From Clostridia bacterium (GTDB lineage: Bacteria > Bacillota > Clostridia > RGIG6154): 64,000 nucleotides of DNA. How positions within the stretch are numbered: the stretch's first letter is position 1; each line of letters starts with the position of its first letter. The position numbers and the translations under genes were made by a program. The notes under the pieces are model-generated. The model made no database searches. It worked only from the letters and a program-made list of their open reading frames with translations, and was not told where the DNA came from. This document shows positions 1 to 64,000 of this stretch, in pieces. The stretch is from contig JAZNWH010000129.1 of the NCBI GenBank assembly GCA_045593265.1, positions 4,646 to 68,645 of the forward strand, written 5' to 3'.

Positions 1-459
1 TCTTAACATATTCTTATTTTCATTTTCACAAGAAAGCCGTGCTGAAAACTCACCTGACGGAACAATAACATTGCCTTTGAAAGAAATTTCTTTCTCGTTT
101 CCGAGTTTATCAATAACCTTTGCTGTTTTCCCATCAAACTCAATATAATCTGTGCTTTTAAGTTCGCAGTTAAAGGTAACAACATTGTCCTCTATCGAAA
201 CTGATGGATTAATTATAGTTTCATATACACAAGGAACTGCAACAACATCAGTCATTTTCACACCCGATATATCGCCGGAAGTCTGTACCTCTGCTTTTAT
301 AAATTTATCGTGCTCAAAACTAAATCTGTAAATTGCGTAATTCCATTCTGTTTCGTCAAAAGGAAGGTCAAATCTCTCACCTTTATCACTTTCACAAAGA
401 ACAAAATCACGCCATCCTTCAAAATCAGTTTCTATTATAAAATACCTCCGTGATAAAGA
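1..459 (-). pseudogene. Open frame without a canonical start at its 5' end, running off the window edge; probable C-terminal fragment of a larger hypothetical protein
   Basis: Hand translation YFIIETDFEGWRDFVLCESDKGERFDLPF...NKNMLR is stop-free from 459 to 1, with an in-frame TAA at 460-462. Not in the ORF track. Confidence 0.5.
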
Positions 460-566
460 TTAACCATATCATTAAAAAAGATTAAACTAGCCCAATGTGC
501 TCCACCTGCAACTGCAACTAATGCAAGCGCAACATACATAAAAACTGTTAATACTTTTCCTTTCAC
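435..566 (-). CDS. Small hydrophobic peptide (43 aa) or N-terminal gene fragment
   Basis: GTG start after AGAAGGA RBS; MKGKVLTVFMYVALALVAVAGGAHWASLIFFNDMVNLYHGGIL*. Confidence 0.45.
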   Translation of the reverse strand: MKGKVLTVFMYVALALVAVAGGAHWASLIFFNDMVNLYHGGIL

Positions 567-636
567 TGTTTTTCCTTCTTTCTAAAAATTTCAACACTAA
601 TTTGAATTTTAAAATTCCTGAACGGTTTTATTCTAA

Positions 637-775
637 TTATTATACCATAATTCCAAAGGAATTTGGTATAATTGTGCATGTGCGTTTCCGAACATAGTGA
701 GGAAAATTTCGTACGCACTTATTAAATCCTCGTGGAGCGTATAATAAACACATTTGTGTGTTTATTATACCATAA
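637..775. repeat. REP-like palindromic hairpin cluster
   Basis: ATTATACCA(T)AATTCC-AAA-GGAATTTGGTATAAT, GTGCGT...ACGCAC and TATAATAAACACA...TGTGTTTATTATA inverted repeats. Confidence 0.55.
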
Positions 776-835
776 AGCATCTATACAGTCAATTAAAGAA
801 TCTGTGTCGCAAGGTCAGTTTTTGCGCATTTTAAG

Positions 836-871
836 CAAAAACAAGCACTCTCTTTAAAGAGAGCGCTTGTC
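836..871 (-). terminator. Intrinsic terminator of the sugar ABC operon
   Basis: ACAAGCACTCTC-ttaa-GAGAGCGCTTGT stem with an A-run on its left (U-tail on the minus strand). Confidence 0.6.
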
Positions 872-899
872 GATCAAAAAAACGCAACGCTATTTAAAA

Positions 900-1949
900 T
901 TATCCCTGATATACCAAATTCTTTTCAATCATTTCGTCAACATTTGTTGCATCCCACCATGCACCTGCAATGTCAACCTTTTCTGTAATTTCGTTACCTT
1001 CCAATGCAAATACTGCCTGTTCAACTGCCTGATAACCAATCTGGAATGAATCCTGTGCAACTGCACCAACGAGTTTCGGACCTGTTGTCTTCTTCATCCA
1101 TTCGATCTGCTTTGTACCTGCGTCATAACCTGCAAATTTGATTTCATCATATTTTGTACCTGCAGCACCGATAGCATCGTAAACCTGTTTAACAACGCCC
1201 TCGTTGGACATAAAGATTGCTGATGCACCTTTTTCTGCAAGTGCCTCAAGGGCTGCCTTGTAAGCATTGTCAGCATCACCAGGCTTAACTTCTTTTTCAA
1301 TTTTATATTTACCTTTTGTTGAAGCATCTGCATCTGCAAGTTCACTGAACTTATCAATGAAGCCTGCTGCTCTGTCGATACCCGTCTGTGTTTCGTCGTG
1401 CTGGATAACACCTACAACATATTCATCTGCTGCTGCAATATCTTCTTTGATTGCAGCATAGAAGTTTTCAGCAACTGTACCTGCCGCCAAATAGTTGCTT
1501 GTAGCAACATGGGCTACCAATGGGTTTTTACCTGCTGCATCAAGAGCTGCAACGTCGTTTGCCCAAATACCGCTATCAAACTGAACTACAGGAATATTGC
1601 TATCTTTAGCCTGAGTCAAAAGGTCAACAAAGCCTTCGCCGATTGTTGCCAAAACGATTGCTGATGCGTTGTTAGAAAGTGCTGTCTGAACCATTTCCAT
1701 CTGTGAAGGAAGGTCTTTGGCTGATTCGCTTGCAGGGCCTCTGAATGTGATTTTATAACCATATTTTTCGCCTGCTGCTTCTGCGCCTGCTTTAACCGAC
1801 TGCCAGAATGCGTGAGATTCACCTTTTGCAACTACCGCAATTGTTTTATCAGCTGCGCCTGCACCTGTTTCTGTACCAGTTCCTCCGCAACCTGCAAGTA
1901 CGATTGCGAGCATTGTTACCACTAAAATAATTGATAATATTTTTTTCAT
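900..1949 (-). CDS. Sugar ABC transporter substrate-binding lipoprotein (RbsB/periplasmic binding protein family)
   Basis: Lipobox LAGC; AKGESHAFWQSVKAGAE motif; operon with permease and ATPase. Confidence 0.9.
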   Translation of the reverse strand: MKKILSIILVVTMLAIVLAGCGGTGTETGAGAADKTIAVVAKGESHAFWQSVKAGAEAAGEKYGYKITFRGPASESAKDLPSQMEMVQTALSNNASAIVLATIGEGFVDLLTQAKDSNIPVVQFDSGIWANDVAALDAAGKNPLVAHVATSNYLAAGTVAENFYAAIKEDIAAADEYVVGVIQHDETQTGIDRAAGFIDKFSELADADASTKGKYKIEKEVKPGDADNAYKAALEALAEKGASAIFMSNEGVVKQVYDAIGAAGTKYDEIKFAGYDAGTKQIEWMKKTTGPKLVGAVAQDSFQIGYQAVEQAVFALEGNEITEKVDIAGAWWDATNVDEMIEKNLVYQG

Positions 1950-2025
1950 AAAACATCCTCCTTTTATTAATTATTTCCTTCTAACAATGATTTAATAAGT
2001 GGTTTGCGTGCGTTTTTATATTTTT

Positions 2026-3060
2026 TTAAGCCTGAGACTTTTCTTTTTTTAATTTCTTTTCTTTTTTTACCTTGTTTGCGTTTTTGTTCTTGATAACATC
2101 CATTAAAACTGCAACTACTACAATGATGCCTGTCAGAACATATGTAACATAGGTTGAGTTAACGTTAAGATTGAACTTAGCAAGTACAAAGTTAAGTCCG
2201 CTTCTGATAACAACAAGCATAATCGCGCCAATTACGGAGCCCGCAATAGAAGCTGTACCGCCGGCAGCAGATGTTCCGCCGATGTACACGCCCGCTATGG
2301 CGTCAAGTTCCATACCGTTACCTGTTGCTGCTGCAACTGTTGTAAATGATGCTGCCCAGAAAATTGCTGCAATACCTGTGGCAATACCCGCAATTGTGTA
2401 AGCGATAATTTTATACTTATCTGTGTCGATACCTGAAAGTCTTGTCGCTTCTTCGTTACTTCCGATTGAAAGAATGTATCTTCCGATCTTGCATTTGTAC
2501 ATAAGGTACATACAAATCAGAGCAAAAAGCAACACCCAGATTAGTCCTACAGGAACTCCATTAAAGTTAGAAAATAACTTATTGAACCACGTTCCGCCCG
2601 GGAAAAAGATGTTAGGTATTGAAACTATAATGGCGCTAAGACCTCTTCCGAACATCATTGTACCAAGTGTAGCAATAAATGCAGGAATTTTAAGTTTTGC
2701 AACCAAAAGACCATTAATATAACCAACAAAGGCGCCTATTGCAATCATAATTGGAATTGTATATACCAAAGGCATACCATTCATATAGAATTTACCTGCA
2801 ATAACTGCAGCTGCAATACAAGTGGTACCAATTGAAAGGTCAATCCCGCCTGTTGCAATTACAAAGGTAACACCAAGTCCCATAATGGCATATGGAGCCA
2901 ATGACTGCGCCATGCTTACTATATTGTATTTCCCTAAAAAGTTAGGGTTTAACGCCCAGAATATGAGTACGAGAAGTGCCAGTGCACCTATTATAATCAT
3001 ATTCTGCATACTTTTTTTAACTATTGAAGCAAATGTATTTGAATTTTTCATATATTTCAC
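2026..3060 (-). CDS. Sugar ABC transporter permease (RbsC-like)
   Basis: GGIDLSIG, IGSNEEATRLSGI, ELDAIAGVYIGGTS motifs. Confidence 0.92.
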   Translation of the reverse strand: MKYMKNSNTFASIVKKSMQNMIIIGALALLVLIFWALNPNFLGKYNIVSMAQSLAPYAIMGLGVTFVIATGGIDLSIGTTCIAAAVIAGKFYMNGMPLVYTIPIMIAIGAFVGYINGLLVAKLKIPAFIATLGTMMFGRGLSAIIVSIPNIFFPGGTWFNKLFSNFNGVPVGLIWVLLFALICMYLMYKCKIGRYILSIGSNEEATRLSGIDTDKYKIIAYTIAGIATGIAAIFWAASFTTVAAATGNGMELDAIAGVYIGGTSAAGGTASIAGSVIGAIMLVVIRSGLNFVLAKFNLNVNSTYVTYVLTGIIVVVAVLMDVIKNKNANKVKKEKKLKKEKSQA

Positions 3061-3084
3061 TATCTCCTCTCGTTTAGCAATTGC

Positions 3085-4581
3085 TTATTCTCTCATTGTA
3101 GCATAAGCCATGATTTTTTCCTGAGTTGCATCTTTAATGTCAATTTCGCCTGTTATACGCCCTTCACACATTACTACAACTCTGTCGCTTAATCTCTGGA
3201 TTTCCGCCAGTTCTGATGAAATCATAATGACTGACTTTCCTAAAGATGCAAGTTCTTCCATAAGAGTATACATTTCGCTCTTTGCTCCAATATCAATACC
3301 TCTTGTAGGTTCATCAAAGATAAATATATCGGAATTTTTAAGAAGCCATCTTGCAATAATAACTTTCTGCTGATTTCCACCCGAAAGATTTTTAAGCAAC
3401 TGCTTCATCGAAGGTGTTTTTGTTTTAAGTTTTGCATTTGCTTCTTCTGCGTCTGACTCTATAATACTGTCTTTAATCCAGCCCAGTTTGATATAATTAT
3501 CAAGCGATGCAAGAACCGAATTCTCTGCGACTGACTTATCAAGCATAAGACCGTATCTTTTCCTGTCTTCTGAAAGATAACAAATACCTTTTTTAACTGC
3601 ATCTGATGGTGTTTTTATTTTAATTTTTTCACCGTTTATAAAGATTTCTCCGCTATCAATAGGATCCGCTCCATATATCGCACGGGCAACCTCTGTTCTT
3701 CCTGCGCCCATAAGCCCTGAAAAACCGAGGATTTCGCCTTTTCTCAATTTGAAACTTACATCTTTTATTTCTTTGCCCTTGTTTAAGTTTCTGACTTCTA
3801 AAACAACCTCTGCATTTTCCGGAACGTTACTATGCTCTTTTTTATCGCCATAAATAACTCTTCCTACCATCATTTTAACGATTTCGTCTTTGGTTGTATC
3901 TTTTGTTATGAGCGTACCTACGTATTCACCATCGCGCATTACTGTTATTCGATCTGAAATTCTGTTGATTTCATCCATACGATGCGAGATGTATATCATT
4001 CCGATACCTTTTGCTTTAAGATCATTCATGATGTTGAACAATTCCTCAACTTCAACCTGAGTAAGCGCGGCTGTCGGTTCGTCAAGAATAAGTATTTTAC
4101 AGTCTCTTGAAATTGCCTTTGCAATTTCAACCATCTGCTGTTTTCCTACTGTAAGTGTACCAAGCACTGCAGAAGGGTCAATTTTTACACCTATTCTGTC
4201 AAAAAGTGCCCCGGCATCCTCTTCCATTTTCTTGTCGTCTATGTATACGCCGTTTATCATAGGCTCTCTGCCTATGTATATATTTTGTGCAACTGTCAGA
4301 TGATTCATCATGTTAAGCTCCTGATGAATAATGCTGATGCCTGCTTCCTGAGAATCCTTAATTGTATTGAAATTAACTTCCTGCCCGAACAGAAAAACTT
4401 CGCCGCCATCTCGCTTGTGAATTCCGCACAGAACCTTCATAAGTGTTGATTTCCCTGCTCCGTTTTCTCCCATAAGAGCATGAACTTCACCTTCTTTGAG
4501 TTCCATATTTACGGATTTCAAAGCATGGACTCCCGAAAATCTTTTGTCAATGTTTTTCATTTCAAGAATAATCTGATCCAT
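3085..4581 (-). CDS. Sugar ABC transporter ATP-binding protein with two NBDs (RbsA/MglA-like)
   Basis: GENGAGKST, LSGGNQQK, DEPTRGIDIGAK. Confidence 0.95.
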   Translation of the reverse strand: MDQIILEMKNIDKRFSGVHALKSVNMELKEGEVHALMGENGAGKSTLMKVLCGIHKRDGGEVFLFGQEVNFNTIKDSQEAGISIIHQELNMMNHLTVAQNIYIGREPMINGVYIDDKKMEEDAGALFDRIGVKIDPSAVLGTLTVGKQQMVEIAKAISRDCKILILDEPTAALTQVEVEELFNIMNDLKAKGIGMIYISHRMDEINRISDRITVMRDGEYVGTLITKDTTKDEIVKMMVGRVIYGDKKEHSNVPENAEVVLEVRNLNKGKEIKDVSFKLRKGEILGFSGLMGAGRTEVARAIYGADPIDSGEIFINGEKIKIKTPSDAVKKGICYLSEDRKRYGLMLDKSVAENSVLASLDNYIKLGWIKDSIIESDAEEANAKLKTKTPSMKQLLKNLSGGNQQKVIIARWLLKNSDIFIFDEPTRGIDIGAKSEMYTLMEELASLGKSVIMISSELAEIQRLSDRVVVMCEGRITGEIDIKDATQEKIMAYATMRE

Positions 4582-4642
4582 TTTCTTTCCCCGTTCCTTA
4601 TATATTTTTGTTTCCTTTAAATCTCCTTTCCTCTATGATTTC

Positions 4643-4671
4643 ATACTATCATATTGCAATATATTTGTCAA
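4643..4671 (-). promoter_or_regulatory. Sigma-A-type promoter of the sugar ABC operon with a palindrome in the spacer
   Basis: TTGACA-17 nt-TAGTAT with extended TG; ATATTGCAATAT palindrome at 4651-4662. Confidence 0.65.
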
Positions 4672-4766
4672 TCTTTTTTGTGTTTTTACCAAGAAATATG
4701 ACACGAAGTTTTTATTTTTGTAAAATATCACAACTTTTCTTTCAATGTTTTCAGTTAAAAAACAGC

Positions 4767-5300
4767 TTATAGCGTATCTTCTTTAGTTTTAAATCTCAAT
4801 ATAGAGATAAGAGCTGAAGCCATATTGAACACCTCTGCCAATATCCCGCCTATTGTGAAATTGAAGATATTATGTATCAACCAAGATGGAGAAAGCGTCG
4901 CAATCTGGAAATATCTTATTAGCTTTCCATTTTCTTTCCACATAAGCACGCTCATTATCAAAAGCGAGATATACGGCAGGGTTGTCAAAATAATCTGTAA
5001 TATATCATCTTTCACCAAAATCAATGAATAAATATATGCCGCCGTAAACATCAGTTCCACAGTCAACGGTTTCCATACTTTTCCGTCTTTTTTCATATAT
5101 AAAAGCCCTCTTATTAGAACGGTTAGGTTAAACAATGCAGCGCCATATGCACCGATCAGAAGAAAGTTGATAAAAAACATCATTCCCCCTATACCTTGTA
5201 CAAAAACAAGTTTTTTGCTGCTTTTGCATTGAAAGGATAAAACAAACATCAAAAGTCCGAATATACCGAATATCTGTCCTATAATTTCTTTAATTCCCAT
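4767..5300 (-). CDS. YgjV-family inner membrane protein
   Basis: Multi-TM; SFQCKS and SPSWLIHNIFNFTIGGIL pattern. Confidence 0.75.
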   Translation of the reverse strand: MGIKEIIGQIFGIFGLLMFVLSFQCKSSKKLVFVQGIGGMMFFINFLLIGAYGAALFNLTVLIRGLLYMKKDGKVWKPLTVELMFTAAYIYSLILVKDDILQIILTTLPYISLLIMSVLMWKENGKLIRYFQIATLSPSWLIHNIFNFTIGGILAEVFNMASALISILRFKTKEDTL

Positions 5301-5511
5301 TTTTACACCTCATTTTTATATTTATAATTTGGGGCCAGCAATGTTATGCTTTCTCCCTTTTAAACTTTGTATGACCACCCGCTATTTCTGTACAAATTTC
5401 AATATTCTCCGCTATACACGGGACATACGGTTTAGTTGCAGCCAATTTTTAAGTGAAGCTCGTGTCAAGCCAGAACTAAAAAATATTATATCAGCATATG
5501 ATTTAGGTATA

Positions 5512-6549
5512 TTAAATTCCCAAACTGATAGCACCGTATAAATGTTCTGCATAACTTTCAAATCCTTCATCATTCGGATGAAGTCTTAAGTCTGCATAAT
5601 ATTTTTCATCTTTAGGAACAAAATCAAATCCAGAAATCACAGTAATATTTTCAATGCCTTTTACACACTCTCTGATTGTCTTTTCAACATCTTCAAAAGC
5701 ACCAAATACTCTCTCTTCATTCATATCTTTTCTCCAAATTGGTGTAATTGCAAATATTTTAGACTCAGGGTAATTCTTTATTAAATTTTCATAGAAATCC
5801 TTGCATTTTTCTTTGAAAGTACACATCGCTATGCCGCTCCAATCATTCGTGCCATAAGCAACCGTTATATAATCCGGCACAAAGGCATCTTTTAACTTTG
5901 CAAGTTCAGGGAAAAAGCGTTCGCCTCCTATCGCTTTATTAAATTCTTCGGCACCAATTTTATCTGCAAACTTGGAAATATAGCGATTGGAAGGACGCAA
6001 TGCATCATACCCATGCGTTATTGAATCACCATATGCTAGCAATTTCTTTTTAGGCTTTACTCCCTTGACAAAAGCAGTATCGTCGATAGAAATCTCTTCG
6101 ATTAATGTTTTAACCGACCACGGAAGATGAACGCATACAGTTTTTTCACCTTCACCCAATTGAAACTTTTTTGAAAAATCACCCAAAGGAAATTCCATCT
6201 GTGTATAATTTTGTGGTAACTCAATATTAGAAAAATTATCAATATAACCTATAGGCTTTCCATCCACAAAAATATCAACTGAAAAATATTTTCGCGAAGA
6301 CGAAATCATTGTTTTTAACTTTAGGAATAAAGTTTTGCTATCCGTTTTAAATGAAAATTTAATTCCTGCTGTAGAAAAAGTCTTATTATAAAAGCCCTGA
6401 TTTGTTACTTTATACAACTCTTCCTGCTCCTGTGTAAACCGTTTCAATGAGATCATTCCATCTTCTTCCTTAACAAGAACTGCTCCCGTTGTAATTTGTT
6501 TAATTTGATTAAAACTTAATTTCATAATATCACCTTTTTCTTTCGACAT
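5512..6549 (-). CDS. SGNH/GDSL hydrolase family protein (start probably 6525)
   Basis: GDSITHG, YGTND, DLRLHPND motifs. Confidence 0.85.
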   Translation of the reverse strand: MSKEKGDIMKLSFNQIKQITTGAVLVKEEDGMISLKRFTQEQEELYKVTNQGFYNKTFSTAGIKFSFKTDSKTLFLKLKTMISSSRKYFSVDIFVDGKPIGYIDNFSNIELPQNYTQMEFPLGDFSKKFQLGEGEKTVCVHLPWSVKTLIEEISIDDTAFVKGVKPKKKLLAYGDSITHGYDALRPSNRYISKFADKIGAEEFNKAIGGERFFPELAKLKDAFVPDYITVAYGTNDWSGIAMCTFKEKCKDFYENLIKNYPESKIFAITPIWRKDMNEERVFGAFEDVEKTIRECVKGIENITVISGFDFVPKDEKYYADLRLHPNDEGFESYAEHLYGAISLGI

Positions 6550-6647
6550 TATTAGACATATTCATATTGCGAGGCATAAGGTTTGGATGCAGTCAATTTT
6601 CAATGCCAGTTCGTATCAAGTCAGGGACAAAAAAATATGTTTTTTCA

Positions 6648-6694
6648 AAGGCTTCCCCTTGAGGGGAAGCTGTCACGAAGTGACTGATGAGGTG
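6648..6694 (+). repeat. REP-like element, left copy
   Basis: GCTTCCCC-TTGA-GGGGAAGC hairpin + GTCAC-GAA-GTGAC hairpin + GATGAGGTG. Confidence 0.75.
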
Positions 6695-7216
6695 TTAATA
6701 TTCTAAATCAACATTTACACTATATTTATCATCAATAAGTATATAATGAACATTGTGTTTTTCTGCCAGTTCCAAAATCAAACTGTTTTCCTCAATAGCA
6801 CTTTCCATTGTGTAATCTTCATCGTTCAAACGATTTTCAATCACACGCGCGTACTTTGTTATATCTTTATAATGATTCTTGATATAGTTTTCGCTCATTA
6901 CAAGACAGTAATATTTGATATTTTTTAGATAGTCATTTTCAAAATCTTTTTCCCAATCAAAAGGAATATAACATCCCTCTACAATCAAATTTTGATTATT
7001 TTCTATAGCAGTTTTAATTATTTCACGGACAATAGGCCATAAATACTTTGTGAGTTCTACATCCTCACTCATAGGCGTAAGGTCAGTTTGTTTGCTACGA
7101 ATCAATCCCATTTTCAAATGGTCTATTGACAGATAAGGATATTTATATTTTTCAAGTAATTTCTGTGCCAAAACAGTTTTACCTGTATGTGATGCACCTG
7201 TAATTAATATTATCAT
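6695..7216 (-). CDS. P-loop kinase/AAA-family protein (2-phosphoglycerate kinase/adenylate kinase-like)
   Basis: ITGASHTGKT Walker A; LIVEG. Confidence 0.8.
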   Translation of the reverse strand: MIILITGASHTGKTVLAQKLLEKYKYPYLSIDHLKMGLIRSKQTDLTPMSEDVELTKYLWPIVREIIKTAIENNQNLIVEGCYIPFDWEKDFENDYLKNIKYYCLVMSENYIKNHYKDITKYARVIENRLNDEDYTMESAIEENSLILELAEKHNVHYILIDDKYSVNVDLEY

Positions 7217-7221
7217 TTCTT

Positions 7222-7272
7222 CACCTCATCCGTCAGCTATCGCTGACACCTTCCCCTCAAGGGGAAGGCTTT
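7222..7272 (-). repeat. REP-like element, right copy (inverted relative to the left copy)
   Basis: Reverse complement reads CCTTCCCCTTGAGGGGAAGGTGTCAGCGATAGCTGACGGATGAGGTG. Confidence 0.75.
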
Positions 7273-7359
7273 TTTGTCACTTGTATATCAAACTCTATGA
7301 TTTTGTCAAGTTAGGGACAAAATTTTTGTCAATAGGCAAACTAAAGTTTGCTCAATATT

Positions 7360-7674
7360 TTTACTTCGTAAAATCGATATGTTTTCCCTTCGGTCAAACT
7401 TGATATGATATGAATTCTCGTTGCGTCAGCAACATATCGAGCCGTCAGGCATATCGAGTGCGAAGCACATATCGAGAATTCGCAAGAATTCATATCGCTG
7501 CGGTGCTGTGCACCGCATATAAAGACTGTTTAATTTAGATGCCAGTCTATTTAAATGAATTGACAATCTTGTTGTCATAAATTGGCTTCGCCATGATTTC
7601 TTGCTTCGCTCCATGAATTGAATTACCTTTTTAATGCACGAAGTGCAATTCATTGAGTTTACTTTGCAAACTCA
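7360..7674. repeat. Arrays of short hairpins joined by conserved linkers (ATATCGA; ATGAATTG)
   Basis: Five consecutive hairpins at 7420-7517 separated by ATATCG(A); a second array at 7555-7655. Confidence 0.75.
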
Positions 7675-8465
7675 TTATATAATACTTTAGAAATCGTGTC
7701 AACAAAAAGAACCAAAGCCGAATTACCCGACTTTAGTTCTGAATTTTTTAAAGTTTCAAAATATTCTATTATTCCCTGATACAAAGCATCGGCAATTTTC
7801 AACTGATATTCTTTAGTTTTCAGTAACTGCGATTCTTCATAATTGGACAAAAAGCCACATTCGGCAATTACTCCCGGTATATTAAGATTCTCAAATAAAA
7901 GCTTTTTAGAATCAAGTTTCTTTGCAAATCTGTTATTGGAATTATCCACATTCTCTATAACGGATTTTTGCAAAGTTTCCGCCAACACTTTACTTTCAGG
8001 AAATGTTTCGTTATAAAACATTTGTGCTCCCTTATACTGAGACTGTGAAAAATAGTTAAGATGTATGCTGATTAACAAATCGGCATCTGAATTATTAGCA
8101 ATATTTCTTCTGTTTATTAAATCTGAACGTTTTTTATTTTTCACAGAATCATTGTCATTGCTATGTAAAGATACGTCTTTTTCACGGGTCATAATTACCT
8201 TTGCCCCTGATTTTCCAAGTGCATTCTCAAGGTATTTTGCGATAGACAGATTTATATTTTTTTCTACAGTACCATCCTTTGCTACTGCTCCCCCATCAAG
8301 TCCGCCATGTCCTGCATCAATAACTATAGTTTTACCGTTAAGAGGCAAGGTTGCACTGTAGGTTTCATTACAAATAAGGCTTGTGGATATAAAAATGGTA
8401 CAAAGCAACATAAACGCTGACAGTATATATACATAATTAAATTTGATATAAATAATAATCACCAT
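7659..8465 (-). CDS. N-acetylmuramoyl-L-alanine amidase (Amidase_3, CwlD-like)
   Basis: IDAGHGG, EKNINL, SIHLN, AECGFLSN; N-terminal TM segment. Confidence 0.85.
   Translation of the reverse strand: MVIIIYIKFNYVYILSAFMLLCTIFISTSLICNETYSATLPLNGKTIVIDAGHGGLDGGAVAKDGTVEKNINLSIAKYLENALGKSGAKVIMTREKDVSLHSNDNDSVKNKKRSDLINRRNIANNSDADLLISIHLNYFSQSQYKGAQMFYNETFPESKVLAETLQKSVIENVDNSNNRFAKKLDSKKLLFENLNIPGVIAECGFLSNYEESQLLKTKEYQLKIADALYQGIIEYFETLKNSELKSGNSALVLFVDTISKVLYNEFAK
7674..7702 (-). promoter_or_regulatory. Consensus sigma-A promoter within the 3' end of the amidase ORF
   Basis: TTGACA-17 nt-TATAAT. Confidence 0.65.
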
Positions 8466-8498
8466 TTAATTATATATTGCTTAAAAAGATAATATTAC

Positions 8499-9176
8499 TT
8501 ATTTATTAATCATCTTATTGATTTCCTGCATTTTTAAATCAGTCTGTGATATAACTTCCGCACACTTTTTTAATTCAGCAGCAACATAATCTGCATTTTT
8601 TATTTCGTGCTTATATTTCATACTGTGTTCAAGGCTTGCCCAGAAATCCATTGCAATAGTTCTTAATTGCACCTCAACTTTTATATTCTGTTTTCTTTTA
8701 GCAAAAAAGACAGGAACTTCAACAATCATATGATAACTTCTGTATCCGTTATCCTTAGGATTTTTTATATAATCCTTAACCTTAAGTAGTTTAATATCAT
8801 CCTGAGATACAAGCATTTGCGCTACTTCATATATATCCTCAACAAAGGAACATATTACTCTTATGCCTGCTACGTCATTTATATTTTCCAAAATAGACTC
8901 CATAGATAACTCGAGATTCTTTCTTTCAAGCTTTTGAAAAATGCTTTCAGGAGATTTAACTCTTGACTTTATCATTTCTATAGGATTTCGCTGAAATGTA
9001 ACTGACAAATCAGCGTTAAGAACCTCAAATTTAGTTCTCACTTCCTTGATAGCACAATTATACATCATCATATATTCTTTAAAATCGTTGAATTTTTCAA
9101 TAAAATTATCATCAATCTTTGGAAATTCCTTCGATTGAGGAAACACTTTTTCAAGTTCGTTATCCATAAATATCAC
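8499..9176 (-). CDS. Small alarmone synthetase / GTP pyrophosphokinase family (RelQ/RelP-like)
   Basis: SRVKS, DVAGIRVIC, KDNGYRSYH, EVQLRTIAMDFWASLEH. Confidence 0.9.
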   Translation of the reverse strand: MIFMDNELEKVFPQSKEFPKIDDNFIEKFNDFKEYMMMYNCAIKEVRTKFEVLNADLSVTFQRNPIEMIKSRVKSPESIFQKLERKNLELSMESILENINDVAGIRVICSFVEDIYEVAQMLVSQDDIKLLKVKDYIKNPKDNGYRSYHMIVEVPVFFAKRKQNIKVEVQLRTIAMDFWASLEHSMKYKHEIKNADYVAAELKKCAEVISQTDLKMQEINKMINK

Positions 9177-9208
9177 CTATATACGCTTCTTATTTCCCTT
9201 TATTGTTT

Positions 9209-10009
9209 TTACTTGCCAAGCTCTATATTTTTATTATAAGATGCGATAACTGCCGAATTTACACTTCCTCTGAATCCGTTTTCCTCTAAAGCAAGAACTC
9301 CTTCTATTGTGCTTCCACCAGGACTGCAAACCTTATCTTTAAGGTCCTCAGGATGACTTCCGCAAAGCACTGTTGCACCTGCTCCTTTAAGCATCTGAGC
9401 AGAATATTTCACAGCCTTGTCCCTTGGCAATCCACATGCAACAGCACCGTCAGCAAGTGCCTCTATAAACATATACGCAAAGGCAGGACCACAGCCTGTA
9501 ACAGCACAGGCAGCATCTATTAAACTTTCGTCAAGTCTGTCAATAAGACCTGCACATTTAAAAACAGCTTTGAATGCAACTTCCTGATTCTCACTTACAC
9601 ATTCGTTAATATCATACACAATAATGCCCTCATTGGTATTACAAGCCATATTAGGCATAATTCTTATGACAGGTATTCTCTTTCCAAACATTTCACATAT
9701 AGAATCAATCGTAATTCCTGCTGCCATAGAAACTATCACAAATTCATCCCTGCGACTGTTTATTTTTTCCTTAATCTCCGAAACCAAGGCTTTATACCCC
9801 TGAGGTTTTACTCCAATTACGATAATTTTTGAATCAAGTACTGTTTCGAGACTATCAAAAGAAACACCATATGTATTTTTGTAGTGTTCTGCTTTTTGTG
9901 TATCTTTATCGAACACACAGATGTCGTCAACAGATGTTGTTTCTGTAGCTGCTGAAATCAAGCAACCACCCATATTACCTGCACCTATAAAACCAATTTT
10001 ATATGACAT
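9209..10009 (-). CDS. proC: Pyrroline-5-carboxylate reductase
   Basis: GFIGAGNMG, RIMPN, VCSPGGSTIEG; follows proA. Confidence 0.95.
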   Translation of the reverse strand: MSYKIGFIGAGNMGGCLISAATETTSVDDICVFDKDTQKAEHYKNTYGVSFDSLETVLDSKIIVIGVKPQGYKALVSEIKEKINSRRDEFVIVSMAAGITIDSICEMFGKRIPVIRIMPNMACNTNEGIIVYDINECVSENQEVAFKAVFKCAGLIDRLDESLIDAACAVTGCGPAFAYMFIEALADGAVACGLPRDKAVKYSAQMLKGAGATVLCGSHPEDLKDKVCSPGGSTIEGVLALEENGFRGSVNSAVIASYNKNIELGK

Positions 10010-10023
10010 TTATAATCCGCTCC

Positions 10024-11268
10024 TTATCTTATCTGACCATTTCCGTTAATAACATATTTATATGTGTTAAGCTCACACAAACCCATAGGACCTCTTGCGT
10101 GCAATTTTTGAGTAGAAATTCCCATTTCACAACCCAGTCCGAATTCACCACCATCAGTAAAACGGGTAGATGCGTTAACATATACAGCTGCACTGTCTAT
10201 AAGCTTGGTAAACTTATCGGCATTATCTTTTGTATTAGTTATAATAGCTTCGCTATGGCCTGTTGAATGACAGTTAATATGCTTAATTGCTTCGTCAACA
10301 TTTTCCACAACTTTTACAGCTATAATATAATCAAGAAATTCTGTATTAAAATCCTCTTCTGTTGCCAAAACTCCATCTATGATGTTTTTTGACTTGTTGT
10401 CAAGTCTCATTTCAACAGGGTTTTCTCTGTTATCCTGTAATCTTTTTTGTATAAGAGGTAAAAACTTTTCTGCTATACTGCTGTGAACAAGTAAAACCTC
10501 CTGAGCATTACACACAGACGGTCTGCTGGTTTTTGCATTATCAATTATATTCAGCGCCATATCAAAATCGGCTGTATCATCAACATAGATATGGCAGATA
10601 CCTGTACCTGTTTCAATACAGGGAACAGTTGCGTTTTCAACACAAGCTTTTATCAAACCTTTACCACCACGGGGTATAAGTAAATCAACTATCCCTTTTG
10701 CATTCATAATTTCATAAGAGCTTTGTCTTGAACTGTCTTCAACTATATTAACTATATCAGGATTAACAGAACATTTTTCAATTGCTCTTTTCATTGAATT
10801 AACAATAGCTTTTGATGTATTAAAGGAATTTTGTCCACATCTTAAAGCACAAACATTTCCACTTTTTATTGCAAGAGCTGCAGCGTCAGATGTAACATTT
10901 GGTCTGCTCTCATAAATAATAGCAATAAGCCCAAAAGGAACAGACACTTTACTAATTTCAAGACCGTTATTTTGTGTATAGCTGTCAAGAACTCTTCCTA
11001 CAGGGTCATCAAGCTGTGAAACTTTAATTATTCCGTCGCACATATCGTTTATTCGTTTTTCATCAAGACGAAGACGGTCAATCATAACATCGCTTATAAT
11101 ACCTTTTGACGCATCAATGTCAATTTTATTCGCATCAAGAATTTCTCCGGAAGAATTTTTTATTTCTTCAGCCATAGAAACAAGTACCCTGTTCTTTTCA
11201 TAGGTAGTAAGCATATTAATTTCTTTATATGCATCTTTTGTTTTTTTCAAAATTTCAAGTGTTGTCAT
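10024..11268 (-). CDS. proA: Glutamate-5-semialdehyde dehydrogenase
   Basis: IYESRPNVT, RPSVCNA, NASTRFTDG, STQKLHARGP. Confidence 0.97.
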   Translation of the reverse strand: MTTLEILKKTKDAYKEINMLTTYEKNRVLVSMAEEIKNSSGEILDANKIDIDASKGIISDVMIDRLRLDEKRINDMCDGIIKVSQLDDPVGRVLDSYTQNNGLEISKVSVPFGLIAIIYESRPNVTSDAAALAIKSGNVCALRCGQNSFNTSKAIVNSMKRAIEKCSVNPDIVNIVEDSSRQSSYEIMNAKGIVDLLIPRGGKGLIKACVENATVPCIETGTGICHIYVDDTADFDMALNIIDNAKTSRPSVCNAQEVLLVHSSIAEKFLPLIQKRLQDNRENPVEMRLDNKSKNIIDGVLATEEDFNTEFLDYIIAVKVVENVDEAIKHINCHSTGHSEAIITNTKDNADKFTKLIDSAAVYVNASTRFTDGGEFGLGCEMGISTQKLHARGPMGLCELNTYKYVINGNGQIR

Positions 11269-11270
11269 AA

Positions 11271-12038
11271 TTATCCCCTGCTTTCAAACTTAGTACCTAC
11301 CACTTTACCTTCAACTATATCATATAATATTTCAGGATTATTACCATTGGCTATAATCATATCAACGCCTGATTCTGTGGCAATTTTTGCAGCATGTATT
11401 TTGGTAAGCATACCACCTGTTCCAAGAGACGAACCTTTACCACCTGCAAGATTTTCAATTTCATTTGTAATCTTTGTTACAACAGGAATTATTTCTGCAG
11501 ACTTATCTTTTCTTGGGTCAGCAGTATACAAACCATCTATATCGGACAATAATACAAGCAAATCTGCTTTTACGGAAACTGCAACAATAGCCGAAAGCGT
11601 ATCGTTATCGCCTATTTCGATTTCTTCTACAGAAACAGTATCATTTTCATTTATAACAGGTATTACCCCCAATTCAAGAAGACGGAACAAGGTATTTTCA
11701 AAATTATGTCTGCGTTTTTCATCATCTACATCAGGTGCAGTTATCAATATCTGACCTATATTATGATTGTACTCATTAAACAACTTATCATAAGTATACA
11801 TAAGCTCACACTGTCCTATAGCAGCTGCTGCCTGTTTGGTTTCTATATCCGTAGGTTTACCTTTTAACCCAAGCTTACCTACACCCATTCCTATAGCACC
11901 CGAAGATACTAAAATTATTTCATGTCCTGCATTTTTCAAATCGCTTATCACCTTACAAAGATGCTCAATATGTCTTATATTAAGATGTCCTGTAGAGTGA
12001 GCAAGTGTTGAAGTTCCTATTTTTATAACAATTTTCAT
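11271..12038 (-). CDS. proB: Glutamate 5-kinase (short form without PUA domain)
   Basis: VIKIGTS, VSSGAIG, INENDTV, GDNDTLSA, GTGGMLTK. Confidence 0.97.
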   Translation of the reverse strand: MKIVIKIGTSTLAHSTGHLNIRHIEHLCKVISDLKNAGHEIILVSSGAIGMGVGKLGLKGKPTDIETKQAAAAIGQCELMYTYDKLFNEYNHNIGQILITAPDVDDEKRRHNFENTLFRLLELGVIPVINENDTVSVEEIEIGDNDTLSAIVAVSVKADLLVLLSDIDGLYTADPRKDKSAEIIPVVTKITNEIENLAGGKGSSLGTGGMLTKIHAAKIATESGVDMIIANGNNPEILYDIVEGKVVGTKFESRG

Positions 12039-12050
12039 AGATAAACCACC

Positions 12051-12677
12051 TTAATTACAATTAATTCCCGTAAATTTTTCTCCCGTAATAAGTATTTTTG
12101 CACGTCCATCAGTTATTTCACAAAGCTTGTCTGTCAAAGACAAAGTATTTTCTTTTTTCAGGCTAATATGCACTGTAACATCTGCTTCAAAGGTTACATC
12201 ATCAATTACTGCATTCATTTCCTCTGCTGCCCTTTTTACTTTTTCAAGCTGACTGTAATCACAAACTACATCAATGCAGCTGCAAAGACACATAGTTACT
12301 ATCTGTGCGTTTTCCACAGCAAGTTTTACCGCCTGAGAATATGCACGCACAAGACCACCTGTTCCAAGGAGTGTTCCTCCAAAATAACGTGTTATTACTA
12401 CTGCTGTATCCACAAGTTCAAAGCCTTCAAGAACATTAAGCGATGGCATTGCAGACGTCCCTGATGGCTCTCCGTCATCGGAATAACGCTTTGTACCATC
12501 CTTTAAAATATATGCATAAACATTATGGCGGGCATCCCAATACTTAGAACGCATTTCGTTTATAAACAAAGACGCTTCCTCCTGAGTTTCAACATGGGAT
12601 ATTGTAGCAATAAATCTTGATTTTTTCTCTGTTACTTCCCCTGTTGCCCTGCAAAAAACTGTTTTATATTCTGCCAT
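12051..12677 (-). CDS. YigZ/IMPACT family protein
   Basis: EKKSRFIA, SDDGEPSGT, RYFGGTLLGTGGLVRAY. Confidence 0.92.
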   Translation of the reverse strand: MAEYKTVFCRATGEVTEKKSRFIATISHVETQEEASLFINEMRSKYWDARHNVYAYILKDGTKRYSDDGEPSGTSAMPSLNVLEGFELVDTAVVITRYFGGTLLGTGGLVRAYSQAVKLAVENAQIVTMCLCSCIDVVCDYSQLEKVKRAAEEMNAVIDDVTFEADVTVHISLKKENTLSLTDKLCEITDGRAKILITGEKFTGINCN

Positions 12678-12743
12678 TATTATCTCCTTAAAAAATTAGG
12701 ATGCGGCAGATAAATCTACCACATCCCATTGTATCATAAATAT

Positions 12744-12812
12744 CTAAATTTTGAAATAGTTTTTTAAAAATTTTCTTAAGAGTCCTTTAGGTTGAACAAT
12801 AACTATTTTCAT
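12744..12812 (-). CDS. spoVM: SpoVM-like amphipathic sporulation peptide (22 aa)
   Basis: MKIVIVQPKGLLRKFLKNYFKI*; GAAAGG RBS; lies after rpe-thiN as spoVM does in B. subtilis. Not in the ORF track. Confidence 0.7.
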   Translation of the reverse strand: MKIVIVQPKGLLRKFLKNYFKI

Positions 12813-12846
12813 AATATCTTACCTTTCTGCCCCAAAGAAGGACAAA

Positions 12847-12990
12847 TTACTTAAACATTGCTTTAAATCCTACTATTACTACTACAGAACACATTATAAA
12901 TAACAGCCATTGGGAAGGAATCAATATGTAAACTAAAATTCCTGCCGCAACGCCTACGAGTACACAGCACCACCATCTGCACCAAATCAT
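12847..12990 (-). CDS. Small two-TM membrane protein (47 aa) upstream of spoVM
   Basis: MIWCRWWCCVLVGVAAGILVYILIPSQWLLFIMCSVVVIVGFKAMFK*; AAGGG RBS. Not in the ORF track. Confidence 0.6.
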   Translation of the reverse strand: MIWCRWWCCVLVGVAAGILVYILIPSQWLLFIMCSVVVIVGFKAMFK

Positions 12991-13041
12991 AAAATCAAGC
13001 CCTTTCAATACATTATATTGAAAAGGCTTGTTTTGTGTGAT

Positions 13042-13632
13042 TTAATTATTTACAAATAAAAGAATTTTTCCTTTTGTTACAGTTATTATAGTTTCTTTGC
13101 CTACGGTTTCATTGCTCAGCGTTAAACTGCCCCCCCAGGAAATTTCCTTGTTTTCAAGTGGATACTTGGCACCTTTTATACTGATTATGGAAGTTTCTGA
13201 CGGAATTATACTGAACACTGTTCCTTTTTTCTCTTGTAGAATTATGGTTTCATTTACTGAAAAAATTTTTTCAGTACTTTCAAAAATACAAACCTTTTCA
13301 TCAAGTAACATAAGATTTGAAACACTATGATCCATTCTCCCACCAAGGGCACAGGTAAGAATAATTTTATCAAAACCTTTATCTTTAGCCGTATTTACAG
13401 CAAGCTCTCCATCTGAAAAATCCTTTTCAGAGGGAACTTTAAGAATTTCAACCCCATCAGGCACAGTACAGGAATCAAAATCTCCAACTACAAGATTTAC
13501 TTTAATTCCTGCCTTTTGGGCATATTTGTAACCTCCGTCAGCACATATAACAAAATCAGATGCCTCACAAAGTTTTTTTAAATATTCAAGGCTTGAACAT
13601 TCACCATTTAAAATAATTACTGCTTTTTTCAT
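13042..13632 (-). CDS. thiN: Thiamine diphosphokinase
   Basis: CADGG, VGDFDS, EKDFSD, GGRMDH; ATG overlaps the rpe stop. Confidence 0.92.
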   Translation of the reverse strand: MKKAVIILNGECSSLEYLKKLCEASDFVICADGGYKYAQKAGIKVNLVVGDFDSCTVPDGVEILKVPSEKDFSDGELAVNTAKDKGFDKIILTCALGGRMDHSVSNLMLLDEKVCIFESTEKIFSVNETIILQEKKGTVFSIIPSETSIISIKGAKYPLENKEISWGGSLTLSNETVGKETIITVTKGKILLFVNN

Positions 13633-14264
13633 GCCTGTAAAATCTGTTCTATTACACATTTAGGATCCTGGGCACAAAATACTGCACTGCCTGCAACAAT
13701 TACATTTGCACCAGAATCAAGTGCGAGCTTTACGTTTGACGGTTTTATACCACCGTCAACCTCTATATCAAGATCAGGAAATTTTTCATGGAGAACCTTT
13801 ACCTTATCAAGACACTCTTCAATCAAAGACTGACCACCAAATCCAGGATGAACAGTCATAACAAGAGCCATATCTATTTTATCTGCATATGGAATAAGCA
13901 GCTCTACATCTGTTTCGGGATTAATGGAAACACCAACTTTGACACCTAAAGAGCGTAGCATATTTATCATCTTATCCATATCTTTAACAGCTTCTAAATG
14001 TACTGTAATAATATCTGCTCCGCTTTTTGCAAAACTTTCAACATACTTTTCAGGATTTTCAATCATAAGATGAACATCGAAAACTGCCTTCGTGTAAGGT
14101 CTTAGGCTTTCAACAACGCATGGACCTATAGAAAGATTAGGTACAAAATGACCATCCATAACATCAATATGAATATATTCAGCTCCTGATTCAACAACAT
14201 TAATTACGTCAGTTTTCAAATCTGCAAAATTAGCAGAAAGAATTGATGGTGATACTATTCTCAT
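13629..14264 (-). CDS. rpe: Ribulose-phosphate 3-epimerase
   Basis: SPSILSANF, HIDVMDGHFVPN, MTVHPGFGGQ, VDGG. Confidence 0.97.
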   Translation of the reverse strand: MRIVSPSILSANFADLKTDVINVVESGAEYIHIDVMDGHFVPNLSIGPCVVESLRPYTKAVFDVHLMIENPEKYVESFAKSGADIITVHLEAVKDMDKMINMLRSLGVKVGVSINPETDVELLIPYADKIDMALVMTVHPGFGGQSLIEECLDKVKVLHEKFPDLDIEVDGGIKPSNVKLALDSGANVIVAGSAVFCAQDPKCVIEQILQA

Positions 14265-15157
14265 TACTTTTCCTTTCTTGGGTATGCCTTGTAAATACTG
14301 TTTAACTCCTCATACAAAGACAGATAACTCTCATATCGACTTGCAGAAATATTCCCCTGTGTTACCTGAGCATAAACCTCACAGTTTTTGTCCGATGTAT
14401 GAGTACATCCATAAAATTTACATTTATCTTCGTATTTTTTAAACTCCCTGAAATACATATGCAAATCTTCAGCCTCAATTTTAGTAAGGTCAACAACACT
14501 GAAGCCGGGTGTATCTGCAATATATCCGCCACATTTAAGTGGAAGAAGCTTTGTATGGGTAGTCGTGTGTCTGCCTCTTTTTATCTTTCCGACAGAGCCT
14601 GTTTCTCTTTCAAACTCATCGTCTATTGCATTTATTAAAGTTGACTTGCCAACTCCAGAACAACCGGCAAATGCTGATACTTTATTTTTAAGTATTTCCA
14701 GCAGTTGTGTACAATCACTTTCAGATGAAGTTGTAACAACCTTATAGCCTGCTTTTTCGTAAGTTTCCTTTATATCCTCATAATCAGCCAAATCAGTTTT
14801 ATTGATACATATTGAAACATCAAGACCGTGATATTCCAAAAATGCAAGAAGCTTATCTGTCTGCTTGAAATTAGGGTCAGGAGATGCGGCGGCAATTACC
14901 ACCACTATACTGTCTATATTTGCAACAGCCGGACGTATCAGTTCATTTTTTCTCGGCTCTATACCTGTTATGGCATAAACCTCCTGCTCTTTTTCAAGAG
15001 TAACTCTGTCGCCTATAAGAAGCCTTATTCCGTCCTTTTTTAAACGTCCTCTTGCTCTTGCCTCGTAAAGTTTGCCGTCTACCTCTACCGTATAAAAGCT
15101 TCCAAAGCCCTCAGTAAGAAGACCTGTTATATTACTCAAAATCAAGCACCCTTTCAC
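14264..15157 (-). CDS. rsgA: Ribosome small subunit-dependent GTPase A (RsgA/CpgA)
   Basis: NKTD, GCSGVGKSTL, GRHTT, DTPG, C-terminal CxxxxCxHxxxxxC. Confidence 0.95.
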   Translation of the reverse strand: MKGCLILSNITGLLTEGFGSFYTVEVDGKLYEARARGRLKKDGIRLLIGDRVTLEKEQEVYAITGIEPRKNELIRPAVANIDSIVVVIAAASPDPNFKQTDKLLAFLEYHGLDVSICINKTDLADYEDIKETYEKAGYKVVTTSSESDCTQLLEILKNKVSAFAGCSGVGKSTLINAIDDEFERETGSVGKIKRGRHTTTHTKLLPLKCGGYIADTPGFSVVDLTKIEAEDLHMYFREFKKYEDKCKFYGCTHTSDKNCEVYAQVTQGNISASRYESYLSLYEELNSIYKAYPRKEK

Positions 15158-17147
15158 CCTTTACGGTGCCGTCAACATATGTTACAACACGCTGTGAACC
15201 TGAACCTCTTACTACAACACTCACTGCTCCCTCTGAACAATTATGTGTTTTTTCATAAACGGTTTTTCCGTCAAGAGTAACCTTTACTACAGCTGTTTCC
15301 TTATCAGCCGGAAGATATACAGTTACCTCTCTTGCACTTAATTTTTCGCCTGTGGTACCTCCCTGATTTGAAGGTTGTTCTTCATTACCTTTACTTACAT
15401 AAATAATAACAGTTTTCTTAAGTTCAAGACTTGCACCTGCAGGCTCGCTTTGTTTTGTAACAATTCCTTCTGTTTCATCAGAAGAAACCTGTTTTACTGT
15501 TACCTTAAAGCCTGCTTCTTCAAGCATGCTTTTAGCAACAGCTTCAGACTTACCAACAACACCGGGAACTACAGCCTGTTCCTCTTTTTCTTCACTTATA
15601 CTTACTGTAAGTGTAACACTTTCAAAACCTGCAACTACACTATCGCCTACAGACGGACTTACAGAAGTTACAATTCCTTCCGGTATTGAACTGCTTTCTT
15701 TTTCTACAATTCTGTATTCGATATTCTGCTTGTCAAGAAGCTTCTTTGCTTCTTCAACATCAAGATTCAAAACATCAGGAACTTTAACTGTTTTAGCTGC
15801 CTTACTTATAGTAACACTCATTTTAAATGGTCTTGTAAGTGTAGTATCCATATCAGGAGACTGTCCTATAATAATACCTGCTTCTTTATAGTCAGATGAA
15901 AACTCTTCTGCCTCAAGAACAAATTCGATATCCTTGTATTTCTTCTGAATTTCATCAAAATGATATCCAACCAAGTCAGGTGCCGGCATTTCATTTGCAG
16001 GCTTTTTATTCCATGGAAGCATATCCTCAAATATAAAGTTAATAAATGCAAATCCTATAAGAGATACTATTATAATTGACGATACTATTGCTGCAATAAT
16101 GGCAGTTTTATCTTCTTTTGTCATTGGTTTTTTAGTTTTTGATTTCTTCGCTTTTGATTTCTTTGCCATATTTTCAATCTCCTCATTACCTTTTTCAGGA
16201 GAATTCTGATTATCAACCTCTTCTTTTGTTGCAGAAGCTGCTATATCTGCTTCATTTACCTTTATCTTTTTAGTTGCGAACTTATCATCTTCATCCACAT
16301 CATTATGCTTCACTGCCTTAGGTGCAGTTTCTGTCTGCTTTATCCAGTTAAGTTCAATTAAAAGTGTATTTGCAGTCTGAAATCTGTCAACAGCATCCTT
16401 TTGCATAGCCTTAAGAACAACAGCCTCAACAGAGTTTGGTATTGTAGGAACTATCTGCGTGGGTGCAACAGGTGTTTCCTGAATCTGTTTAAGTGCAACT
16501 GAAACAGAACTGTCGCTTTCAAACGGAAGCTTACCTGTAAGCATCTCATACATTACAACACCAAGTGAATATATATCACTTCTTTCATCTGTATAACTGC
16601 CCTTTGCCTGTTCGGGAGAACAATAATGAGCTGTTCCCAATGCTTCGGTATCTAATTTTGTTGTATGAGTAGTTACAGCTCTCGCTATTCCGAAATCCAT
16701 AACCTTAAGAACATCATCTTTAGTTACCATGATATTGTGAGGTTTAATATCACGATGAACTATTCCTTTACGGTGAGCATGCTGCAATGCTGAACAAATC
16801 TGGATTGCAAATTCAACAGCCTTATTCCAAACCAAGGCACCGCTGTCTTTAAGGTACTCTTTAAGAGTAATACCTTCAACATATTCCATAACGATATAAT
16901 GCAAATCGCCCTCTGTTCCCACATCAAATACAGATACAATGTTTGTATGCGAAAGACCTGCAACAGCCTGAGATTCTATATTAAATCTCTTTATGATTTC
17001 CTCATCATCTTTAAACTCTTCTTTTAAAACCTTAATTGCTACATTACGGTTAAGCAATGTACATTTTGCTTTATATACATTAGCCATTCCGCCTGTACCT
17101 ATCAGTTCCAATATCTCATATCTGTTTGAAAGTACGGTACCTATCAT
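15132..17147 (-). CDS. prkC: PASTA-domain Ser/Thr kinase (PrkC/Stk1)
   Basis: GTGGMA, HRDIKPHN, DFG; TM segment; VPDV/VPGV PASTA repeats. Confidence 0.95.
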   Translation of the reverse strand: MIGTVLSNRYEILELIGTGGMANVYKAKCTLLNRNVAIKVLKEEFKDDEEIIKRFNIESQAVAGLSHTNIVSVFDVGTEGDLHYIVMEYVEGITLKEYLKDSGALVWNKAVEFAIQICSALQHAHRKGIVHRDIKPHNIMVTKDDVLKVMDFGIARAVTTHTTKLDTEALGTAHYCSPEQAKGSYTDERSDIYSLGVVMYEMLTGKLPFESDSSVSVALKQIQETPVAPTQIVPTIPNSVEAVVLKAMQKDAVDRFQTANTLLIELNWIKQTETAPKAVKHNDVDEDDKFATKKIKVNEADIAASATKEEVDNQNSPEKGNEEIENMAKKSKAKKSKTKKPMTKEDKTAIIAAIVSSIIIVSLIGFAFINFIFEDMLPWNKKPANEMPAPDLVGYHFDEIQKKYKDIEFVLEAEEFSSDYKEAGIIIGQSPDMDTTLTRPFKMSVTISKAAKTVKVPDVLNLDVEEAKKLLDKQNIEYRIVEKESSSIPEGIVTSVSPSVGDSVVAGFESVTLTVSISEEKEEQAVVPGVVGKSEAVAKSMLEEAGFKVTVKQVSSDETEGIVTKQSEPAGASLELKKTVIIYVSKGNEEQPSNQGGTTGEKLSAREVTVYLPADKETAVVKVTLDGKTVYEKTHNCSEGAVSVVVRGSGSQRVVTYVDGTVKGERVLDFE

Positions 17148-17878
17148 AAAACGTCCTCCCCGTTTGTATCATTAGTAAATTTAACTGCTGCAACAGTTAT
17201 ATTATCGCTTCCGCCTCTGCTGTTTGCAAGTGCTACAAGCTTTTCAAGCGATTTTTGCAAATCATCGCCACTTATACCATCGATAATTTCATCCTCTTTT
17301 ACAAGATTGCTCATACCGTCGGAACAAAGGAAATAAATATCGTTATCTTTAATTTCTCTCTCAAATATATCAACAGAAACATCTCTCTCGCAACCAACAG
17401 CACGGAGAATTACGTTTTTATCCGTTCTTGTCTCTGCCTCTTCGGGAGTTATTTCCCCTCTGTCTACAAGTTGCTGAACTAAGGAATGGTCCTTTGTTAC
17501 TCTGTCAATTTTACCATTACTTATACAGTAACATCTGCTATCACCCACATTGGCAACAGTTACTGTTTTTTCGTCCCAGAGACAGGCAACAACAGTTGTT
17601 CCCATATCTCCTTCATAACTGTTTTTTACAGCATATTCAAAAATTTCCGTATTTGCTGCTTCCACCGCTGCCTTTAAAAGCTTTTTACTATCCTTGATTT
17701 TTGAATTTTCAAGCTTCTTCTTTATTGCGGAAACTGCCATAAGACTGGCAACATCACCCTTACTGTGTCCACCCATTCCGTCGGCAACAACAGCATATCC
17801 ACTGCCTACAATCAAGCTGTCCTCATTACGACTTCGTACTTTTCCTATATGACTGTAGCTTCCTGTTTTTACTATCAA
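17144..17878 (-). CDS. prpC: PP2C Ser/Thr phosphatase (PrpC/Stp1)
   Basis: RNED, VADGMGGH, MGTT, NVGDSR, CSDG, GGSDNIT. Confidence 0.93.
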   Translation of the reverse strand: MIVKTGSYSHIGKVRSRNEDSLIVGSGYAVVADGMGGHSKGDVASLMAVSAIKKKLENSKIKDSKKLLKAAVEAANTEIFEYAVKNSYEGDMGTTVVACLWDEKTVTVANVGDSRCYCISNGKIDRVTKDHSLVQQLVDRGEITPEEAETRTDKNVILRAVGCERDVSVDIFEREIKDNDIYFLCSDGMSNLVKEDEIIDGISGDDLQKSLEKLVALANSRGGSDNITVAAVKFTNDTNGEDVL

Positions 17879-17895
17879 GTGTCAAACACCCCACT

Positions 17896-18930
17896 TCATT
17901 TCGAATTTTCAGCATGTCTGCGACGAAGCTGTCCGCAGGCTGCATCAATGTCATTTCCAAGTTCGCGTCTGACGGTTGTTGTTACACCGCCTTGCTCAAG
18001 AACTGTTCTGAATATGTTTATACTTTCTGTATTACCCTTTTTAAATCCTGTATTTTCCACAGAATTCACAGGTATTATATTAACATGGCTAAGCCTTTTC
18101 TTCATAAGCGATAAAAGCTGCCGTGCTATTTCAACAGAATCGTTTACTCCACCTATCAAAGCATATTCATAGGTTATTCGTCTGTTGGTTTTTTCCACAT
18201 AATAATCGCATGCTTCAAAAAGTCTTTTTAAATTATATTTTTTATTTATCGGCATAAGAGTTGTTCTCAGTTCATCATTAGGTGCGTGAAGAGAAACAGA
18301 TAAAGTAACAGGAAGTCCTTCATCAGCAAGTCTTTCAATTTGTTCTGCTCTTCCACAGGTTGAAAGAGAAATATGTCTTGCACCGATATTCATACCTGCA
18401 TAATGATTTATATTCCTTATAAACTTTGTTACATTTTCGTAATTGTCAAGAGGTTCTCCTATCCCCATTAAAACTATATTGGTAATTGCAAAACCACTGT
18501 CCTTTGATGCAAAAATTACCTGGTCTGCTATTTCGCCTGCTGTTAAATCTCTTACCTTTCCACCTACAGTAGAAGCACAAAACTTACATCCCATATTACA
18601 CCCCACCTGAGTAGAAATGCAAATAGGATGACCATGCTTATATTCCATCAGAACTGACTCAACAGTTTCCCCGTCTTCGAGTTCAAAAAGATATTTAACA
18701 GTTCCATCCACTGAAACCTGTTTATCAAGAACCTTGAGTGTGGATATATGACAGGTATTTTCAAGATTTTCCCTTAATTCCTTGGAAAGATTAGTCATTT
18801 CTTCAAAACTTTCCACACCCTTGTAAAGCCATTCGAAAACCTGTCTTGCTCTGTATTTTTTCAAGCCTGTTGACAAAAAATATTCTTCTAATTCCTCAAA
18901 GGTTAAATCCTTTAATCTTACTTTATCCAT
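17896..18930 (-). CDS. rlmN: 23S rRNA m2A2503 methyltransferase (radical SAM)
   Basis: CISTQVGCNMGCKFC, MGIGEP, IDAACGQL. Confidence 0.97.
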   Translation of the reverse strand: MDKVRLKDLTFEELEEYFLSTGLKKYRARQVFEWLYKGVESFEEMTNLSKELRENLENTCHISTLKVLDKQVSVDGTVKYLFELEDGETVESVLMEYKHGHPICISTQVGCNMGCKFCASTVGGKVRDLTAGEIADQVIFASKDSGFAITNIVLMGIGEPLDNYENVTKFIRNINHYAGMNIGARHISLSTCGRAEQIERLADEGLPVTLSVSLHAPNDELRTTLMPINKKYNLKRLFEACDYYVEKTNRRITYEYALIGGVNDSVEIARQLLSLMKKRLSHVNIIPVNSVENTGFKKGNTESINIFRTVLEQGGVTTTVRRELGNDIDAACGQLRRRHAENSK

Positions 18931-20152
18931 TATTTACCTTTCTAAGCCTGCACATAAAAAAACCATCATTTAAATCATCGGGCATAACTGTAATAAAATC
19001 CGAGTCTAACACAACCTGTTTGTTTTCATTTAAAAGTCGTTTTACCACATTTTCATTTTCCGTTTTATTCAAAGTGCAGGTGCTATAAACTATGTAACCA
19101 CCGTCTTTAACATATTTAACGGCATTTTTAAGTATTTTAAACTGTAATGCTGCTAAGCTGTCAAAATCATGCTCCGACCATTTTATATCAGGCTTTTTTG
19201 CAATTATCCCAAGTCCTGAACAAGGGACATCTGCAAGAATTTTATCAAAAGTTCCTATCCCTTCATTAAAGACCGAAGCATCATTTTGTATCGGTTTTAT
19301 TATATTTACACCAAGCCTTGCAGCTGTATTTTCGATGAGCTTTACTCTATGCATATGCAAATCGCAGGAAATTATTTCCCCCTCATTTTCCATAAGCTCT
19401 GCCATAAGACAGCTTTTACCCCCCGGAGCAGCACATAAGTCGAGAACTCTTTCTCCTTTTACAGGATTAAGAAGCTTTGCCGCTTTAACGGATGCCGCTC
19501 CCTGCCAGGTAAACATTCCCAAGTCAAAATAACTGTCGAGAGTATCTCCTGCTTTTTTTATGCTGTAGCAATCATCATTTTTTTCATATTCTATATTTTT
19601 ATCAATTAAGATTTTTTCAAAGGTATTTGTATCTGTTTTTAAAGTATTTACCCTTGCACTTAACCCTTTATTGGTGTTAAGTGCTTCTAAAACATCTTCA
19701 AGCTTATCTTCCCCTATACTTCTTTTAAAAACTTCAATTATTTCCCTGGGAAAAGAATATTTCATTTCAAGAGTATCAGGAAAAACTATACTTTTTTCTG
19801 ATACTTTCCTCATAACTGCATTAACCATACCACTATAATTGTTTGCATACTTTTTTGCCAAATTTACAGTTTCACTGCAGGATGCAGAAACAGGAACCCT
19901 TGACATATACAAAAGCTGATAAACACCTACTCTTAAAATGTTCCTTACTCTCTGATTTTTCAGCTGGCAATATTGGTCAATAGCATAATCAATTCTCATT
20001 TTATAACGCATTACTCCGTAAACTATCTCGGTAGCAAACGCCTTTTCTGTCTTGCTTTCACACTTTAAATATTTCTTGAGAGCAAGATTTGCAAAAAGCT
20101 TGCTTTCAAAAATATTTTCAAGTATTATAAACGCATTTTCTCTTGAATTCAT
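18923..20152 (-). CDS. rsmB: 16S rRNA m5C967 methyltransferase
   Basis: NusB-like N-terminus; DLCAAPGGK, DVPCSG, YSTCT. Confidence 0.93.
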   Translation of the reverse strand: MNSRENAFIILENIFESKLFANLALKKYLKCESKTEKAFATEIVYGVMRYKMRIDYAIDQYCQLKNQRVRNILRVGVYQLLYMSRVPVSASCSETVNLAKKYANNYSGMVNAVMRKVSEKSIVFPDTLEMKYSFPREIIEVFKRSIGEDKLEDVLEALNTNKGLSARVNTLKTDTNTFEKILIDKNIEYEKNDDCYSIKKAGDTLDSYFDLGMFTWQGAASVKAAKLLNPVKGERVLDLCAAPGGKSCLMAELMENEGEIISCDLHMHRVKLIENTAARLGVNIIKPIQNDASVFNEGIGTFDKILADVPCSGLGIIAKKPDIKWSEHDFDSLAALQFKILKNAVKYVKDGGYIVYSTCTLNKTENENVVKRLLNENKQVVLDSDFITVMPDDLNDGFFMCRLRKVNNG

Positions 20153-20155
20153 AGA

Positions 20156-20848
20156 TTAATCTCTTCTGTTATTCGCAAGTGAAAGAAGTCTTAAAAGGTT
20201 ACCTATAGCTGTTGCCGCAGCTGCAACATAAGTAAGTGCCGCTGCTTTTAAAACCTTTGATGCACCTTTTGTTTCATCTTCATCTAGTATATAATTTGAT
20301 TCAAGTATTTTAATTGCTCTTCTGCTGGCATTAAATTCAACAGGAAGTGTTACAATCTGAAATGCAACTACTGCTGTAAAAAGAATTATACCTATTTCGA
20401 TTAAAATATTATTTGAAAAAACAATTCCAAGAAGAGCAAGTGGGAATGCCGCCTGAGAGCCGATATTAGCTACAGGAAGCACAAAATTTCTTAATTTGAT
20501 AGGTAAATATCCCACATTATGCTGTATTGCGTGCCCCGCTTCATGTGCTGCCACACCTATCGCAGCAACAGATGAGCTTGAATAAACAGAATCTGACAGA
20601 CGAAGAGTATTGCTTCTCGGGTCAAAATGGTCGGTTAAATTACCTGCCACTCTTTCAACTTTAACATTGTGTACCCCGTTTTTACGCAAAATATTTTCAG
20701 CTATAGCAGAGGCACTTTCGCCCCTTCTTGACATTACCTTTGAATATTTTCCAAAGGTTGAAGAAACCTTCATTTGTGCAAACATTGCGAGAATTATTGC
20801 AGGAAGCACAAATATTATATATGATGAATAGTATCCGCCGAAATACAT
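20156..20848 (-). CDS. Neutral zinc metallopeptidase (YugP-like)
   Basis: LTDHFDPR, AAHEAGHA, TLPVEFNASRRA. Confidence 0.9.
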   Translation of the reverse strand: MYFGGYYSSYIIFVLPAIILAMFAQMKVSSTFGKYSKVMSRRGESASAIAENILRKNGVHNVKVERVAGNLTDHFDPRSNTLRLSDSVYSSSSVAAIGVAAHEAGHAIQHNVGYLPIKLRNFVLPVANIGSQAAFPLALLGIVFSNNILIEIGIILFTAVVAFQIVTLPVEFNASRRAIKILESNYILDEDETKGASKVLKAAALTYVAAAATAIGNLLRLLSLANNRRD

Positions 20849-20869
20849 AAATTTCTTCCTTCCTAAAAT

Positions 20870-21805
20870 TTATTTTAATACTGTTCCTTTACTTATAGTA
20901 TTACCCTTAATATACTCATTTATTTCAAGTCGTTTTTTGCCCTCGGGCTGTAAAGATTTTACTGAAAGCATTACCCCATCACCACAGGCTATTTTAAAGC
21001 ATTTATCCACATCACACACCGTTCCTGGTGCATATTGAGTCTTTAAATCTGTTTCTGCTTCAAATATTTTAAGAATTTTTCCGTTGACTGTTGTTTTTGC
21101 ACCTGGTGAAGGGTTAAGTCCTCTTATTAAATTTCGTATACTTTCCGCATCTTTATTCCAGTCAATATAACTCATTTCCTTTGTTATAGGTGATGCGTAA
21201 GTCATTTCATCGTGGTTTTGAGGTGTTCTTGTTATTTTACCTTCAAAAATTAAATCAAGTGCTTCTGATAATGCCGAAGCACCACATACAGACGCTTTGT
21301 CAAATAAAGTTCCTGTTGTTTCGTCGTCAGCAATTTCTATTTCCTGTGTTAAAAGCATATCTCCTGTATCAAGACCATTATCCATCTGCATTATTGTAAC
21401 GCCTGTCTTTTTTTCTCCATTAATTATACACCACTGCAAAGGTGCTGCTCCTCTGTATTTTGGAAGAAGAGATGCGTGCACATTGATGCATCCGAATTTT
21501 GGATAATCTATAATATAAGGGGGAAGAATTCTTCCGTAAGCAATTACAATAATTATTTCAGGATTTTTTTCTTTGAGTACATCAAGAAAAGCTCCGTCTT
21601 TTAAGGTTTCAGGCTGAAATACATCAAAACCTCGTGTCAAAGCAAATTCCTTAACAGGAGGAGGTGCAAGTTCATAGCCTCTTCCCTTTTTTCTGTCAGG
21701 CTGTGTAACAACCCCCACTATTTCACAATCTTCTCTTTTTGAGAGCATATCAAGACAAGGAACAGCTATATCGGGAGTGCCCATAAACATTACTCTTTTT
21801 TTCAT
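20870..21805 (-). CDS. fmt: Methionyl-tRNA formyltransferase
   Basis: FMGTP, VTQPD, NVHASLLPKYRGAAP. Confidence 0.97.
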   Translation of the reverse strand: MKKRVMFMGTPDIAVPCLDMLSKREDCEIVGVVTQPDRKKGRGYELAPPPVKEFALTRGFDVFQPETLKDGAFLDVLKEKNPEIIIVIAYGRILPPYIIDYPKFGCINVHASLLPKYRGAAPLQWCIINGEKKTGVTIMQMDNGLDTGDMLLTQEIEIADDETTGTLFDKASVCGASALSEALDLIFEGKITRTPQNHDEMTYASPITKEMSYIDWNKDAESIRNLIRGLNPSPGAKTTVNGKILKIFEAETDLKTQYAPGTVCDVDKCFKIACGDGVMLSVKSLQPEGKKRLEINEYIKGNTISKGTVLK

Positions 21806-22260
21806 TCTGCCTCATAATCCTTAATAATTTTTTCATCAAACAAATGGCCATCAAGATGGTCATTTTCATGGCATACAGCTCTTGCTGCAAGCTTTGAAAC
21901 TACCTTTGTAAATTCGTTTCCGTTTCTGTCAAAAGCCTTAAATTTTACAATTGCAGGTCTTTCAACATAACCGAAAAAGTCAGGAATTGACAAGCAACCC
22001 TCTTGAGTTATTGATTTACCTTTAGTTTCAAGAATTTCAGGATTAACACATTCAATCAATCCTGTTTCTTCAGTATCTATTATGAATACTCTTTTTAAAA
22101 TTCCTACCTGAGGTGCAGCAAGACCTACACCGTTTGCAACCTTTAAGGTTTCCTGCATATCATCAAGAAGAACTGCCAGCTTTTCATCGAAAGCAGTTAC
22201 CTCTCTGCATTTTTTAGAGAGAACCTCGTCTCCCTTTTTTACTATATTTCTTACTGCCAT
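21802..22260 (-). CDS. def: Peptide deformylase
   Basis: GVGLAAPQVG, EGCLS, HENDHL; RBS before ATG at 22260. Confidence 0.96.
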   Translation of the reverse strand: MAVRNIVKKGDEVLSKKCREVTAFDEKLAVLLDDMQETLKVANGVGLAAPQVGILKRVFIIDTEETGLIECVNPEILETKGKSITQEGCLSIPDFFGYVERPAIVKFKAFDRNGNEFTKVVSKLAARAVCHENDHLDGHLFDEKIIKDYEAE

Positions 22261-22285
22261 TTTATTTCCTTTCTGTTGTTTTTTT

Positions 22286-24529
22286 CTACAACACACTGTT
22301 TGGGTTAATATCCAGCGTAATTGTTATATCTTCATCTGTTTTTTTGGCATTTAATACCGATTCTCTTAAAACAGATCTTACTTTCTCATCACTTTTACAT
22401 TTTAAAAGAAGTCGCCATCTGTATCTTCCACTGATTTTTGAAATAGGTGCAGGATTAGGTCCTGCAAAAGAAAAATATATATTTTCTGCCGAAAGCATCT
22501 CTTTTATCTTATCAAAAATCAAATAAATCATTTCACGGACATTTCTTACATTTTCCCCCGAAACAATTATATTTATAATATCGCTGAAAGGAGGATACTG
22601 AATTTTCTTTCTTACAGCTATTTCATTTTTATAAAATTCTCCGTAATCCTGATTTTTGGAGCAGGTTATTATTCTATGTTGAGGACTGTAGGTTTGCACT
22701 ACTGCTCTACCCTGTTTTTTACCTCTTCCCGCTCTTCCGCAAACCTGAGTTATCAGCTGAAATGTTTTTTCGCCTGCCTGATAATCGTCTGAATAAAGCA
22801 TCATATCAGCGGCAAGAACTCCTACCAGGGAAACATTGGGGAAATCAAGCCCTTTGGTTATCATCTGAGTTCCTACAAGAATATCAATCTTCTCATTTTC
22901 AAATTTTTCAAGTATTTTCTGATGGGACATTTTCCCTCTTGTGGTATCAACATCCATACGTATAGTGGTTGCCTGAGGGAAAAGATTTTTTATTTCTTCC
23001 TCCACTTTTTCTGTCCCTACACCAAACTGCTTTATAAATTTACTGTTACAGGAGGGACACGTAGTATAATTTTTTATTGTATAACCACAATAATGACAAA
23101 CTAAATTATTGTCATATTTATGGTAAGTGAGTGCTATGTTACAGTCAGGGCACTTTGCCGCATAACCACAGGCACGACAGGAAACAAAAGTAGCAAAACC
23201 TCGTCTGTTGAGAAAAAGAATGGTTTGCTCCTTATTTTTCAGGTTCTTTTCAATCTCATCCTGAAGACGAAAACTGAAAAAGGAACGGTTGCCCTTGCTT
23301 AATTCAAGACGCATATCCACCACATCAACCTCAGGCAGATTTACGCTGTTATATCTGTTTTTCATCTGCTTCAGCGTATATTCTCCGCTTAAAGCTTTAT
23401 AGGCACTGTTAACTGATGGAGTAGCAGAAGCAAGCATTAAAACTGCGTTATTTTTTCTGCATATAAATTCTGCCGCTTCACGGGCATCATAACGTGGACT
23501 CATATCTGATTTGTAGGATGATTCGTGCTCTTCATCAACCACAATGATACCGATATTATCAATAGGTGTAAATACAGCTGACCTTGCCCCTACAACCACA
23601 TCAATTTCATTTCTGTTTATTTTATCCCAGGCATCAAACCTCTCACCCATGGAAAGTCCACTATGAAAAATAGCCACTCTTTCACCGAAACGTGAAAGAA
23701 AACGCTGAGACATCTGTGGTGTAAGAGAAATTTCAGGCACAAGAATTATAGCTCTTTTACCCATATTTATTGCTTCTCTTACAGCTTGTAAGTACACCTC
23801 AGTTTTACCACTACCTGTAACACCACGAAGTAATATCCCCTCATAACGGTTATCTTTCATTGCCGAAACTGTATAGTCTATTACTTCCTTTTGTTCAGGT
23901 GTAGGCTTTAAATCTTCTCTCTTTTCGTATATTTTTTCTTTAAAAGGATTGCGTTCTACTGCTTCGGATTCGATTTTAAGAAACCCCTTTTTTTCAAGAG
24001 CTTTAAGTGTTGCTGAAGTAGTTTGTGCCATCTCAGCAAGATATACCACAGGTATCTTTTTTACCTGACTTAATATATCCATAACTCTCGCCTGAGCAGG
24101 TGCCTTCACTTCAAGAGCAGACATTTGAGAATCAAAGGTTTCTTCGTCGGCAGAAAAATACGCAAAATTAATTTTCTTGTTTCCAACCCCCTCGTAAACA
24201 CCGTTCTTTGAAGACATAGCCCCCGGTGGTAAAATAACACGCAGACAGTCATAATAGGTGCAGACATATTTTTCTCTGAGCCAGTTTAATAAAGCTATTC
24301 TCTTTTCATCAATAATCTTTCCCTTAACAGAATCTACAGTCTTTAATTTATCTGTATATTCTGCATCACCTGTTGCGATAACTACACCATCAGTAAGCTT
24401 ATTGCCTTTACCGAAAGGGACCTTAACATGGTCCCCGACACACGAACCGTTTGCAATATAATCAAAACATCGGTCTACCTGTCTTGATGGATTATTTATT
24501 ATTACTTTTACGCATTTACTAACGCTCAT
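22286..24529 (-). CDS. priA: Primosomal protein N'
   Basis: GVTGSGKTEVY, DEEH, four CxxC pairs, GTQMITKGLDF. Confidence 0.97.
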   Translation of the reverse strand: MSVSKCVKVIINNPSRQVDRCFDYIANGSCVGDHVKVPFGKGNKLTDGVVIATGDAEYTDKLKTVDSVKGKIIDEKRIALLNWLREKYVCTYYDCLRVILPPGAMSSKNGVYEGVGNKKINFAYFSADEETFDSQMSALEVKAPAQARVMDILSQVKKIPVVYLAEMAQTTSATLKALEKKGFLKIESEAVERNPFKEKIYEKREDLKPTPEQKEVIDYTVSAMKDNRYEGILLRGVTGSGKTEVYLQAVREAINMGKRAIILVPEISLTPQMSQRFLSRFGERVAIFHSGLSMGERFDAWDKINRNEIDVVVGARSAVFTPIDNIGIIVVDEEHESSYKSDMSPRYDAREAAEFICRKNNAVLMLASATPSVNSAYKALSGEYTLKQMKNRYNSVNLPEVDVVDMRLELSKGNRSFFSFRLQDEIEKNLKNKEQTILFLNRRGFATFVSCRACGYAAKCPDCNIALTYHKYDNNLVCHYCGYTIKNYTTCPSCNSKFIKQFGVGTEKVEEEIKNLFPQATTIRMDVDTTRGKMSHQKILEKFENEKIDILVGTQMITKGLDFPNVSLVGVLAADMMLYSDDYQAGEKTFQLITQVCGRAGRGKKQGRAVVQTYSPQHRIITCSKNQDYGEFYKNEIAVRKKIQYPPFSDIINIIVSGENVRNVREMIYLIFDKIKEMLSAENIYFSFAGPNPAPISKISGRYRWRLLLKCKSDEKVRSVLRESVLNAKKTDEDITITLDINPNSVL

Positions 24530-24536
24530 AATTTCC

Positions 24537-24740
24537 TTATTTTTCGTTAATTATATCAATTTTTCCCTCTGCAATTTCGTGAACTGCAATAGAAACAGGC
24601 TTATCGCATACATCCTTGTAATCTGTATAAATTTCTTCTGTTTCCTCTGAAAGCATTCTCGCTCTTTTTGCTACTGCAATAACAAGAGAATATCTGCTTG
24701 TTGTCTTTTCTGCTAATGATTGAACTGTTGGGTATAACAT
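24537..24740 (-). CDS. rpoZ: RNA polymerase omega subunit
   Basis: SRYSLVIAVAKRAR, KPVSIA. Confidence 0.93.
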   Translation of the reverse strand: MLYPTVQSLAEKTTSRYSLVIAVAKRARMLSEETEEIYTDYKDVCDKPVSIAVHEIAEGKIDIINEK

Positions 24741-24771
24741 ATTTTTCTTACCTTTCTTTAATTAATTTTAT

Positions 24772-25374
24772 TTAAAATTCCTGTTTGAAATTACATCTTT
24801 CAACTCTTGCTTTTTCTGCACTTATAATATTTTTAATATCTGCAGTTGCTTTTTCAACAGTGTCATTAACAACAAAATAATTGTACTTAATGCTCTGCTG
24901 AATTTCCATAATAGCTGTTTGGAGTCTTTCTTCAACAACCTCTTTTGACTCGGTTCCCCTGCCCTCAAGACGAGAACGAAGCTCATTTAATGACGGTGGA
25001 AGCACAAAAATAAATACTCCTTCAGGATACTTGCTTTTAACCTTTAACGCACCCTGCACCTCTATTTCAAGTATAACATTTTTACCATGTTTTAATGCTT
25101 CAAGAACAGGCTCTTTTGGTGTTCCGTAATAATTACCACAGAAACATGCCCATTCCATAAGCTCATCCTCGGCAATCATATCTTTAAACTTTTCTTCTGT
25201 ATAGAAATAATAGTTTTCTCCGTGAACTTCTCCATCTCTCGGAGCACGGGTTGTAGCAGAAACGGAAACTACAGTATCATCACTTTGTTCAAGCAGTGCT
25301 TTGCAAAGTGTTCCTTTTCCTACACCCGAAGGGCCTGAAATAACAAGCAATAAGCCTTTTTTATTTTCTACCAT
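24772..25374 (-). CDS. gmk: Guanylate kinase
   Basis: SGPSGVGKGT, TTRAPRDGE, YYGTP. Confidence 0.97.
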   Translation of the reverse strand: MVENKKGLLLVISGPSGVGKGTLCKALLEQSDDTVVSVSATTRAPRDGEVHGENYYFYTEEKFKDMIAEDELMEWACFCGNYYGTPKEPVLEALKHGKNVILEIEVQGALKVKSKYPEGVFIFVLPPSLNELRSRLEGRGTESKEVVEERLQTAIMEIQQSIKYNYFVVNDTVEKATADIKNIISAEKARVERCNFKQEF

Positions 25375-25619
25375 TACTCTGCTCCTTTCCCGTCAAGACG
25401 TTGTTTTATGGTTTCAGGCATAGTTGCTGACAAAATAACATGTCCGCTGTTAAAAATAATTACTGCTCGTGTTCTTCGTCCACAGGTGCCGTCAATTAAC
25501 TTAAACTGTTCTCTTGCATTTCTTACAAGTCTTTTTATAGGTGCAGATTCAGGTGTTACTATAGCAATAATTCTATCGGCAGAAACAATGTTTCCAAAGC
25601 CTATATTTATCAAATTCAT
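25374..25619 (-). CDS. remA: RemA / DUF370 extracellular matrix regulator family
   Basis: [33 protein letters not shown]. Confidence 0.9.
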
Positions 25620-25634
25620 ACCTCAATGCCACCT

Positions 25635-26510
25635 TTATTCCAGATTCTGTATCTGTTCTCTGATTTTTTCTATTTCGGTTTTTGTGTCAACTACCAGTCG
25701 GGTTATCTTAAGTTCATTGGATTTCGAGCCTATTGTATTAATTTCCCTGTTCATTTCCTGTATTATAAAATCAAGTTTCTTTCCTACGGGTCCATCCTCT
25801 GAAAGGATTGAATTAACTTCCTGTAGATGACTCTTAAGACGAACAATTTCTTCGTCTACACAAACCTTATCCGTATAAACAGCAACCTCAGCAACTATAC
25901 GGTTTTCTTCAACTTCATAATTTTCAAGTACTTCACTGATTTTCTGAAGCAAACGATTTCGGTATGCCTCAATATTTTCAGGAACAAGCTGTTCAATTTC
26001 TTTAACATTTTCGTTAATAAGGCTTGTTTTTTCAAGCAGGTCGCATTTTAACTTTTCGCCTTCTGTCGTTCTTGCAAGTGAGTGTGCTTTCATAGCCTCC
26101 CTTATAACAGGCTCTAAAACTACCCACACCTCTTCATCATCACGTTCTTCATGCTCAACAGTTACAACATCACTTGACATAAGTCTTGATGCTGAAATGT
26201 CAAACTTAATATCAGCTTCTTCGCAAAATTCACGAAAAGCGTTTATGTATGAATAAGCAAGGTCTTTATCAATAGTTACCTTTTTACCTGAACTTTCAGC
26301 AGTAACAACCGAAATAAACATGTCAATTTTACCACGGGAAGCATATTCTCCGATTACTTTTTTAATTCTGTCTTCCGCAAAATTCATAAATCTTGGAAGT
26401 CTTATATTCATATCCGCATATCTGTTATTAACAGACTTTACTTCAACACTGATTTCGCCTATATCGGTTACGCACTGTGCTTTACCGTAACCTGTCATAC
26501 TTTTAACCAA
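25635..26510 (-). CDS. yicC: YicC/YloC family endoribonuclease
   Basis: KSMTGYG, GKKLDFIIQEMNREINTIGSK, IREQIQNLE. Confidence 0.95.
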   Translation of the reverse strand: MVKSMTGYGKAQCVTDIGEISVEVKSVNNRYADMNIRLPRFMNFAEDRIKKVIGEYASRGKIDMFISVVTAESSGKKVTIDKDLAYSYINAFREFCEEADIKFDISASRLMSSDVVTVEHEERDDEEVWVVLEPVIREAMKAHSLARTTEGEKLKCDLLEKTSLINENVKEIEQLVPENIEAYRNRLLQKISEVLENYEVEENRIVAEVAVYTDKVCVDEEIVRLKSHLQEVNSILSEDGPVGKKLDFIIQEMNREINTIGSKSNELKITRLVVDTKTEIEKIREQIQNLE

Positions 26511-26576
26511 CGGTTACACCTCTTCTTTTTTATCATAATATATAAGTATACCATAAAACAACAAAAAAAACAACTT

Positions 26577-27839
26577 TTATTTGATAACATCATCACAAAT
26601 TGTTATTTCCTTTATAATTCCTCTCAAATCTGTATCGCTTTTAACTTTAACGGTTATATAATTAGGAGTAAGACCAACATATCGGCCATCATCGGTAAGC
26701 TGTTCAAAAAGAACAGGATATGTTTTTTCTTTATTCTTTTCCACAAACTCATTATGCATTTTCTGAGATAAAGTGTTAAGTTCTCTCGTTCTTTCTTCCT
26801 TAACTCTTTTTTCAAGCTGTCCATCCATCAACGCAGCTTTTGTGCCCTCTCTAGGAGAATAAGGAAATACGTGCATATGAGCAAAACCTATTGTTCCGGC
26901 AAACAAGACACTTTCTTTATGCTCAGCCTCTGTTTCACCCGGAAAACCGGCAATCACATCGGTTGTTATTGCCGCTTCGGGAAAATACTCTTTTATTTTA
27001 TCAATTTTTTCTTTGTATGTTGCAGTGTCGTAACGTCTGTTCATTCTTTTTAAAACACTGTCGCTTCCACTCTGCAAAGACAAATGAAAAGTCGGACATA
27101 TCTTTCCCGTCTGTTTTAAAACTGACAGGAATTCATCTGTTATTATTACAGGTTCCAATGAGCCTAACCGTATTCTTTCAATACCACTGACCCTAGACAC
27201 TTCGCATATAACATCTTTAAGGGTTAAATCGTTATATTTGTATGCAGCAGTTTGTATTCCTGTAATTACTATTTCCTTAAATCCATTTCCTGCAAGTCTC
27301 TTTGCCTCGCAAATAATTTCATCGAAAGGTCTGCTTCTTACGGGCCCTCTTACATATGGTATTATGCAATAAGAACAAAACCTGTCGCAACCATCTTCAA
27401 TTTTAATTAAAGCTCTGGTTTTTTCTTCATAGCTATTGAGCTTCATATCAGAGTATATGGCATTCTTTAAATCACTTACCCAGTAAATTTTTCTTTCATC
27501 TGCCAATTTCAATACCGCATCAGCTATCTTTTCCTTAGCATTATTGCCAAGAATTATATCAGCTTTGATTTCTTGAATTTCTTCTTTACTGAGCTTTTGT
27601 GCATAACATCCTGCAAGAACAGTAATTGATGAAGGATTTTGTTTCTTTGCTCTTGAAAGCATCTGGCGTGATTTTTTATCCCCCGTTGCGGTAACAGTAC
27701 AGGAATTAACCACATACACGTCTGCCTTTTCATCAAAACTGCAGATTGTAAAACCGTTTTTTTCAAATATTTCTTTCATTGCCTGGGTTTCATATTGATT
27801 AACACGACACCCAAGAGTATAAAATGCTGCTTTTTTCAT
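26577..27839 (-). CDS. mtaB: tRNA t6A37 methylthiotransferase
   Basis: TLGCRVNQYET, GCDRFCSYC, HVFPYSPREGT. Confidence 0.92.
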   Translation of the reverse strand: MKKAAFYTLGCRVNQYETQAMKEIFEKNGFTICSFDEKADVYVVNSCTVTATGDKKSRQMLSRAKKQNPSSITVLAGCYAQKLSKEEIQEIKADIILGNNAKEKIADAVLKLADERKIYWVSDLKNAIYSDMKLNSYEEKTRALIKIEDGCDRFCSYCIIPYVRGPVRSRPFDEIICEAKRLAGNGFKEIVITGIQTAAYKYNDLTLKDVICEVSRVSGIERIRLGSLEPVIITDEFLSVLKQTGKICPTFHLSLQSGSDSVLKRMNRRYDTATYKEKIDKIKEYFPEAAITTDVIAGFPGETEAEHKESVLFAGTIGFAHMHVFPYSPREGTKAALMDGQLEKRVKEERTRELNTLSQKMHNEFVEKNKEKTYPVLFEQLTDDGRYVGLTPNYITVKVKSDTDLRGIIKEITICDDVIK

Positions 27840-27878
27840 AATTTCACCTTAATTTTTATAGTTATTGTGAATTATTTG

Positions 27879-27907
27879 TTGACTTATTTTAAAAATAGTT
27901 GTATTAT
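27879..27907 (+). promoter_or_regulatory. Sigma-A-type promoter of the HPr-family gene
   Basis: TTGACT-17 nt-TATTAT. Confidence 0.55.
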
Positions 27908-27948
27908 ATATGTAGTATAAAAAATATATAATACGGAGGTAACTCACA

Positions 27949-28179
27949 ATGAAAACATTTAATATTATGCTTCATTCAATCAACGATGTTAAAAGCTTCG
28001 TTAATACTGTAAACAGATACGATTTTGATGTTGACCTTACATCAGGCAGATATGTTGTTGATGCAAAGTCAATTATGGGTATCTTCTCACTTGACTTATC
28101 AAAACCAATCAAGGTTGAGGTTTATTCAGACGATGCTGATACTTTCATCAGCGAAGTAAAAGATTTTATCATTGACTGA
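27949..28179 (+). CDS. HPr family phosphocarrier-like protein
   Basis: VDAKSIMGIFSL (Ser46 motif); GGAGG RBS. Confidence 0.9.
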   Translation: MKTFNIMLHSINDVKSFVNTVNRYDFDVDLTSGRYVVDAKSIMGIFSLDLSKPIKVEVYSDDADTFISEVKDFIID

Positions 28180-28188
28180 TTTATCTGG

Positions 28189-28215
28189 AAAAGAAACCTT
28201 AATGGTTTCTTTTTC
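28189..28215 (+). terminator. Intrinsic terminator after the HPr-family gene
   Basis: AAAAGAAACC-ttaat-GGTTTCTTTT. Confidence 0.65.
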
Positions 28216-28222
28216 TTTGTAC

Positions 28223-28635
28223 ATTATAACATGAGTGCAAGTCGCAATCGACTTGCTTCACACCGTTTCAATAAACACATCAGCTTTTGGGGTCAAAGAC
28301 CACAAAACACTTTGGTTGTGTTTATTATAACATAGGTGCAAGTCGCAATCGACTTGCTTCACACCGTTTCAATAAACACATCAGCTTTTGGGGTCAAAGG
28401 CCCCAAAATACCTTGGTTGTGTTTATTATAACATAGGTGCAAGTCGCAATCGACTTGCTTCACACCGTTTCAATAAACACATCAGCTTTTGGGGTCAAAG
28501 GTCCCAAAATACCTTGGTTGTGTTTATTATAACATAGGTGCAAGTCGCAATCGACTTGCTTCACACCGTTTCAATAAACACATCAGCTTTTGGGGTCAAA
28601 GGTCCCAAAACACCTTTACTGTGTTTATTATAACA
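28223..28635. repeat. Tandem array of four 101-bp hairpin-rich units
   Basis: Units start with ATTATAACA at 28223, 28324, 28425 and 28526, with a closing copy at 28627; units nearly identical. Confidence 0.95.
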
Positions 28636-28680
28636 CATATTTTGTGTTTTGTGTAGACTAAAATTTATGGAGGCACAAAT

Positions 28681-29256
28681 TTGATAGATTACCAGTTTAC
28701 TTTTCAGGAGCCTATGGAAATAAAGCTCATTATACTGTATATCGTATACCAGTCAAAAAGTGTTGCAAAACAGGATGCTGTGGAAAGGACTTTTCTTTGC
28801 GATTTTATCGCAGAGCATATCCGTGTCAATTACTTTGATATGCAAATACAGCTTTCTACCCTTTGCGAGGACGGTCATCTCCGTTCTTTTATGAGTAATC
28901 TCAAAGAGAAAATCATGATTACCGAAAAAGGCTCATACGCAATTGAAAGCTTTGCTACATCCATTCCGCGTTCTGTTCGCGATAAGGTTGACACTATAAT
29001 TTCAGGCAGTGTTCACGAATATAAAGAGGGGCAGACTGTGTCTGTTGATTATTGGAAAGAAAACGAAAATCAGCACACTGCAGTTCTGAATATTATGGAT
29101 AATGAAAAAAATGTTTTCAAGCTCCATGTTTCTCTTCCTGATTCAAAAGATGCACAAATTTTAAAATCCAAATTTAAAGAAAAGCCTGAATATTTTTATT
29201 CACAAATAATTGCAATGTGCTCGGAGGCTATAGACGAGGGTAAAAAAATACAGTAA
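28681..29256 (+). CDS. DUF4364-family winged-helix protein
   Basis: KLIILYI, NYFD..Q..L, ITEKG pattern; TTG start after GGAGG. Confidence 0.7.
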   Translation: MIDYQFTFQEPMEIKLIILYIVYQSKSVAKQDAVERTFLCDFIAEHIRVNYFDMQIQLSTLCEDGHLRSFMSNLKEKIMITEKGSYAIESFATSIPRSVRDKVDTIISGSVHEYKEGQTVSVDYWKENENQHTAVLNIMDNEKNVFKLHVSLPDSKDAQILKSKFKEKPEYFYSQIIAMCSEAIDEGKKIQ

Positions 29257-29343
29257 AAATGAATAATTTTGCATAAAAACTTGACAAAAATAATATTATG
29301 GATTAAAATGAGCTTACATATAAAAATACGGAGGTTTTTTAAA

Positions 29344-30102
29344 ATGAAAAAAATTTTATCTTTAATTCTTGCTGTTGCAATGATTTGCTTAGTTCTCACA
29401 TCTTGCGGCGGCGGTAACGACAATGTAATCACAATGGCTACAAATGCTGAATTCCCACCATATGAATATATGGAAAACAACGAAATCGTTGGTATTGATG
29501 CTGAAATCGGTAAAGCTATTGCTGAAAAACTCGGCTATGAACTTGTTATCGAAAATGTTGATTTTGATTCTCTTATTCCGGGCGTTCAGACAGGAAAATA
29601 TGATTTCGTTATGGCAGGTATGACTGTTACTGAAGACCGTCTTGAACAGGTTAACTTCAGCCAGACATATGCTAAAGGTGTTCAGTCAATCATCGTAAAA
29701 GAAGGTTCAGCTATTAAATCTGTTGATGACCTTTTTGCTGAAGGTGCTAACAACAAAATCGGTGTTCAGCTCGCTACAACAGGCGACCTTTACTGCACAT
29801 GGGATATCGAAGACGAAGGACTCGGTACTGTTGAAAGATACAACAAAGGTGCAGATGCTGTAATGGCTCTTACATCAGGTAAAATCGACTGTGTTGTTAT
29901 CGATAACGAACCTGCAAAGGTTTTCGTTAAAAACAACGAAGGTCTTAAAATTCTTGACACAGAATACATAGAAGAAGATTATGCTATTGCTGTATCAAAG
30001 GATAATGCCGAATTACTTGAAAAAATTGATGCTGCTTTAGGCGAACTTATCGCTGACGGAACAGTTCAGAAAATCATTGACAAGTATATCCCTGCTGAAT
30101 AA
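29344..30102 (+). CDS. Polar amino acid ABC transporter substrate-binding lipoprotein
   Basis: Lipobox LTSC; ATNAEFPPYEY; GGAGG RBS before 29344. Confidence 0.92.
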   Translation: MKKILSLILAVAMICLVLTSCGGGNDNVITMATNAEFPPYEYMENNEIVGIDAEIGKAIAEKLGYELVIENVDFDSLIPGVQTGKYDFVMAGMTVTEDRLEQVNFSQTYAKGVQSIIVKEGSAIKSVDDLFAEGANNKIGVQLATTGDLYCTWDIEDEGLGTVERYNKGADAVMALTSGKIDCVVIDNEPAKVFVKNNEGLKILDTEYIEEDYAIAVSKDNAELLEKIDAALGELIADGTVQKIIDKYIPAE

Positions 30103-30182
30103 TATATTAATAAAAAATCTTAAAGGGGATGTAAAAAATTCGTTTTTTACATCCTCTTTTAATGTGTAAAGGTGGTTAGTTT

Positions 30183-30911
30183 ATGCCTGAATGGATTTTA
30201 AAGCTTGCAAAAGACTTTAACACAGCATTCATTGAAGACAACAGATGGAAGTATTTGGTTGAAGGTGTGCAAAACACACTTATTCTTACTTTTTTCGCTC
30301 TCGTTTTAGGTGTTATATTAGGTGTTGTTATTGCTGCAGTACGAACAACCTATGACAAGCAATATGCAGTTATGCGAAAAGGAATAGGTAAGTTTTTCCT
30401 TGCTTTTTCAAATGCAATATGTAAGATTTATCTTACTGTAATAAGAGGAACACCTGCTATGGTGCAAATTCTTATTATCTTCTTTATAATTATGGCAAGT
30501 TCTGATAATAAGATGCTTTGCGGTATTATAGCTTTCGGTATAAATTCTGCTGCATATGTTGCAGAAATTATACGAAGCGGTATTATGAGTATTGATGTAG
30601 GACAAACTGAAGCAGGACGTTCCCTTGGCTTTAATTACATTCAGACAATGTGGTTTATTGTTCTGCCTCAGGCATTTAAAAATATACTCCCTGCCCTCGC
30701 AAACGAATTTATTGTATTACTTAAAGAAACAGCTATCGCAGGTTACGTTGGTGTAACAGACCTTACGAGAGGTGCAAACATAATAAGAGGTATTACATAT
30801 CAGAGTTTCTGGCCTCTTCTTGCTATCGCAGGAATTTATCTTGTGATGGTAATGTTCTTTACATGGGCAGTAGGTATTTTAGAAAGGAGATTGAGAAAAA
30901 GTGAAAGATAA
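30183..30911 (+). CDS. Amino acid ABC transporter permease
   Basis: [26 protein letters not shown]. Confidence 0.93.
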
Positions 30912-31644
30912 TTTTGTTATTGAAACTCACAATCTCTGTAAGTATTACAATGGTGGTGTAATCAAAGCTCTTGACGGAGTTGATACAAAAATTAAAAAAG
31001 GCGAAGTTGTTGTTGTAATAGGACCTTCAGGAAGCGGAAAGTCAACCTATTTGCGTTCTCTTAACCTTCTTGAAAATCCTACAGACGGAACAATTCTTTT
31101 TGAAGATACTGATATTACATCTCCTAAAGCGGACATCAATAAGCACAGACAAAAAATGGGAATGGTTTTTCAGCATTTTAATCTTTTCCCACACATGACT
31201 ATTCTTAAGAATATGACAATTGCTCCTATAAAGCTTTTGAAAATTTCCAAAAGCGACGCTGAAGAAAAAGCCCTGACTCTTTTAAAAAGGGTAGGTCTTG
31301 AAGACAGAGCAAATGCATATCCATCTCAGCTTTCAGGTGGTCAGAAGCAAAGAGTTGCTATTGTAAGAGCTTTAATGATGAATCCTGAAGTTATGCTTTT
31401 CGACGAACCAACATCTGCTCTTGACCCCGAAATGGTCGGAGAAGTTCTTGATGTTATGAAAAGCCTTGCAAAAGAAGGTATGACAATGGTTGTTGTTACT
31501 CACGAAATGGGATTTGCAAGAGAAGTTGCCGACAGAGTCATATTTATGTCAGAGGGTAAAATTTATGAAGAAGGAACTCCTGAAGAAATATTTACAAACC
31601 CTCAACAACTAAGAACACAGCAATTTTTGCACAGTGTACTTTAA
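30901..31644 (+). CDS. Amino acid ABC transporter ATP-binding protein (GlnQ-like)
   Basis: [27 protein letters not shown]. Confidence 0.95.
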
Positions 31645-31652
31645 AACAAATG

Positions 31653-31692
31653 AACAGGTGTTAAAAACTAACTGTTTTTAACACCTGTTTTT
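31653..31692. terminator. Terminator between convergent genes
   Basis: AACAGGTGTTAAAAAC...GTTTTTAACACCTGTT inverted repeat. Confidence 0.7.
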
Positions 31693-31695
31693 AAT

Positions 31696-31962
31696 TTAGG
31701 GATTACAAGTTTTACAGCTCCTGTATCCTGCATCTACCGCTTCTCCTATATTTTCAAACCAAATTTCATTATCACTTTTTATGTTTTTTGCCCACTTGCA
31801 ATCAGAATAATGATAAACATCTGAATTCATAGAACCTACATAAACTTCTTCTTTAAATACATTTGTTTCTTCCTGAATTATGTTTGTCTCTGTTGTCCCA
31901 CACGAACACAATACAAAGATTAATACCATTACATTTACAAAGCACAATAACCTTTTTATCAT
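31696..31962 (-). CDS. Small lipoprotein with an Ada-type Zn-binding-like C-terminal domain (88 aa)
   Basis: GGGAGG RBS; lipobox LCSC; YVGSMNSDVYH...C...EAVDAGYRSCKTCNP. Confidence 0.8.
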   Translation of the reverse strand: MIKRLLCFVNVMVLIFVLCSCGTTETNIIQEETNVFKEEVYVGSMNSDVYHYSDCKWAKNIKSDNEIWFENIGEAVDAGYRSCKTCNP

Positions 31963-31980
31963 AATAATCCTCCCTAAAAT

Positions 31981-32063
31981 AAAAAAGTGCGTAGTCAGCC
32001 CGAAAGCAAGACTACACACCAAAAAGCGTAGTCTCTTTCAAAATGTTACCACACACTTTTTTT
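31981..32063 (-). promoter_or_regulatory. Attenuator-like structured RNA, copy 1 (5' leader of the lipoprotein gene)
   Basis: GTGTGTAGTC/GACTACGCAC stem + U6; upstream AAAAGTGTGTGG can pair with the same 3' arm. Confidence 0.5.
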
Positions 32064-32247
32064 ACCATATGCTCTTAAACCACAAGGATATGTCGAAAGA
32101 AGAACTTACGCTTTTTAACAATAGCGTAGTCCTTGAGTTTAAGATTTATACATATAGGCATAAAAATACTATATATAAGCATATTAAATTTTTAGTAAAA
32201 AAAGTTGTGGTAGTAGTATTATATCACATTTTCTGAAAAAACACAAC

Positions 32248-32328
32248 AAAAAAGTGCGTAGCCACCTCGAAAGCAGGCCACGCACCAAAAAAGAACTGAC
32301 TCTGTTTCAAAAATTGCTACACACTTTT
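32248..32328 (-). promoter_or_regulatory. Attenuator-like structured RNA, copy 2
   Basis: GTGCGTGGCC/GGCTACGCAC stem + U6; homologous to copy 1 with compensatory changes. Confidence 0.5.
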
Positions 32329-32381
32329 AACATAACATCTTGACAAAATTCAGAGTATATAGAAACAGTAGTATGTTTTAT

Positions 32382-32621
32382 TTACATTTTTTTAATTTTT
32401 TCGATACATTTTTTGCAAATATATCTTCCCTCATATTTTGTAAGTTCTTTTCTTTCTTCGCAGAAAATACAAAATTCGACATCTTGTTTACGGAGTATTA
32501 TATCATCTCCGTCTACCAGAATTTCAAAAGCTTTGAATTCCATAGTTTTACGCAAGGTATTCGGTATCTGGAATCTTCCCAGATTATCCACTTCTTTTAT
32601 TATTTTAGTTGATTGTTTCAT
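32382..32621 (-). CDS. AbrB-family transition-state regulator-like protein
   Basis: EVDNLGRFQIP..LR, IILRK, CIFC...ICKKC. Confidence 0.8.
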   Translation of the reverse strand: MKQSTKIIKEVDNLGRFQIPNTLRKTMEFKAFEILVDGDDIILRKQDVEFCIFCEERKELTKYEGRYICKKCIEKIKKM

Positions 32622-32673
32622 TTTAATTCACCCCAAAGGTATTTTAACATTATTGTCATAAAATGTCAAATAT

Positions 32674-34074
32674 TTAAACCAATTCACCATTAAGAGACCA
32701 TGTTCTTACTTCGGAAATCTTTATATTTATAATTTCCCCTATCAAAGAGCTGTCTCCTTTAAAATTAACAATTTTATTCTCGGGAGTTCTTCCTTGCAGA
32801 GTTTCAGGGTCATTTTTTGAATAACCGTCAACAAAAATTTCAACAATCTTCCCTGCATAGGTTTCGTTTATTTCCCTGGAAATCTTGTTCTGAACTTCTA
32901 ACAGCTCATCAAAATTCTTTTGAATTTGTTCCTCACTTAGAACAAAATCCATAGTTGCTGCTTTTGTTCCCCGTCTTCTTGAGTATATGAAAGTAAACAT
33001 AGAATCGTATCTTACTTCTTTAACAAGAGATACTGTTTCCTTAAAGTCTTCCACGGTTTCTGTAGGAAAACCTACTATTATGTCGGTAGATAGTGCAATA
33101 TTGGGAATTTTAGCTCTTATTTTCTTTATCGTTTCAAGGTATTTTTCCCTTGTATATGAACGATTCATATCCTTAAGAACTTTATTACTGCCCGCCTGAA
33201 CAGGAAGATGAAGCTGAGGGCAAACTTTATTACACTCAGCCATTGCACAAATCAGCTCGTCTGAAATATCTTTAGGATGTGATGTTGCAAAACGTATTCT
33301 TTCAATCCCGTCAATTTCGTTAACAGCTCTTAAAAGCTGAGCAAAAGTTTTACCGTTTTCCAGGTCGTTACCGTAAGAGTTTACGTTTTGACCAAGTAAT
33401 GTAACCTCCTTATATCCGTCTTTTGCAAGATTTTCAATTTCAGAAATTACATCTTCAAATTTTCTGCTTCTTTCCCTGCCCCTTACATAGGGAACTACAC
33501 AGTAAGTACAAAAATTATTACAGCCATACATTATACTTACCCAAGCTTTATATTTATCATCGTGAAGAACAGGAATATCTTCTACGATATATCCGTCGCA
33601 ATTTTCCACATCCATAACAGCTTTTTTTCTTGCTTCCAATAAAAGCTGAGGGAATTTATAAAGTGCATGTGTACCGAATATCAATTCTACATGACGGAAT
33701 TTTGAAGCGAGAAGCTCTGCAACCTCTTTCTGTTGAACCATACATCCGCAAACACCTATAATAACATCCTTTTTCTTCGCCTTTAAAAATTTAAGTGCAC
33801 CCACATTGCCCTTTAATTTCATTTCAGCGTTTTCTCTTACTGCGCAGGTGTTGAAAATGATTACATCACATTCTTCTCTGTTCTCCCACAACTGATACCC
33901 CATTGCACTAAGCATACCCTTAAGTCTTTCAGAATCATTTTCATTCTGTTGACAACCATAAGTTATTACACAAGCTTTCGGCTGAACCTTTTTAGATTCA
34001 TTTATTTTTTTTAATGTTTCAATACATTCTTTCTGATATTCAAGTTCTTTCGCATCTACTGATGTATTTCTCAT
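32674..34074 (-). CDS. miaB: tRNA i6A37 methylthiotransferase
   Basis: TYGCQQN, NTCAVRENAE, GCNNFCTYCVVPYVRGRERSR, TRAM domain. Confidence 0.96.
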   Translation of the reverse strand: MRNTSVDAKELEYQKECIETLKKINESKKVQPKACVITYGCQQNENDSERLKGMLSAMGYQLWENREECDVIIFNTCAVRENAEMKLKGNVGALKFLKAKKKDVIIGVCGCMVQQKEVAELLASKFRHVELIFGTHALYKFPQLLLEARKKAVMDVENCDGYIVEDIPVLHDDKYKAWVSIMYGCNNFCTYCVVPYVRGRERSRKFEDVISEIENLAKDGYKEVTLLGQNVNSYGNDLENGKTFAQLLRAVNEIDGIERIRFATSHPKDISDELICAMAECNKVCPQLHLPVQAGSNKVLKDMNRSYTREKYLETIKKIRAKIPNIALSTDIIVGFPTETVEDFKETVSLVKEVRYDSMFTFIYSRRRGTKAATMDFVLSEEQIQKNFDELLEVQNKISREINETYAGKIVEIFVDGYSKNDPETLQGRTPENKIVNFKGDSSLIGEIINIKISEVRTWSLNGELV

Positions 34075-34086
34075 ATGCGTACTCCT

Positions 34087-35538
34087 TTAATTCTGTTCTA
34101 AAAGTGCATTCTTTTCATTCCACAATTTCTGTGAAAGGTCCACATAATAAGTATGTGGATTTTCAAATCTCTTTACTTCGTCCCATAGAGTTTCAAGCTG
34201 ATTTTGACAATAGGAACGAATTTCTTTGATTGAAGGATTATTATAAACACACTTTCCCTTATCAAAAATCTTAACAGGAAGCTTTTTCGCTGTAAAATTG
34301 GTAACTGTTTTCTTTTTCCAGGTATGTTCCGGATCAAAAATAACATAATCTTTTGAATCATCAATTACTTCATCAAAAAGTGTTACCACATCAGCGATAG
34401 CTTTATTTGTTTCCTTTGAAAAAAGTCTGTATACAGTTTTAAAACCGGGTGTCGTTATCTTTGATACATTTTCGCTCTTTTTAATTTTTGAAACAAACTT
34501 TCCCTCTTTTTCAATAGCAACAAGCTTATAGACCCCACCAAAAACAGGCTCCGATTTTGAAGTGATAAGTCTTTCTCCCACACCGAATAAATCTATTTTT
34601 GCACCCTGTCTCAGAGTATCCTTAATGATATATTCATCAAGAGAATTGGAAGCCATAATCGGACAATCGCTATAGCCTGCATTATCAAGAATTTCCCTTA
34701 CTTTTTTGGAAAGATAAGTAATGTCCCCACTATCAATTCTAACACCTGCAGGTCTGCATCCCTTAGGCTTCAAAACCTCGTCAAAAACTCGTACAGCATT
34801 AACTATTCCTGATTTTAATACATTATAGGTATCAATAAGAAATACACATTTTTCAGGATAAATCTCAGCATAGGCTTTAAAGGCTTCATATTCGGTATCA
34901 AATGACTGAATCCAACTATGAGCCATAGTGCCCACAACAGGTATATCAAACATTTGCTCGGCTATAGTACAGGCTGTTCCAAAACAACCACCAATATATG
35001 CACTTCTTGCACCCATTATTGCACCGTAGGCGCCTTGTGCTCTTCTTGAGCCAAACTCAAAAACCTTTCTTCCTTCTGCAGCTCTTACTATTCTGTTTGC
35101 CTTTGTAGTAATTAAACTTTGATGATTGACTATAAGAAGAATCATAGTCTCAATAAACTGCGCCTGAATTAACGGTCCCTTAACAGTGATAATAGGCTCA
35201 TTAGGGAAAATAGGAGTTCCTTCAGGAATTGCCCACACATCACATTCAAATTTAAAGCTTTCAAGATATGACAAAAATTCATCGGAAAACATATTTTTAT
35301 TTCTGAGATAGGCAATATCTTCCGTTGTAAACTTTATATTTTTTATATATTCGCAGAGTTGTTCCACTCCTGCCATAATGGCATATCCCCCGTTGTCAGG
35401 AACTCTACGGAAAAACATATCAAAGCATGCATTTTCATTAGCTTTTCCTTTAACAAAATAGCCATTTGACATAGTAAGCTCATAAAAGTCTGCAAGCAAG
35501 GTAAAATTAAGACCATTGGAAAGTTTTTCGATCATCAT
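34087..35538 (-). CDS. pncB: Nicotinate phosphoribosyltransferase
   Basis: DFYELTM, EFGSRRAQG, GTMAHS, GVRIDSGD, GGVYKL. Confidence 0.95.
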   Translation of the reverse strand: MMIEKLSNGLNFTLLADFYELTMSNGYFVKGKANENACFDMFFRRVPDNGGYAIMAGVEQLCEYIKNIKFTTEDIAYLRNKNMFSDEFLSYLESFKFECDVWAIPEGTPIFPNEPIITVKGPLIQAQFIETMILLIVNHQSLITTKANRIVRAAEGRKVFEFGSRRAQGAYGAIMGARSAYIGGCFGTACTIAEQMFDIPVVGTMAHSWIQSFDTEYEAFKAYAEIYPEKCVFLIDTYNVLKSGIVNAVRVFDEVLKPKGCRPAGVRIDSGDITYLSKKVREILDNAGYSDCPIMASNSLDEYIIKDTLRQGAKIDLFGVGERLITSKSEPVFGGVYKLVAIEKEGKFVSKIKKSENVSKITTPGFKTVYRLFSKETNKAIADVVTLFDEVIDDSKDYVIFDPEHTWKKKTVTNFTAKKLPVKIFDKGKCVYNNPSIKEIRSYCQNQLETLWDEVKRFENPHTYYVDLSQKLWNEKNALLEQN

Positions 35539-35591
35539 CTATCCGCCTTTACATCGAAAAAAGCGGCAAACGCCGCTTTAATTCTTTTTAT

Positions 35592-36011
35592 TTATTTGCT
35601 GTGTACATTTAATCCGTAATACACACATTCATACACATATATCAAGGTTCCCAAAACAGCACAACCTGCATACGGAACAAATGATCTGGTCAGAATTACA
35701 GGCATATTACCTGATGTCTGTGTGTAAAGGTTGCTTATAACAGGCCAGTAAAAATGAAGTACTGCAAAGCAAAATGTCAGCGACGCTGTAAGAACTATAT
35801 AATATACGTTCTTTTTATAGATTGAGAATGCAAGTCCTGCTACGCTGAGACCAACCAACCAAAGGAACATATTGTATTCATAAATAAGTTTTATACCTGT
35901 TATGTTCTGTGAAAATTTATAAATACCATAAATCAACACAAGACCTGCTATATAATACAGCGATGATAACAAAAATCTGTTAACAACTGCTTCGTTTTCT
36001 TTCTTACTCAT
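35592..36011 (-). CDS. Hypothetical membrane protein
   Basis: About 4 hydrophobic segments; AAAGGTG RBS. Confidence 0.7.
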   Translation of the reverse strand: MSKKENEAVVNRFLLSSLYYIAGLVLIYGIYKFSQNITGIKLIYEYNMFLWLVGLSVAGLAFSIYKKNVYYIVLTASLTFCFAVLHFYWPVISNLYTQTSGNMPVILTRSFVPYAGCAVLGTLIYVYECVYYGLNVHSK

Positions 36012-36031
36012 TAGTTTAACACCTTTCTGTA

Positions 36032-36787
36032 TCAGTTACTCATTTCACCTAATTCGTACATTGCTACGGAAAGAACAGCTATAGCTGCAGTTTCCATACG
36101 AAGTATTCTTTTCCCCAATGTAACTGTTTGTATACTGTTTTTCTTAAGTAAATCAACCTCAAGCTCCGAAAAGCCACCTTCCGGACCAATTATAAAGCCT
36201 GCACTTTTGACCTTTTTCCCATTGAAAACAGCTTTTATTCCTGTGTTCGTTTCGCTTTCATACGGAACAAAAGAAAGTTCACAATTTTTAAGCATTTCTA
36301 CTGCCTCTTCAAAAGTAACAGGGTCCGAAACGTAAGGTACTCTGCTTCTTTTACACTGTTTCGTTGCCTCAGATGCAATACGACGGAATCGTTGTGTTTT
36401 GGAATCCTCATCCTTTATTTTTACCACACATCGCTCCATTATTACAGGAACTACTGAAGAAATTCCAAGCTCCACTGCCTTTTGAATTACCAGCTCAAGC
36501 TTCGAACCTTTTGTAAGACCTATAAAAAGTGTTACATCCGTTTCAGGCTCTCCGGTAATGGCAAGCTCTTCTGTAATAAAAACTTCTATGCTTTTCTTGG
36601 CAACATTCTTAATTTCTGCCTTATAAACATGACCATTACCTGATGTAATTTCAATTATATCACCTTTTTCAAGGCGAAGCACCCTTGCAATATGAATTGC
36701 TTCATCACCTTCAACTGTGATTTTACAGCCTACAGAAACATCTGCATCATAATAACATCTGTGCATTAATTCACCACCCTGATGCAA
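36032..36787 (-). CDS. rsmE: 16S rRNA m3U1498 methyltransferase (start probably 36766)
   Basis: HIARVLR, QKAVELG, IGPEGGFS, LGKRILRMETA. Confidence 0.96.
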   Translation of the reverse strand: MHQGGELMHRCYYDADVSVGCKITVEGDEAIHIARVLRLEKGDIIEITSGNGHVYKAEIKNVAKKSIEVFITEELAITGEPETDVTLFIGLTKGSKLELVIQKAVELGISSVVPVIMERCVVKIKDEDSKTQRFRRIASEATKQCKRSRVPYVSDPVTFEEAVEMLKNCELSFVPYESETNTGIKAVFNGKKVKSAGFIIGPEGGFSELEVDLLKKNSIQTVTLGKRILRMETAAIAVLSVAMYELGEMSN

Positions 36788-36936
36788 GAAACAATCTTAC
36801 TTTATAATTTTACTATTTTCAAGCCTTTTTGTCAATACCTTTTAAAAAATATGTAAATTTTTAGAAATTCACTCTCGGCGTTTGTAAATTTTGTATATTT
36901 TTCTGTCATCAGGTCAAAAATATAACCGGTGATACA

Positions 36937-37410
36937 ATGAAAAATAAGTTACTGACCATAGGTTTAATTTTTGCAATAAGCCTTATCGTTATATTTACTT
37001 TTGCTTTGAAAAGAGTCAAATCTCAGGATGCAAAAATCGAAGCAACCTTATATTTTGAACATATCTATGAAAAATGCAACCATACGGAAAGCTATAAATC
37101 ACCTGAGATACTGTCATTTAACAGTATTGACGAGGTAGAGACCCTTTATTCCTCCTGGAAAATAAAAACTGCCGAAGAAGGCAGTATTTATCTTATTAAA
37201 TCATCTCCGTCTTATTGCCCTAATCATTTTAAGATTATATTGAAAGGAAATAAAATAACCGTAACACGTCTTAAAGATGAAAGCATATACGAGCAGTTTT
37301 ATATCTCAATGAAATATCTGACAGACGAAGATATTCAAAAACTAACTTCAGGTATTATTCTTCATTCACAACAGGAACTTACAAAATTCACCGAAGATTT
37401 CACAAGCTAA
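36937..37410 (+). CDS. Secreted protein with a BofC C-terminal-like domain
   Basis: N-terminal TM; Y..CNH...CPNHF...L..GI......EL....EDF.S pattern. Confidence 0.6.
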   Translation: MKNKLLTIGLIFAISLIVIFTFALKRVKSQDAKIEATLYFEHIYEKCNHTESYKSPEILSFNSIDEVETLYSSWKIKTAEEGSIYLIKSSPSYCPNHFKIILKGNKITVTRLKDESIYEQFYISMKYLTDEDIQKLTSGIILHSQQELTKFTEDFTS

Positions 37411-38003
37411 TTTGCTTTGAACACCTTACTGAGAGGCTTGTAAATAAATGCTGTTATAATTGAAACAACAACACATTTCAATGCATTAAATGGTGCTACA
37501 CAATAAATTACCATTTCCAGAAGACTGTCAATTGAGCTATGTATCGCTTTTCCCATATCTACAAATGCCTGCAAAGGCATTCCCAAGGCTTTTCCATATG
37601 CAGGAATTAACAGATATGCATTTACGAAAACACCTGCAATAACCATAATTACTGTTCCTGTAATCATTCCTATTATTGCCTGTTTCTTATTTTTTCTGTA
37701 TTTATAAATAAGTCCTGCAGGTAAAATCAAACATACACCTACAACGAAATTAGCAGCTTCACCTACACCGCCTGTAATAGTCCCGTTAATAAGAAGATTT
37801 AACACAACCTTAATAAATTCTATAACTACGCCTGCCAAAGGTCCCAGAGCAAAGGTTCCCACAAGAACAGGTACTTCACTAAAATCAATCTTATAAAAAG
37901 GAGGTGCAATGAAAGGAAGCGGGAATTCCACCAACATAAGAACAACCGATATCGCTGAAAGCATCGCGACCTTTACCATCCACTTTGTATTTATTTTTTG
38001 CAT
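37407..38003 (-). CDS. ribU: ECF transporter S component, riboflavin type
   Basis: AMLSAISVVLMLVEFPLPF, KIDFSEVP, GEAANF, PFNALK. Confidence 0.8.
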   Translation of the reverse strand: MQKINTKWMVKVAMLSAISVVLMLVEFPLPFIAPPFYKIDFSEVPVLVGTFALGPLAGVVIEFIKVVLNLLINGTITGGVGEAANFVVGVCLILPAGLIYKYRKNKKQAIIGMITGTVIMVIAGVFVNAYLLIPAYGKALGMPLQAFVDMGKAIHSSIDSLLEMVIYCVAPFNALKCVVVSIITAFIYKPLSKVFKAN

Positions 38004-38024
38004 TTAAATCATATCCTTTCAATC

Positions 38025-38058
38025 ATACAGTCAGTGGAGAATTTCACACCACTGTGAA
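38025..38058 (-). promoter_or_regulatory. Degenerate 5' part of an FMN (RFN) riboswitch
   Basis: TTCACAGTGGTGTGAAATTCTCCACTGACTGTAT aligns to the RFN 5' consensus; directly upstream of ribU. Confidence 0.5.
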
Positions 38059-38075
38059 AATTTAAATTTTCAGGA

Positions 38076-38543
38076 TTAATTTTCTGTAACATCCATTTTC
38101 AGGATTTTGCCCTGAAATGAAATATTACCTGCCTCAACAAAAACTTCCGAACCTACCCCAAAGCTTTTTTTGCCTTCAAAGAAAAAGCCTTCTGTCTTCT
38201 GTACTCCTGTAACCTTTGCTTTTATAGTTACATCAAATTTATTTTTATTTTCAACTATATCGTAGCTGCCATCCTCAGTTTGAAGTAAAACTCTTGCTTT
38301 TTCTACATTTTTTGAAACTATTGTGCCCATACTTGCACCTGTTTCATCATACAAGGCACCGCTTTCAGGTATTGAATTTGCAGTAATTCCTTTTATATCA
38401 CGAACTACAATTTCATATTCAGCCACATCACTGCCCACCGAAACAATACCACTGCTTGTTGTAAATTTAACAGCAAGAAATGCTACAAGACAAATTACAA
38501 ACAAAATCACAAATAAATCGAGGATATTAAATCTTTTTTTCAT
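38076..38543 (-). CDS. DUF4330-family protein
   Basis: RFNILDLFVIL N-terminal anchor; paralog of the adjacent gene. Confidence 0.7.
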   Translation of the reverse strand: MKKRFNILDLFVILFVICLVAFLAVKFTTSSGIVSVGSDVAEYEIVVRDIKGITANSIPESGALYDETGASMGTIVSKNVEKARVLLQTEDGSYDIVENKNKFDVTIKAKVTGVQKTEGFFFEGKKSFGVGSEVFVEAGNISFQGKILKMDVTEN

Positions 38544-38544
38544 T

Positions 38545-39012
38545 TTATTTCTCTCCTCCTATTACCACGGCAACCGCTTCTGTCGCAAAGTTCGCCCCTT
38601 TTATATACATCTTTTTACCTACATACAACTCGTAACCGTTAACAACAGTTCCTTCAGGTGAGGAATAACCCTTTCCTGTAACAGAAATCAAAACATCTTT
38701 TCTTTCAGGAACAGTAACAACTTTAAATGTGTTAGTAATCTCATCGTACACACTTTCGGTGGCATCATAAACAGCAACATCTGTTATTTCACCTATCTCA
38801 AAATTTTTGACAGAGTCGAAAAGCTTATCTCCCACCTGAATTTGCTCAGCAACAGTCTGTTCTGTTTTTAATACATTTACTTTATAGTATACATCATCTC
38901 CTGCAACCTGGGTTCCCGATGATAAAAATTTCCATGCTACAAAAACAGCACATATAACTACTGCAATTATAACTAAATCTATCAGATTAAATCGTTTCTT
39001 ACTTTCTGACAT
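38545..39012 (-). CDS. DUF4330-family protein
   Basis: RFNLIDLVII anchor; GGAGG RBS before 39012. Confidence 0.7.
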   Translation of the reverse strand: MSESKKRFNLIDLVIIAVVICAVFVAWKFLSSGTQVAGDDVYYKVNVLKTEQTVAEQIQVGDKLFDSVKNFEIGEITDVAVYDATESVYDEITNTFKVVTVPERKDVLISVTGKGYSSPEGTVVNGYELYVGKKMYIKGANFATEAVAVVIGGEK

Positions 39013-40126
39013 ATGTTTTTCCTCCGATCGTTTGTAAATAAATATTTTCAATATTCTGTGCATTTATTCTTGCAGTGTATTTTTCGTTATACAGCTTTAT
39101 TGCACCACTGGAAAGATTTTTATATAATTCTTTATCTTCAATGAGCTTAATCATTTTTTCTGCAAGCTGCACTGAATTTTTAGTTTCAAAAAGCATACCG
39201 TTTACACCTTCTTCAACAAGCTCCGGATTACCTCCGTAGCAAGATGCAATAATAGGTTTACCGAGGCTCATTCCCTCAAGAAGTGAAAGGCTTGTTGCCT
39301 CTGTCCCGTATGAAGCATTTACATTTACGTCAATAACATTCATAACACTTGTTACATCTTTAATATAACCTGTAAACAACACCTTTTCACCAAGAGACAG
39401 TTCATCAGCTCTTTTTTTCAGTTCATCAAGGTATGCACCTGTTCCACATATCATAAATTTGACATTCTGGTATTTTTTAAGGATTTCAGATGCTGCTTCA
39501 AGAAAATACATATGCCCCTTTATAGCTTCAACTCTTGCTATCATAGCAAAAACAAATTCATCCTTTATTCCGTAAAACTCTTTTGCCTGAAGCATTTGCT
39601 GGTCATCGTATTTTGGAAGTTGCTTTACACCGTTTTTGATTACTGTAATCTTTTTGTCTTTAACACCGATTTCGGTAAGATTATCTTTTGCAGCTTGTGC
39701 TACTGCAATAATTTTGTTTGAAGTCAGATTATTTACAGTTCCTGCTACAAGCTTTCCTATTCCTTTTGTAAGTGATTTTTTATTTGGAAACACACTGTGT
39801 CTTGTACTTACAACAGGGATAAAGCATAATTTAGCGGCTATTCTTGCTGCAAGACAAGCATGAGCATGTACCAAGTCAGGTTTTTGTTCCCTGAAAATTT
39901 TTATCAGGTTTTTCACAGCCTCTTTTGAAAATGATGTGTCCGTTATTCCTTCAGTTTCTATACATTCAGTTGCTGTTGACTGTATATAAGGAATTAACGC
40001 ACTGTCTTTGGGTAACACAACTTTTACATCAAATTTTTCTCTGTCATAATTTTCAAGAAAGGTTATTATACATCTGCCTGCTCCACCTATGTTGTGATCA
40101 CTCGTTATATTTAAAACCTTAATCAT
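38999..40126 (-). CDS. GT-B glycosyltransferase family 4
   Basis: IGGAG, ARVEAIKGH, EATSLSLLEGM. Confidence 0.9.
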   Translation of the reverse strand: MIKVLNITSDHNIGGAGRCIITFLENYDREKFDVKVVLPKDSALIPYIQSTATECIETEGITDTSFSKEAVKNLIKIFREQKPDLVHAHACLAARIAAKLCFIPVVSTRHSVFPNKKSLTKGIGKLVAGTVNNLTSNKIIAVAQAAKDNLTEIGVKDKKITVIKNGVKQLPKYDDQQMLQAKEFYGIKDEFVFAMIARVEAIKGHMYFLEAASEILKKYQNVKFMICGTGAYLDELKKRADELSLGEKVLFTGYIKDVTSVMNVIDVNVNASYGTEATSLSLLEGMSLGKPIIASCYGGNPELVEEGVNGMLFETKNSVQLAEKMIKLIEDKELYKNLSSGAIKLYNEKYTARINAQNIENIYLQTIGGKTYVRK

Positions 40127-41960
40127 CACATTTCTCCTTTCTGTACACGTTATATACACTTGCACCTATGGCAACAAAAATCCAGAAAAGTAAAAATACT
40201 CTGTAATTGTACCATACATTGTCAAACATTCCCTGAACAAGGAATCCTGTAACAGCACTGCCTGTTGCTGCTGCAATAACTTTCAGTTCCTTGTTTTGAG
40301 TATATTTAATAACGTGCAAAAGCTTATTGAAAAGAGTAAGTACAACAGTAACTAAAACAATTATACCTATTATACCTGTTTCTGCAAAAACCAGAAGATA
40401 CAAGTTATGCGGATGAGGTGCCGTTATCGCTGAGTAAGCATATCTTGGATACACAGCATTAAAAGCATCGCTGCCGACACCAATACCCGTTAACCAGAAA
40501 TCCTTAAGCATTTCAACAGTTCCGTTCCATATAAACACACGGTATGAGGTGGAACTGTCTGCAAGATTGCCTACACTTAATATTCTGCTTATAATAGATT
40601 CCGGCAGGAAAAATATTGATATAACACCTGCTATTGCAGCAATTCCCAAAAGTTTTTTGTTGACAAAAAACAAAAACACACAAACTGCAATAACAAGACC
40701 AATCCAACAGCCTCTTGAATAAGTAAATATCATTGATGCTCCCAATACTGCAAGGGCAACCACATACACTGCCTTTAATGAATATTTTTTGGATATAAAC
40801 ACCAATGCAAGACAAAACATAAATAAAAGTATTATATATTCCCCAAAAACATTTGGGTTATCGAAAAAAGAAACTACACGTCCTTTGATTTCCTCAAACA
40901 TCTCACTGTCAAGCCATGTATTCTCATTATCAAAGCCTGTTAACTTCTGATAAACTCCGTAGATACCTACAGGAATAGATGCAATACCCATTGACGAAAT
41001 AAACAATACCAACTTTTTAGTTGAGTCCACTACCTTACTTATAACAAAATAAGAAAGCATAAATGCAATATACACCAATGAAATTTTAAGACTTGAAGTT
41101 ACATTTACAGAAAATACAGTTCCAATTACGTACACTATACACATAAATATAACATACAAATTGAGGACTGACCCTTTTATTTTAAAGCTGTACTTACCTG
41201 TTATATATTTTACAATTATACACATAACAAGTGCTAAAGAGCCTGCTACCATAACCATAGTAGGTAAAAAAGGAAGCATGGCTGCAAAAAGAAGAGTTAC
41301 TGTATATGTAGAATAAAGTGCAACAACCCCGCAAATTACTAAAAACAATAAGGCAAGAACAGGCAAAAGACCTGTTAACACAGATATTACACCCACGATA
41401 ACACCTGAAAAAATATATACATGAGGATTGTAGCCAAAGCTTTCTTCATTTAACGGTTTAACTCCCGCAAGCCTGCATAAAAACGAGTTATTAACCATAT
41501 TCGCTATGTTTTTATTGTATAATATGCCAAATGCACTTAATAAACACAAAAATACATAAAAAGCCATAACAACGGCACCGGGGTAATCGACAACCGACCA
41601 AAATACTCCTATAACACCCCATGGCAATAAGAACAGAGAAAATGCCCTTAGAGAAATATTAAGAAAATTATTGCAGAAATCTTCAAAAAAACCTACAAAG
41701 CTTGAGTTATGAGTCATATTCTTTATAAAGCCAAAGGGCTTTAACACAACTCCAATAACCTTGAAAAGCCATCCTGTTACAGCATCATATTTATTGTCCG
41801 AGCTGTCATAAGCTGTAAAAAAATTTGTAATTATTCCTGTTTCCACACTTTTGGTATACCATACCGATATTTTTTCACATAATGCACCTATAAGACTGTT
41901 TTTATATAAGTTAATCATTAGAGATTTTAGTTTAATAAACACCGAATGCAACCTGTTCAA
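40119..41960 (-). CDS. O-antigen ligase/polymerase family membrane protein
   Basis: FDNPNVFGEY, TYSRGCW, SYRVFIW, HPHNLYL. Confidence 0.85.
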   Translation of the reverse strand: MNRLHSVFIKLKSLMINLYKNSLIGALCEKISVWYTKSVETGIITNFFTAYDSSDNKYDAVTGWLFKVIGVVLKPFGFIKNMTHNSSFVGFFEDFCNNFLNISLRAFSLFLLPWGVIGVFWSVVDYPGAVVMAFYVFLCLLSAFGILYNKNIANMVNNSFLCRLAGVKPLNEESFGYNPHVYIFSGVIVGVISVLTGLLPVLALLFLVICGVVALYSTYTVTLLFAAMLPFLPTMVMVAGSLALVMCIIVKYITGKYSFKIKGSVLNLYVIFMCIVYVIGTVFSVNVTSSLKISLVYIAFMLSYFVISKVVDSTKKLVLFISSMGIASIPVGIYGVYQKLTGFDNENTWLDSEMFEEIKGRVVSFFDNPNVFGEYIILLFMFCLALVFISKKYSLKAVYVVALAVLGASMIFTYSRGCWIGLVIAVCVFLFFVNKKLLGIAAIAGVISIFFLPESIISRILSVGNLADSSTSYRVFIWNGTVEMLKDFWLTGIGVGSDAFNAVYPRYAYSAITAPHPHNLYLLVFAETGIIGIIVLVTVVLTLFNKLLHVIKYTQNKELKVIAAATGSAVTGFLVQGMFDNVWYNYRVFLLFWIFVAIGASVYNVYRKEKCDD

Positions 41961-41961
41961 T

Positions 41962-43497
41962 CTATTTCCCCCTCTTTAGCATTTGAATTTCTTTTGTTTT
42001 TAATATAGCTAACATAATAACATAAATCACAACACACAAAATTCCGCAAACTCCCAAAGCTGTAAGTTTGAAAATTGTACCTTTTTCTGCAAAATTACTT
42101 AACAAACCGTATACTCCCCTTACAAATGCTAATGCAACTGCAGAAGAAAGTATACTTTTTATAAAGCATACAAGTATCGTTTTTAAACTGAAAAAAGAAT
42201 TTTCTTTTTTCATAAACAGCATCATTATAACTGCTCCTGTTGTTGCAGCAACAGATACAGACAAAGCTAGTCCACCTATTCCCATTAATTTACTTAAAAT
42301 AACACTTAGTGTAAAATTAACAACAATAGTTATAAAAGCAGTTTTCATTGGTATCTTTGACTTCTGCATCGCATAAAAGCTTTTATTAAGTATTTCCTGA
42401 ATACCATATCCAATCATACCCAAGCTATAGTAAAATAAAGCAGTTGAAGTAAGAAATGTAGAACTTTCGTCAAAGGCACCTCTTTGATATATTATTTCTA
42501 TAATCTGAACTCTGAACACTAAAAACATTACTACAACAGGTGCAAGAAACAAAATTGACGCTTTAACGGAATTGGCTGTTACTTCTGCACACTTTTCCCT
42601 ATCACCTGCTACATAAAGCCTTGAAAGTTCAGGCAAAATAAGATTTGTTACCGACGTTGTAAACACACCTGCTATGATAAGGTACAGCCTGTTTGCATAA
42701 TTAATTGCCGACACAGCAGCACCTTCGTTTAAGAAAGATGCCAAATAAGTATTTATCATTACATTAAGAGGCTGGACCCAGGAACTTATAAACACAGGTA
42801 ATGCCAGTTTATAAACCTTTTTCATTCCCTCATCTTTAAAGTCAATACTTATGTTAAATTTATACTGACGTTTTATTAACGGAACAATCAAAATAGCAAG
42901 CTGTAAAATCCAACCTATAAGCATTGCTGTTGCAAGTCCCATAACCCCGAATTTGTCATTAAACAAAAACAAATACAGTATAGCAACCAAATTGGAAACA
43001 ATACTCATTGCAGCAGGAATTTTAAACTCTCCGTATGATTGCAAAATACCTGCATAACAGTAAGCTACTGCAGTAAATATCATTGACGGAAATAAAATTT
43101 TAAGAAGCATTGACGCAAGATGGGCGGTATTTATATCATCCTTAATTCCTCTGGCTACTATCGAAATAAGTGATGATGAAAATACAACACCTAAAACCGA
43201 CACAACAAAAGATATAAGAAATACAGCTCCTATAAATTTGCCCGCAAAGCTATTTGCCTCCTTGTCTCCTTTAAGCTGTCTGTATTCATTAAAAACAGGA
43301 ACAAAGGCTGACATAATTGCCATCCCTAAAATAATATCAAAAAAATTGAGAGGAATCTGCGAAGCAGTCAGAAATGCAGTAGCCTGATACCCCGTTCCGT
43401 AGAATGAAGCAAAAACCATTTCACGGTATTGTCCCAACAGCTTTGATATAAGTATTATTATAAATATATTTCCTACTGTTTTTACAGGATTTTTCAT
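41962..43497 (-). CDS. murJ: Lipid II / polysaccharide flippase MurJ (MviN)
   Basis: SKLLGQYREM, AFVPVF, YQRGAF. Confidence 0.9.
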   Translation of the reverse strand: MKNPVKTVGNIFIIILISKLLGQYREMVFASFYGTGYQATAFLTASQIPLNFFDIILGMAIMSAFVPVFNEYRQLKGDKEANSFAGKFIGAVFLISFVVSVLGVVFSSSLISIVARGIKDDINTAHLASMLLKILFPSMIFTAVAYCYAGILQSYGEFKIPAAMSIVSNLVAILYLFLFNDKFGVMGLATAMLIGWILQLAILIVPLIKRQYKFNISIDFKDEGMKKVYKLALPVFISSWVQPLNVMINTYLASFLNEGAAVSAINYANRLYLIIAGVFTTSVTNLILPELSRLYVAGDREKCAEVTANSVKASILFLAPVVVMFLVFRVQIIEIIYQRGAFDESSTFLTSTALFYYSLGMIGYGIQEILNKSFYAMQKSKIPMKTAFITIVVNFTLSVILSKLMGIGGLALSVSVAATTGAVIMMLFMKKENSFFSLKTILVCFIKSILSSAVALAFVRGVYGLLSNFAEKGTIFKLTALGVCGILCVVIYVIMLAILKTKEIQMLKRGK

Positions 43498-43541
43498 AAA
43501 TTAAACCAAAACAAACAGACTTAGCTTGCTAAGTCTGTTTG

Positions 43542-43805
43542 TTATTCTCCGACGTAAAATTTGATTATTTCTTCCAGTAATTCATCTCTTTCAAGTCTTC
43601 TTACTGCACTTCTTGCATTCATATAGCTTGTTATATAGGTCGGATCTCCTGAAAGGAAATATCCCACAATCTGATTTACCGGATTATACCCTTTCTCCTT
43701 AAGTGCATTATAAACAAGATTCATAATTTCTCTTGCCTGCTCCTTCTGATCTCTGGGTAATTGAAATTTTGTTGTCTGATTCTCCATGCAAATCACTCCT
43801 TGCAA
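43542..43805 (-). CDS. ireB: IreB/ReoM family regulatory phosphoprotein
   Basis: [30 protein letters not shown]. Confidence 0.93.
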
Positions 43806-43875
43806 TAATATCTAATATAGTATAACATACTTTTATCAATCTTTCAAGCAAAGAAGTATTATTTTCACAATTTTA

Positions 43876-44295
43876 TTATCTCTTCTTTTTCTTTTTATTT
43901 ACTCCTGCTATTCCTCCAATCATCCCCAAAACAACAGATAACAACATTTTTATTACAAAATCAAGTCCGAAAGACGGTGCAGATACACTAATTACCGATA
44001 TAACCACCACTCCATAGTAACATAAAGTTGCAATCAAGCCATTAAACCAACCTTTTTTTCTTTGGCTGACCGATGCCAGAAAACCACAAACCACACAGGA
44101 GACATAATATAAAACATTAACGACCTTCTCTGCTGTTTCTGCACCCAGTGGTCCGTAAACCACCAAAGCAGACAATACAAGCATCCCGATAATAAGTACA
44201 AAATATGCCGTAACAACAGAAAAAATAACATTCCTTACCGAAATGTTATTTTTATCCTTTGTGTCATTTAATTGAAAATATTTTACAGTTGCCAT
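43876..44295 (-). CDS. TIGR04086/DUF3792-type membrane protein
   Basis: 4 TM; KKGWFNG and GMIGGIAGVN. Confidence 0.75.
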   Translation of the reverse strand: MATVKYFQLNDTKDKNNISVRNVIFSVVTAYFVLIIGMLVLSALVVYGPLGAETAEKVVNVLYYVSCVVCGFLASVSQRKKGWFNGLIATLCYYGVVVISVISVSAPSFGLDFVIKMLLSVVLGMIGGIAGVNKKKKKR

Positions 44296-44337
44296 ACATT
44301 CACCTCTTAAAAAAAGAGTATGCCGGCATTGTTTGTA

Positions 44338-44658
44338 TTATTCCTGATTTTCTTCTGTATCTTCAATAGCTTCTTCCTGAGCGCTTGCTGCATTTTCATC
44401 TGTCTTTTCAACGCTTCTTACTGCCCAGTCATCAATCTTAACCTTGTTATCGCCAACCATTGCAGTAATAACGCCGTTTTTGCTTGATACTACTTTTGCG
44501 TGAAAACCACCGATAGTAATAATCTTATCACCTTTTTTAAGTGAAGCAATCATATTCTTCTGTTCTTTGTCCTTCTTTTTCTGCGGTCTGATAAGAACAA
44601 AATAAAATACTGCAATAATTACAATAAAGTACAATATCATACCTGCTGAACCTTCCAT
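44338..44658 (-). CDS. yajC: Preprotein translocase subunit YajC
   Basis: FYFVLIRPQKK, LKKGDKIITIGG. Confidence 0.93.
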   Translation of the reverse strand: MEGSAGMILYFIVIIAVFYFVLIRPQKKKDKEQKNMIASLKKGDKIITIGGFHAKVVSSKNGVITAMVGDNKVKIDDWAVRSVEKTDENAASAQEEAIEDTEENQE

Positions 44659-44745
44659 AGCAAATTCTCCTTTTTCTTTTATATTTCCATATTTGTACGG
44701 ATAAACTTAATTATACATTAAATTCCTTTTTTATGCAAGTATATT

Positions 44746-45729
44746 TTATAAATTTTCACTCTGTTTTATTCGTCTTATATCGTTACCGTAAAATTCTACA
44801 GGAATATAGTCGCCGAAGAGTCTTGAGGTTATTCTTGATGAGTAGATTTTCTCTAATTCTTCAGGTCCTAAATTAGTATTTATTATTGTCTTCTTACCTG
44901 AATTAAGTCTTGTATTAACCAAATCAAACAAAACTTCTGCTGTATAAGAAGTAATAAATTCTGTACCCAAATCATCAATTACAAGCAAATCCACATCGTA
45001 GGCATTATCTGTATGAAATTTTATAAGTTCATCTTTTTCTCCGTCGAACTTAATTTTATCAAACATTGAAAAAATCTTATATGCCGACTGGTAAAAAACA
45101 CTTGCACCTTTATCCATTACTTTTTTTGCTATGCAACTTGAAAGAAAGGTTTTGCCAAGACCTGTACCACCGTAAAAAAGCAAATTCGGGCTTTCAGCAG
45201 AAAAGTTTTCTGCATATTCACAACACATCTTCTTTACTGAACTCATTATGCGTCTGGGAGACGGATTGCCTTCATCACTGTAATAGTTAAGATTAAAGGT
45301 ATCAAAAGATTGCTTGTCCATAACAAGAGGCAGATTTGAATTTTTATGTATTTCTTCAACTATTCTTTTTTCGAAACAAGAACACATTTTCCCATCTGAA
45401 AAGCCGTTATCATTACACAATGAGCAAATTACATCTTCCTCAAGATAGTCCTCAGAATAACCATTTTTCACAAGCAATTCTTTTTTATATACATTAAGCC
45501 TCTTGCTTTCTTCTCTGAATATTTTCAAATTTTCTTCAGGTGATGTTTTATTCGCCAAAGCACGGGTAAATTTAACTGCAAGCATAGAAATTTCTCTGTC
45601 TGTTTCTGCGATTTCAGGAATTCTTTCATAAATTTCCGAAATGCGTTCACTATGTCTTATTTTCTTTGTATTGGCTAAATTTTCATAATATTCTTTTACG
45701 GTTCTGTATACTTTATCAGGATATCTCAT
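44746..45729 (-). CDS. DnaC/DnaI-like replication helicase loader ATPase
   Basis: CSLCNDNG...CSC; GGTGLGKTFL; IDDLGTE. Confidence 0.88.
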   Translation of the reverse strand: MRYPDKVYRTVKEYYENLANTKKIRHSERISEIYERIPEIAETDREISMLAVKFTRALANKTSPEENLKIFREESKRLNVYKKELLVKNGYSEDYLEEDVICSLCNDNGFSDGKMCSCFEKRIVEEIHKNSNLPLVMDKQSFDTFNLNYYSDEGNPSPRRIMSSVKKMCCEYAENFSAESPNLLFYGGTGLGKTFLSSCIAKKVMDKGASVFYQSAYKIFSMFDKIKFDGEKDELIKFHTDNAYDVDLLVIDDLGTEFITSYTAEVLFDLVNTRLNSGKKTIINTNLGPEELEKIYSSRITSRLFGDYIPVEFYGNDIRRIKQSENL

Positions 45730-46652
45730 TTATTTTCACTCTCTTCATAATTTTTTCCCAAAAGTCTTTCCAATGATTTTTTCCTTATGTCGTCAAAATC
45801 AGTTGTACCTTGCTGAAAATTATTAAAACCTGTTTTCTTCACTATTGGCTTTATTTCTCCTGCAGCAGGGTCATTTAATATCTTGTCTGTATATGCAAAA
45901 GAAATTTTCCCTGTTTTTTCCACTGCAGTTTCGTAAGCCTTAAGAATTTCGTCATCAGTAAATTTTTCTGTCCATTTGGCAATATATTCCCGTTCTTTTT
46001 TGATAAGATTTCTGCCATAAATTCCCAGCATCATTTTTATATGTTCGCATTTTTCGTCTCTTAATTCCTGTTGCCGGATATACTCGTTTGCTTTTGAAAC
46101 AGTATCAATTTCTCTTTCTTTCCAGTCAACTGCACATTTTTCAAGATATCCCATTGAAGTCTTGCCCTTTCCTGCAAGATAGAACATAAGTATACTTATA
46201 ACATCAGCACCAAGTCCTGTCCAGTTGTAAACACTTAAAAGAGAATTAACCATTCCTTCGTTAAGACTTTTTCCGTACGCCTGTTCTGCAGATTCACAAA
46301 GCTCCTTAAAAATCTTATCGTCAACACAATTTAAATCGTCAACACAAAAAGAGCGTGAACAAACCGACTTTTCTTCTTTTGCACATACAGGTAAAAGAAG
46401 AATTTTATTTTTAGAAATTTTTATAATTCCCATCTGTTCTATTTTATTAAGGGCATCAAACACCAATGATATTTCCACCCCTGTCTTTGCAGCAATAATA
46501 TCAACATCTGTATCAGTATTATTATGGCACAACATAAAAACATAAAGACATACCTTAAGCTCTGTTTCACTCAGCAAACGCATATCGTTTCTGATAAAGC
46601 TTTCAGGTATTACGATGTTGCCGCTATAACCTTCTTTTATTGTGAAAAACAC
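45726..46652 (-). CDS. DnaD-domain protein
   Basis: Two DnaD-like repeats (YLEKCAVDW, SFAYTDKIL); operon with the DnaC-like gene. Confidence 0.8.
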   Translation of the reverse strand: MFFTIKEGYSGNIVIPESFIRNDMRLLSETELKVCLYVFMLCHNNTDTDVDIIAAKTGVEISLVFDALNKIEQMGIIKISKNKILLLPVCAKEEKSVCSRSFCVDDLNCVDDKIFKELCESAEQAYGKSLNEGMVNSLLSVYNWTGLGADVISILMFYLAGKGKTSMGYLEKCAVDWKEREIDTVSKANEYIRQQELRDEKCEHIKMMLGIYGRNLIKKEREYIAKWTEKFTDDEILKAYETAVEKTGKISFAYTDKILNDPAAGEIKPIVKKTGFNNFQQGTTDFDDIRKKSLERLLGKNYEESENK

Positions 46653-46712
46653 TATTTTGCCCCCTTTTTATAAAATTATAACACAAATATTCAAAAAAAT
46701 ACACCCTTTTTC

Positions 46713-46741
46713 TTGACATTTATTAAAAAAAAAGTTAAAAT
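46713..46741 (+). promoter_or_regulatory. Sigma-A-type promoter of rny
   Basis: TTGACA-17 nt-TAAAAT. Confidence 0.6.
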
Positions 46742-46786
46742 AGTTAGTGTATTTGTGTACTAAGTTCTTTTATGTGTATATAATTA

Positions 46787-48358
46787 ATGTTAAATATTTA
46801 CAGGGAGGTGTTGTTTATCCAGATATTAATTACAATTGCAATTGCTGTTGTTACTGCCATTGTTGCTTTTTTCGCAGGCAGTTTATATAGAAAAAAAGTT
46901 GCCGAAGCAAAAGTTGGCGGTGCAGAACAACAAGCAAAAAACATAGTTAACGATGCAATCAAAGCTGCTGAAAGCAAAAAGCGTGAAATTTTGCTTGAAG
47001 CAAAAGAAGAAACACATAATTTAAAATCTGAATTAGACAAGGAAATCAAAGAAAGACGCAGTGAAATTCAGCGTCAGGAACGCAGAAATCAGCAAAAAGA
47101 AGAATCTTTGGATAAAAAATCCGAAAGTCTTGACAAAAAAGATGAGTTACTTAACCAAAAGCTCAAAGAAGCTGATGAAATTAAAGAACAGGTAAACAAG
47201 ACACTGGCAGAAGAAATTGAAAAGCTTGAAAAAATTTCAGGGCTTTCCTCAGCAGAAGCTAAAGAATATCTTCTCAAAAATATGGAAAGCGAAATCAAGC
47301 ATGAAGCAGCTATTATGATTAAAGACATTGAAGCCAATGTCAAAGAAGAATCAGAAAAGCGCGCAAGAAATATTTTAAGCGCTGCTATTCAAAGATGTGC
47401 TGCAGACCATGTTGCAGAATCAACTGTATCTGTTGTTGCACTTCCAAGCGATGACATGAAGGGCAGAATTATCGGACGTGAGGGCAGAAACATCAGAACA
47501 CTTGAAACAATGACAGGCATTGACCTGATAATTGATGACACTCCTGAAGCTGTTGTTATTTCAGGCTTTGACCCAATAAGAAGAGAAGTGGCGAGAGTAG
47601 CTCTTGAAAAGTTAATCTCAGATGGCAGAATTCATCCTGCACGTATTGAAGAAACTGTAGAAAGAGCAAAAAGAGATGTTGACAGCACCATAAAAGAAGA
47701 GGGTGAAAAAGCAACCTTTGATACCGGTGTTCATGGTCTTCATCCTGATATCATTAAGCTCCTTGGTAAGCTTAAGTACAGAACAAGCTACGGACAGAAT
47801 GTTTTAAAACACTCCATTGAGGTATCACAGATTTCAGGACTTCTTGCAACTGAACTTGGTGTTGATACTGCAATGGCAAAAAGAGCAGGTCTTTTACACG
47901 ATATTGGTAAAGCTGTTGACCACGAAATTGAAGGTTCGCATATTGATATCGGCGTTGACATTTTAAGAAAATACAAAGAAAATCCACAAATCATCCACGC
48001 TGTACACGCCCATCACGGAGATGTGGAAGCTACAAGTGATTTAGCATTTATTGTACAGGCTGCTGACTCAATATCAGCTGCAAGACCCGGTGCAAGACGT
48101 GAAAACATTGAAACTTATATTAAACGTCTTGAAAAGCTTGAAGAAATTGCAAATGACTTTGACGGTGTTGAACACTCATTTGCTATTCAGGCAGGCCGTG
48201 AAATCAGAATTATGGTTAAACCTGATCAAATTGGTGATGACGATGTTATAATTCTTGCAAGAAATATTGTAAAAAGAATTGAAAGTGAACTTGAATATCC
48301 CGGTCAGATTAAGGTTAACGTAATAAGAGAAACACGTGCTATTGACTACGCAAAATAA
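46787..48358 (+). CDS. rny: Ribonuclease Y (true start probably about 46811-46817)
   Basis: TM, coiled coil, KH ([14 protein letters not shown]), HD (LLHDIGK). Confidence 0.97.
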
Positions 48359-48361
48359 TAG

Positions 48362-48391
48362 AAAAAAACGGTTGGTCATCCAACCGTTTTT
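48362..48391. terminator. Bidirectional terminator
   Basis: AAAAAACGGTTGG-tcat-CCAACCGTTTTTT. Confidence 0.75.
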
Positions 48392-49539
48392 TGATTTATT
48401 TCCGTTACTATATCTACTACCTTTGAAAGAATGTTTTCCATATCGTTAAGCCTATTTGCAATTTGTAAGAGTATTTGAGAGGTGTTATCATTTTCTATTG
48501 CTCTTTTGATACTTTTAATCTCCTCTGAAACACTTTTTGTTTCATTTTTGGTTACTCCTGCAAACTTTTCTATATTGTTATCATCTTCTGTATTATGTAA
48601 TTTTCTGCGATAATTGAGATAATCATTTTCTTTGCCAAACAACCTCTTATATTCGTTTCCTTTTTTAAATGCATAGGTGTAAATGTAGTTACTATCATTA
48701 AAATCAAAGTCCTTTTGACCTGATATTTTTACGAGCATATATTTTTCAAAACCATCACAATGAAGATAATTTACATTATCCCACCTCTCATCCTTAAATT
48801 TACTTGCCAGTAATTTACCATAATACTCAAACACACAAACGACACTTTCTTCGTTATTTAGAAGACAACACTGAACCGACTTTGACAAAGACGATGCAAC
48901 CACAGCTGAATCAACTATAACTTTATATGTATTTGAATTTTTGACACAACAGGCAATATGTTTATTATTTCCTTTATCCAGACACATACTTATATGGTAG
49001 ACCTTTTCTTCAAGTGTCATAATTCTTTCTCTGCTTTCCCATCTTTTGGACTTCCACACATATACTGCTGTTTGCAGTGTTTCTCCATTGGTATATGCTA
49101 TATGTATATTTCGTTTTTCATCTTTAACAATACAAAAATTTATTTCGTTTTCACTTTCGCATATAACATCGGGATTTGTTCTGCTACCAAATATTTGATG
49201 AACAAGCAGGTATTTTTCATTATGTTTTAAAACATAAAATCCACAAAGCCAATTGTTGTTGCTTATCAATGTTATATTGTGATTATAATTTTCATTTTTA
49301 GTTGATTCTAAAACACATTCTCTGTCCCATATTCCATTATATGCTGACACATAAAGATTTCCTTTGGTTTGTGTCATTACATACAACACACCATTTTCGC
49401 TTACAGCAACATCAAAATCATCCATATCACATTCACAGACTGTTTCACATATTTGCCTATCAGGTCTATAACACTTAAGAGCCCCATCGTCTGAAAAAAA
49501 TTCCCATATTCCATTGGTATCATAAACAAGTTTTTTCAT
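48376..49539 (-). CDS. Hypothetical protein (beta-rich repeats, C-terminal coiled coil), possibly sporulation-specific
   Basis: 387-aa ORF with GGAGG RBS; sigma-E-like promoter upstream. Confidence 0.7.
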   Translation of the reverse strand: MKKLVYDTNGIWEFFSDDGALKCYRPDRQICETVCECDMDDFDVAVSENGVLYVMTQTKGNLYVSAYNGIWDRECVLESTKNENYNHNITLISNNNWLCGFYVLKHNEKYLLVHQIFGSRTNPDVICESENEINFCIVKDEKRNIHIAYTNGETLQTAVYVWKSKRWESRERIMTLEEKVYHISMCLDKGNNKHIACCVKNSNTYKVIVDSAVVASSLSKSVQCCLLNNEESVVCVFEYYGKLLASKFKDERWDNVNYLHCDGFEKYMLVKISGQKDFDFNDSNYIYTYAFKKGNEYKRLFGKENDYLNYRRKLHNTEDDNNIEKFAGVTKNETKSVSEEIKSIKRAIENDNTSQILLQIANRLNDMENILSKVVDIVTEINQKTVG

Positions 49540-49559
49540 ACAAATTCCTCCAATAGTAT

Positions 49560-49588
49560 ACTTTATGAATTTAAATCTATTATTATAC
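49560..49588 (-). promoter_or_regulatory. Sigma-E-like promoter
   Basis: GTATAAT-14 nt-CATAAAGT on the minus strand. Confidence 0.45.
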
Positions 49589-49593
49589 TTTGT

Positions 49594-49620
49594 AACATTT
49601 TATAAAACTCAACATAGTAT
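49594..49620 (+). promoter_or_regulatory. Sigma-K-like promoter of the split gene
   Basis: AC (49595-49596)-16 nt-CATAGTAT. Confidence 0.45.
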
Positions 49621-49656
49621 GTATTGGGTGAAGCAATATTTCAAGGAGGTAAAAAT

Positions 49657-49871
49657 ATGAACAGAGAGGTTACTCCCGGTCCTATCACTAATGGAGGAAA
49701 CTGTATTAAGGAAGCAGTGTGTATACACACAGATAAAGTTTATGATTCCTGCAGAGATAAAGAGTGTCTTCAGGATTTAAGAGTTTATTTTACAGTTCCT
49801 GATCAGGCTATTATCGATGCCTCATCAAGTGTAAAAATCACAAACGCAGAAGTTTTATGGGTATACACAGA
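49657..49871 (+). CDS. 5' segment of the interrupted Cys-rich putative spore coat/exosporium gene
   Basis: AAGGAGGT RBS; MNREV...EAVCIHTDKVYDSCRDKEC...WVYT; joins in frame to 57171-57783. Confidence 0.85.
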
Positions 49872-49881
49872 GGTGTATCTT
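49863..49881 (+). other. attL recombination site
   Basis: ATACACAGA core (49863-49871) followed by the GGTGTATCTTT arm. Confidence 0.85.
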
Positions 49882-49899
49882 TTTACCAACTCTTTATCA

Positions 49900-49928
49900 T
49901 TGACAAAAACATTTTAGAGTGCTATAAT
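49900..49928 (+). promoter_or_regulatory. Perfect sigma-A promoter with extended -10 for the capD-cpsD-cpsB operon
   Basis: TTGACA-17 nt (ending TGc)-TATAAT. Confidence 0.8.
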
Positions 49929-49968
49929 TAAGGGTGAATATATAAAAAAATTAATATGCGGTGGTATT

Positions 49969-51846
49969 ATGAAAAATTTAAAACTGAACAAATATACTTT
50001 GCTATTTTCGTTCACAGATATTTTAACAATTGCTTGTGCTTTTTTTTGTGGTTTCTTACTATTAAATCCTTTGGGCGCTTTTTCGGAAAATGAACTATAC
50101 ACTCTATGTCAATATATACTTATAACAGCATTTGTCAACATGTTGTCATTGTTATTTTCGGGAACTTACAATAAAGTATGGACTAAAGCTACCATTGTTG
50201 ATTATTTCCAGACCGTTTTCTTAGTTTCTTTCAATTTTATATTTTCATATATAATCGCAATTATTGCAAATTCACATCATGTTTCGATCAAGCTTTACAT
50301 AGTTTCGGCTTTCCTTACCTGTATGCTTGTTTTTGTTTCCCGAACATCTGTAAGATTTTTATCATATTACCAGCATTATTTAATTTTAAAATCAAAACAC
50401 AATAAGCAAAAGAAAGTGCTGATAGTAGGAGCAGGCTCTGCAGCAAAAATGCTCCTTGAAGATATACTTCTTAACAATCCTCTTAGTTATAACATAGCCG
50501 GCTTTGTTGATGATAACACAGAAAAAGTGGGCAGTTATCTTATGGGATACCGTGTATTGGGTACAAGAGACGACATTCCTAAAATATGTGAAAAAGACAA
50601 TATTGATACAATAATAATTGCAATTCCTTCCGCTTCCAAAAAAGAGATATCAAGAATTTTAGAATACTGTTCAAAAACAGATTGCAATGTTAAAATGGTT
50701 CCTGGTATCGGGGAGCTTATAAGTGTCAATGATGTGGGAATTTTCAAGCAGACAAGAAACATTCAGTTTGACGACCTTCTTTCCCGCGAACCTGTATCTC
50801 TTAACAACAAAGAAATATCAAACATACTTAAAGATAACGTCGTTATGGTTACCGGCGGAGGCGGATCTATCGGAAGTGAGCTTTGCAAACAGATTGCAAA
50901 ATTTGCTCCCTCAAAACTTATAATTGTTGACATTTATGAAAACACAACTTATGACACACAAATTGAACTTAAAAAATCTTTTCCGAATCTTGAACTTGAA
51001 GTTATCATTGCATCCATAAAAGATGAGGAAAGAATGGAGAATATTTTTGATAAATACAGACCCGATATTGTTTACCATGCAGCAGCACACAAGCATGTAC
51101 CTCTGATGGAAGACAGTCCCGGCGAAGCTGTTGAAAATAATATTTTCGGTACATACATTGTTGCAAAATGTGCTGATAAATTTGAAGTTAAAAAATTCAT
51201 TATGGTTTCTACAGACAAAGCTGTTAACCCTACAAATGTTATGGGTGCAACAAAACGTTTCTGCGAGATGATTGTACAGTCAATGAATACTGTAAGTAAG
51301 ACAACCTATTCCTGTGTGCGTTTTGGCAATGTCCTCGGAAGCCACGGTTCAGTTATACCACTATTCAAAAAACAAATCGAACAAGGTGGCCCCGTTACTG
51401 TTACACATAAAGATATTACAAGATTTTTTATGACAATTCCTGAAGCAGCTCAGCTAATACTCCAGGCATCATCTTACGCTAAAAGTGGTGAAATTTTTGT
51501 TCTTGATATGGGTGAACCGGTTAAAATATATGACCTGGCAGTTAAATATATTAAGCTTTCCGGCTACAAACCCGGCATTGATATTGATATTGATATCGTG
51601 GGACTTCGTCCTGGAGAAAAGCTTTATGAAGAACTGTTAATGGATGAAGAAGGACTTACAAATACTTCTAACGAAAGTATCTTTATAGGAAAAACTACAG
51701 CAATTGACTTGAACGTTATCAAAACTCATCTTAAACATCTTTCAACAGTAGTTAACTCCAAAAACAATGATGAGATTATAAGTGCCCTTCATGATGCTGT
51801 TCCTACTTTTGTATCTGCGGATGACTACAATTGCATAAAATCATAA
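49969..51846 (+). CDS. Polysaccharide biosynthesis nucleotide-sugar dehydratase (CapD/PglF/EpsC family)
   Basis: 4 TM; VTGGGGSIGSEL, HAAAHKHVP, STDKAVNP, RFGNVLGS, GLRPGEKLYEEL. Confidence 0.93.
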   Translation: MKNLKLNKYTLLFSFTDILTIACAFFCGFLLLNPLGAFSENELYTLCQYILITAFVNMLSLLFSGTYNKVWTKATIVDYFQTVFLVSFNFIFSYIIAIIANSHHVSIKLYIVSAFLTCMLVFVSRTSVRFLSYYQHYLILKSKHNKQKKVLIVGAGSAAKMLLEDILLNNPLSYNIAGFVDDNTEKVGSYLMGYRVLGTRDDIPKICEKDNIDTIIIAIPSASKKEISRILEYCSKTDCNVKMVPGIGELISVNDVGIFKQTRNIQFDDLLSREPVSLNNKEISNILKDNVVMVTGGGGSIGSELCKQIAKFAPSKLIIVDIYENTTYDTQIELKKSFPNLELEVIIASIKDEERMENIFDKYRPDIVYHAAAHKHVPLMEDSPGEAVENNIFGTYIVAKCADKFEVKKFIMVSTDKAVNPTNVMGATKRFCEMIVQSMNTVSKTTYSCVRFGNVLGSHGSVIPLFKKQIEQGGPVTVTHKDITRFFMTIPEAAQLILQASSYAKSGEIFVLDMGEPVKIYDLAVKYIKLSGYKPGIDIDIDIVGLRPGEKLYEELLMDEEGLTNTSNESIFIGKTTAIDLNVIKTHLKHLSTVVNSKNNDEIISALHDAVPTFVSADDYNCIKS

Positions 51847-51896
51847 TCATTATATAGAAATTAAAATTCAATATATATTTTGAAAGGATTACTTAA

Positions 51897-52772
51897 ATGA
51901 AATTTTTACAAAAAAACAAAAACAAAGATAAAGCAAATGACAACAAGAATTACAAATATAATATTATTACAGACAATTCTCCTTTTTACATCAAGGAAGC
52001 CTATAAATCTTTGAGAACAAACATAATGTTCACTCTTGAAAACGAAACTTCAAAAGTAATTCTTATTACAAGCTCTATGGCCAAAGAAGGTAAATCAACT
52101 GTTTCAATCAACACTGCTATTACATTTGCCCAAACAGGCAGCAAAGTAATTCTTATTGATTGCGATTTAAGAAAACCTAAAATACACAGATATATGGATT
52201 TGCAAAATCAAAATGGTCTTTCTAATCTTCTAGGTGGATTTGCCAGCCTTGACGATGTAATCAGCCATACAAAATATGGATTTGACTGTATTACCTGTGG
52301 GCACATCCCACCAAACCCATCGGAATTACTTTCCTCAAATAAAATGGCAGACTTATTAGTTAAGCTTCGTGAGAAATATGATTACATCTTACTGGATACT
52401 CCTCCTGTGAATGTGGTTACCGATACCTGTGCAATCGGCAAGTTAGTAGATGGCGCGATTTTCGTTGTTAAGCACAACACCACAATGAATACAGACGTGG
52501 ATGCAGCTATTGCTGCACTTGAATTTTCAGAAACAAAAATACTTGGTTTTGTTTTCAACTCCTCTCCTACTGCAGGCGTTTTAGGATATCAAAAACGTGT
52601 TGGATACAGAAAATACTATTCATACAGAAAATATGGATATTCAAAAGGAAAATACGGATACTACAACAGCTACAAAAATTATGGTGGATACGGATATGGT
52701 TATTCTCCATCATCTTCAAAAACAGCGAATAACGAATCATCAAAAGATACAAATTCAGAAAATAAACAGTAA
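51897..52772 (+). CDS. BY-kinase, CpsD/CapB family tyrosine kinase
   Basis: EAYKSLRTN, EGKST, IDCDLRKP, LDTPP; C-terminal Tyr cluster. Confidence 0.93.
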   Translation: MKFLQKNKNKDKANDNKNYKYNIITDNSPFYIKEAYKSLRTNIMFTLENETSKVILITSSMAKEGKSTVSINTAITFAQTGSKVILIDCDLRKPKIHRYMDLQNQNGLSNLLGGFASLDDVISHTKYGFDCITCGHIPPNPSELLSSNKMADLLVKLREKYDYILLDTPPVNVVTDTCAIGKLVDGAIFVVKHNTTMNTDVDAAIAALEFSETKILGFVFNSSPTAGVLGYQKRVGYRKYYSYRKYGYSKGKYGYYNSYKNYGGYGYGYSPSSSKTANNESSKDTNSENKQ

Positions 52773-52844
52773 CCGAAACAACCACAACACTGAAGATGCC
52801 TTTAGTATTTGTGGCTTCGGCTGAGTTATCAGAAAGGTTAATTT

Positions 52845-53573
52845 ATGAATAATAATTTATGCATATGTGATTTTCATTCACATATACTCCCCTCTATTGA
52901 TGACGGTGCGAAAGATACATCTATGGCTGTAACTCTTCTGAAAGAAGAAATAGAACAAGGAGTAAAGCATCTTTGCCTTACTCCTCATTTTTATTCTAAT
53001 GAAAACGTTGAGTCATTCATAAAAAAACGCAACCTCTCGTTTCTTAAACTAAAAGAACAAATATATAAAGAAAACATCAAAAACGTACCTAATATGCATT
53101 TAGGGGCTGAAGTTGCTTTAAACTATACTACACCGGAAATACCTGATTTAAACAAGCTTTGTTTAGGCGATACGGAATTACTGCTTTTGGAAATGCCTGA
53201 CACATTTTGGGGAGATTGGATACCTGAGGTTTTGTACAGAATTTCAGCAGAAAAATCATTAACACCAATAATCGCCCATGCAGACAGATATATTGATAAT
53301 AAGAATTCCATAAAAATACTACAAAAACTGATAGATATGGATATTATTATGCAATTTAATTCGTACAATCTTACACATCCCAAGGTTGTCGGACTTATAA
53401 AGAAAATTCTTGCAAGAAATGTAAACACCCCATTGATTGGCAGTGATGCCCATAACACCAAATATCGTTCTGTTACAATCAAAAAAGTTAGTTCCCCACT
53501 GCATAAAATTCTATATGGTAAAAATTTCATAAATAATATAAATACATTTACAGAAAGTATTTTAATAAAATAA
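52845..53573 (+). CDS. PHP-type tyrosine phosphatase, CpsB/CapC family
   Basis: DFHSHILPSIDDGA, TPHF, IAHADRY, GSDAHN. Confidence 0.92.
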   Translation: MNNNLCICDFHSHILPSIDDGAKDTSMAVTLLKEEIEQGVKHLCLTPHFYSNENVESFIKKRNLSFLKLKEQIYKENIKNVPNMHLGAEVALNYTTPEIPDLNKLCLGDTELLLLEMPDTFWGDWIPEVLYRISAEKSLTPIIAHADRYIDNKNSIKILQKLIDMDIIMQFNSYNLTHPKVVGLIKKILARNVNTPLIGSDAHNTKYRSVTIKKVSSPLHKILYGKNFINNINTFTESILIK

Positions 53574-53600
53574 AACCTCTCATACGAGAGGTTTTATTTT
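53567..53600. terminator. Bidirectional terminator between the two convergent cargo units
   Basis: AAAATAAAACCTCTC-atac-GAGAGGTTTTATTTT. Confidence 0.8.
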
Positions 53601-54318
53601 ATGCTGTCGTTTTCTTTGGATTTTGTTCCTCATTTTCAAAAATCGGAAGCTCCGCAAGTACAGGATAATTAAATTTTTCTCTTAATGATACCGTATCTTT
53701 AATTCTGTCATCGAAAAGTTCTATCATAATCACAAGTGCAGCACCTATAACAAATCCTAACATAGACAAAACAGTTGCATTTCTTTTTGTATTTGGTGCT
53801 GATGTAGAACGTGGTATTTCAGGATGGTCTATAATCTTTACATTACCACCTGTAACAACTCTCGCAACCTCACTCTGGGCATTATTAAGTACAGTTTCAA
53901 CGATAATTGCCGCATGCTCAGGATTAGGATGTGTACAGCTTACAGAAATAATTTCTGTATCACCTTTTGCTGATACCGAAACAAAGGATGCCAACTGTCT
54001 GAAATTATAGTCAAGTCCTGTTTCTGCGCTAACACTCTTGAAAAATGTATTACTTGAAAGTATCTGTACATAATTCTTTACAAGCTCACGGGCATATATT
54101 ATATCTGAATACTCACCTTTCTTGGTCATATAATTACTGTTATCAGCAGTTATATATACGGACCCTCTTGCAGTATACACAGGTGTTACCATTAATTTTG
54201 TATACGCAACCGAACCTATAAAGAAAACTATTGTAAAAATAGCAACTACCCACCAACGATTTAATACCATTACTACTAAATCCCATACACTGATTTGTTC
54301 TCTGTTCAAAACTCTCAC
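53599..54318 (-). CDS. CpsC/CapA (Wzz-like) polysaccharide co-polymerase / BY-kinase activator
   Basis: Two TM; TPVYTA, DDRIKD..., PVLAELP. Confidence 0.88.
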   Translation of the reverse strand: MRVLNREQISVWDLVVMVLNRWWVVAIFTIVFFIGSVAYTKLMVTPVYTARGSVYITADNSNYMTKKGEYSDIIYARELVKNYVQILSSNTFFKSVSAETGLDYNFRQLASFVSVSAKGDTEIISVSCTHPNPEHAAIIVETVLNNAQSEVARVVTGGNVKIIDHPEIPRSTSAPNTKRNATVLSMLGFVIGAALVIMIELFDDRIKDTVSLREKFNYPVLAELPIFENEEQNPKKTTA

Positions 54319-54350
54319 CTCATTGTAAATGTTATCTAAAACTATAATTA

Positions 54351-55214
54351 TTAATCAAGAGACAATATATCTTTAACTGCGTATACCGCTTCTTTACTGA
54401 TAGTACATTTCATCAAATAAACTTTCGCAACATCAATCAGCTTTTTTAAATCATCAATAAAAATACTAACCATATGTTCCAATACAGGTTTATTAATTTC
54501 ATTATATAGCCTGAAAAATGCTGTAACACCATCAATCTGAGATATTTCCACACTGCTATGCTGTTCAATACAAATTATTCCTGCAAGTCTTGACTTTATA
54601 TTGTTATTTATAAAATGCTTGCCTGACCACGGTGTTCCGTAAACATATACTTCTCCATCTGTTATTCTCATAACAGGATTATCATCATTGATATAAACAA
54701 CATCCTCTAAGTGTTGTTTCCACAAAGATGTCTGTGTAGACTTTCCCGTTCCTGATGGTGCAGAAAACAAGATAGCATTTCCTTTATATGAAATAGCGGA
54801 GGCGTGAATAACATACGCATGATGCATCATCAACATATAATAAAAGGCCTGTCCAACTAATCCAAATAACTTTAAATCAATTGACGGCCCACCTATCAAA
54901 GATGTATCCTTAGCACAGATATCTGCACGATTAAAATCCTTATTCCATGTTATTTTCGCAAGGCACAAGTCGTAGCTTTGAGAATAAGTATATGCATATA
55001 CAGAACCATCAGCATTATCAATGTGCCATGAAAAACGCCCTGCACCTACAACATCTTCGTCAAAACGTTCAAGTTCAATTTCATCCTGCACTTTATAAGT
55101 AATAACCATATCTGCACCCGAAAACGGCATTTCATACTCTTTTAACTTTTCAGACAGAAAAGCATTAGAGTTGCCTGTTATTTCAAGCTTATATCCTGCA
55201 ATTAAATACTTCAC
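54351..55214 (-). CDS. HPr-kinase-like P-loop protein (RiPP/lasso-peptide kinase-like)
   Basis: IHASAI, SAPSGTGKST, INDD, YGTPWSGK. Confidence 0.75.
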   Translation of the reverse strand: MKYLIAGYKLEITGNSNAFLSEKLKEYEMPFSGADMVITYKVQDEIELERFDEDVVGAGRFSWHIDNADGSVYAYTYSQSYDLCLAKITWNKDFNRADICAKDTSLIGGPSIDLKLFGLVGQAFYYMLMMHHAYVIHASAISYKGNAILFSAPSGTGKSTQTSLWKQHLEDVVYINDDNPVMRITDGEVYVYGTPWSGKHFINNNIKSRLAGIICIEQHSSVEISQIDGVTAFFRLYNEINKPVLEHMVSIFIDDLKKLIDVAKVYLMKCTISKEAVYAVKDILSLD

Positions 55215-55216
55215 TT

Positions 55217-55399
55217 TTATGTATTTGTGTTGCTTGTTCCATAAGCTTCCAACAAACCAATTTCATTATCTGTAACAAGACCAGAATCGCTATATCCATC
55301 AGATTGCGAATCAGAAACAGAGTCCGGAACCAATGCAGTAACGGTTTCTTTAACCTGTAATTCAACTATATTCAAAATTGGCTTTTCATATTTAATCAT
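55217..55399 (-). CDS. Putative RiPP precursor peptide (60 aa)
   Basis: GGAGG RBS; leader KYEKPIL (YxxPxL); Ser/Asp-rich C-terminal half; lies between PqqD and the kinase. Confidence 0.65.
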   Translation of the reverse strand: MIKYEKPILNIVELQVKETVTALVPDSVSDSQSDGYSDSGLVTDNEIGLLEAYGTSNTNT

Positions 55400-55499
55400 A
55401 TACTAAACCTCCAATACCAACTTCATTCATTAATAACTAACATCCATACTTTGCATTTTCTTCTGACAAAGCACATAAAAACACTAATTTTACTCCTAT

Positions 55500-55528
55500 A
55501 TTATATACCAAATTCTCTTAAAAGTCAA
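55500..55528 (-). promoter_or_regulatory. Sigma-A promoter of the peptide-kinase unit
   Basis: TTGACT-17 nt-TATAAT. Confidence 0.7.
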
Positions 55529-55547
55529 TAGAATAAAATGTAAATCA

Positions 55548-55826
55548 TCAATTTTCCAATAAGTTTTGACTTGCAAGCTTAAAAACAAATTCATTGACAT
55601 CATTATCGGCACATTCAACATCAATTTCAAATGCTTCTGCAAATTTGCTTACCAATTCGCTATATTCTGTTCCTTCATCAAGTTGTTGCCATATCCATGC
55701 ACCTGTTTCATTTGTTGTAAGCATCTTTTTGAAGTCTACTATATTTTTCCCAGTTGGCACCACTATATAATCTCCTGCTATGTTCTTTAAAACAAAGCCG
55801 CTTTTGTGTTTAAGAAATTTTCTCAT
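55548..55826 (-). CDS. PqqD-family protein (stand-alone RiPP recognition element)
   Basis: FVLKNIAGDYIVVP, NETGAWIWQQL, DVNEFV..L...NLL. Confidence 0.88.
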   Translation of the reverse strand: MRKFLKHKSGFVLKNIAGDYIVVPTGKNIVDFKKMLTTNETGAWIWQQLDEGTEYSELVSKFAEAFEIDVECADNDVNEFVFKLASQNLLEN

Positions 55827-55861
55827 ATAATTATCTTCTTCCTTTAATTAGCTTTACGTTA

Positions 55862-55890
55862 ATTATATCATTTTTTTTTGAATTAATCAA
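55862..55890 (-). promoter_or_regulatory. Sigma-A promoter of the PqqD gene, with an A9 tract in the spacer
   Basis: TTGATT-17 nt (ending TGa)-TATAAT. Confidence 0.55.
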
Positions 55891-57019
55891 CATCTTTCCA
55901 AAATACCGTAATGTCTTTACTGCTTAAAACAATTCTTTTCACAAGATTTTGAATTACAAAAAAATCCAGGTATTTATTATCTTTTTCTAAGCGTAATTTC
56001 TTTAGTATAATTTGAATAATTTTATTTTCTGATACATTATTACGACAATCTACACATATAATCTTTTGGTTTTTTCTTATACATTTTCCACCACATTCAC
56101 ATTTCAGCAAACCACTTAAAGGATTCATCAACCCGTTTTTATCACTTCTATGACCATTTTTTATTTTTTCCTGAGTAAATGCATATATTTGTGGGTCGAT
56201 TATTCTCTTATGAGTATTTTTTACACATATCCATTCATTTTCAGGAACAGATATTCTTTTTTTGCTTTTATAGCTTAATTTATTTTTCCTGTTTTGAACC
56301 AGGTTTCCGCAGTAAACAGGATTTGTCAAAATATCCTTAACTGTTCCCCCTGTCCAGTTATAGCCTTGTTTTTTCTCTCTGTAATTCATAGGAGAAACAA
56401 TTTTTTCTTTATTTAATATCTGGGCAATTTTAGATGTTCCGAAACCAAAATTATATAACCAGAATATAATCCTTACTGTCTGTTCTGTTTTGGCATCCTT
56501 AATCAGTTGATTTTTATTTTCAGGGTTTTTCATATATCCATAAGGTGCAAAAGCAAACAAACACTCCCCTTTTCTCATCTTATCCTTGAACACCGCTCTT
56601 ATATTTTCTGACAAATCCTCAAGGTACCATTCGTTTATAAGTGAATTAATCTGTCTTGTTTTTTTGTTGTTTTTATCATATGAATCAGTATTGTCAACTA
56701 CAGATATAAACCGTATACCCAGCTCAAGAAATTTGTTGTTAATAAATTTATCTATTATACTGATATCTCTTGAAAATCTTGACATCGTTTTACATATTAC
56801 TGTATCAAAACATTTATTTTCTGCATCTTTAAGCATTCTGTTAAACTCAGGCCGTTCTGCATTTATTCCCGAATAATCCTCATCTACATATATATTGTAT
56901 ATATCGTAGCAGTTATCTATACAGTAATTTATCAACATACTTTTTTGATTTAAAATGCTTTCACTTTCATCGCCGGTTTCATCTTCTTTTGATATTCTGC
57001 AATATAATGCCGCTTTTAT
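55883..57019 (-). CDS. Large-serine-recombinase family protein (378 aa from an ATA start; SpoIVCA/TndX-like)
   Basis: Frame extends upstream of the called ORF to IKAALYCRISKED (catalytic Ser); also DEDYSG...RP, SRFSRD, APYGY, ILTNPVYCG and a Zn ribbon CECG/CVDC. Confidence 0.9.
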   Translation of the reverse strand: MKAALYCRISKEDETGDESESILNQKSMLINYCIDNCYDIYNIYVDEDYSGINAERPEFNRMLKDAENKCFDTVICKTMSRFSRDISIIDKFINNKFLELGIRFISVVDNTDSYDKNNKKTRQINSLINEWYLEDLSENIRAVFKDKMRKGECLFAFAPYGYMKNPENKNQLIKDAKTEQTVRIIFWLYNFGFGTSKIAQILNKEKIVSPMNYREKKQGYNWTGGTVKDILTNPVYCGNLVQNRKNKLSYKSKKRISVPENEWICVKNTHKRIIDPQIYAFTQEKIKNGHRSDKNGLMNPLSGLLKCECGGKCIRKNQKIICVDCRNNVSENKIIQIILKKLRLEKDNKYLDFFVIQNLVKRIVLSSKDITVFWKDVD

Positions 57020-57110
57020 CTTTATTCACTCCTTCATGATAATATTTTTCGATAAATTTTATTAGTTCTTCAATCTTTGCTTTGTTAAAATTTTTATGAA
57101 TTACTTTCAT
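56979..57110 (-). CDS. 43-aa ORF overlapping the recombinase start (candidate directionality factor or translational-coupling leader)
   Basis: GGTGG RBS; MKVIHKNFNKAKIEELIKFIEKYYHEGVNKDKSGIILQNIKRR*. Confidence 0.45.
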   Translation of the reverse strand: MKVIHKNFNKAKIEELIKFIEKYYHEGVNKDKSGIILQNIKRR

Positions 57111-57157
57111 TCAACCACCAATTAATTATATTGCTGATGCAAAGCGAAAAGAACAAC

Positions 57158-57174
57158 AAAGATACACAGATGTG
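57158..57174 (+). other. attR recombination site
   Basis: AAAGATACAC arm + AGA (core ATACACAGA at 57162-57170) followed by TGTG. Confidence 0.85.
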
Positions 57175-57783
57175 GAACCCGTTCAGTTCAATCAGGGCTA
57201 CTATACTGTTGATATAAGATTCTATTTCAGAGTTACTCTTGATGTATACGCTGAACTTGGCAGACCTAAGAGAGTCGAAGGCATTGCTATTTATGACAAA
57301 AAAATTGCACTTTTCGGTTCCGAAGGCAAGTCAAAGATATTCCAGTCATCTTTCAATGAAGGTGCACCTGATAAACAGATAAGAGAAAAAAGCAATGTTC
57401 CTAAAGCTGTAGTTGAAGTAGTAGATCCTATTGCACTCAGCGCAAGAATTGCAGATAAATGTTCTGATAATTTATGTTGCGGCAATTGCGAAGTATCTTC
57501 AATACCTGAATGTATTTTAAATTGCTTCGAAGGTGCAATTTGTCCTGCAGATACAGAAAAAAGAGTTTATGTTACTTTAGGATTATTTACAATAACAAAA
57601 CTCGAAAGAAATGTACAGCTTCTCATTCCTGTATATGATTTCTGTATTCCTACTGACGAATGTGTTTCATCTTCTCCTGCTAATCCTTGCGACTTGTTCG
57701 ATCAGATTCAGTTCCCGGTTGATGAATTCTTCCCACCTCAGAAGCACGATTTCTTCGGTAACAACAATTGTGATTGTCAGTAA
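57171..57783 (+). CDS. 3' segment of the interrupted Cys-rich putative spore coat/exosporium gene
   Basis: No convincing RBS; VEPVQFNQGYY...PCDLFDQIQFPVDEFFPPQK...CDCQ*; in frame with 49657-49871 after excision. Confidence 0.85.
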
Positions 57784-57786
57784 AAG

Positions 57787-57835
57787 TATAAAAGAACATC
57801 TCCAAAAGATTTCCTTTTGGAGATGTTCTTTTATA
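57787..57835. terminator. Bidirectional terminator
   Basis: TATAAAAGAACATCTCCAAAAG...CTTTTGGAGATGTTCTTTTATA. Confidence 0.8.
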
Positions 57836-57879
57836 AATAATTCAAATTAAACTTTGATTATCTTAATATAAAATTCAAA

Positions 57880-59217
57880 CTATTGTGTTATTTCAGGATT
57901 TTCTTCCATCATTCTTATTTTTAAGGTAACTTCCTTTCCATTACGCCATACAACTACTTCCATCATATCCCCGACTTTATGAGTGTCTCGGATTTTATTG
58001 ATTTCATCAACAGTAGCAACGCTTTTTCCATCGCATTTTATTATAACGTCTCCTGGTTGTACTCCCGCAAGATAAGCACCATATCCCTCATACACCTCAT
58101 TAACATAAAAACCTACCGGAAGGTCATAGTACTTGGAAAGCTTCTCTGTTATATTAGTTCCCGATACACCTATCATAAGTCTGCCGGTTACGTAGCCCTT
58201 ATTTATTAAATCGTCAACTACGAGCTTAACCTCGTTTGAAGGAATAGCAAAGCCAATACCTTCTACACCTGTTGCAGACATTTTTACAGAATTAATTCCA
58301 ATAACCTCTCCGTACGCATTAACAAGAGGACCACCCGAATTACCAGAGTTTATAGCGGCATCAGTTTGGAGAAGCGTTAGGGTTTTGTCAGCTATATTAA
58401 CAGTTCTGTTTACAGCACTTATAATTCCCTGTGTTACTGTTCCCATAAGTTCCGTTCCCAAAGGATTTCCTATTGCTATTACACGACTGCCAACATTTAC
58501 ATATGAAGAATCGCCGAAATTTGCATACACAAGGTCTTTTTCTTCAATCTTCAAAACTGCTAAATCACTTCGTGCATCATATCCTACAACTGTTGCCGGA
58601 TACTCTTTGCCTGTATTTAAAATTACTTTTAATTCTCTTGCATTTTCAATAACATGAAAGTTCGTTACAATATAACCCTCTTCATTTATTATAACACCTG
58701 AACCACTTGATTCCGATGCCATATTAAAAAAGCTGATTGCATTTGTTTTATTTATAATACCTACAACTGCAGGCCCTACCTTTGCAGCAACATCCTCTGT
58801 TGAAAGCTCTTCTCCATCGGGAATAAACTGCTCGGTCTGTGTATTCTGTTTCATCTGAGAAGCATTGCTTTGATGAAAGTAAGTTTTATTGCCCTGCTTT
58901 TTATCTGCAATAGAAAATCCTATCAAAGTACCTGCAACAAGACACACAACTAACCCAATTCCAACTCCTGCAACAGCCCACTTCCTGGAACGCTTTTTAT
59001 TTTTAGCAATGAGCACATCTTCGTCATCACTCAGAACTTCTTCAGCTTCATAAGAATAAGTATATTCCCCTTCGTTATTTACTGAATTGTCAGAAGTGTT
59101 GACTTCAAAATCATCTTCTGTATATTCAACAGCTTCATCCAAATTAAGTTCTTTTTCTGTTTCTTCAAATTTATTTTCGTCTGTCTGCTCGTCTCTTGTA
59201 TTTTCATCATTAAGCAT
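57880..59217 (-). CDS. htrA: HtrA/DegP family serine protease with a PDZ domain
   Basis: TNFHV, DLAVLK, QTDAAINSGNSGG; acidic N-terminus and a TM segment. Confidence 0.92.
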   Translation of the reverse strand: MLNDENTRDEQTDENKFEETEKELNLDEAVEYTEDDFEVNTSDNSVNNEGEYTYSYEAEEVLSDDEDVLIAKNKKRSRKWAVAGVGIGLVVCLVAGTLIGFSIADKKQGNKTYFHQSNASQMKQNTQTEQFIPDGEELSTEDVAAKVGPAVVGIINKTNAISFFNMASESSGSGVIINEEGYIVTNFHVIENARELKVILNTGKEYPATVVGYDARSDLAVLKIEEKDLVYANFGDSSYVNVGSRVIAIGNPLGTELMGTVTQGIISAVNRTVNIADKTLTLLQTDAAINSGNSGGPLVNAYGEVIGINSVKMSATGVEGIGFAIPSNEVKLVVDDLINKGYVTGRLMIGVSGTNITEKLSKYYDLPVGFYVNEVYEGYGAYLAGVQPGDVIIKCDGKSVATVDEINKIRDTHKVGDMMEVVVWRNGKEVTLKIRMMEENPEITQ

Positions 59218-59308
59218 TTTAGATCCTCCTGACTCCACTGCCTTTAGCATTTATTATGTCAATTAATATACACCATAGTTTTGTAATTTATGTGAAAAAA
59301 GTCAAAAC

Positions 59309-60001
59309 TCATTGAGAAACATTAAAACTATATCCTACTCCCCACACAGTATCTATACTCCAAGCCTGAGTTTTTAGATTAAACCTCTTCCTGAGCTTTT
59401 TAATATGTACATCTACAGTTCTGCTGTCGCCAAAATAATCATATCCCCATACTCTGTCAAGAAGCTGTTCACGGGTAAAAACTCTTCCTGCATTATTAGC
59501 AAGAAAATATAATAGTTCTATTTCCTTCTTTGGTAATTTATATTTCTCCCCGGCCACAATTATTTCATATGAGGAGATATTAATATATAAATCTGTATAC
59601 AGCACCTCATCCGGTGAGCTGTTTCTTACCTTTGCCACGCGTTTTAAAACTGCATTTATTCTTGCACAGGATTCTCTTATATCCCAGTCTTTATTTATAA
59701 ATTCATCTACACCTACACTGTAACATAATAATTTATATTCTATGTTATTATTGCGAGATATAATAATGAGAGGAATATCCGTTGTTTTTCTTATTTCAAT
59801 TATGAATTCATTACTTTGCTCTTTGAAAAAATCATCATCAACAACTATCAGAAAAGGAGTCTCTTTTTTCAATATTTCAAATGCTTTTTCACCTTGAGTA
59901 CAACAGACTATATCGTATCCGTATTTACGCAAATTTGCAGAAATATTATTAACATACATACCATCACTGCAGTAAACAAGAATTTTTATATTTAAAGCCA
60001 A
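59309..60001 (-). CDS. OmpR/PhoB family response regulator with a divergent receiver domain
   Basis: VFTREQLLDRVWG, RTVDVHIKKLR, TVWGVGY. Confidence 0.9.
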   Translation of the reverse strand: MALNIKILVYCSDGMYVNNISANLRKYGYDIVCCTQGEKAFEILKKETPFLIVVDDDFFKEQSNEFIIEIRKTTDIPLIIISRNNNIEYKLLCYSVGVDEFINKDWDIRESCARINAVLKRVAKVRNSSPDEVLYTDLYINISSYEIIVAGEKYKLPKKEIELLYFLANNAGRVFTREQLLDRVWGYDYFGDSRTVDVHIKKLRKRFNLKTQAWSIDTVWGVGYSFNVSQ

Positions 60002-60045
60002 GACAACCTCTCCTTACATCATTAGCAGCTTTAAAAAACTACCAA

Positions 60046-60858
60046 TTACTCAAATGCTTCCGGACACAAACCTGCTGAAATAAAATCATCATTTCTAACA
60101 GGCTTTTCGCCAAAGCCTGCACTTCTCATATATTTTTCGAAAGGATCTATTTCCATCGATATACATCCCACATCTTTTCCCATATCCTTAAGTATTTTAC
60201 CGTCAGGAGCAACAATCATTGAGCAACCGCCAAATTCGTCGGTATCCATAGAATAAGAGCTTCTCGCAACATACGCATTACACCTGAAAGCTGTTAATTT
60301 TGCCTGTGCACGTATAATATCTGTACGTTCACCTCTTTGATATCCGGGAATAAGTATAATATCAGGTTTTCCTTTTGCAATATATTCTATCTGTTCGTTA
60401 AAATAAACATCATAACAAGTCATAAATGCAAATTTTATACCGTCAAGTTCGCATAAACACCGACATTTTCCTGAAGAATCTCCTGCTTTTACCCCAAGCT
60501 TAACTTCTGAAGGCGGGAGATGCTGTTTATCATAAATAAATGCAACCTTACCATTTTTGTCAAATAAATATGTGCTGTTTTTAATTTCACCATTTCTTGT
60601 CTGTAATACATTTATAGAAACATATGCATTTTTATTTTTGGCAACATCAGAAGCTTTTTGCAGCATAACTTCGGCACGTTCCATAGCCTTAAGTTCGCTT
60701 TCTGCATCGGAAAGCCCCCCTGCATTTGAATATTCAGGAAGAACAATAAGTTCATTTTTATCAATTGTTTCAAGATTGCTAAGTAAAAATTCCGATATTT
60801 TCTCATCAGGATTTTCACCACTGTAGTATCTCGGTTGTGTTACTGTTATTTTCAGCAT
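60046..60858 (-). CDS. Carbon-nitrogen hydrolase (nitrilase) family protein
   Basis: LPEY, YDKQHL, TCYD catalytic triad. Confidence 0.88.
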   Translation of the reverse strand: MLKITVTQPRYYSGENPDEKISEFLLSNLETIDKNELIVLPEYSNAGGLSDAESELKAMERAEVMLQKASDVAKNKNAYVSINVLQTRNGEIKNSTYLFDKNGKVAFIYDKQHLPPSEVKLGVKAGDSSGKCRCLCELDGIKFAFMTCYDVYFNEQIEYIAKGKPDIILIPGYQRGERTDIIRAQAKLTAFRCNAYVARSSYSMDTDEFGGCSMIVAPDGKILKDMGKDVGCISMEIDPFEKYMRSAGFGEKPVRNDDFISAGLCPEAFE

Positions 60859-61694
60859 CAGATTTTCCCCTTTTCAATATAATTATTCAACACATAACGA
60901 ACAACATGTTCATCATTAGAACATATAATCTCATCAGCTATTTCCTTTAAAGAATCACAACTGTTCGATACAGCAAGTCCAAGTCCTGCCGCAACTGTAA
61001 TACTGCTGTCATTATCGCTGTCCCCTATACTTATTGTCTGTTCATAAGGTATATCCAGCATATCGGCAAGACTATATAAAGCATTGCCTTTTCCTGCATC
61101 ACCATTCATTATTTCAAGATTATATTTACTTGCTTCAACTGTTTTAAGACAGTTAGTATCTTCTATAAGCTTTTTACAACGAAGTTTGTCCTCGTAATTG
61201 TGGAAAAATACCGAAAACACTTCAATATTATCCGCTTCATAACTAATTTTCTTAAAATCATCTGCATAAACTGCAAAATTACGAATCACATCACGATGCG
61301 GCTCAATTACATTGTAATAATCAAAGGAAGCATCATCCTGAAGTTTTGAATCTACATAGCTTTGTCCGTTCTGACGAAACATAATGTGTGGTTCACAAGC
61401 ATTTAGAATATCAAGGACAACTTTACTCATTTCATTTGATATGCACCTAAGTATACGATTACCTGTCTGACGGTCAAGTACAACCGCTCCATTTGAATGT
61501 AATATATAACGAATAGATGAGATATTACTTATTTCCTCAGGAATTTCATTTAAAGTACGTCCTGTGCATGGTACAAATAAAACTCCCATCTCTCCAAGTT
61601 TATTTATAGCATCAATATTCTCCTTACTTACCTGAGAATCACTGTTAAGCAATGTTCCATCAAGGTCAGATGCAATAATTCTGTAGTTCTTCAT
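60858..61694 (-). CDS. Cof-type HAD-IIB hydrolase
   Basis: SDLDGTLL, TGR, KGNAL, GDSDND. Confidence 0.9.
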   Translation of the reverse strand: MKNYRIIASDLDGTLLNSDSQVSKENIDAINKLGEMGVLFVPCTGRTLNEIPEEISNISSIRYILHSNGAVVLDRQTGNRILRCISNEMSKVVLDILNACEPHIMFRQNGQSYVDSKLQDDASFDYYNVIEPHRDVIRNFAVYADDFKKISYEADNIEVFSVFFHNYEDKLRCKKLIEDTNCLKTVEASKYNLEIMNGDAGKGNALYSLADMLDIPYEQTISIGDSDNDSSITVAAGLGLAVSNSCDSLKEIADEIICSNDEHVVRYVLNNYIEKGKI

Positions 61695-61730
61695 TTTGTT
61701 TTCCTCCGATGTTTAAGTAATTTTTGAATA

Positions 61731-62915
61731 TCAATCCCTGAAATATAAATCTCTTGTATATACTTTATCCAACACATCAGATATTTCATCACTATATCTG
61801 TTTGCAATGATTACATCCGAAATTTCTTTAAAAACATTAATATCACGTATTACTCTGCTGTTGAAAAACTTCTCATCACGCATTGTGGGTTCATATACCA
61901 CAACTTCTACGCCTTTTGCTTTTATTCTTTTCATAACTCCCTGTATTGAACTTTGTCTGAAGTTATCTGAATTAGCTTTCATTGTAAGCCTGTAAACACC
62001 AACAATATCAGGTTTTTTGGCAAGAATCTGGTCGGCAATAAAATCTTTTCTGGTTGTATTTGAATCGACAATTGCGCTAATCAAATTCTGTGGAACATCA
62101 TTATAATTAGCTTTTAGTTGCTTTGTATCCTTTGGCAGACAGTACCCACCATATCCAAAAGACGGATTATTGTAAAAATCGCCTATTCTTGAGTCTAAAC
62201 ATACACCTTCAATAATAGATTTTGTATTAAGACCTTTTGTTTCTGCATAAGTATCAAGCTCGTTAAAATATGCTACCCTTAATGCAAGATACGTGTTTGC
62301 AAAAAGTTTAATGGCTTCTGCTTCCGTAAGGTCAGGATATAAAATTTTTGTGTCCTGATTAAGAGAAACTTCTTTAAGCATATTTGCAAAAGTTTCTGCA
62401 GCCTTTTCCAGTCTGGCGTTTCCGTTAGGAACCCCTACAATAATTCGGCTCGGATGAAGATTATCATATAGTGCATGTCCTTCCCTTAAAAACTCAGGAC
62501 TGAAAAGTATATTATCACACTTCATCTTTTTTCGAATCATCTCTGTATAACCAACAGGAACTGTAGACTTAATTATCATTATCGCATCAGGGTTAATACG
62601 TATTACCTGTTCAATTACACTTTCCAAAGCAGAAGTATCAAAATAATTTTTGTTCGGATCATAATTTGTCGGCACAGCAATAACTACATATTCTGCTTTT
62701 TTATATGCTTTTTCTGCGTCAGTAGTAGCTGTTAAATTCAGTTTTTCAGAAGCAAGGTATTCTTCTATATCCTTGTCTACAATTGTAGATTTTTTACTGT
62801 TTATCAACTCCACCTTTTCAGGAATAATATCAACAGCTGTTACTGTATGCTTCTGAGAAAGCAAAACAGCTATCGACAATCCAACATAACCTGTACCCGC
62901 TACTGCAATTTCCAT
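61731..62915 (-). CDS. ugd: UDP-glucose 6-dehydrogenase
   Basis: [31 protein letters not shown]. Confidence 0.96.
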
Positions 62916-63211
62916 AAGAACACTCCTTTTAAATCTAAATTAATAATGCGTATTTACAACACATATTATTCTAAAATCTGTTCTCACAAAAAATAGAATT
63001 CAGTATCGTAAATTATATTTGAACGCGTAAAGTCCCTATGGTGTGTCCTATGGCAACTACGCTTATTATAATTATATATTTATTCTGCAAAATTTGCAAG
63101 TAAAAAACTATCCTTTTTTATGAATATATCGTAAATTTCTACTCAAAACAAATTGACACATACAAAATTTCTCAAAATAAAATCTTGTATGTGCCAATTA
63201 TATCATTATAA

Positions 63212-63823
63212 TTAGTGTTTAATTACATATATTGTGTAGATTACACTTATTAGTGCATAAGGTATAAGCAAAAGAAGACAAATCAAAGTGTAAATTGAGG
63301 GCAGGAATATACTTATGATAAATAACACACCCATAATTACAGTCATAAATCCTATAAATCTGTTAACTTTTCTTGCTTTATGAGTTTCCATATCATAATC
63401 TTTGATATAGTCAAATTTTGGAAGATAATTACCTATAACCATTAATATTATTCCTACAATTATCCCTGCAACTTTTCTTATTTCAAAGTCGAACCCTAAA
63501 TTATAACAAAATGTTGCAATCTGTAAAATTATCGTAATAACAGGAATTATCCATTTAGTAATCATTTCAAACTTTTTACGTTCTCCATGCTTATATGAAT
63601 TAATGTCATTGATAAAACAGCAAAAGCATTGCAAAGCTATCATCAACAATGGCAACCCAAATACTGCAAAACCTTTAGTTGCAAAATTATCAGGTTTATT
63701 GTTAATATCAAAATGTATTGCCATACTTTGTGGCAATTTATCCCACAATATTAGTCCAGGTAAAATCGGCAAAAGACAAACCAGACTTGTTATAATTAAT
63801 GTTTTCCATTTTATAAATTTCAT
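63212..63823 (-). CDS. SdpI/DUF1648-family membrane protein
   Basis: WDKLPQSMAIHFD...PDNF, IGNYLPK. Confidence 0.8.
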   Translation of the reverse strand: MKFIKWKTLIITSLVCLLPILPGLILWDKLPQSMAIHFDINNKPDNFATKGFAVFGLPLLMIALQCFCCFINDINSYKHGERKKFEMITKWIIPVITIILQIATFCYNLGFDFEIRKVAGIIVGIILMVIGNYLPKFDYIKDYDMETHKARKVNRFIGFMTVIMGVLFIISIFLPSIYTLICLLLLIPYALISVIYTIYVIKH

Positions 63824-64000
63824 ATTTTTTTACCTCCCAAACCATATATCCATGTTAAAACTTCCTCAAAAACTGATGCATTAAGTTCATAATAAATATA
63901 ATTTTTATATTTTTGTTCTGTAATTAAATCTGCCGATTTAAGCTTAGTAAGATGATATGAAACCGTCGCACCTGTCAAATTGAATTGTTCTGCAATCTCT
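63820..64000 (-). CDS. ArsR/SdpR-family transcriptional regulator (5' part outside the window)
   Basis: EIAEQFNLTGATVSYHLTKLK...YIYYELNASVFEE; ATGA overlap with the sdpI-like gene. Not in the ORF track. Confidence 0.85.
   Translation of the reverse strand, partial: EIAEQFNLTGATVSYHLTKLKSADLITEQKYKNYIYYELNASVFEEVLTWIYGLGGKKI

Follow-up and report, generated by a model that had tools for sequence, protein, structure and literature searches.

We identified, in a 64,000-nucleotide stretch of a Clostridia bacterium genome (the window), a trio of genes for a PqqD-family protein, a 60-residue peptide and a probable ScmC-family P-loop enzyme. We lean, by a small measure, towards reading this trio as a cut-down, rearranged ScmC-type peptide-maturation cassette of gut Clostridia, in which the enzyme would phosphorylate the peptide by the mechanism proposed below. 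Judged from sequence, the putative ScmC-type peptide-modifying gene set is widespread in gut Clostridia, usually among cell-surface genes. The family of ScmC-type enzymes is very large (one query gave 3510 homologues) and is known from database models alone; we know of no member for which an activity has been demonstrated. Because a radical SAM partner is absent from this clade and Cys from the peptide, the peptide, PqqD and enzyme together should give a single readable modification; the trio offers a clean route to function assignment for the whole ScmC family. In gut and rumen Clostridia, the cassette recurs beside S-layer-homology (SLH), secreted Ig-like and chain-length genes, which suggests that RiPP-type modification and cell-surface assembly are connected in a way not recognised so far.

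Gene order and transcription signals

The features of the module and its surroundings are as follows, in window coordinates.

55883..56938, minus strand: serine recombinase remnant, 351 aa, bordering the module (Resolvase match from profile position 25)
55862..55890, minus strand: promoter-like site 5' of the PqqD gene (TTGATT-17-TATAAT, TG-extended; 10/12; consensus match only)
55548..55826, minus strand: PqqD-family protein, 92 aa, putative leader-binding RRE (Pfam PF05402)
55500..55528, minus strand: promoter-like site before the peptide gene (TTGACT-17-TATAAT, 11/12 matches)
55408..55412, minus strand: ribosome-binding site GGAGG, 8 nt 5' of the peptide ATG (read from sequence)
55217..55399, minus strand: peptide gene, 60 aa, whole ORF (ORF listing and sequence)
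55334..55399, minus strand: peptide residues 1-22, conserved leader MIKYEKPILNIVELQVKETVTA (alignment of 19 sequences; pS > pN)
55217..55333, minus strand: peptide residues 23-60 and stop, putative core (homologue alignments, strain variants)
54351..55214, minus strand: probable ScmC-family P-loop enzyme, 287 aa, GTG start (predicted HPr-kinase/PEPCK fold)
53599..54318, minus strand: Wzz/CpsC-type chain-length determinant, 239 aa, GTG start (Pfam Wzz)
53565..53602, no strand assigned: terminator-like hairpin between the convergent cpsC and cpsB (sequence scan)
52845-53573, plus strand: CpsB phosphatase gene, convergent with the module (Pfam)
51897-52772, plus strand: CpsD-like tyrosine kinase gene, convergent with the module (Pfam)
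49969-51846, plus strand: CapD-like gene, convergent with the module (Pfam)

A distance of 333 bp separates the PqqD gene from the enzyme gene downstream. As the initial annotation had stated, there are 2 bp between the peptide stop codon and the enzyme gene, which begins with GTG, and 32 bp between the enzyme stop codon and the cpsC GTG (ORF listing); an alternative cpsC start, TTG, is located 9 bp further in. The promoter and ribosome-binding site that it had assigned to the peptide gene were both found again, the former as a promoter-like site. That promoter-like site was the top-scoring one in a promoter scan of 53300-57300, a region in which such sites as a class were not enriched (17 found versus 22.1 expected). 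The hairpin at 53565..53602 was the single terminator-like site in the same region, with none between the enzyme gene and cpsC, and is likely to be the end of a peptide-enzyme-cpsC transcript. The recombinase remnant lacks its N-terminal catalytic stretch. In a same-genus genome (locus L002), the module was intact with the same layout, the enzymes being 58% identical, and a homologous recombinase ORF likewise bordered it.

The peptide, the enzyme and the PqqD protein

The peptide is real and not a chance ORF, because its position 5' of the enzyme gene is conserved, pS exceeds pN in its leader, and homologues were found with a profile. The leader pattern M-x-x-Y-x-K-P-x-h-x-V-h-E-L stood directly 5' of the enzyme gene in 10 of 11 related-genome loci (here, as in all counts over loci and peptides, the members are not phylogenetically independent), and the gaps between the two genes were 0-50 bp in the window's clade. 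Across leader codons 2-25 of 16 loci, mean pS was 0.655 versus a mean pN of 0.311, with pS > pN in 113 of 120 pairs, indicating from the codons compared that the leader is under purifying selection. The profile search matched 264 predicted proteins, none of them named. In the alignment of 19 leaders, M1, Y4 and P7 were invariant, and K6, L14 and E18 were present in at least 90%; the YxxPxL-type motif of the window's peptide reads Y4-E-K-P7-I-L9.

The repeated SDS motifs, proposed at first as the phosphorylation target, turned out to be species-specific. The SDS-rich stretch (residues 26-39) is confined to the peptides of this species (P0212, P0236 and P0213), and the nearest relatives carry a KTIYK-type sequence at this position. 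Conservation is seen in the leader, in a [T/S]-h-Y motif and in a Ser that lies at or close to the C-terminus. Among 120 peptide homologues, the [T/S]-h-Y motif was detected in 116, a Ser within the last 10 residues in all 120 and a C-terminal Ser in 73, compared with 3.3, 80.1 and 12.2 expected from shuffled cores. The window's peptide is an exception at the Tyr column, where it has S29, with S27 in the [T/S] position, and its C-terminal residue is Thr, not Ser. The motif YGTSN (residues 53-57) is conserved within the clade, and a C-terminal motif, SE-h-x-x-LE-x-Y-x-x-SN, is kept across the genus-level clade; S56 is retained while G54 and T55 vary (P0236). All strain variants listed for the peptide lie within codons 43-58, and none shifts the reading frame.

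The enzyme had been described as HPr-kinase-like, and this holds for the predicted fold and the His, P-loop and Asp-Asp motifs, but not for the Pfam family. The AF2 model (pLDDT 93) matched PEPCK at E 6e-7 and HprK/P at E 2.7e-5 in Foldseek, with about 10-16% identity among the structural matches, and indicates an HPr-kinase/PEPCK fold. H137, the P-loop at 152-160 (FSAPSGTGKST) and N176-D177-D178 (NDD) were invariant in 25 homologues; in hhalign, the His, GESGVGKSE and ADD of the genome's own HprK aligned with them (probability 49%, E 1.7e-4). A Pfam scan of the 287-aa enzyme at E <= 0.01 gave no match, including to Hpr_kinase_C (PF07475), the family to which lasso kinases are assigned, whereas the true HprK of this genome, on contig C105, matched PF07475 at 249.7 bits. 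PF27840, named ScmC in the Atlas, is carried by 119 of the best 120 enzyme homologues, including one that is 98% identical (precomputed annotation), and by sequence the enzyme is probably a member of the ScmC family. The NCBIfam models scored far lower, at 16.7 bits for ScmC (TIGR04249; cut-off 125) and 21.4 for HprK_rel_A (cut-off 200). A PDB sequence search with the enzyme profile returned P-loop matches to guanylate kinase alone, at E about 1. Homologues were present in 29 of 61 related genomes and in 17 of 17 within the same family. Seven of the 12 strain-level changes listed for the enzyme gene were synonymous, four exchanged Ile and Val, and one converted the GTG start to ATG.

The PqqD protein matched PF05402 at 58.9 bits (cut-off 23.4) and shared 34-60% identity with the PqqD proteins of related cassettes. 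The Lasso_PqqD models of NCBIfam gave 31 bits versus cut-offs of 70-80; TIGR04248 did not match the window's PqqD, and reached 17.5 bits versus a cut-off of 100 on that of locus L013. In a predicted complex of PqqD, enzyme and peptide, the control scored as high as the complex. A second PqqD gene, on contig C40, was considered as a part of the module and set aside: it stands after a gene for a 635-aa membrane protein and looks unrelated. The CpsC protein matched Wzz (PF02706) at 48.3 bits (cut-off 25.5), GNVR at 27.3 bits, just under the cut-off of 27.7, and TIGR01006 at 108.7, under the cut-off of 296.

The cassette in relatives and the proposed mechanism

The module had been called minimal. 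Gene neighbourhoods in relatives instead indicate that the window's trio is a rearranged fragment of a cassette of 7-9 genes, which in relatives holds PqqD, a SipW-type peptidase, an ABC exporter, a secreted Ig-like protein, the peptide, ScmC, an SLH protein and Wzz. Within 4 kb and on the same strand of 79 enzyme loci (ORFs called by a simple in-house script, neighbour HMMs built on 5-11 sequences each), we counted PqqD in 61, making it the tightest partner, an S26-like peptidase in 41, an ABC exporter in 28, and Wzz and SLH in 15 each. The coupling to cpsC was borne out as gene order: adjacency to Wzz/CpsC recurred in 12 type-A loci, mostly with an SLH gene between. NTP_transf_5 was found in 11 of the examined loci, adjoining or fused to ScmC in several relatives; the fusion proteins were ScmC with NTP_transf_5, ScmC with NTP_transf_5 and ABC, and ScmC with Peptidase_S24.

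The expectation that other maturases are encoded elsewhere in this genome also agreed with our search: a candidate SipW-type peptidase and an ABC exporter stand together on contig C89, and NTP_transf_5 is on C80. A partnership of these unlinked proteins with the module is suggested by the arrangement in relatives only. The peptidase motifs GxSMxP, HR and GD were invariant in 14 sequences; the C89 peptidase scored 19.4 bits with Peptidase_S24 (cut-off 23.3), and its L013 homologue 30.6 bits with TIGR02228 (cut-off 51.85). The model of the cassette's secreted protein (pLDDT 74) resembled tandem Ig-like adhesin domains of a generic kind, at TM-scores of about 0.2, and no specific family emerged from this fold search. 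A metagenome scan for close relatives gave partial matches of 36-42% identity, none closer than the same-genus genome.

We propose that PqqD, as a RiPP recognition element, would bind the leader (Y4-x-K6-P7-x-L9 ... E13-L14) and present the peptide to the enzyme; in PMC10368454, a PqqD-type RRE strongly stimulates a kinase of the lasso type on a YxxPxL leader. The ScmC-family enzyme would then phosphorylate, with ATP, a hydroxyl residue of the peptide tail, most likely S56 in YGTSN, the second candidate being S27 in the [T/S]-h-Y position. The C89 SipW/Sec11-type peptidase may remove the leader, with cleavage predicted after V20-T21-A22 because V20-x-A22 follows the Ala-x-Ala rule of S26 peptidases, and the C89 ABC exporter would export the product. 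An NTP_transf_5 enzyme may extend the phosphate. The product would act at the cell surface; the relatives' cassette sits between genes for the secreted Ig-like protein, the SLH protein and Wzz/CpsD. A bolder version, to which we give little credence, takes the peptide as a ribosomally made envelope handle, on whose near-C-terminal Ser, once phosphorylated by ScmC, NTP_transf_5 and the cps proteins (Wzz/CpsD) would build a phosphate-linked glycan; if so, the result would be a peptide-primed or peptide-capped surface polymer working with the SLH and Ig-like proteins, not a diffusible product.

The same pathway and substrate might involve another ATP chemistry, namely nucleotidylation, pyrophosphorylation, polyphosphorylation, or the formation of a phosphate intermediate that is subsequently lost by elimination or exchanged for a glycosyl or other group. 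PEPCK-fold enzymes perform varied phosphoryl transfers, no characterised ScmC member is known, and the association of ScmC with NTP_transf_5 fits such a chemistry, as do the lasso systems described in PMC8498205, in which kinases can polyphosphorylate and the phosphate is open to glycosylation. However, the conserved His, P-loop and Asp-Asp are the set of HprK-type Ser kinases, the cassette holds no lyase or follow-up enzyme, and NTP_transf_5 was limited to the 11 loci; we regard this alternative as rather unlikely.

It is more doubtful still that the enzyme phosphorylates something in the envelope, be it a polysaccharide or polysaccharide precursor, the SLH protein, the Ig-like protein or Wzz/CpsD, with the peptide being an unmodified, exported pheromone or bacteriocin-like product which PqqD, as a chaperone, delivers to the peptidase and exporter. 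Genes for SLH, Wzz, CpsD or glycosyltransferases do flank the enzyme gene in many loci, and the window has no terminator-like site between the enzyme gene and cpsC. In 48 of 51 loci of the short-form enzyme (about 235 aa), no leader-type peptide was found, so the enzyme family may have other substrates; a leader-profile search at E up to 50 in loci without a precursor yielded nothing convincing. Against this stand the far tighter association of the enzyme with PqqD than with Wzz or SLH, and the abutting peptide gene in the window's clade. The enrichment of C-terminal Ser also fits the known specificity of RiPP HPr-kinase homologues, which, according to PMC8498205, phosphorylate the C-terminal Ser of lasso precursors before a nucleotidyltransferase adds hexoses.

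Finally, it is very improbable that recombinase and IS activity broke the ancestral cassette and left a decaying PqqD-peptide-enzyme fragment that makes no product. This would account for the bordering recombinase remnant, the peptidase and exporter on another contig, a second peptide locus (contig C48) interrupted by IS200-like and IS3 transposases, and the loss from the window's peptide of the otherwise near-invariant KTIY motif. However, none of the three ORFs is broken, and the same-genus genome has the same split arrangement although the enzymes share only 58% identity. The strain variants also preserve the reading frames, with synonymous or conservative differences listed for the enzyme, and the C-terminal peptide motif is conserved across the genus-level clade.

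Comparison with lasso, HprK and SynChlorMet systems

A full-text literature search found no description of this ScmC-PqqD-peptide cassette, and two RRE genome-mining papers (PMC7470986 and PMC12710340) make no mention of kinase, HPr, signal peptidase or S-layer.

Phosphorylated or phosphoglycosylated lasso systems include paeninodin PadeK, Bradymonas bsf BsfK, and pseudomycoidin PsmK with the nucleotidyltransferase PsmN. In common with these clusters, the present system has a YxxPxL-type leader, a discrete PqqD-type RRE, an HPr-kinase-fold enzyme and an ABC exporter, with NTP_transf_5 in some relatives and an enrichment of Ser at or near the peptide C-terminus. We rejected a lasso peptide cluster, as had the initial annotation in proposing a non-lasso RiPP-like module of PqqD, leader peptide and HPr-kinase-fold enzyme, all three of which are present. 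Genes for a lasso cyclase, a B2 peptidase or a radical SAM enzyme are absent from the element, and for the first two the absence extends to the whole genome (94.95% complete): Transglut_core3/B2 peptidase (PF13471) had no match, and the only Asn_synthase (PF00733) match, at 23.4 bits over profile positions 8-51, was a 333-aa PP-loop enzyme among nucleotide-metabolism genes on contig C40. Unlike lasso clusters, the candidate leader peptidase is putatively of the SipW/Sec11 type, the enzyme does not match Hpr_kinase_C and the window's peptide ends in Thr.

HprK/P, ATP-dependent PEP carboxykinase and the window's enzyme appear to share their fold, and the His, Walker A and Asp-Asp align with the genome's HprK, whereas the N-terminal domain and gene context of the window's enzyme differ from those of both.

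By sequence, the nearest known kind is the database-defined SynChlorMet (SCM) cassette rather than a lasso cluster, since the enzyme homologues carry PF27840 (ScmC). The SCM cassette was defined from genomes and comprises ScmC, the PqqD-like ScmD and the radical SAM/SPASM proteins ScmE and ScmF (NCBIfam TIGR04248-TIGR04251). Its two PqqE-like radical SAM/SPASM maturases have no counterpart in the window, and only two of the examined loci (L078 and L035) have one. The present system differs further in a peptide without Cys, in NCBIfam SCM scores far under the cut-offs, in being embedded among cell-surface genes (secreted Ig-like protein, SLH, Wzz/CpsD), and, in this genome, in having its parts split over several contigs. 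Common to both are an HPr-kinase-fold enzyme, here a probable ScmC-family member, adjoining a PqqD-family protein and a small precursor-like peptide, and the likeness extends in relatives to an S24/S26-type peptidase, an ABC exporter and sometimes NTP_transf_5.

Gene order and transcription signals of the module

The module lies on the minus strand between a recombinase remnant and the Wzz/CpsC gene, and the following features were identified:

56938..55883, minus, serine recombinase remnant (Resolvase and Recombinase domains), first in order
55890..55862, minus, second promoter-like site, ahead of PqqD (promoter scan)
55826..55548, minus, PqqD-family gene, 92 aa
55528..55500, minus, promoter-like site TTGACT-17-TATAAT (11/12 matches), the top-scoring site of the region
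55399..55217, minus, peptide ORF, 60 aa
55214..54351, minus, enzyme ORF, 287 aa, GTG start, 2 bp after the peptide ORF
54318..53599, minus, Wzz/CpsC gene, 239 aa, 32 bp after the enzyme ORF
53565..53602, terminator-like hairpin past cpsC, the sole such site in the scanned region

The PqqD gene and the peptide ORF are separated by a 148-bp spacer, and GGAGG was read from the sequence 8 nt ahead of the peptide ATG. The promoter-like site before the peptide, this GGAGG and the sole hairpin after cpsC suggest that a single transcript probably spans the genes from the peptide ORF to cpsC. The gene layout, promoter, RBS and the 2-bp and 32-bp gaps described in the initial annotation proved right in each detail checked; the observation was confirmed, and its interpretation was partly supported, falling short on the minimal extent of the module and on the SDS motifs.

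CapD-like, CpsD-like and CpsB genes are located on the plus strand, convergent with the module, and a 387-aa ORF without a Pfam match (48376–49539, minus) sits between the RNase Y and CapD-like genes. In the recombinase remnant (55883–56938, minus), the Resolvase match covers the profile only from position 25 onwards, which means that the catalytic stretch at the N-terminus is missing; a homologous ORF also flanks the module in a same-genus genome (L002, 2974–3858). Beyond the remnant lies a Cys-rich 203-aa ORF (57172–57783, plus) with no match in Pfam or NCBIfam.

The putative ScmC-family enzyme and its upstream peptide

The enzyme matched no family in a Pfam search, and membership of Hpr_kinase_C was therefore rejected. 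Matches to NCBIfam were weak, with 21.4 bits for HprK_rel_A (cut-off 200) and 16.7 bits for ScmC (cut-off 125). A word-seeded search detected 3510 homologues, and among the best 120 of these, 119 carried PF27840, which is ScmC by name in the Atlas, in precomputed annotation. The AlphaFold model (alignment of 25 homologues, pLDDT 93) matched ATP-dependent PEP carboxykinases at E 6e-7; HPr kinase/phosphorylases followed at E 2.7e-5 and weaker. Invariant positions in the enzyme alignment were H137, the Walker A stretch F150–T160, N176-D177-D178 and G193/P195/W196/G198. When profiles were compared, the His, P-loop and Asp-Asp pair lined up with those of the HprK that this genome also encodes (probability 49%, E 1.7e-4). 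Taken together, PF27840 on the homologues, the fold matches and the aligned residues point to a predicted phosphotransferase with the HPr-kinase fold that probably belongs to the ScmC family. A short form of ScmC (approximately 235 aa), in which part of the N-terminal domain is absent, was seen at 51 loci among L024–L091, usually in the order ScmC, PqqD, S26-like peptidase.

An ORF of 53–62 aa with the same N-terminus was located 0–50 bp upstream of the enzyme gene in 10 of 11 related-genome loci, L011 being the one without it. Across 19 aligned peptides, M1, Y4 and P7 were invariant, and K6, L14 and E18 nearly so. Mean pS in the leader (codons 2–25) was 0.655 versus a pN of 0.311 over 16 loci, and pS exceeded pN in 113 of 120 pairs, indicating that the leader is under purifying selection. 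The peptide profile detected 264 predicted proteins, every one unnamed. On sequence grounds, the 60-aa ORF is a genuine gene that has been conserved.

Motifs were counted in the 120 best peptide homologues, kindred sequences for which these counts overstate independence: [T/S]-h-Y directly followed the leader in 116 (3.3 expected from shuffled cores), Ser was the last residue in 73 (12.2 expected), and Ser was among the last ten residues in all 120 (80.1 expected). The window's species departs from the first rule, with DSVS in place of KTIY. The repeated SDS motifs, earlier read as a feature of modification, form an acidic stretch confined to this species' own variants (P0212, P0236 and P0213). 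At the C-terminus, the motif SE-h-x-x-LE-x-Y-x-x-SN-x-T-x is common to the relatives at genus level.

The larger cassette and its candidate partners in this genome

Neighbours were surveyed at 79 enzyme-bearing loci in genome contigs, using self-built HMMs from 5–11 sequences each; contig ends cut many loci.

Neighbours of the enzyme gene (same strand, within 4 kb)
PqqD, 61/79
S24/S26-like peptidase, 41/79
ABC exporter, 28/79
SLH protein, 15/79
Wzz, 15/79
Leader-type peptide, 14/79
Secreted protein of ~300 aa, 11/79

The long-form enzyme clade, to which the window's enzyme belongs, showed the order PqqD, peptidase, ABC exporter, secreted protein, peptide, ScmC, SLH protein, Wzz, (CpsD), for example in L013, L014, L016–L018, L032, L050, L053, L058 and L094–L096, some of which come from genomes represented twice. 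Judged by this gene order, the module is not minimal, as had been proposed, but a fragment of a bigger cassette; the association with cps genes recurs at other loci, as seen in the Wzz count and in Wzz, (CpsD) at the end of the long-form order. The cassette peptidase has invariant GxSMxP, HR and GD, as in SipW/Sec11-type signal peptidases, and its N-terminal membrane segment is absent; the secreted protein consists of Ig-like beta domains arranged one after another. NTP_transf_5 was present in eleven loci, and protein fusions joined ScmC to NTP_transf_5, to NTP_transf_5 and ABC, or to Peptidase_S24 (among P0121, P0126, P0127 and P0129; the last form is annotation on an enzyme homologue). Other long enzyme matches, which bear DNA-methylase or PurD domains, could be artefacts of gene calling or assembly. 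A radical SAM/SPASM gene was found in only two loci examined, including L078, which links the radical-SAM and radical-SAM-less forms. This locus (4089–10490) holds glycosyltransferases, PqqD, radical SAM/SPASM, two Cys-rich peptides with the same leader, ScmC, an S26-like peptidase, an ABC exporter and NTP_transf_5.

Maturation genes elsewhere in the genome had been anticipated, and candidates were located. On contig C89 (L131, 2231–4307), a putative SipW-type peptidase (152 aa) adjoins an ABC exporter (553 aa); these are the putative unlinked partners of the module, and are neighboured by an AraC-type regulator and EamA/YdcZ transporters. Contig C80 encodes a 409-aa NTP_transf_5 protein. In a same-genus genome, with an enzyme 58% identical, the peptidase is likewise apart from the PqqD–peptide–enzyme–Wzz block, indicating that the split layout is old and maintained. 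The 4.7-kb contig C48 (L132, 1573–4543) carries an ABC exporter fragment, an IS200-like gene, a 451-aa secreted protein, the genome's second leader-bearing peptide (same leader type, different tail) and an IS3 transposase, followed by the contig end; a second ScmC gene was not found in the genome. Contig C40 (19659–21913) also encodes a PqqD-family protein of 116 aa, its gene immediately following that of a 635-aa membrane protein; this second PqqD seems unrelated to the module.

Proposed pathway and comparison with known systems

Lasso peptides provide the precedent: their linear precursors receive a phosphate on the C-terminal Ser from homologues of HPr kinase, and a nucleotidyltransferase then attaches hexoses to that phosphate (PMC8498205); with a YxxPxL-leader precursor, such a homologue is strongly stimulated by a discrete PqqD-type RRE (PMC10368454). 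By analogy, we propose that PqqD would bind the leader, ScmC would phosphorylate the tail (S56 as first candidate, S27 as second), the SipW-type peptidase would cleave after V20-x-A22, and the ABC exporter would export a product acting at the surface. One rival is that ScmC performs other ATP-dependent chemistry on the same peptide. Another is that its substrate is not a peptide; a leader-type peptide was not found within the locus in 48 of the 51 short-form loci. The last is a module in decay, against which the strain differences speak (40 of 96 listed, contigs from four DNA runs): those in the peptide fall in codons 43–58 with the frame kept and S56 retained where G54 and T55 vary, and those in the enzyme comprise a GTG-to-ATG start in one run, seven synonymous changes and four Ile/Val exchanges.

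Neither a lasso cyclase nor a B2 peptidase was found in the genome, which is 94.95% complete, extending their absence from the element noted initially, and the module is therefore not a lasso cluster. The closest named system is the SynChlorMet cassette, known solely from profile models, from which this gut-Clostridia branch differs in having neither radical SAM enzymes nor cysteines. Full-text searches of main texts found no description of the cassette; the kind itself is known but uncharacterised. What is new is the very large gut-Clostridia branch without radical SAM enzymes and cysteines, the SipW-type enzyme as candidate leader peptidase, and the embedding of the cassette among SLH, Ig-like and Wzz/CpsD genes. 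The three-gene form offers a clean test bed for ScmC function.
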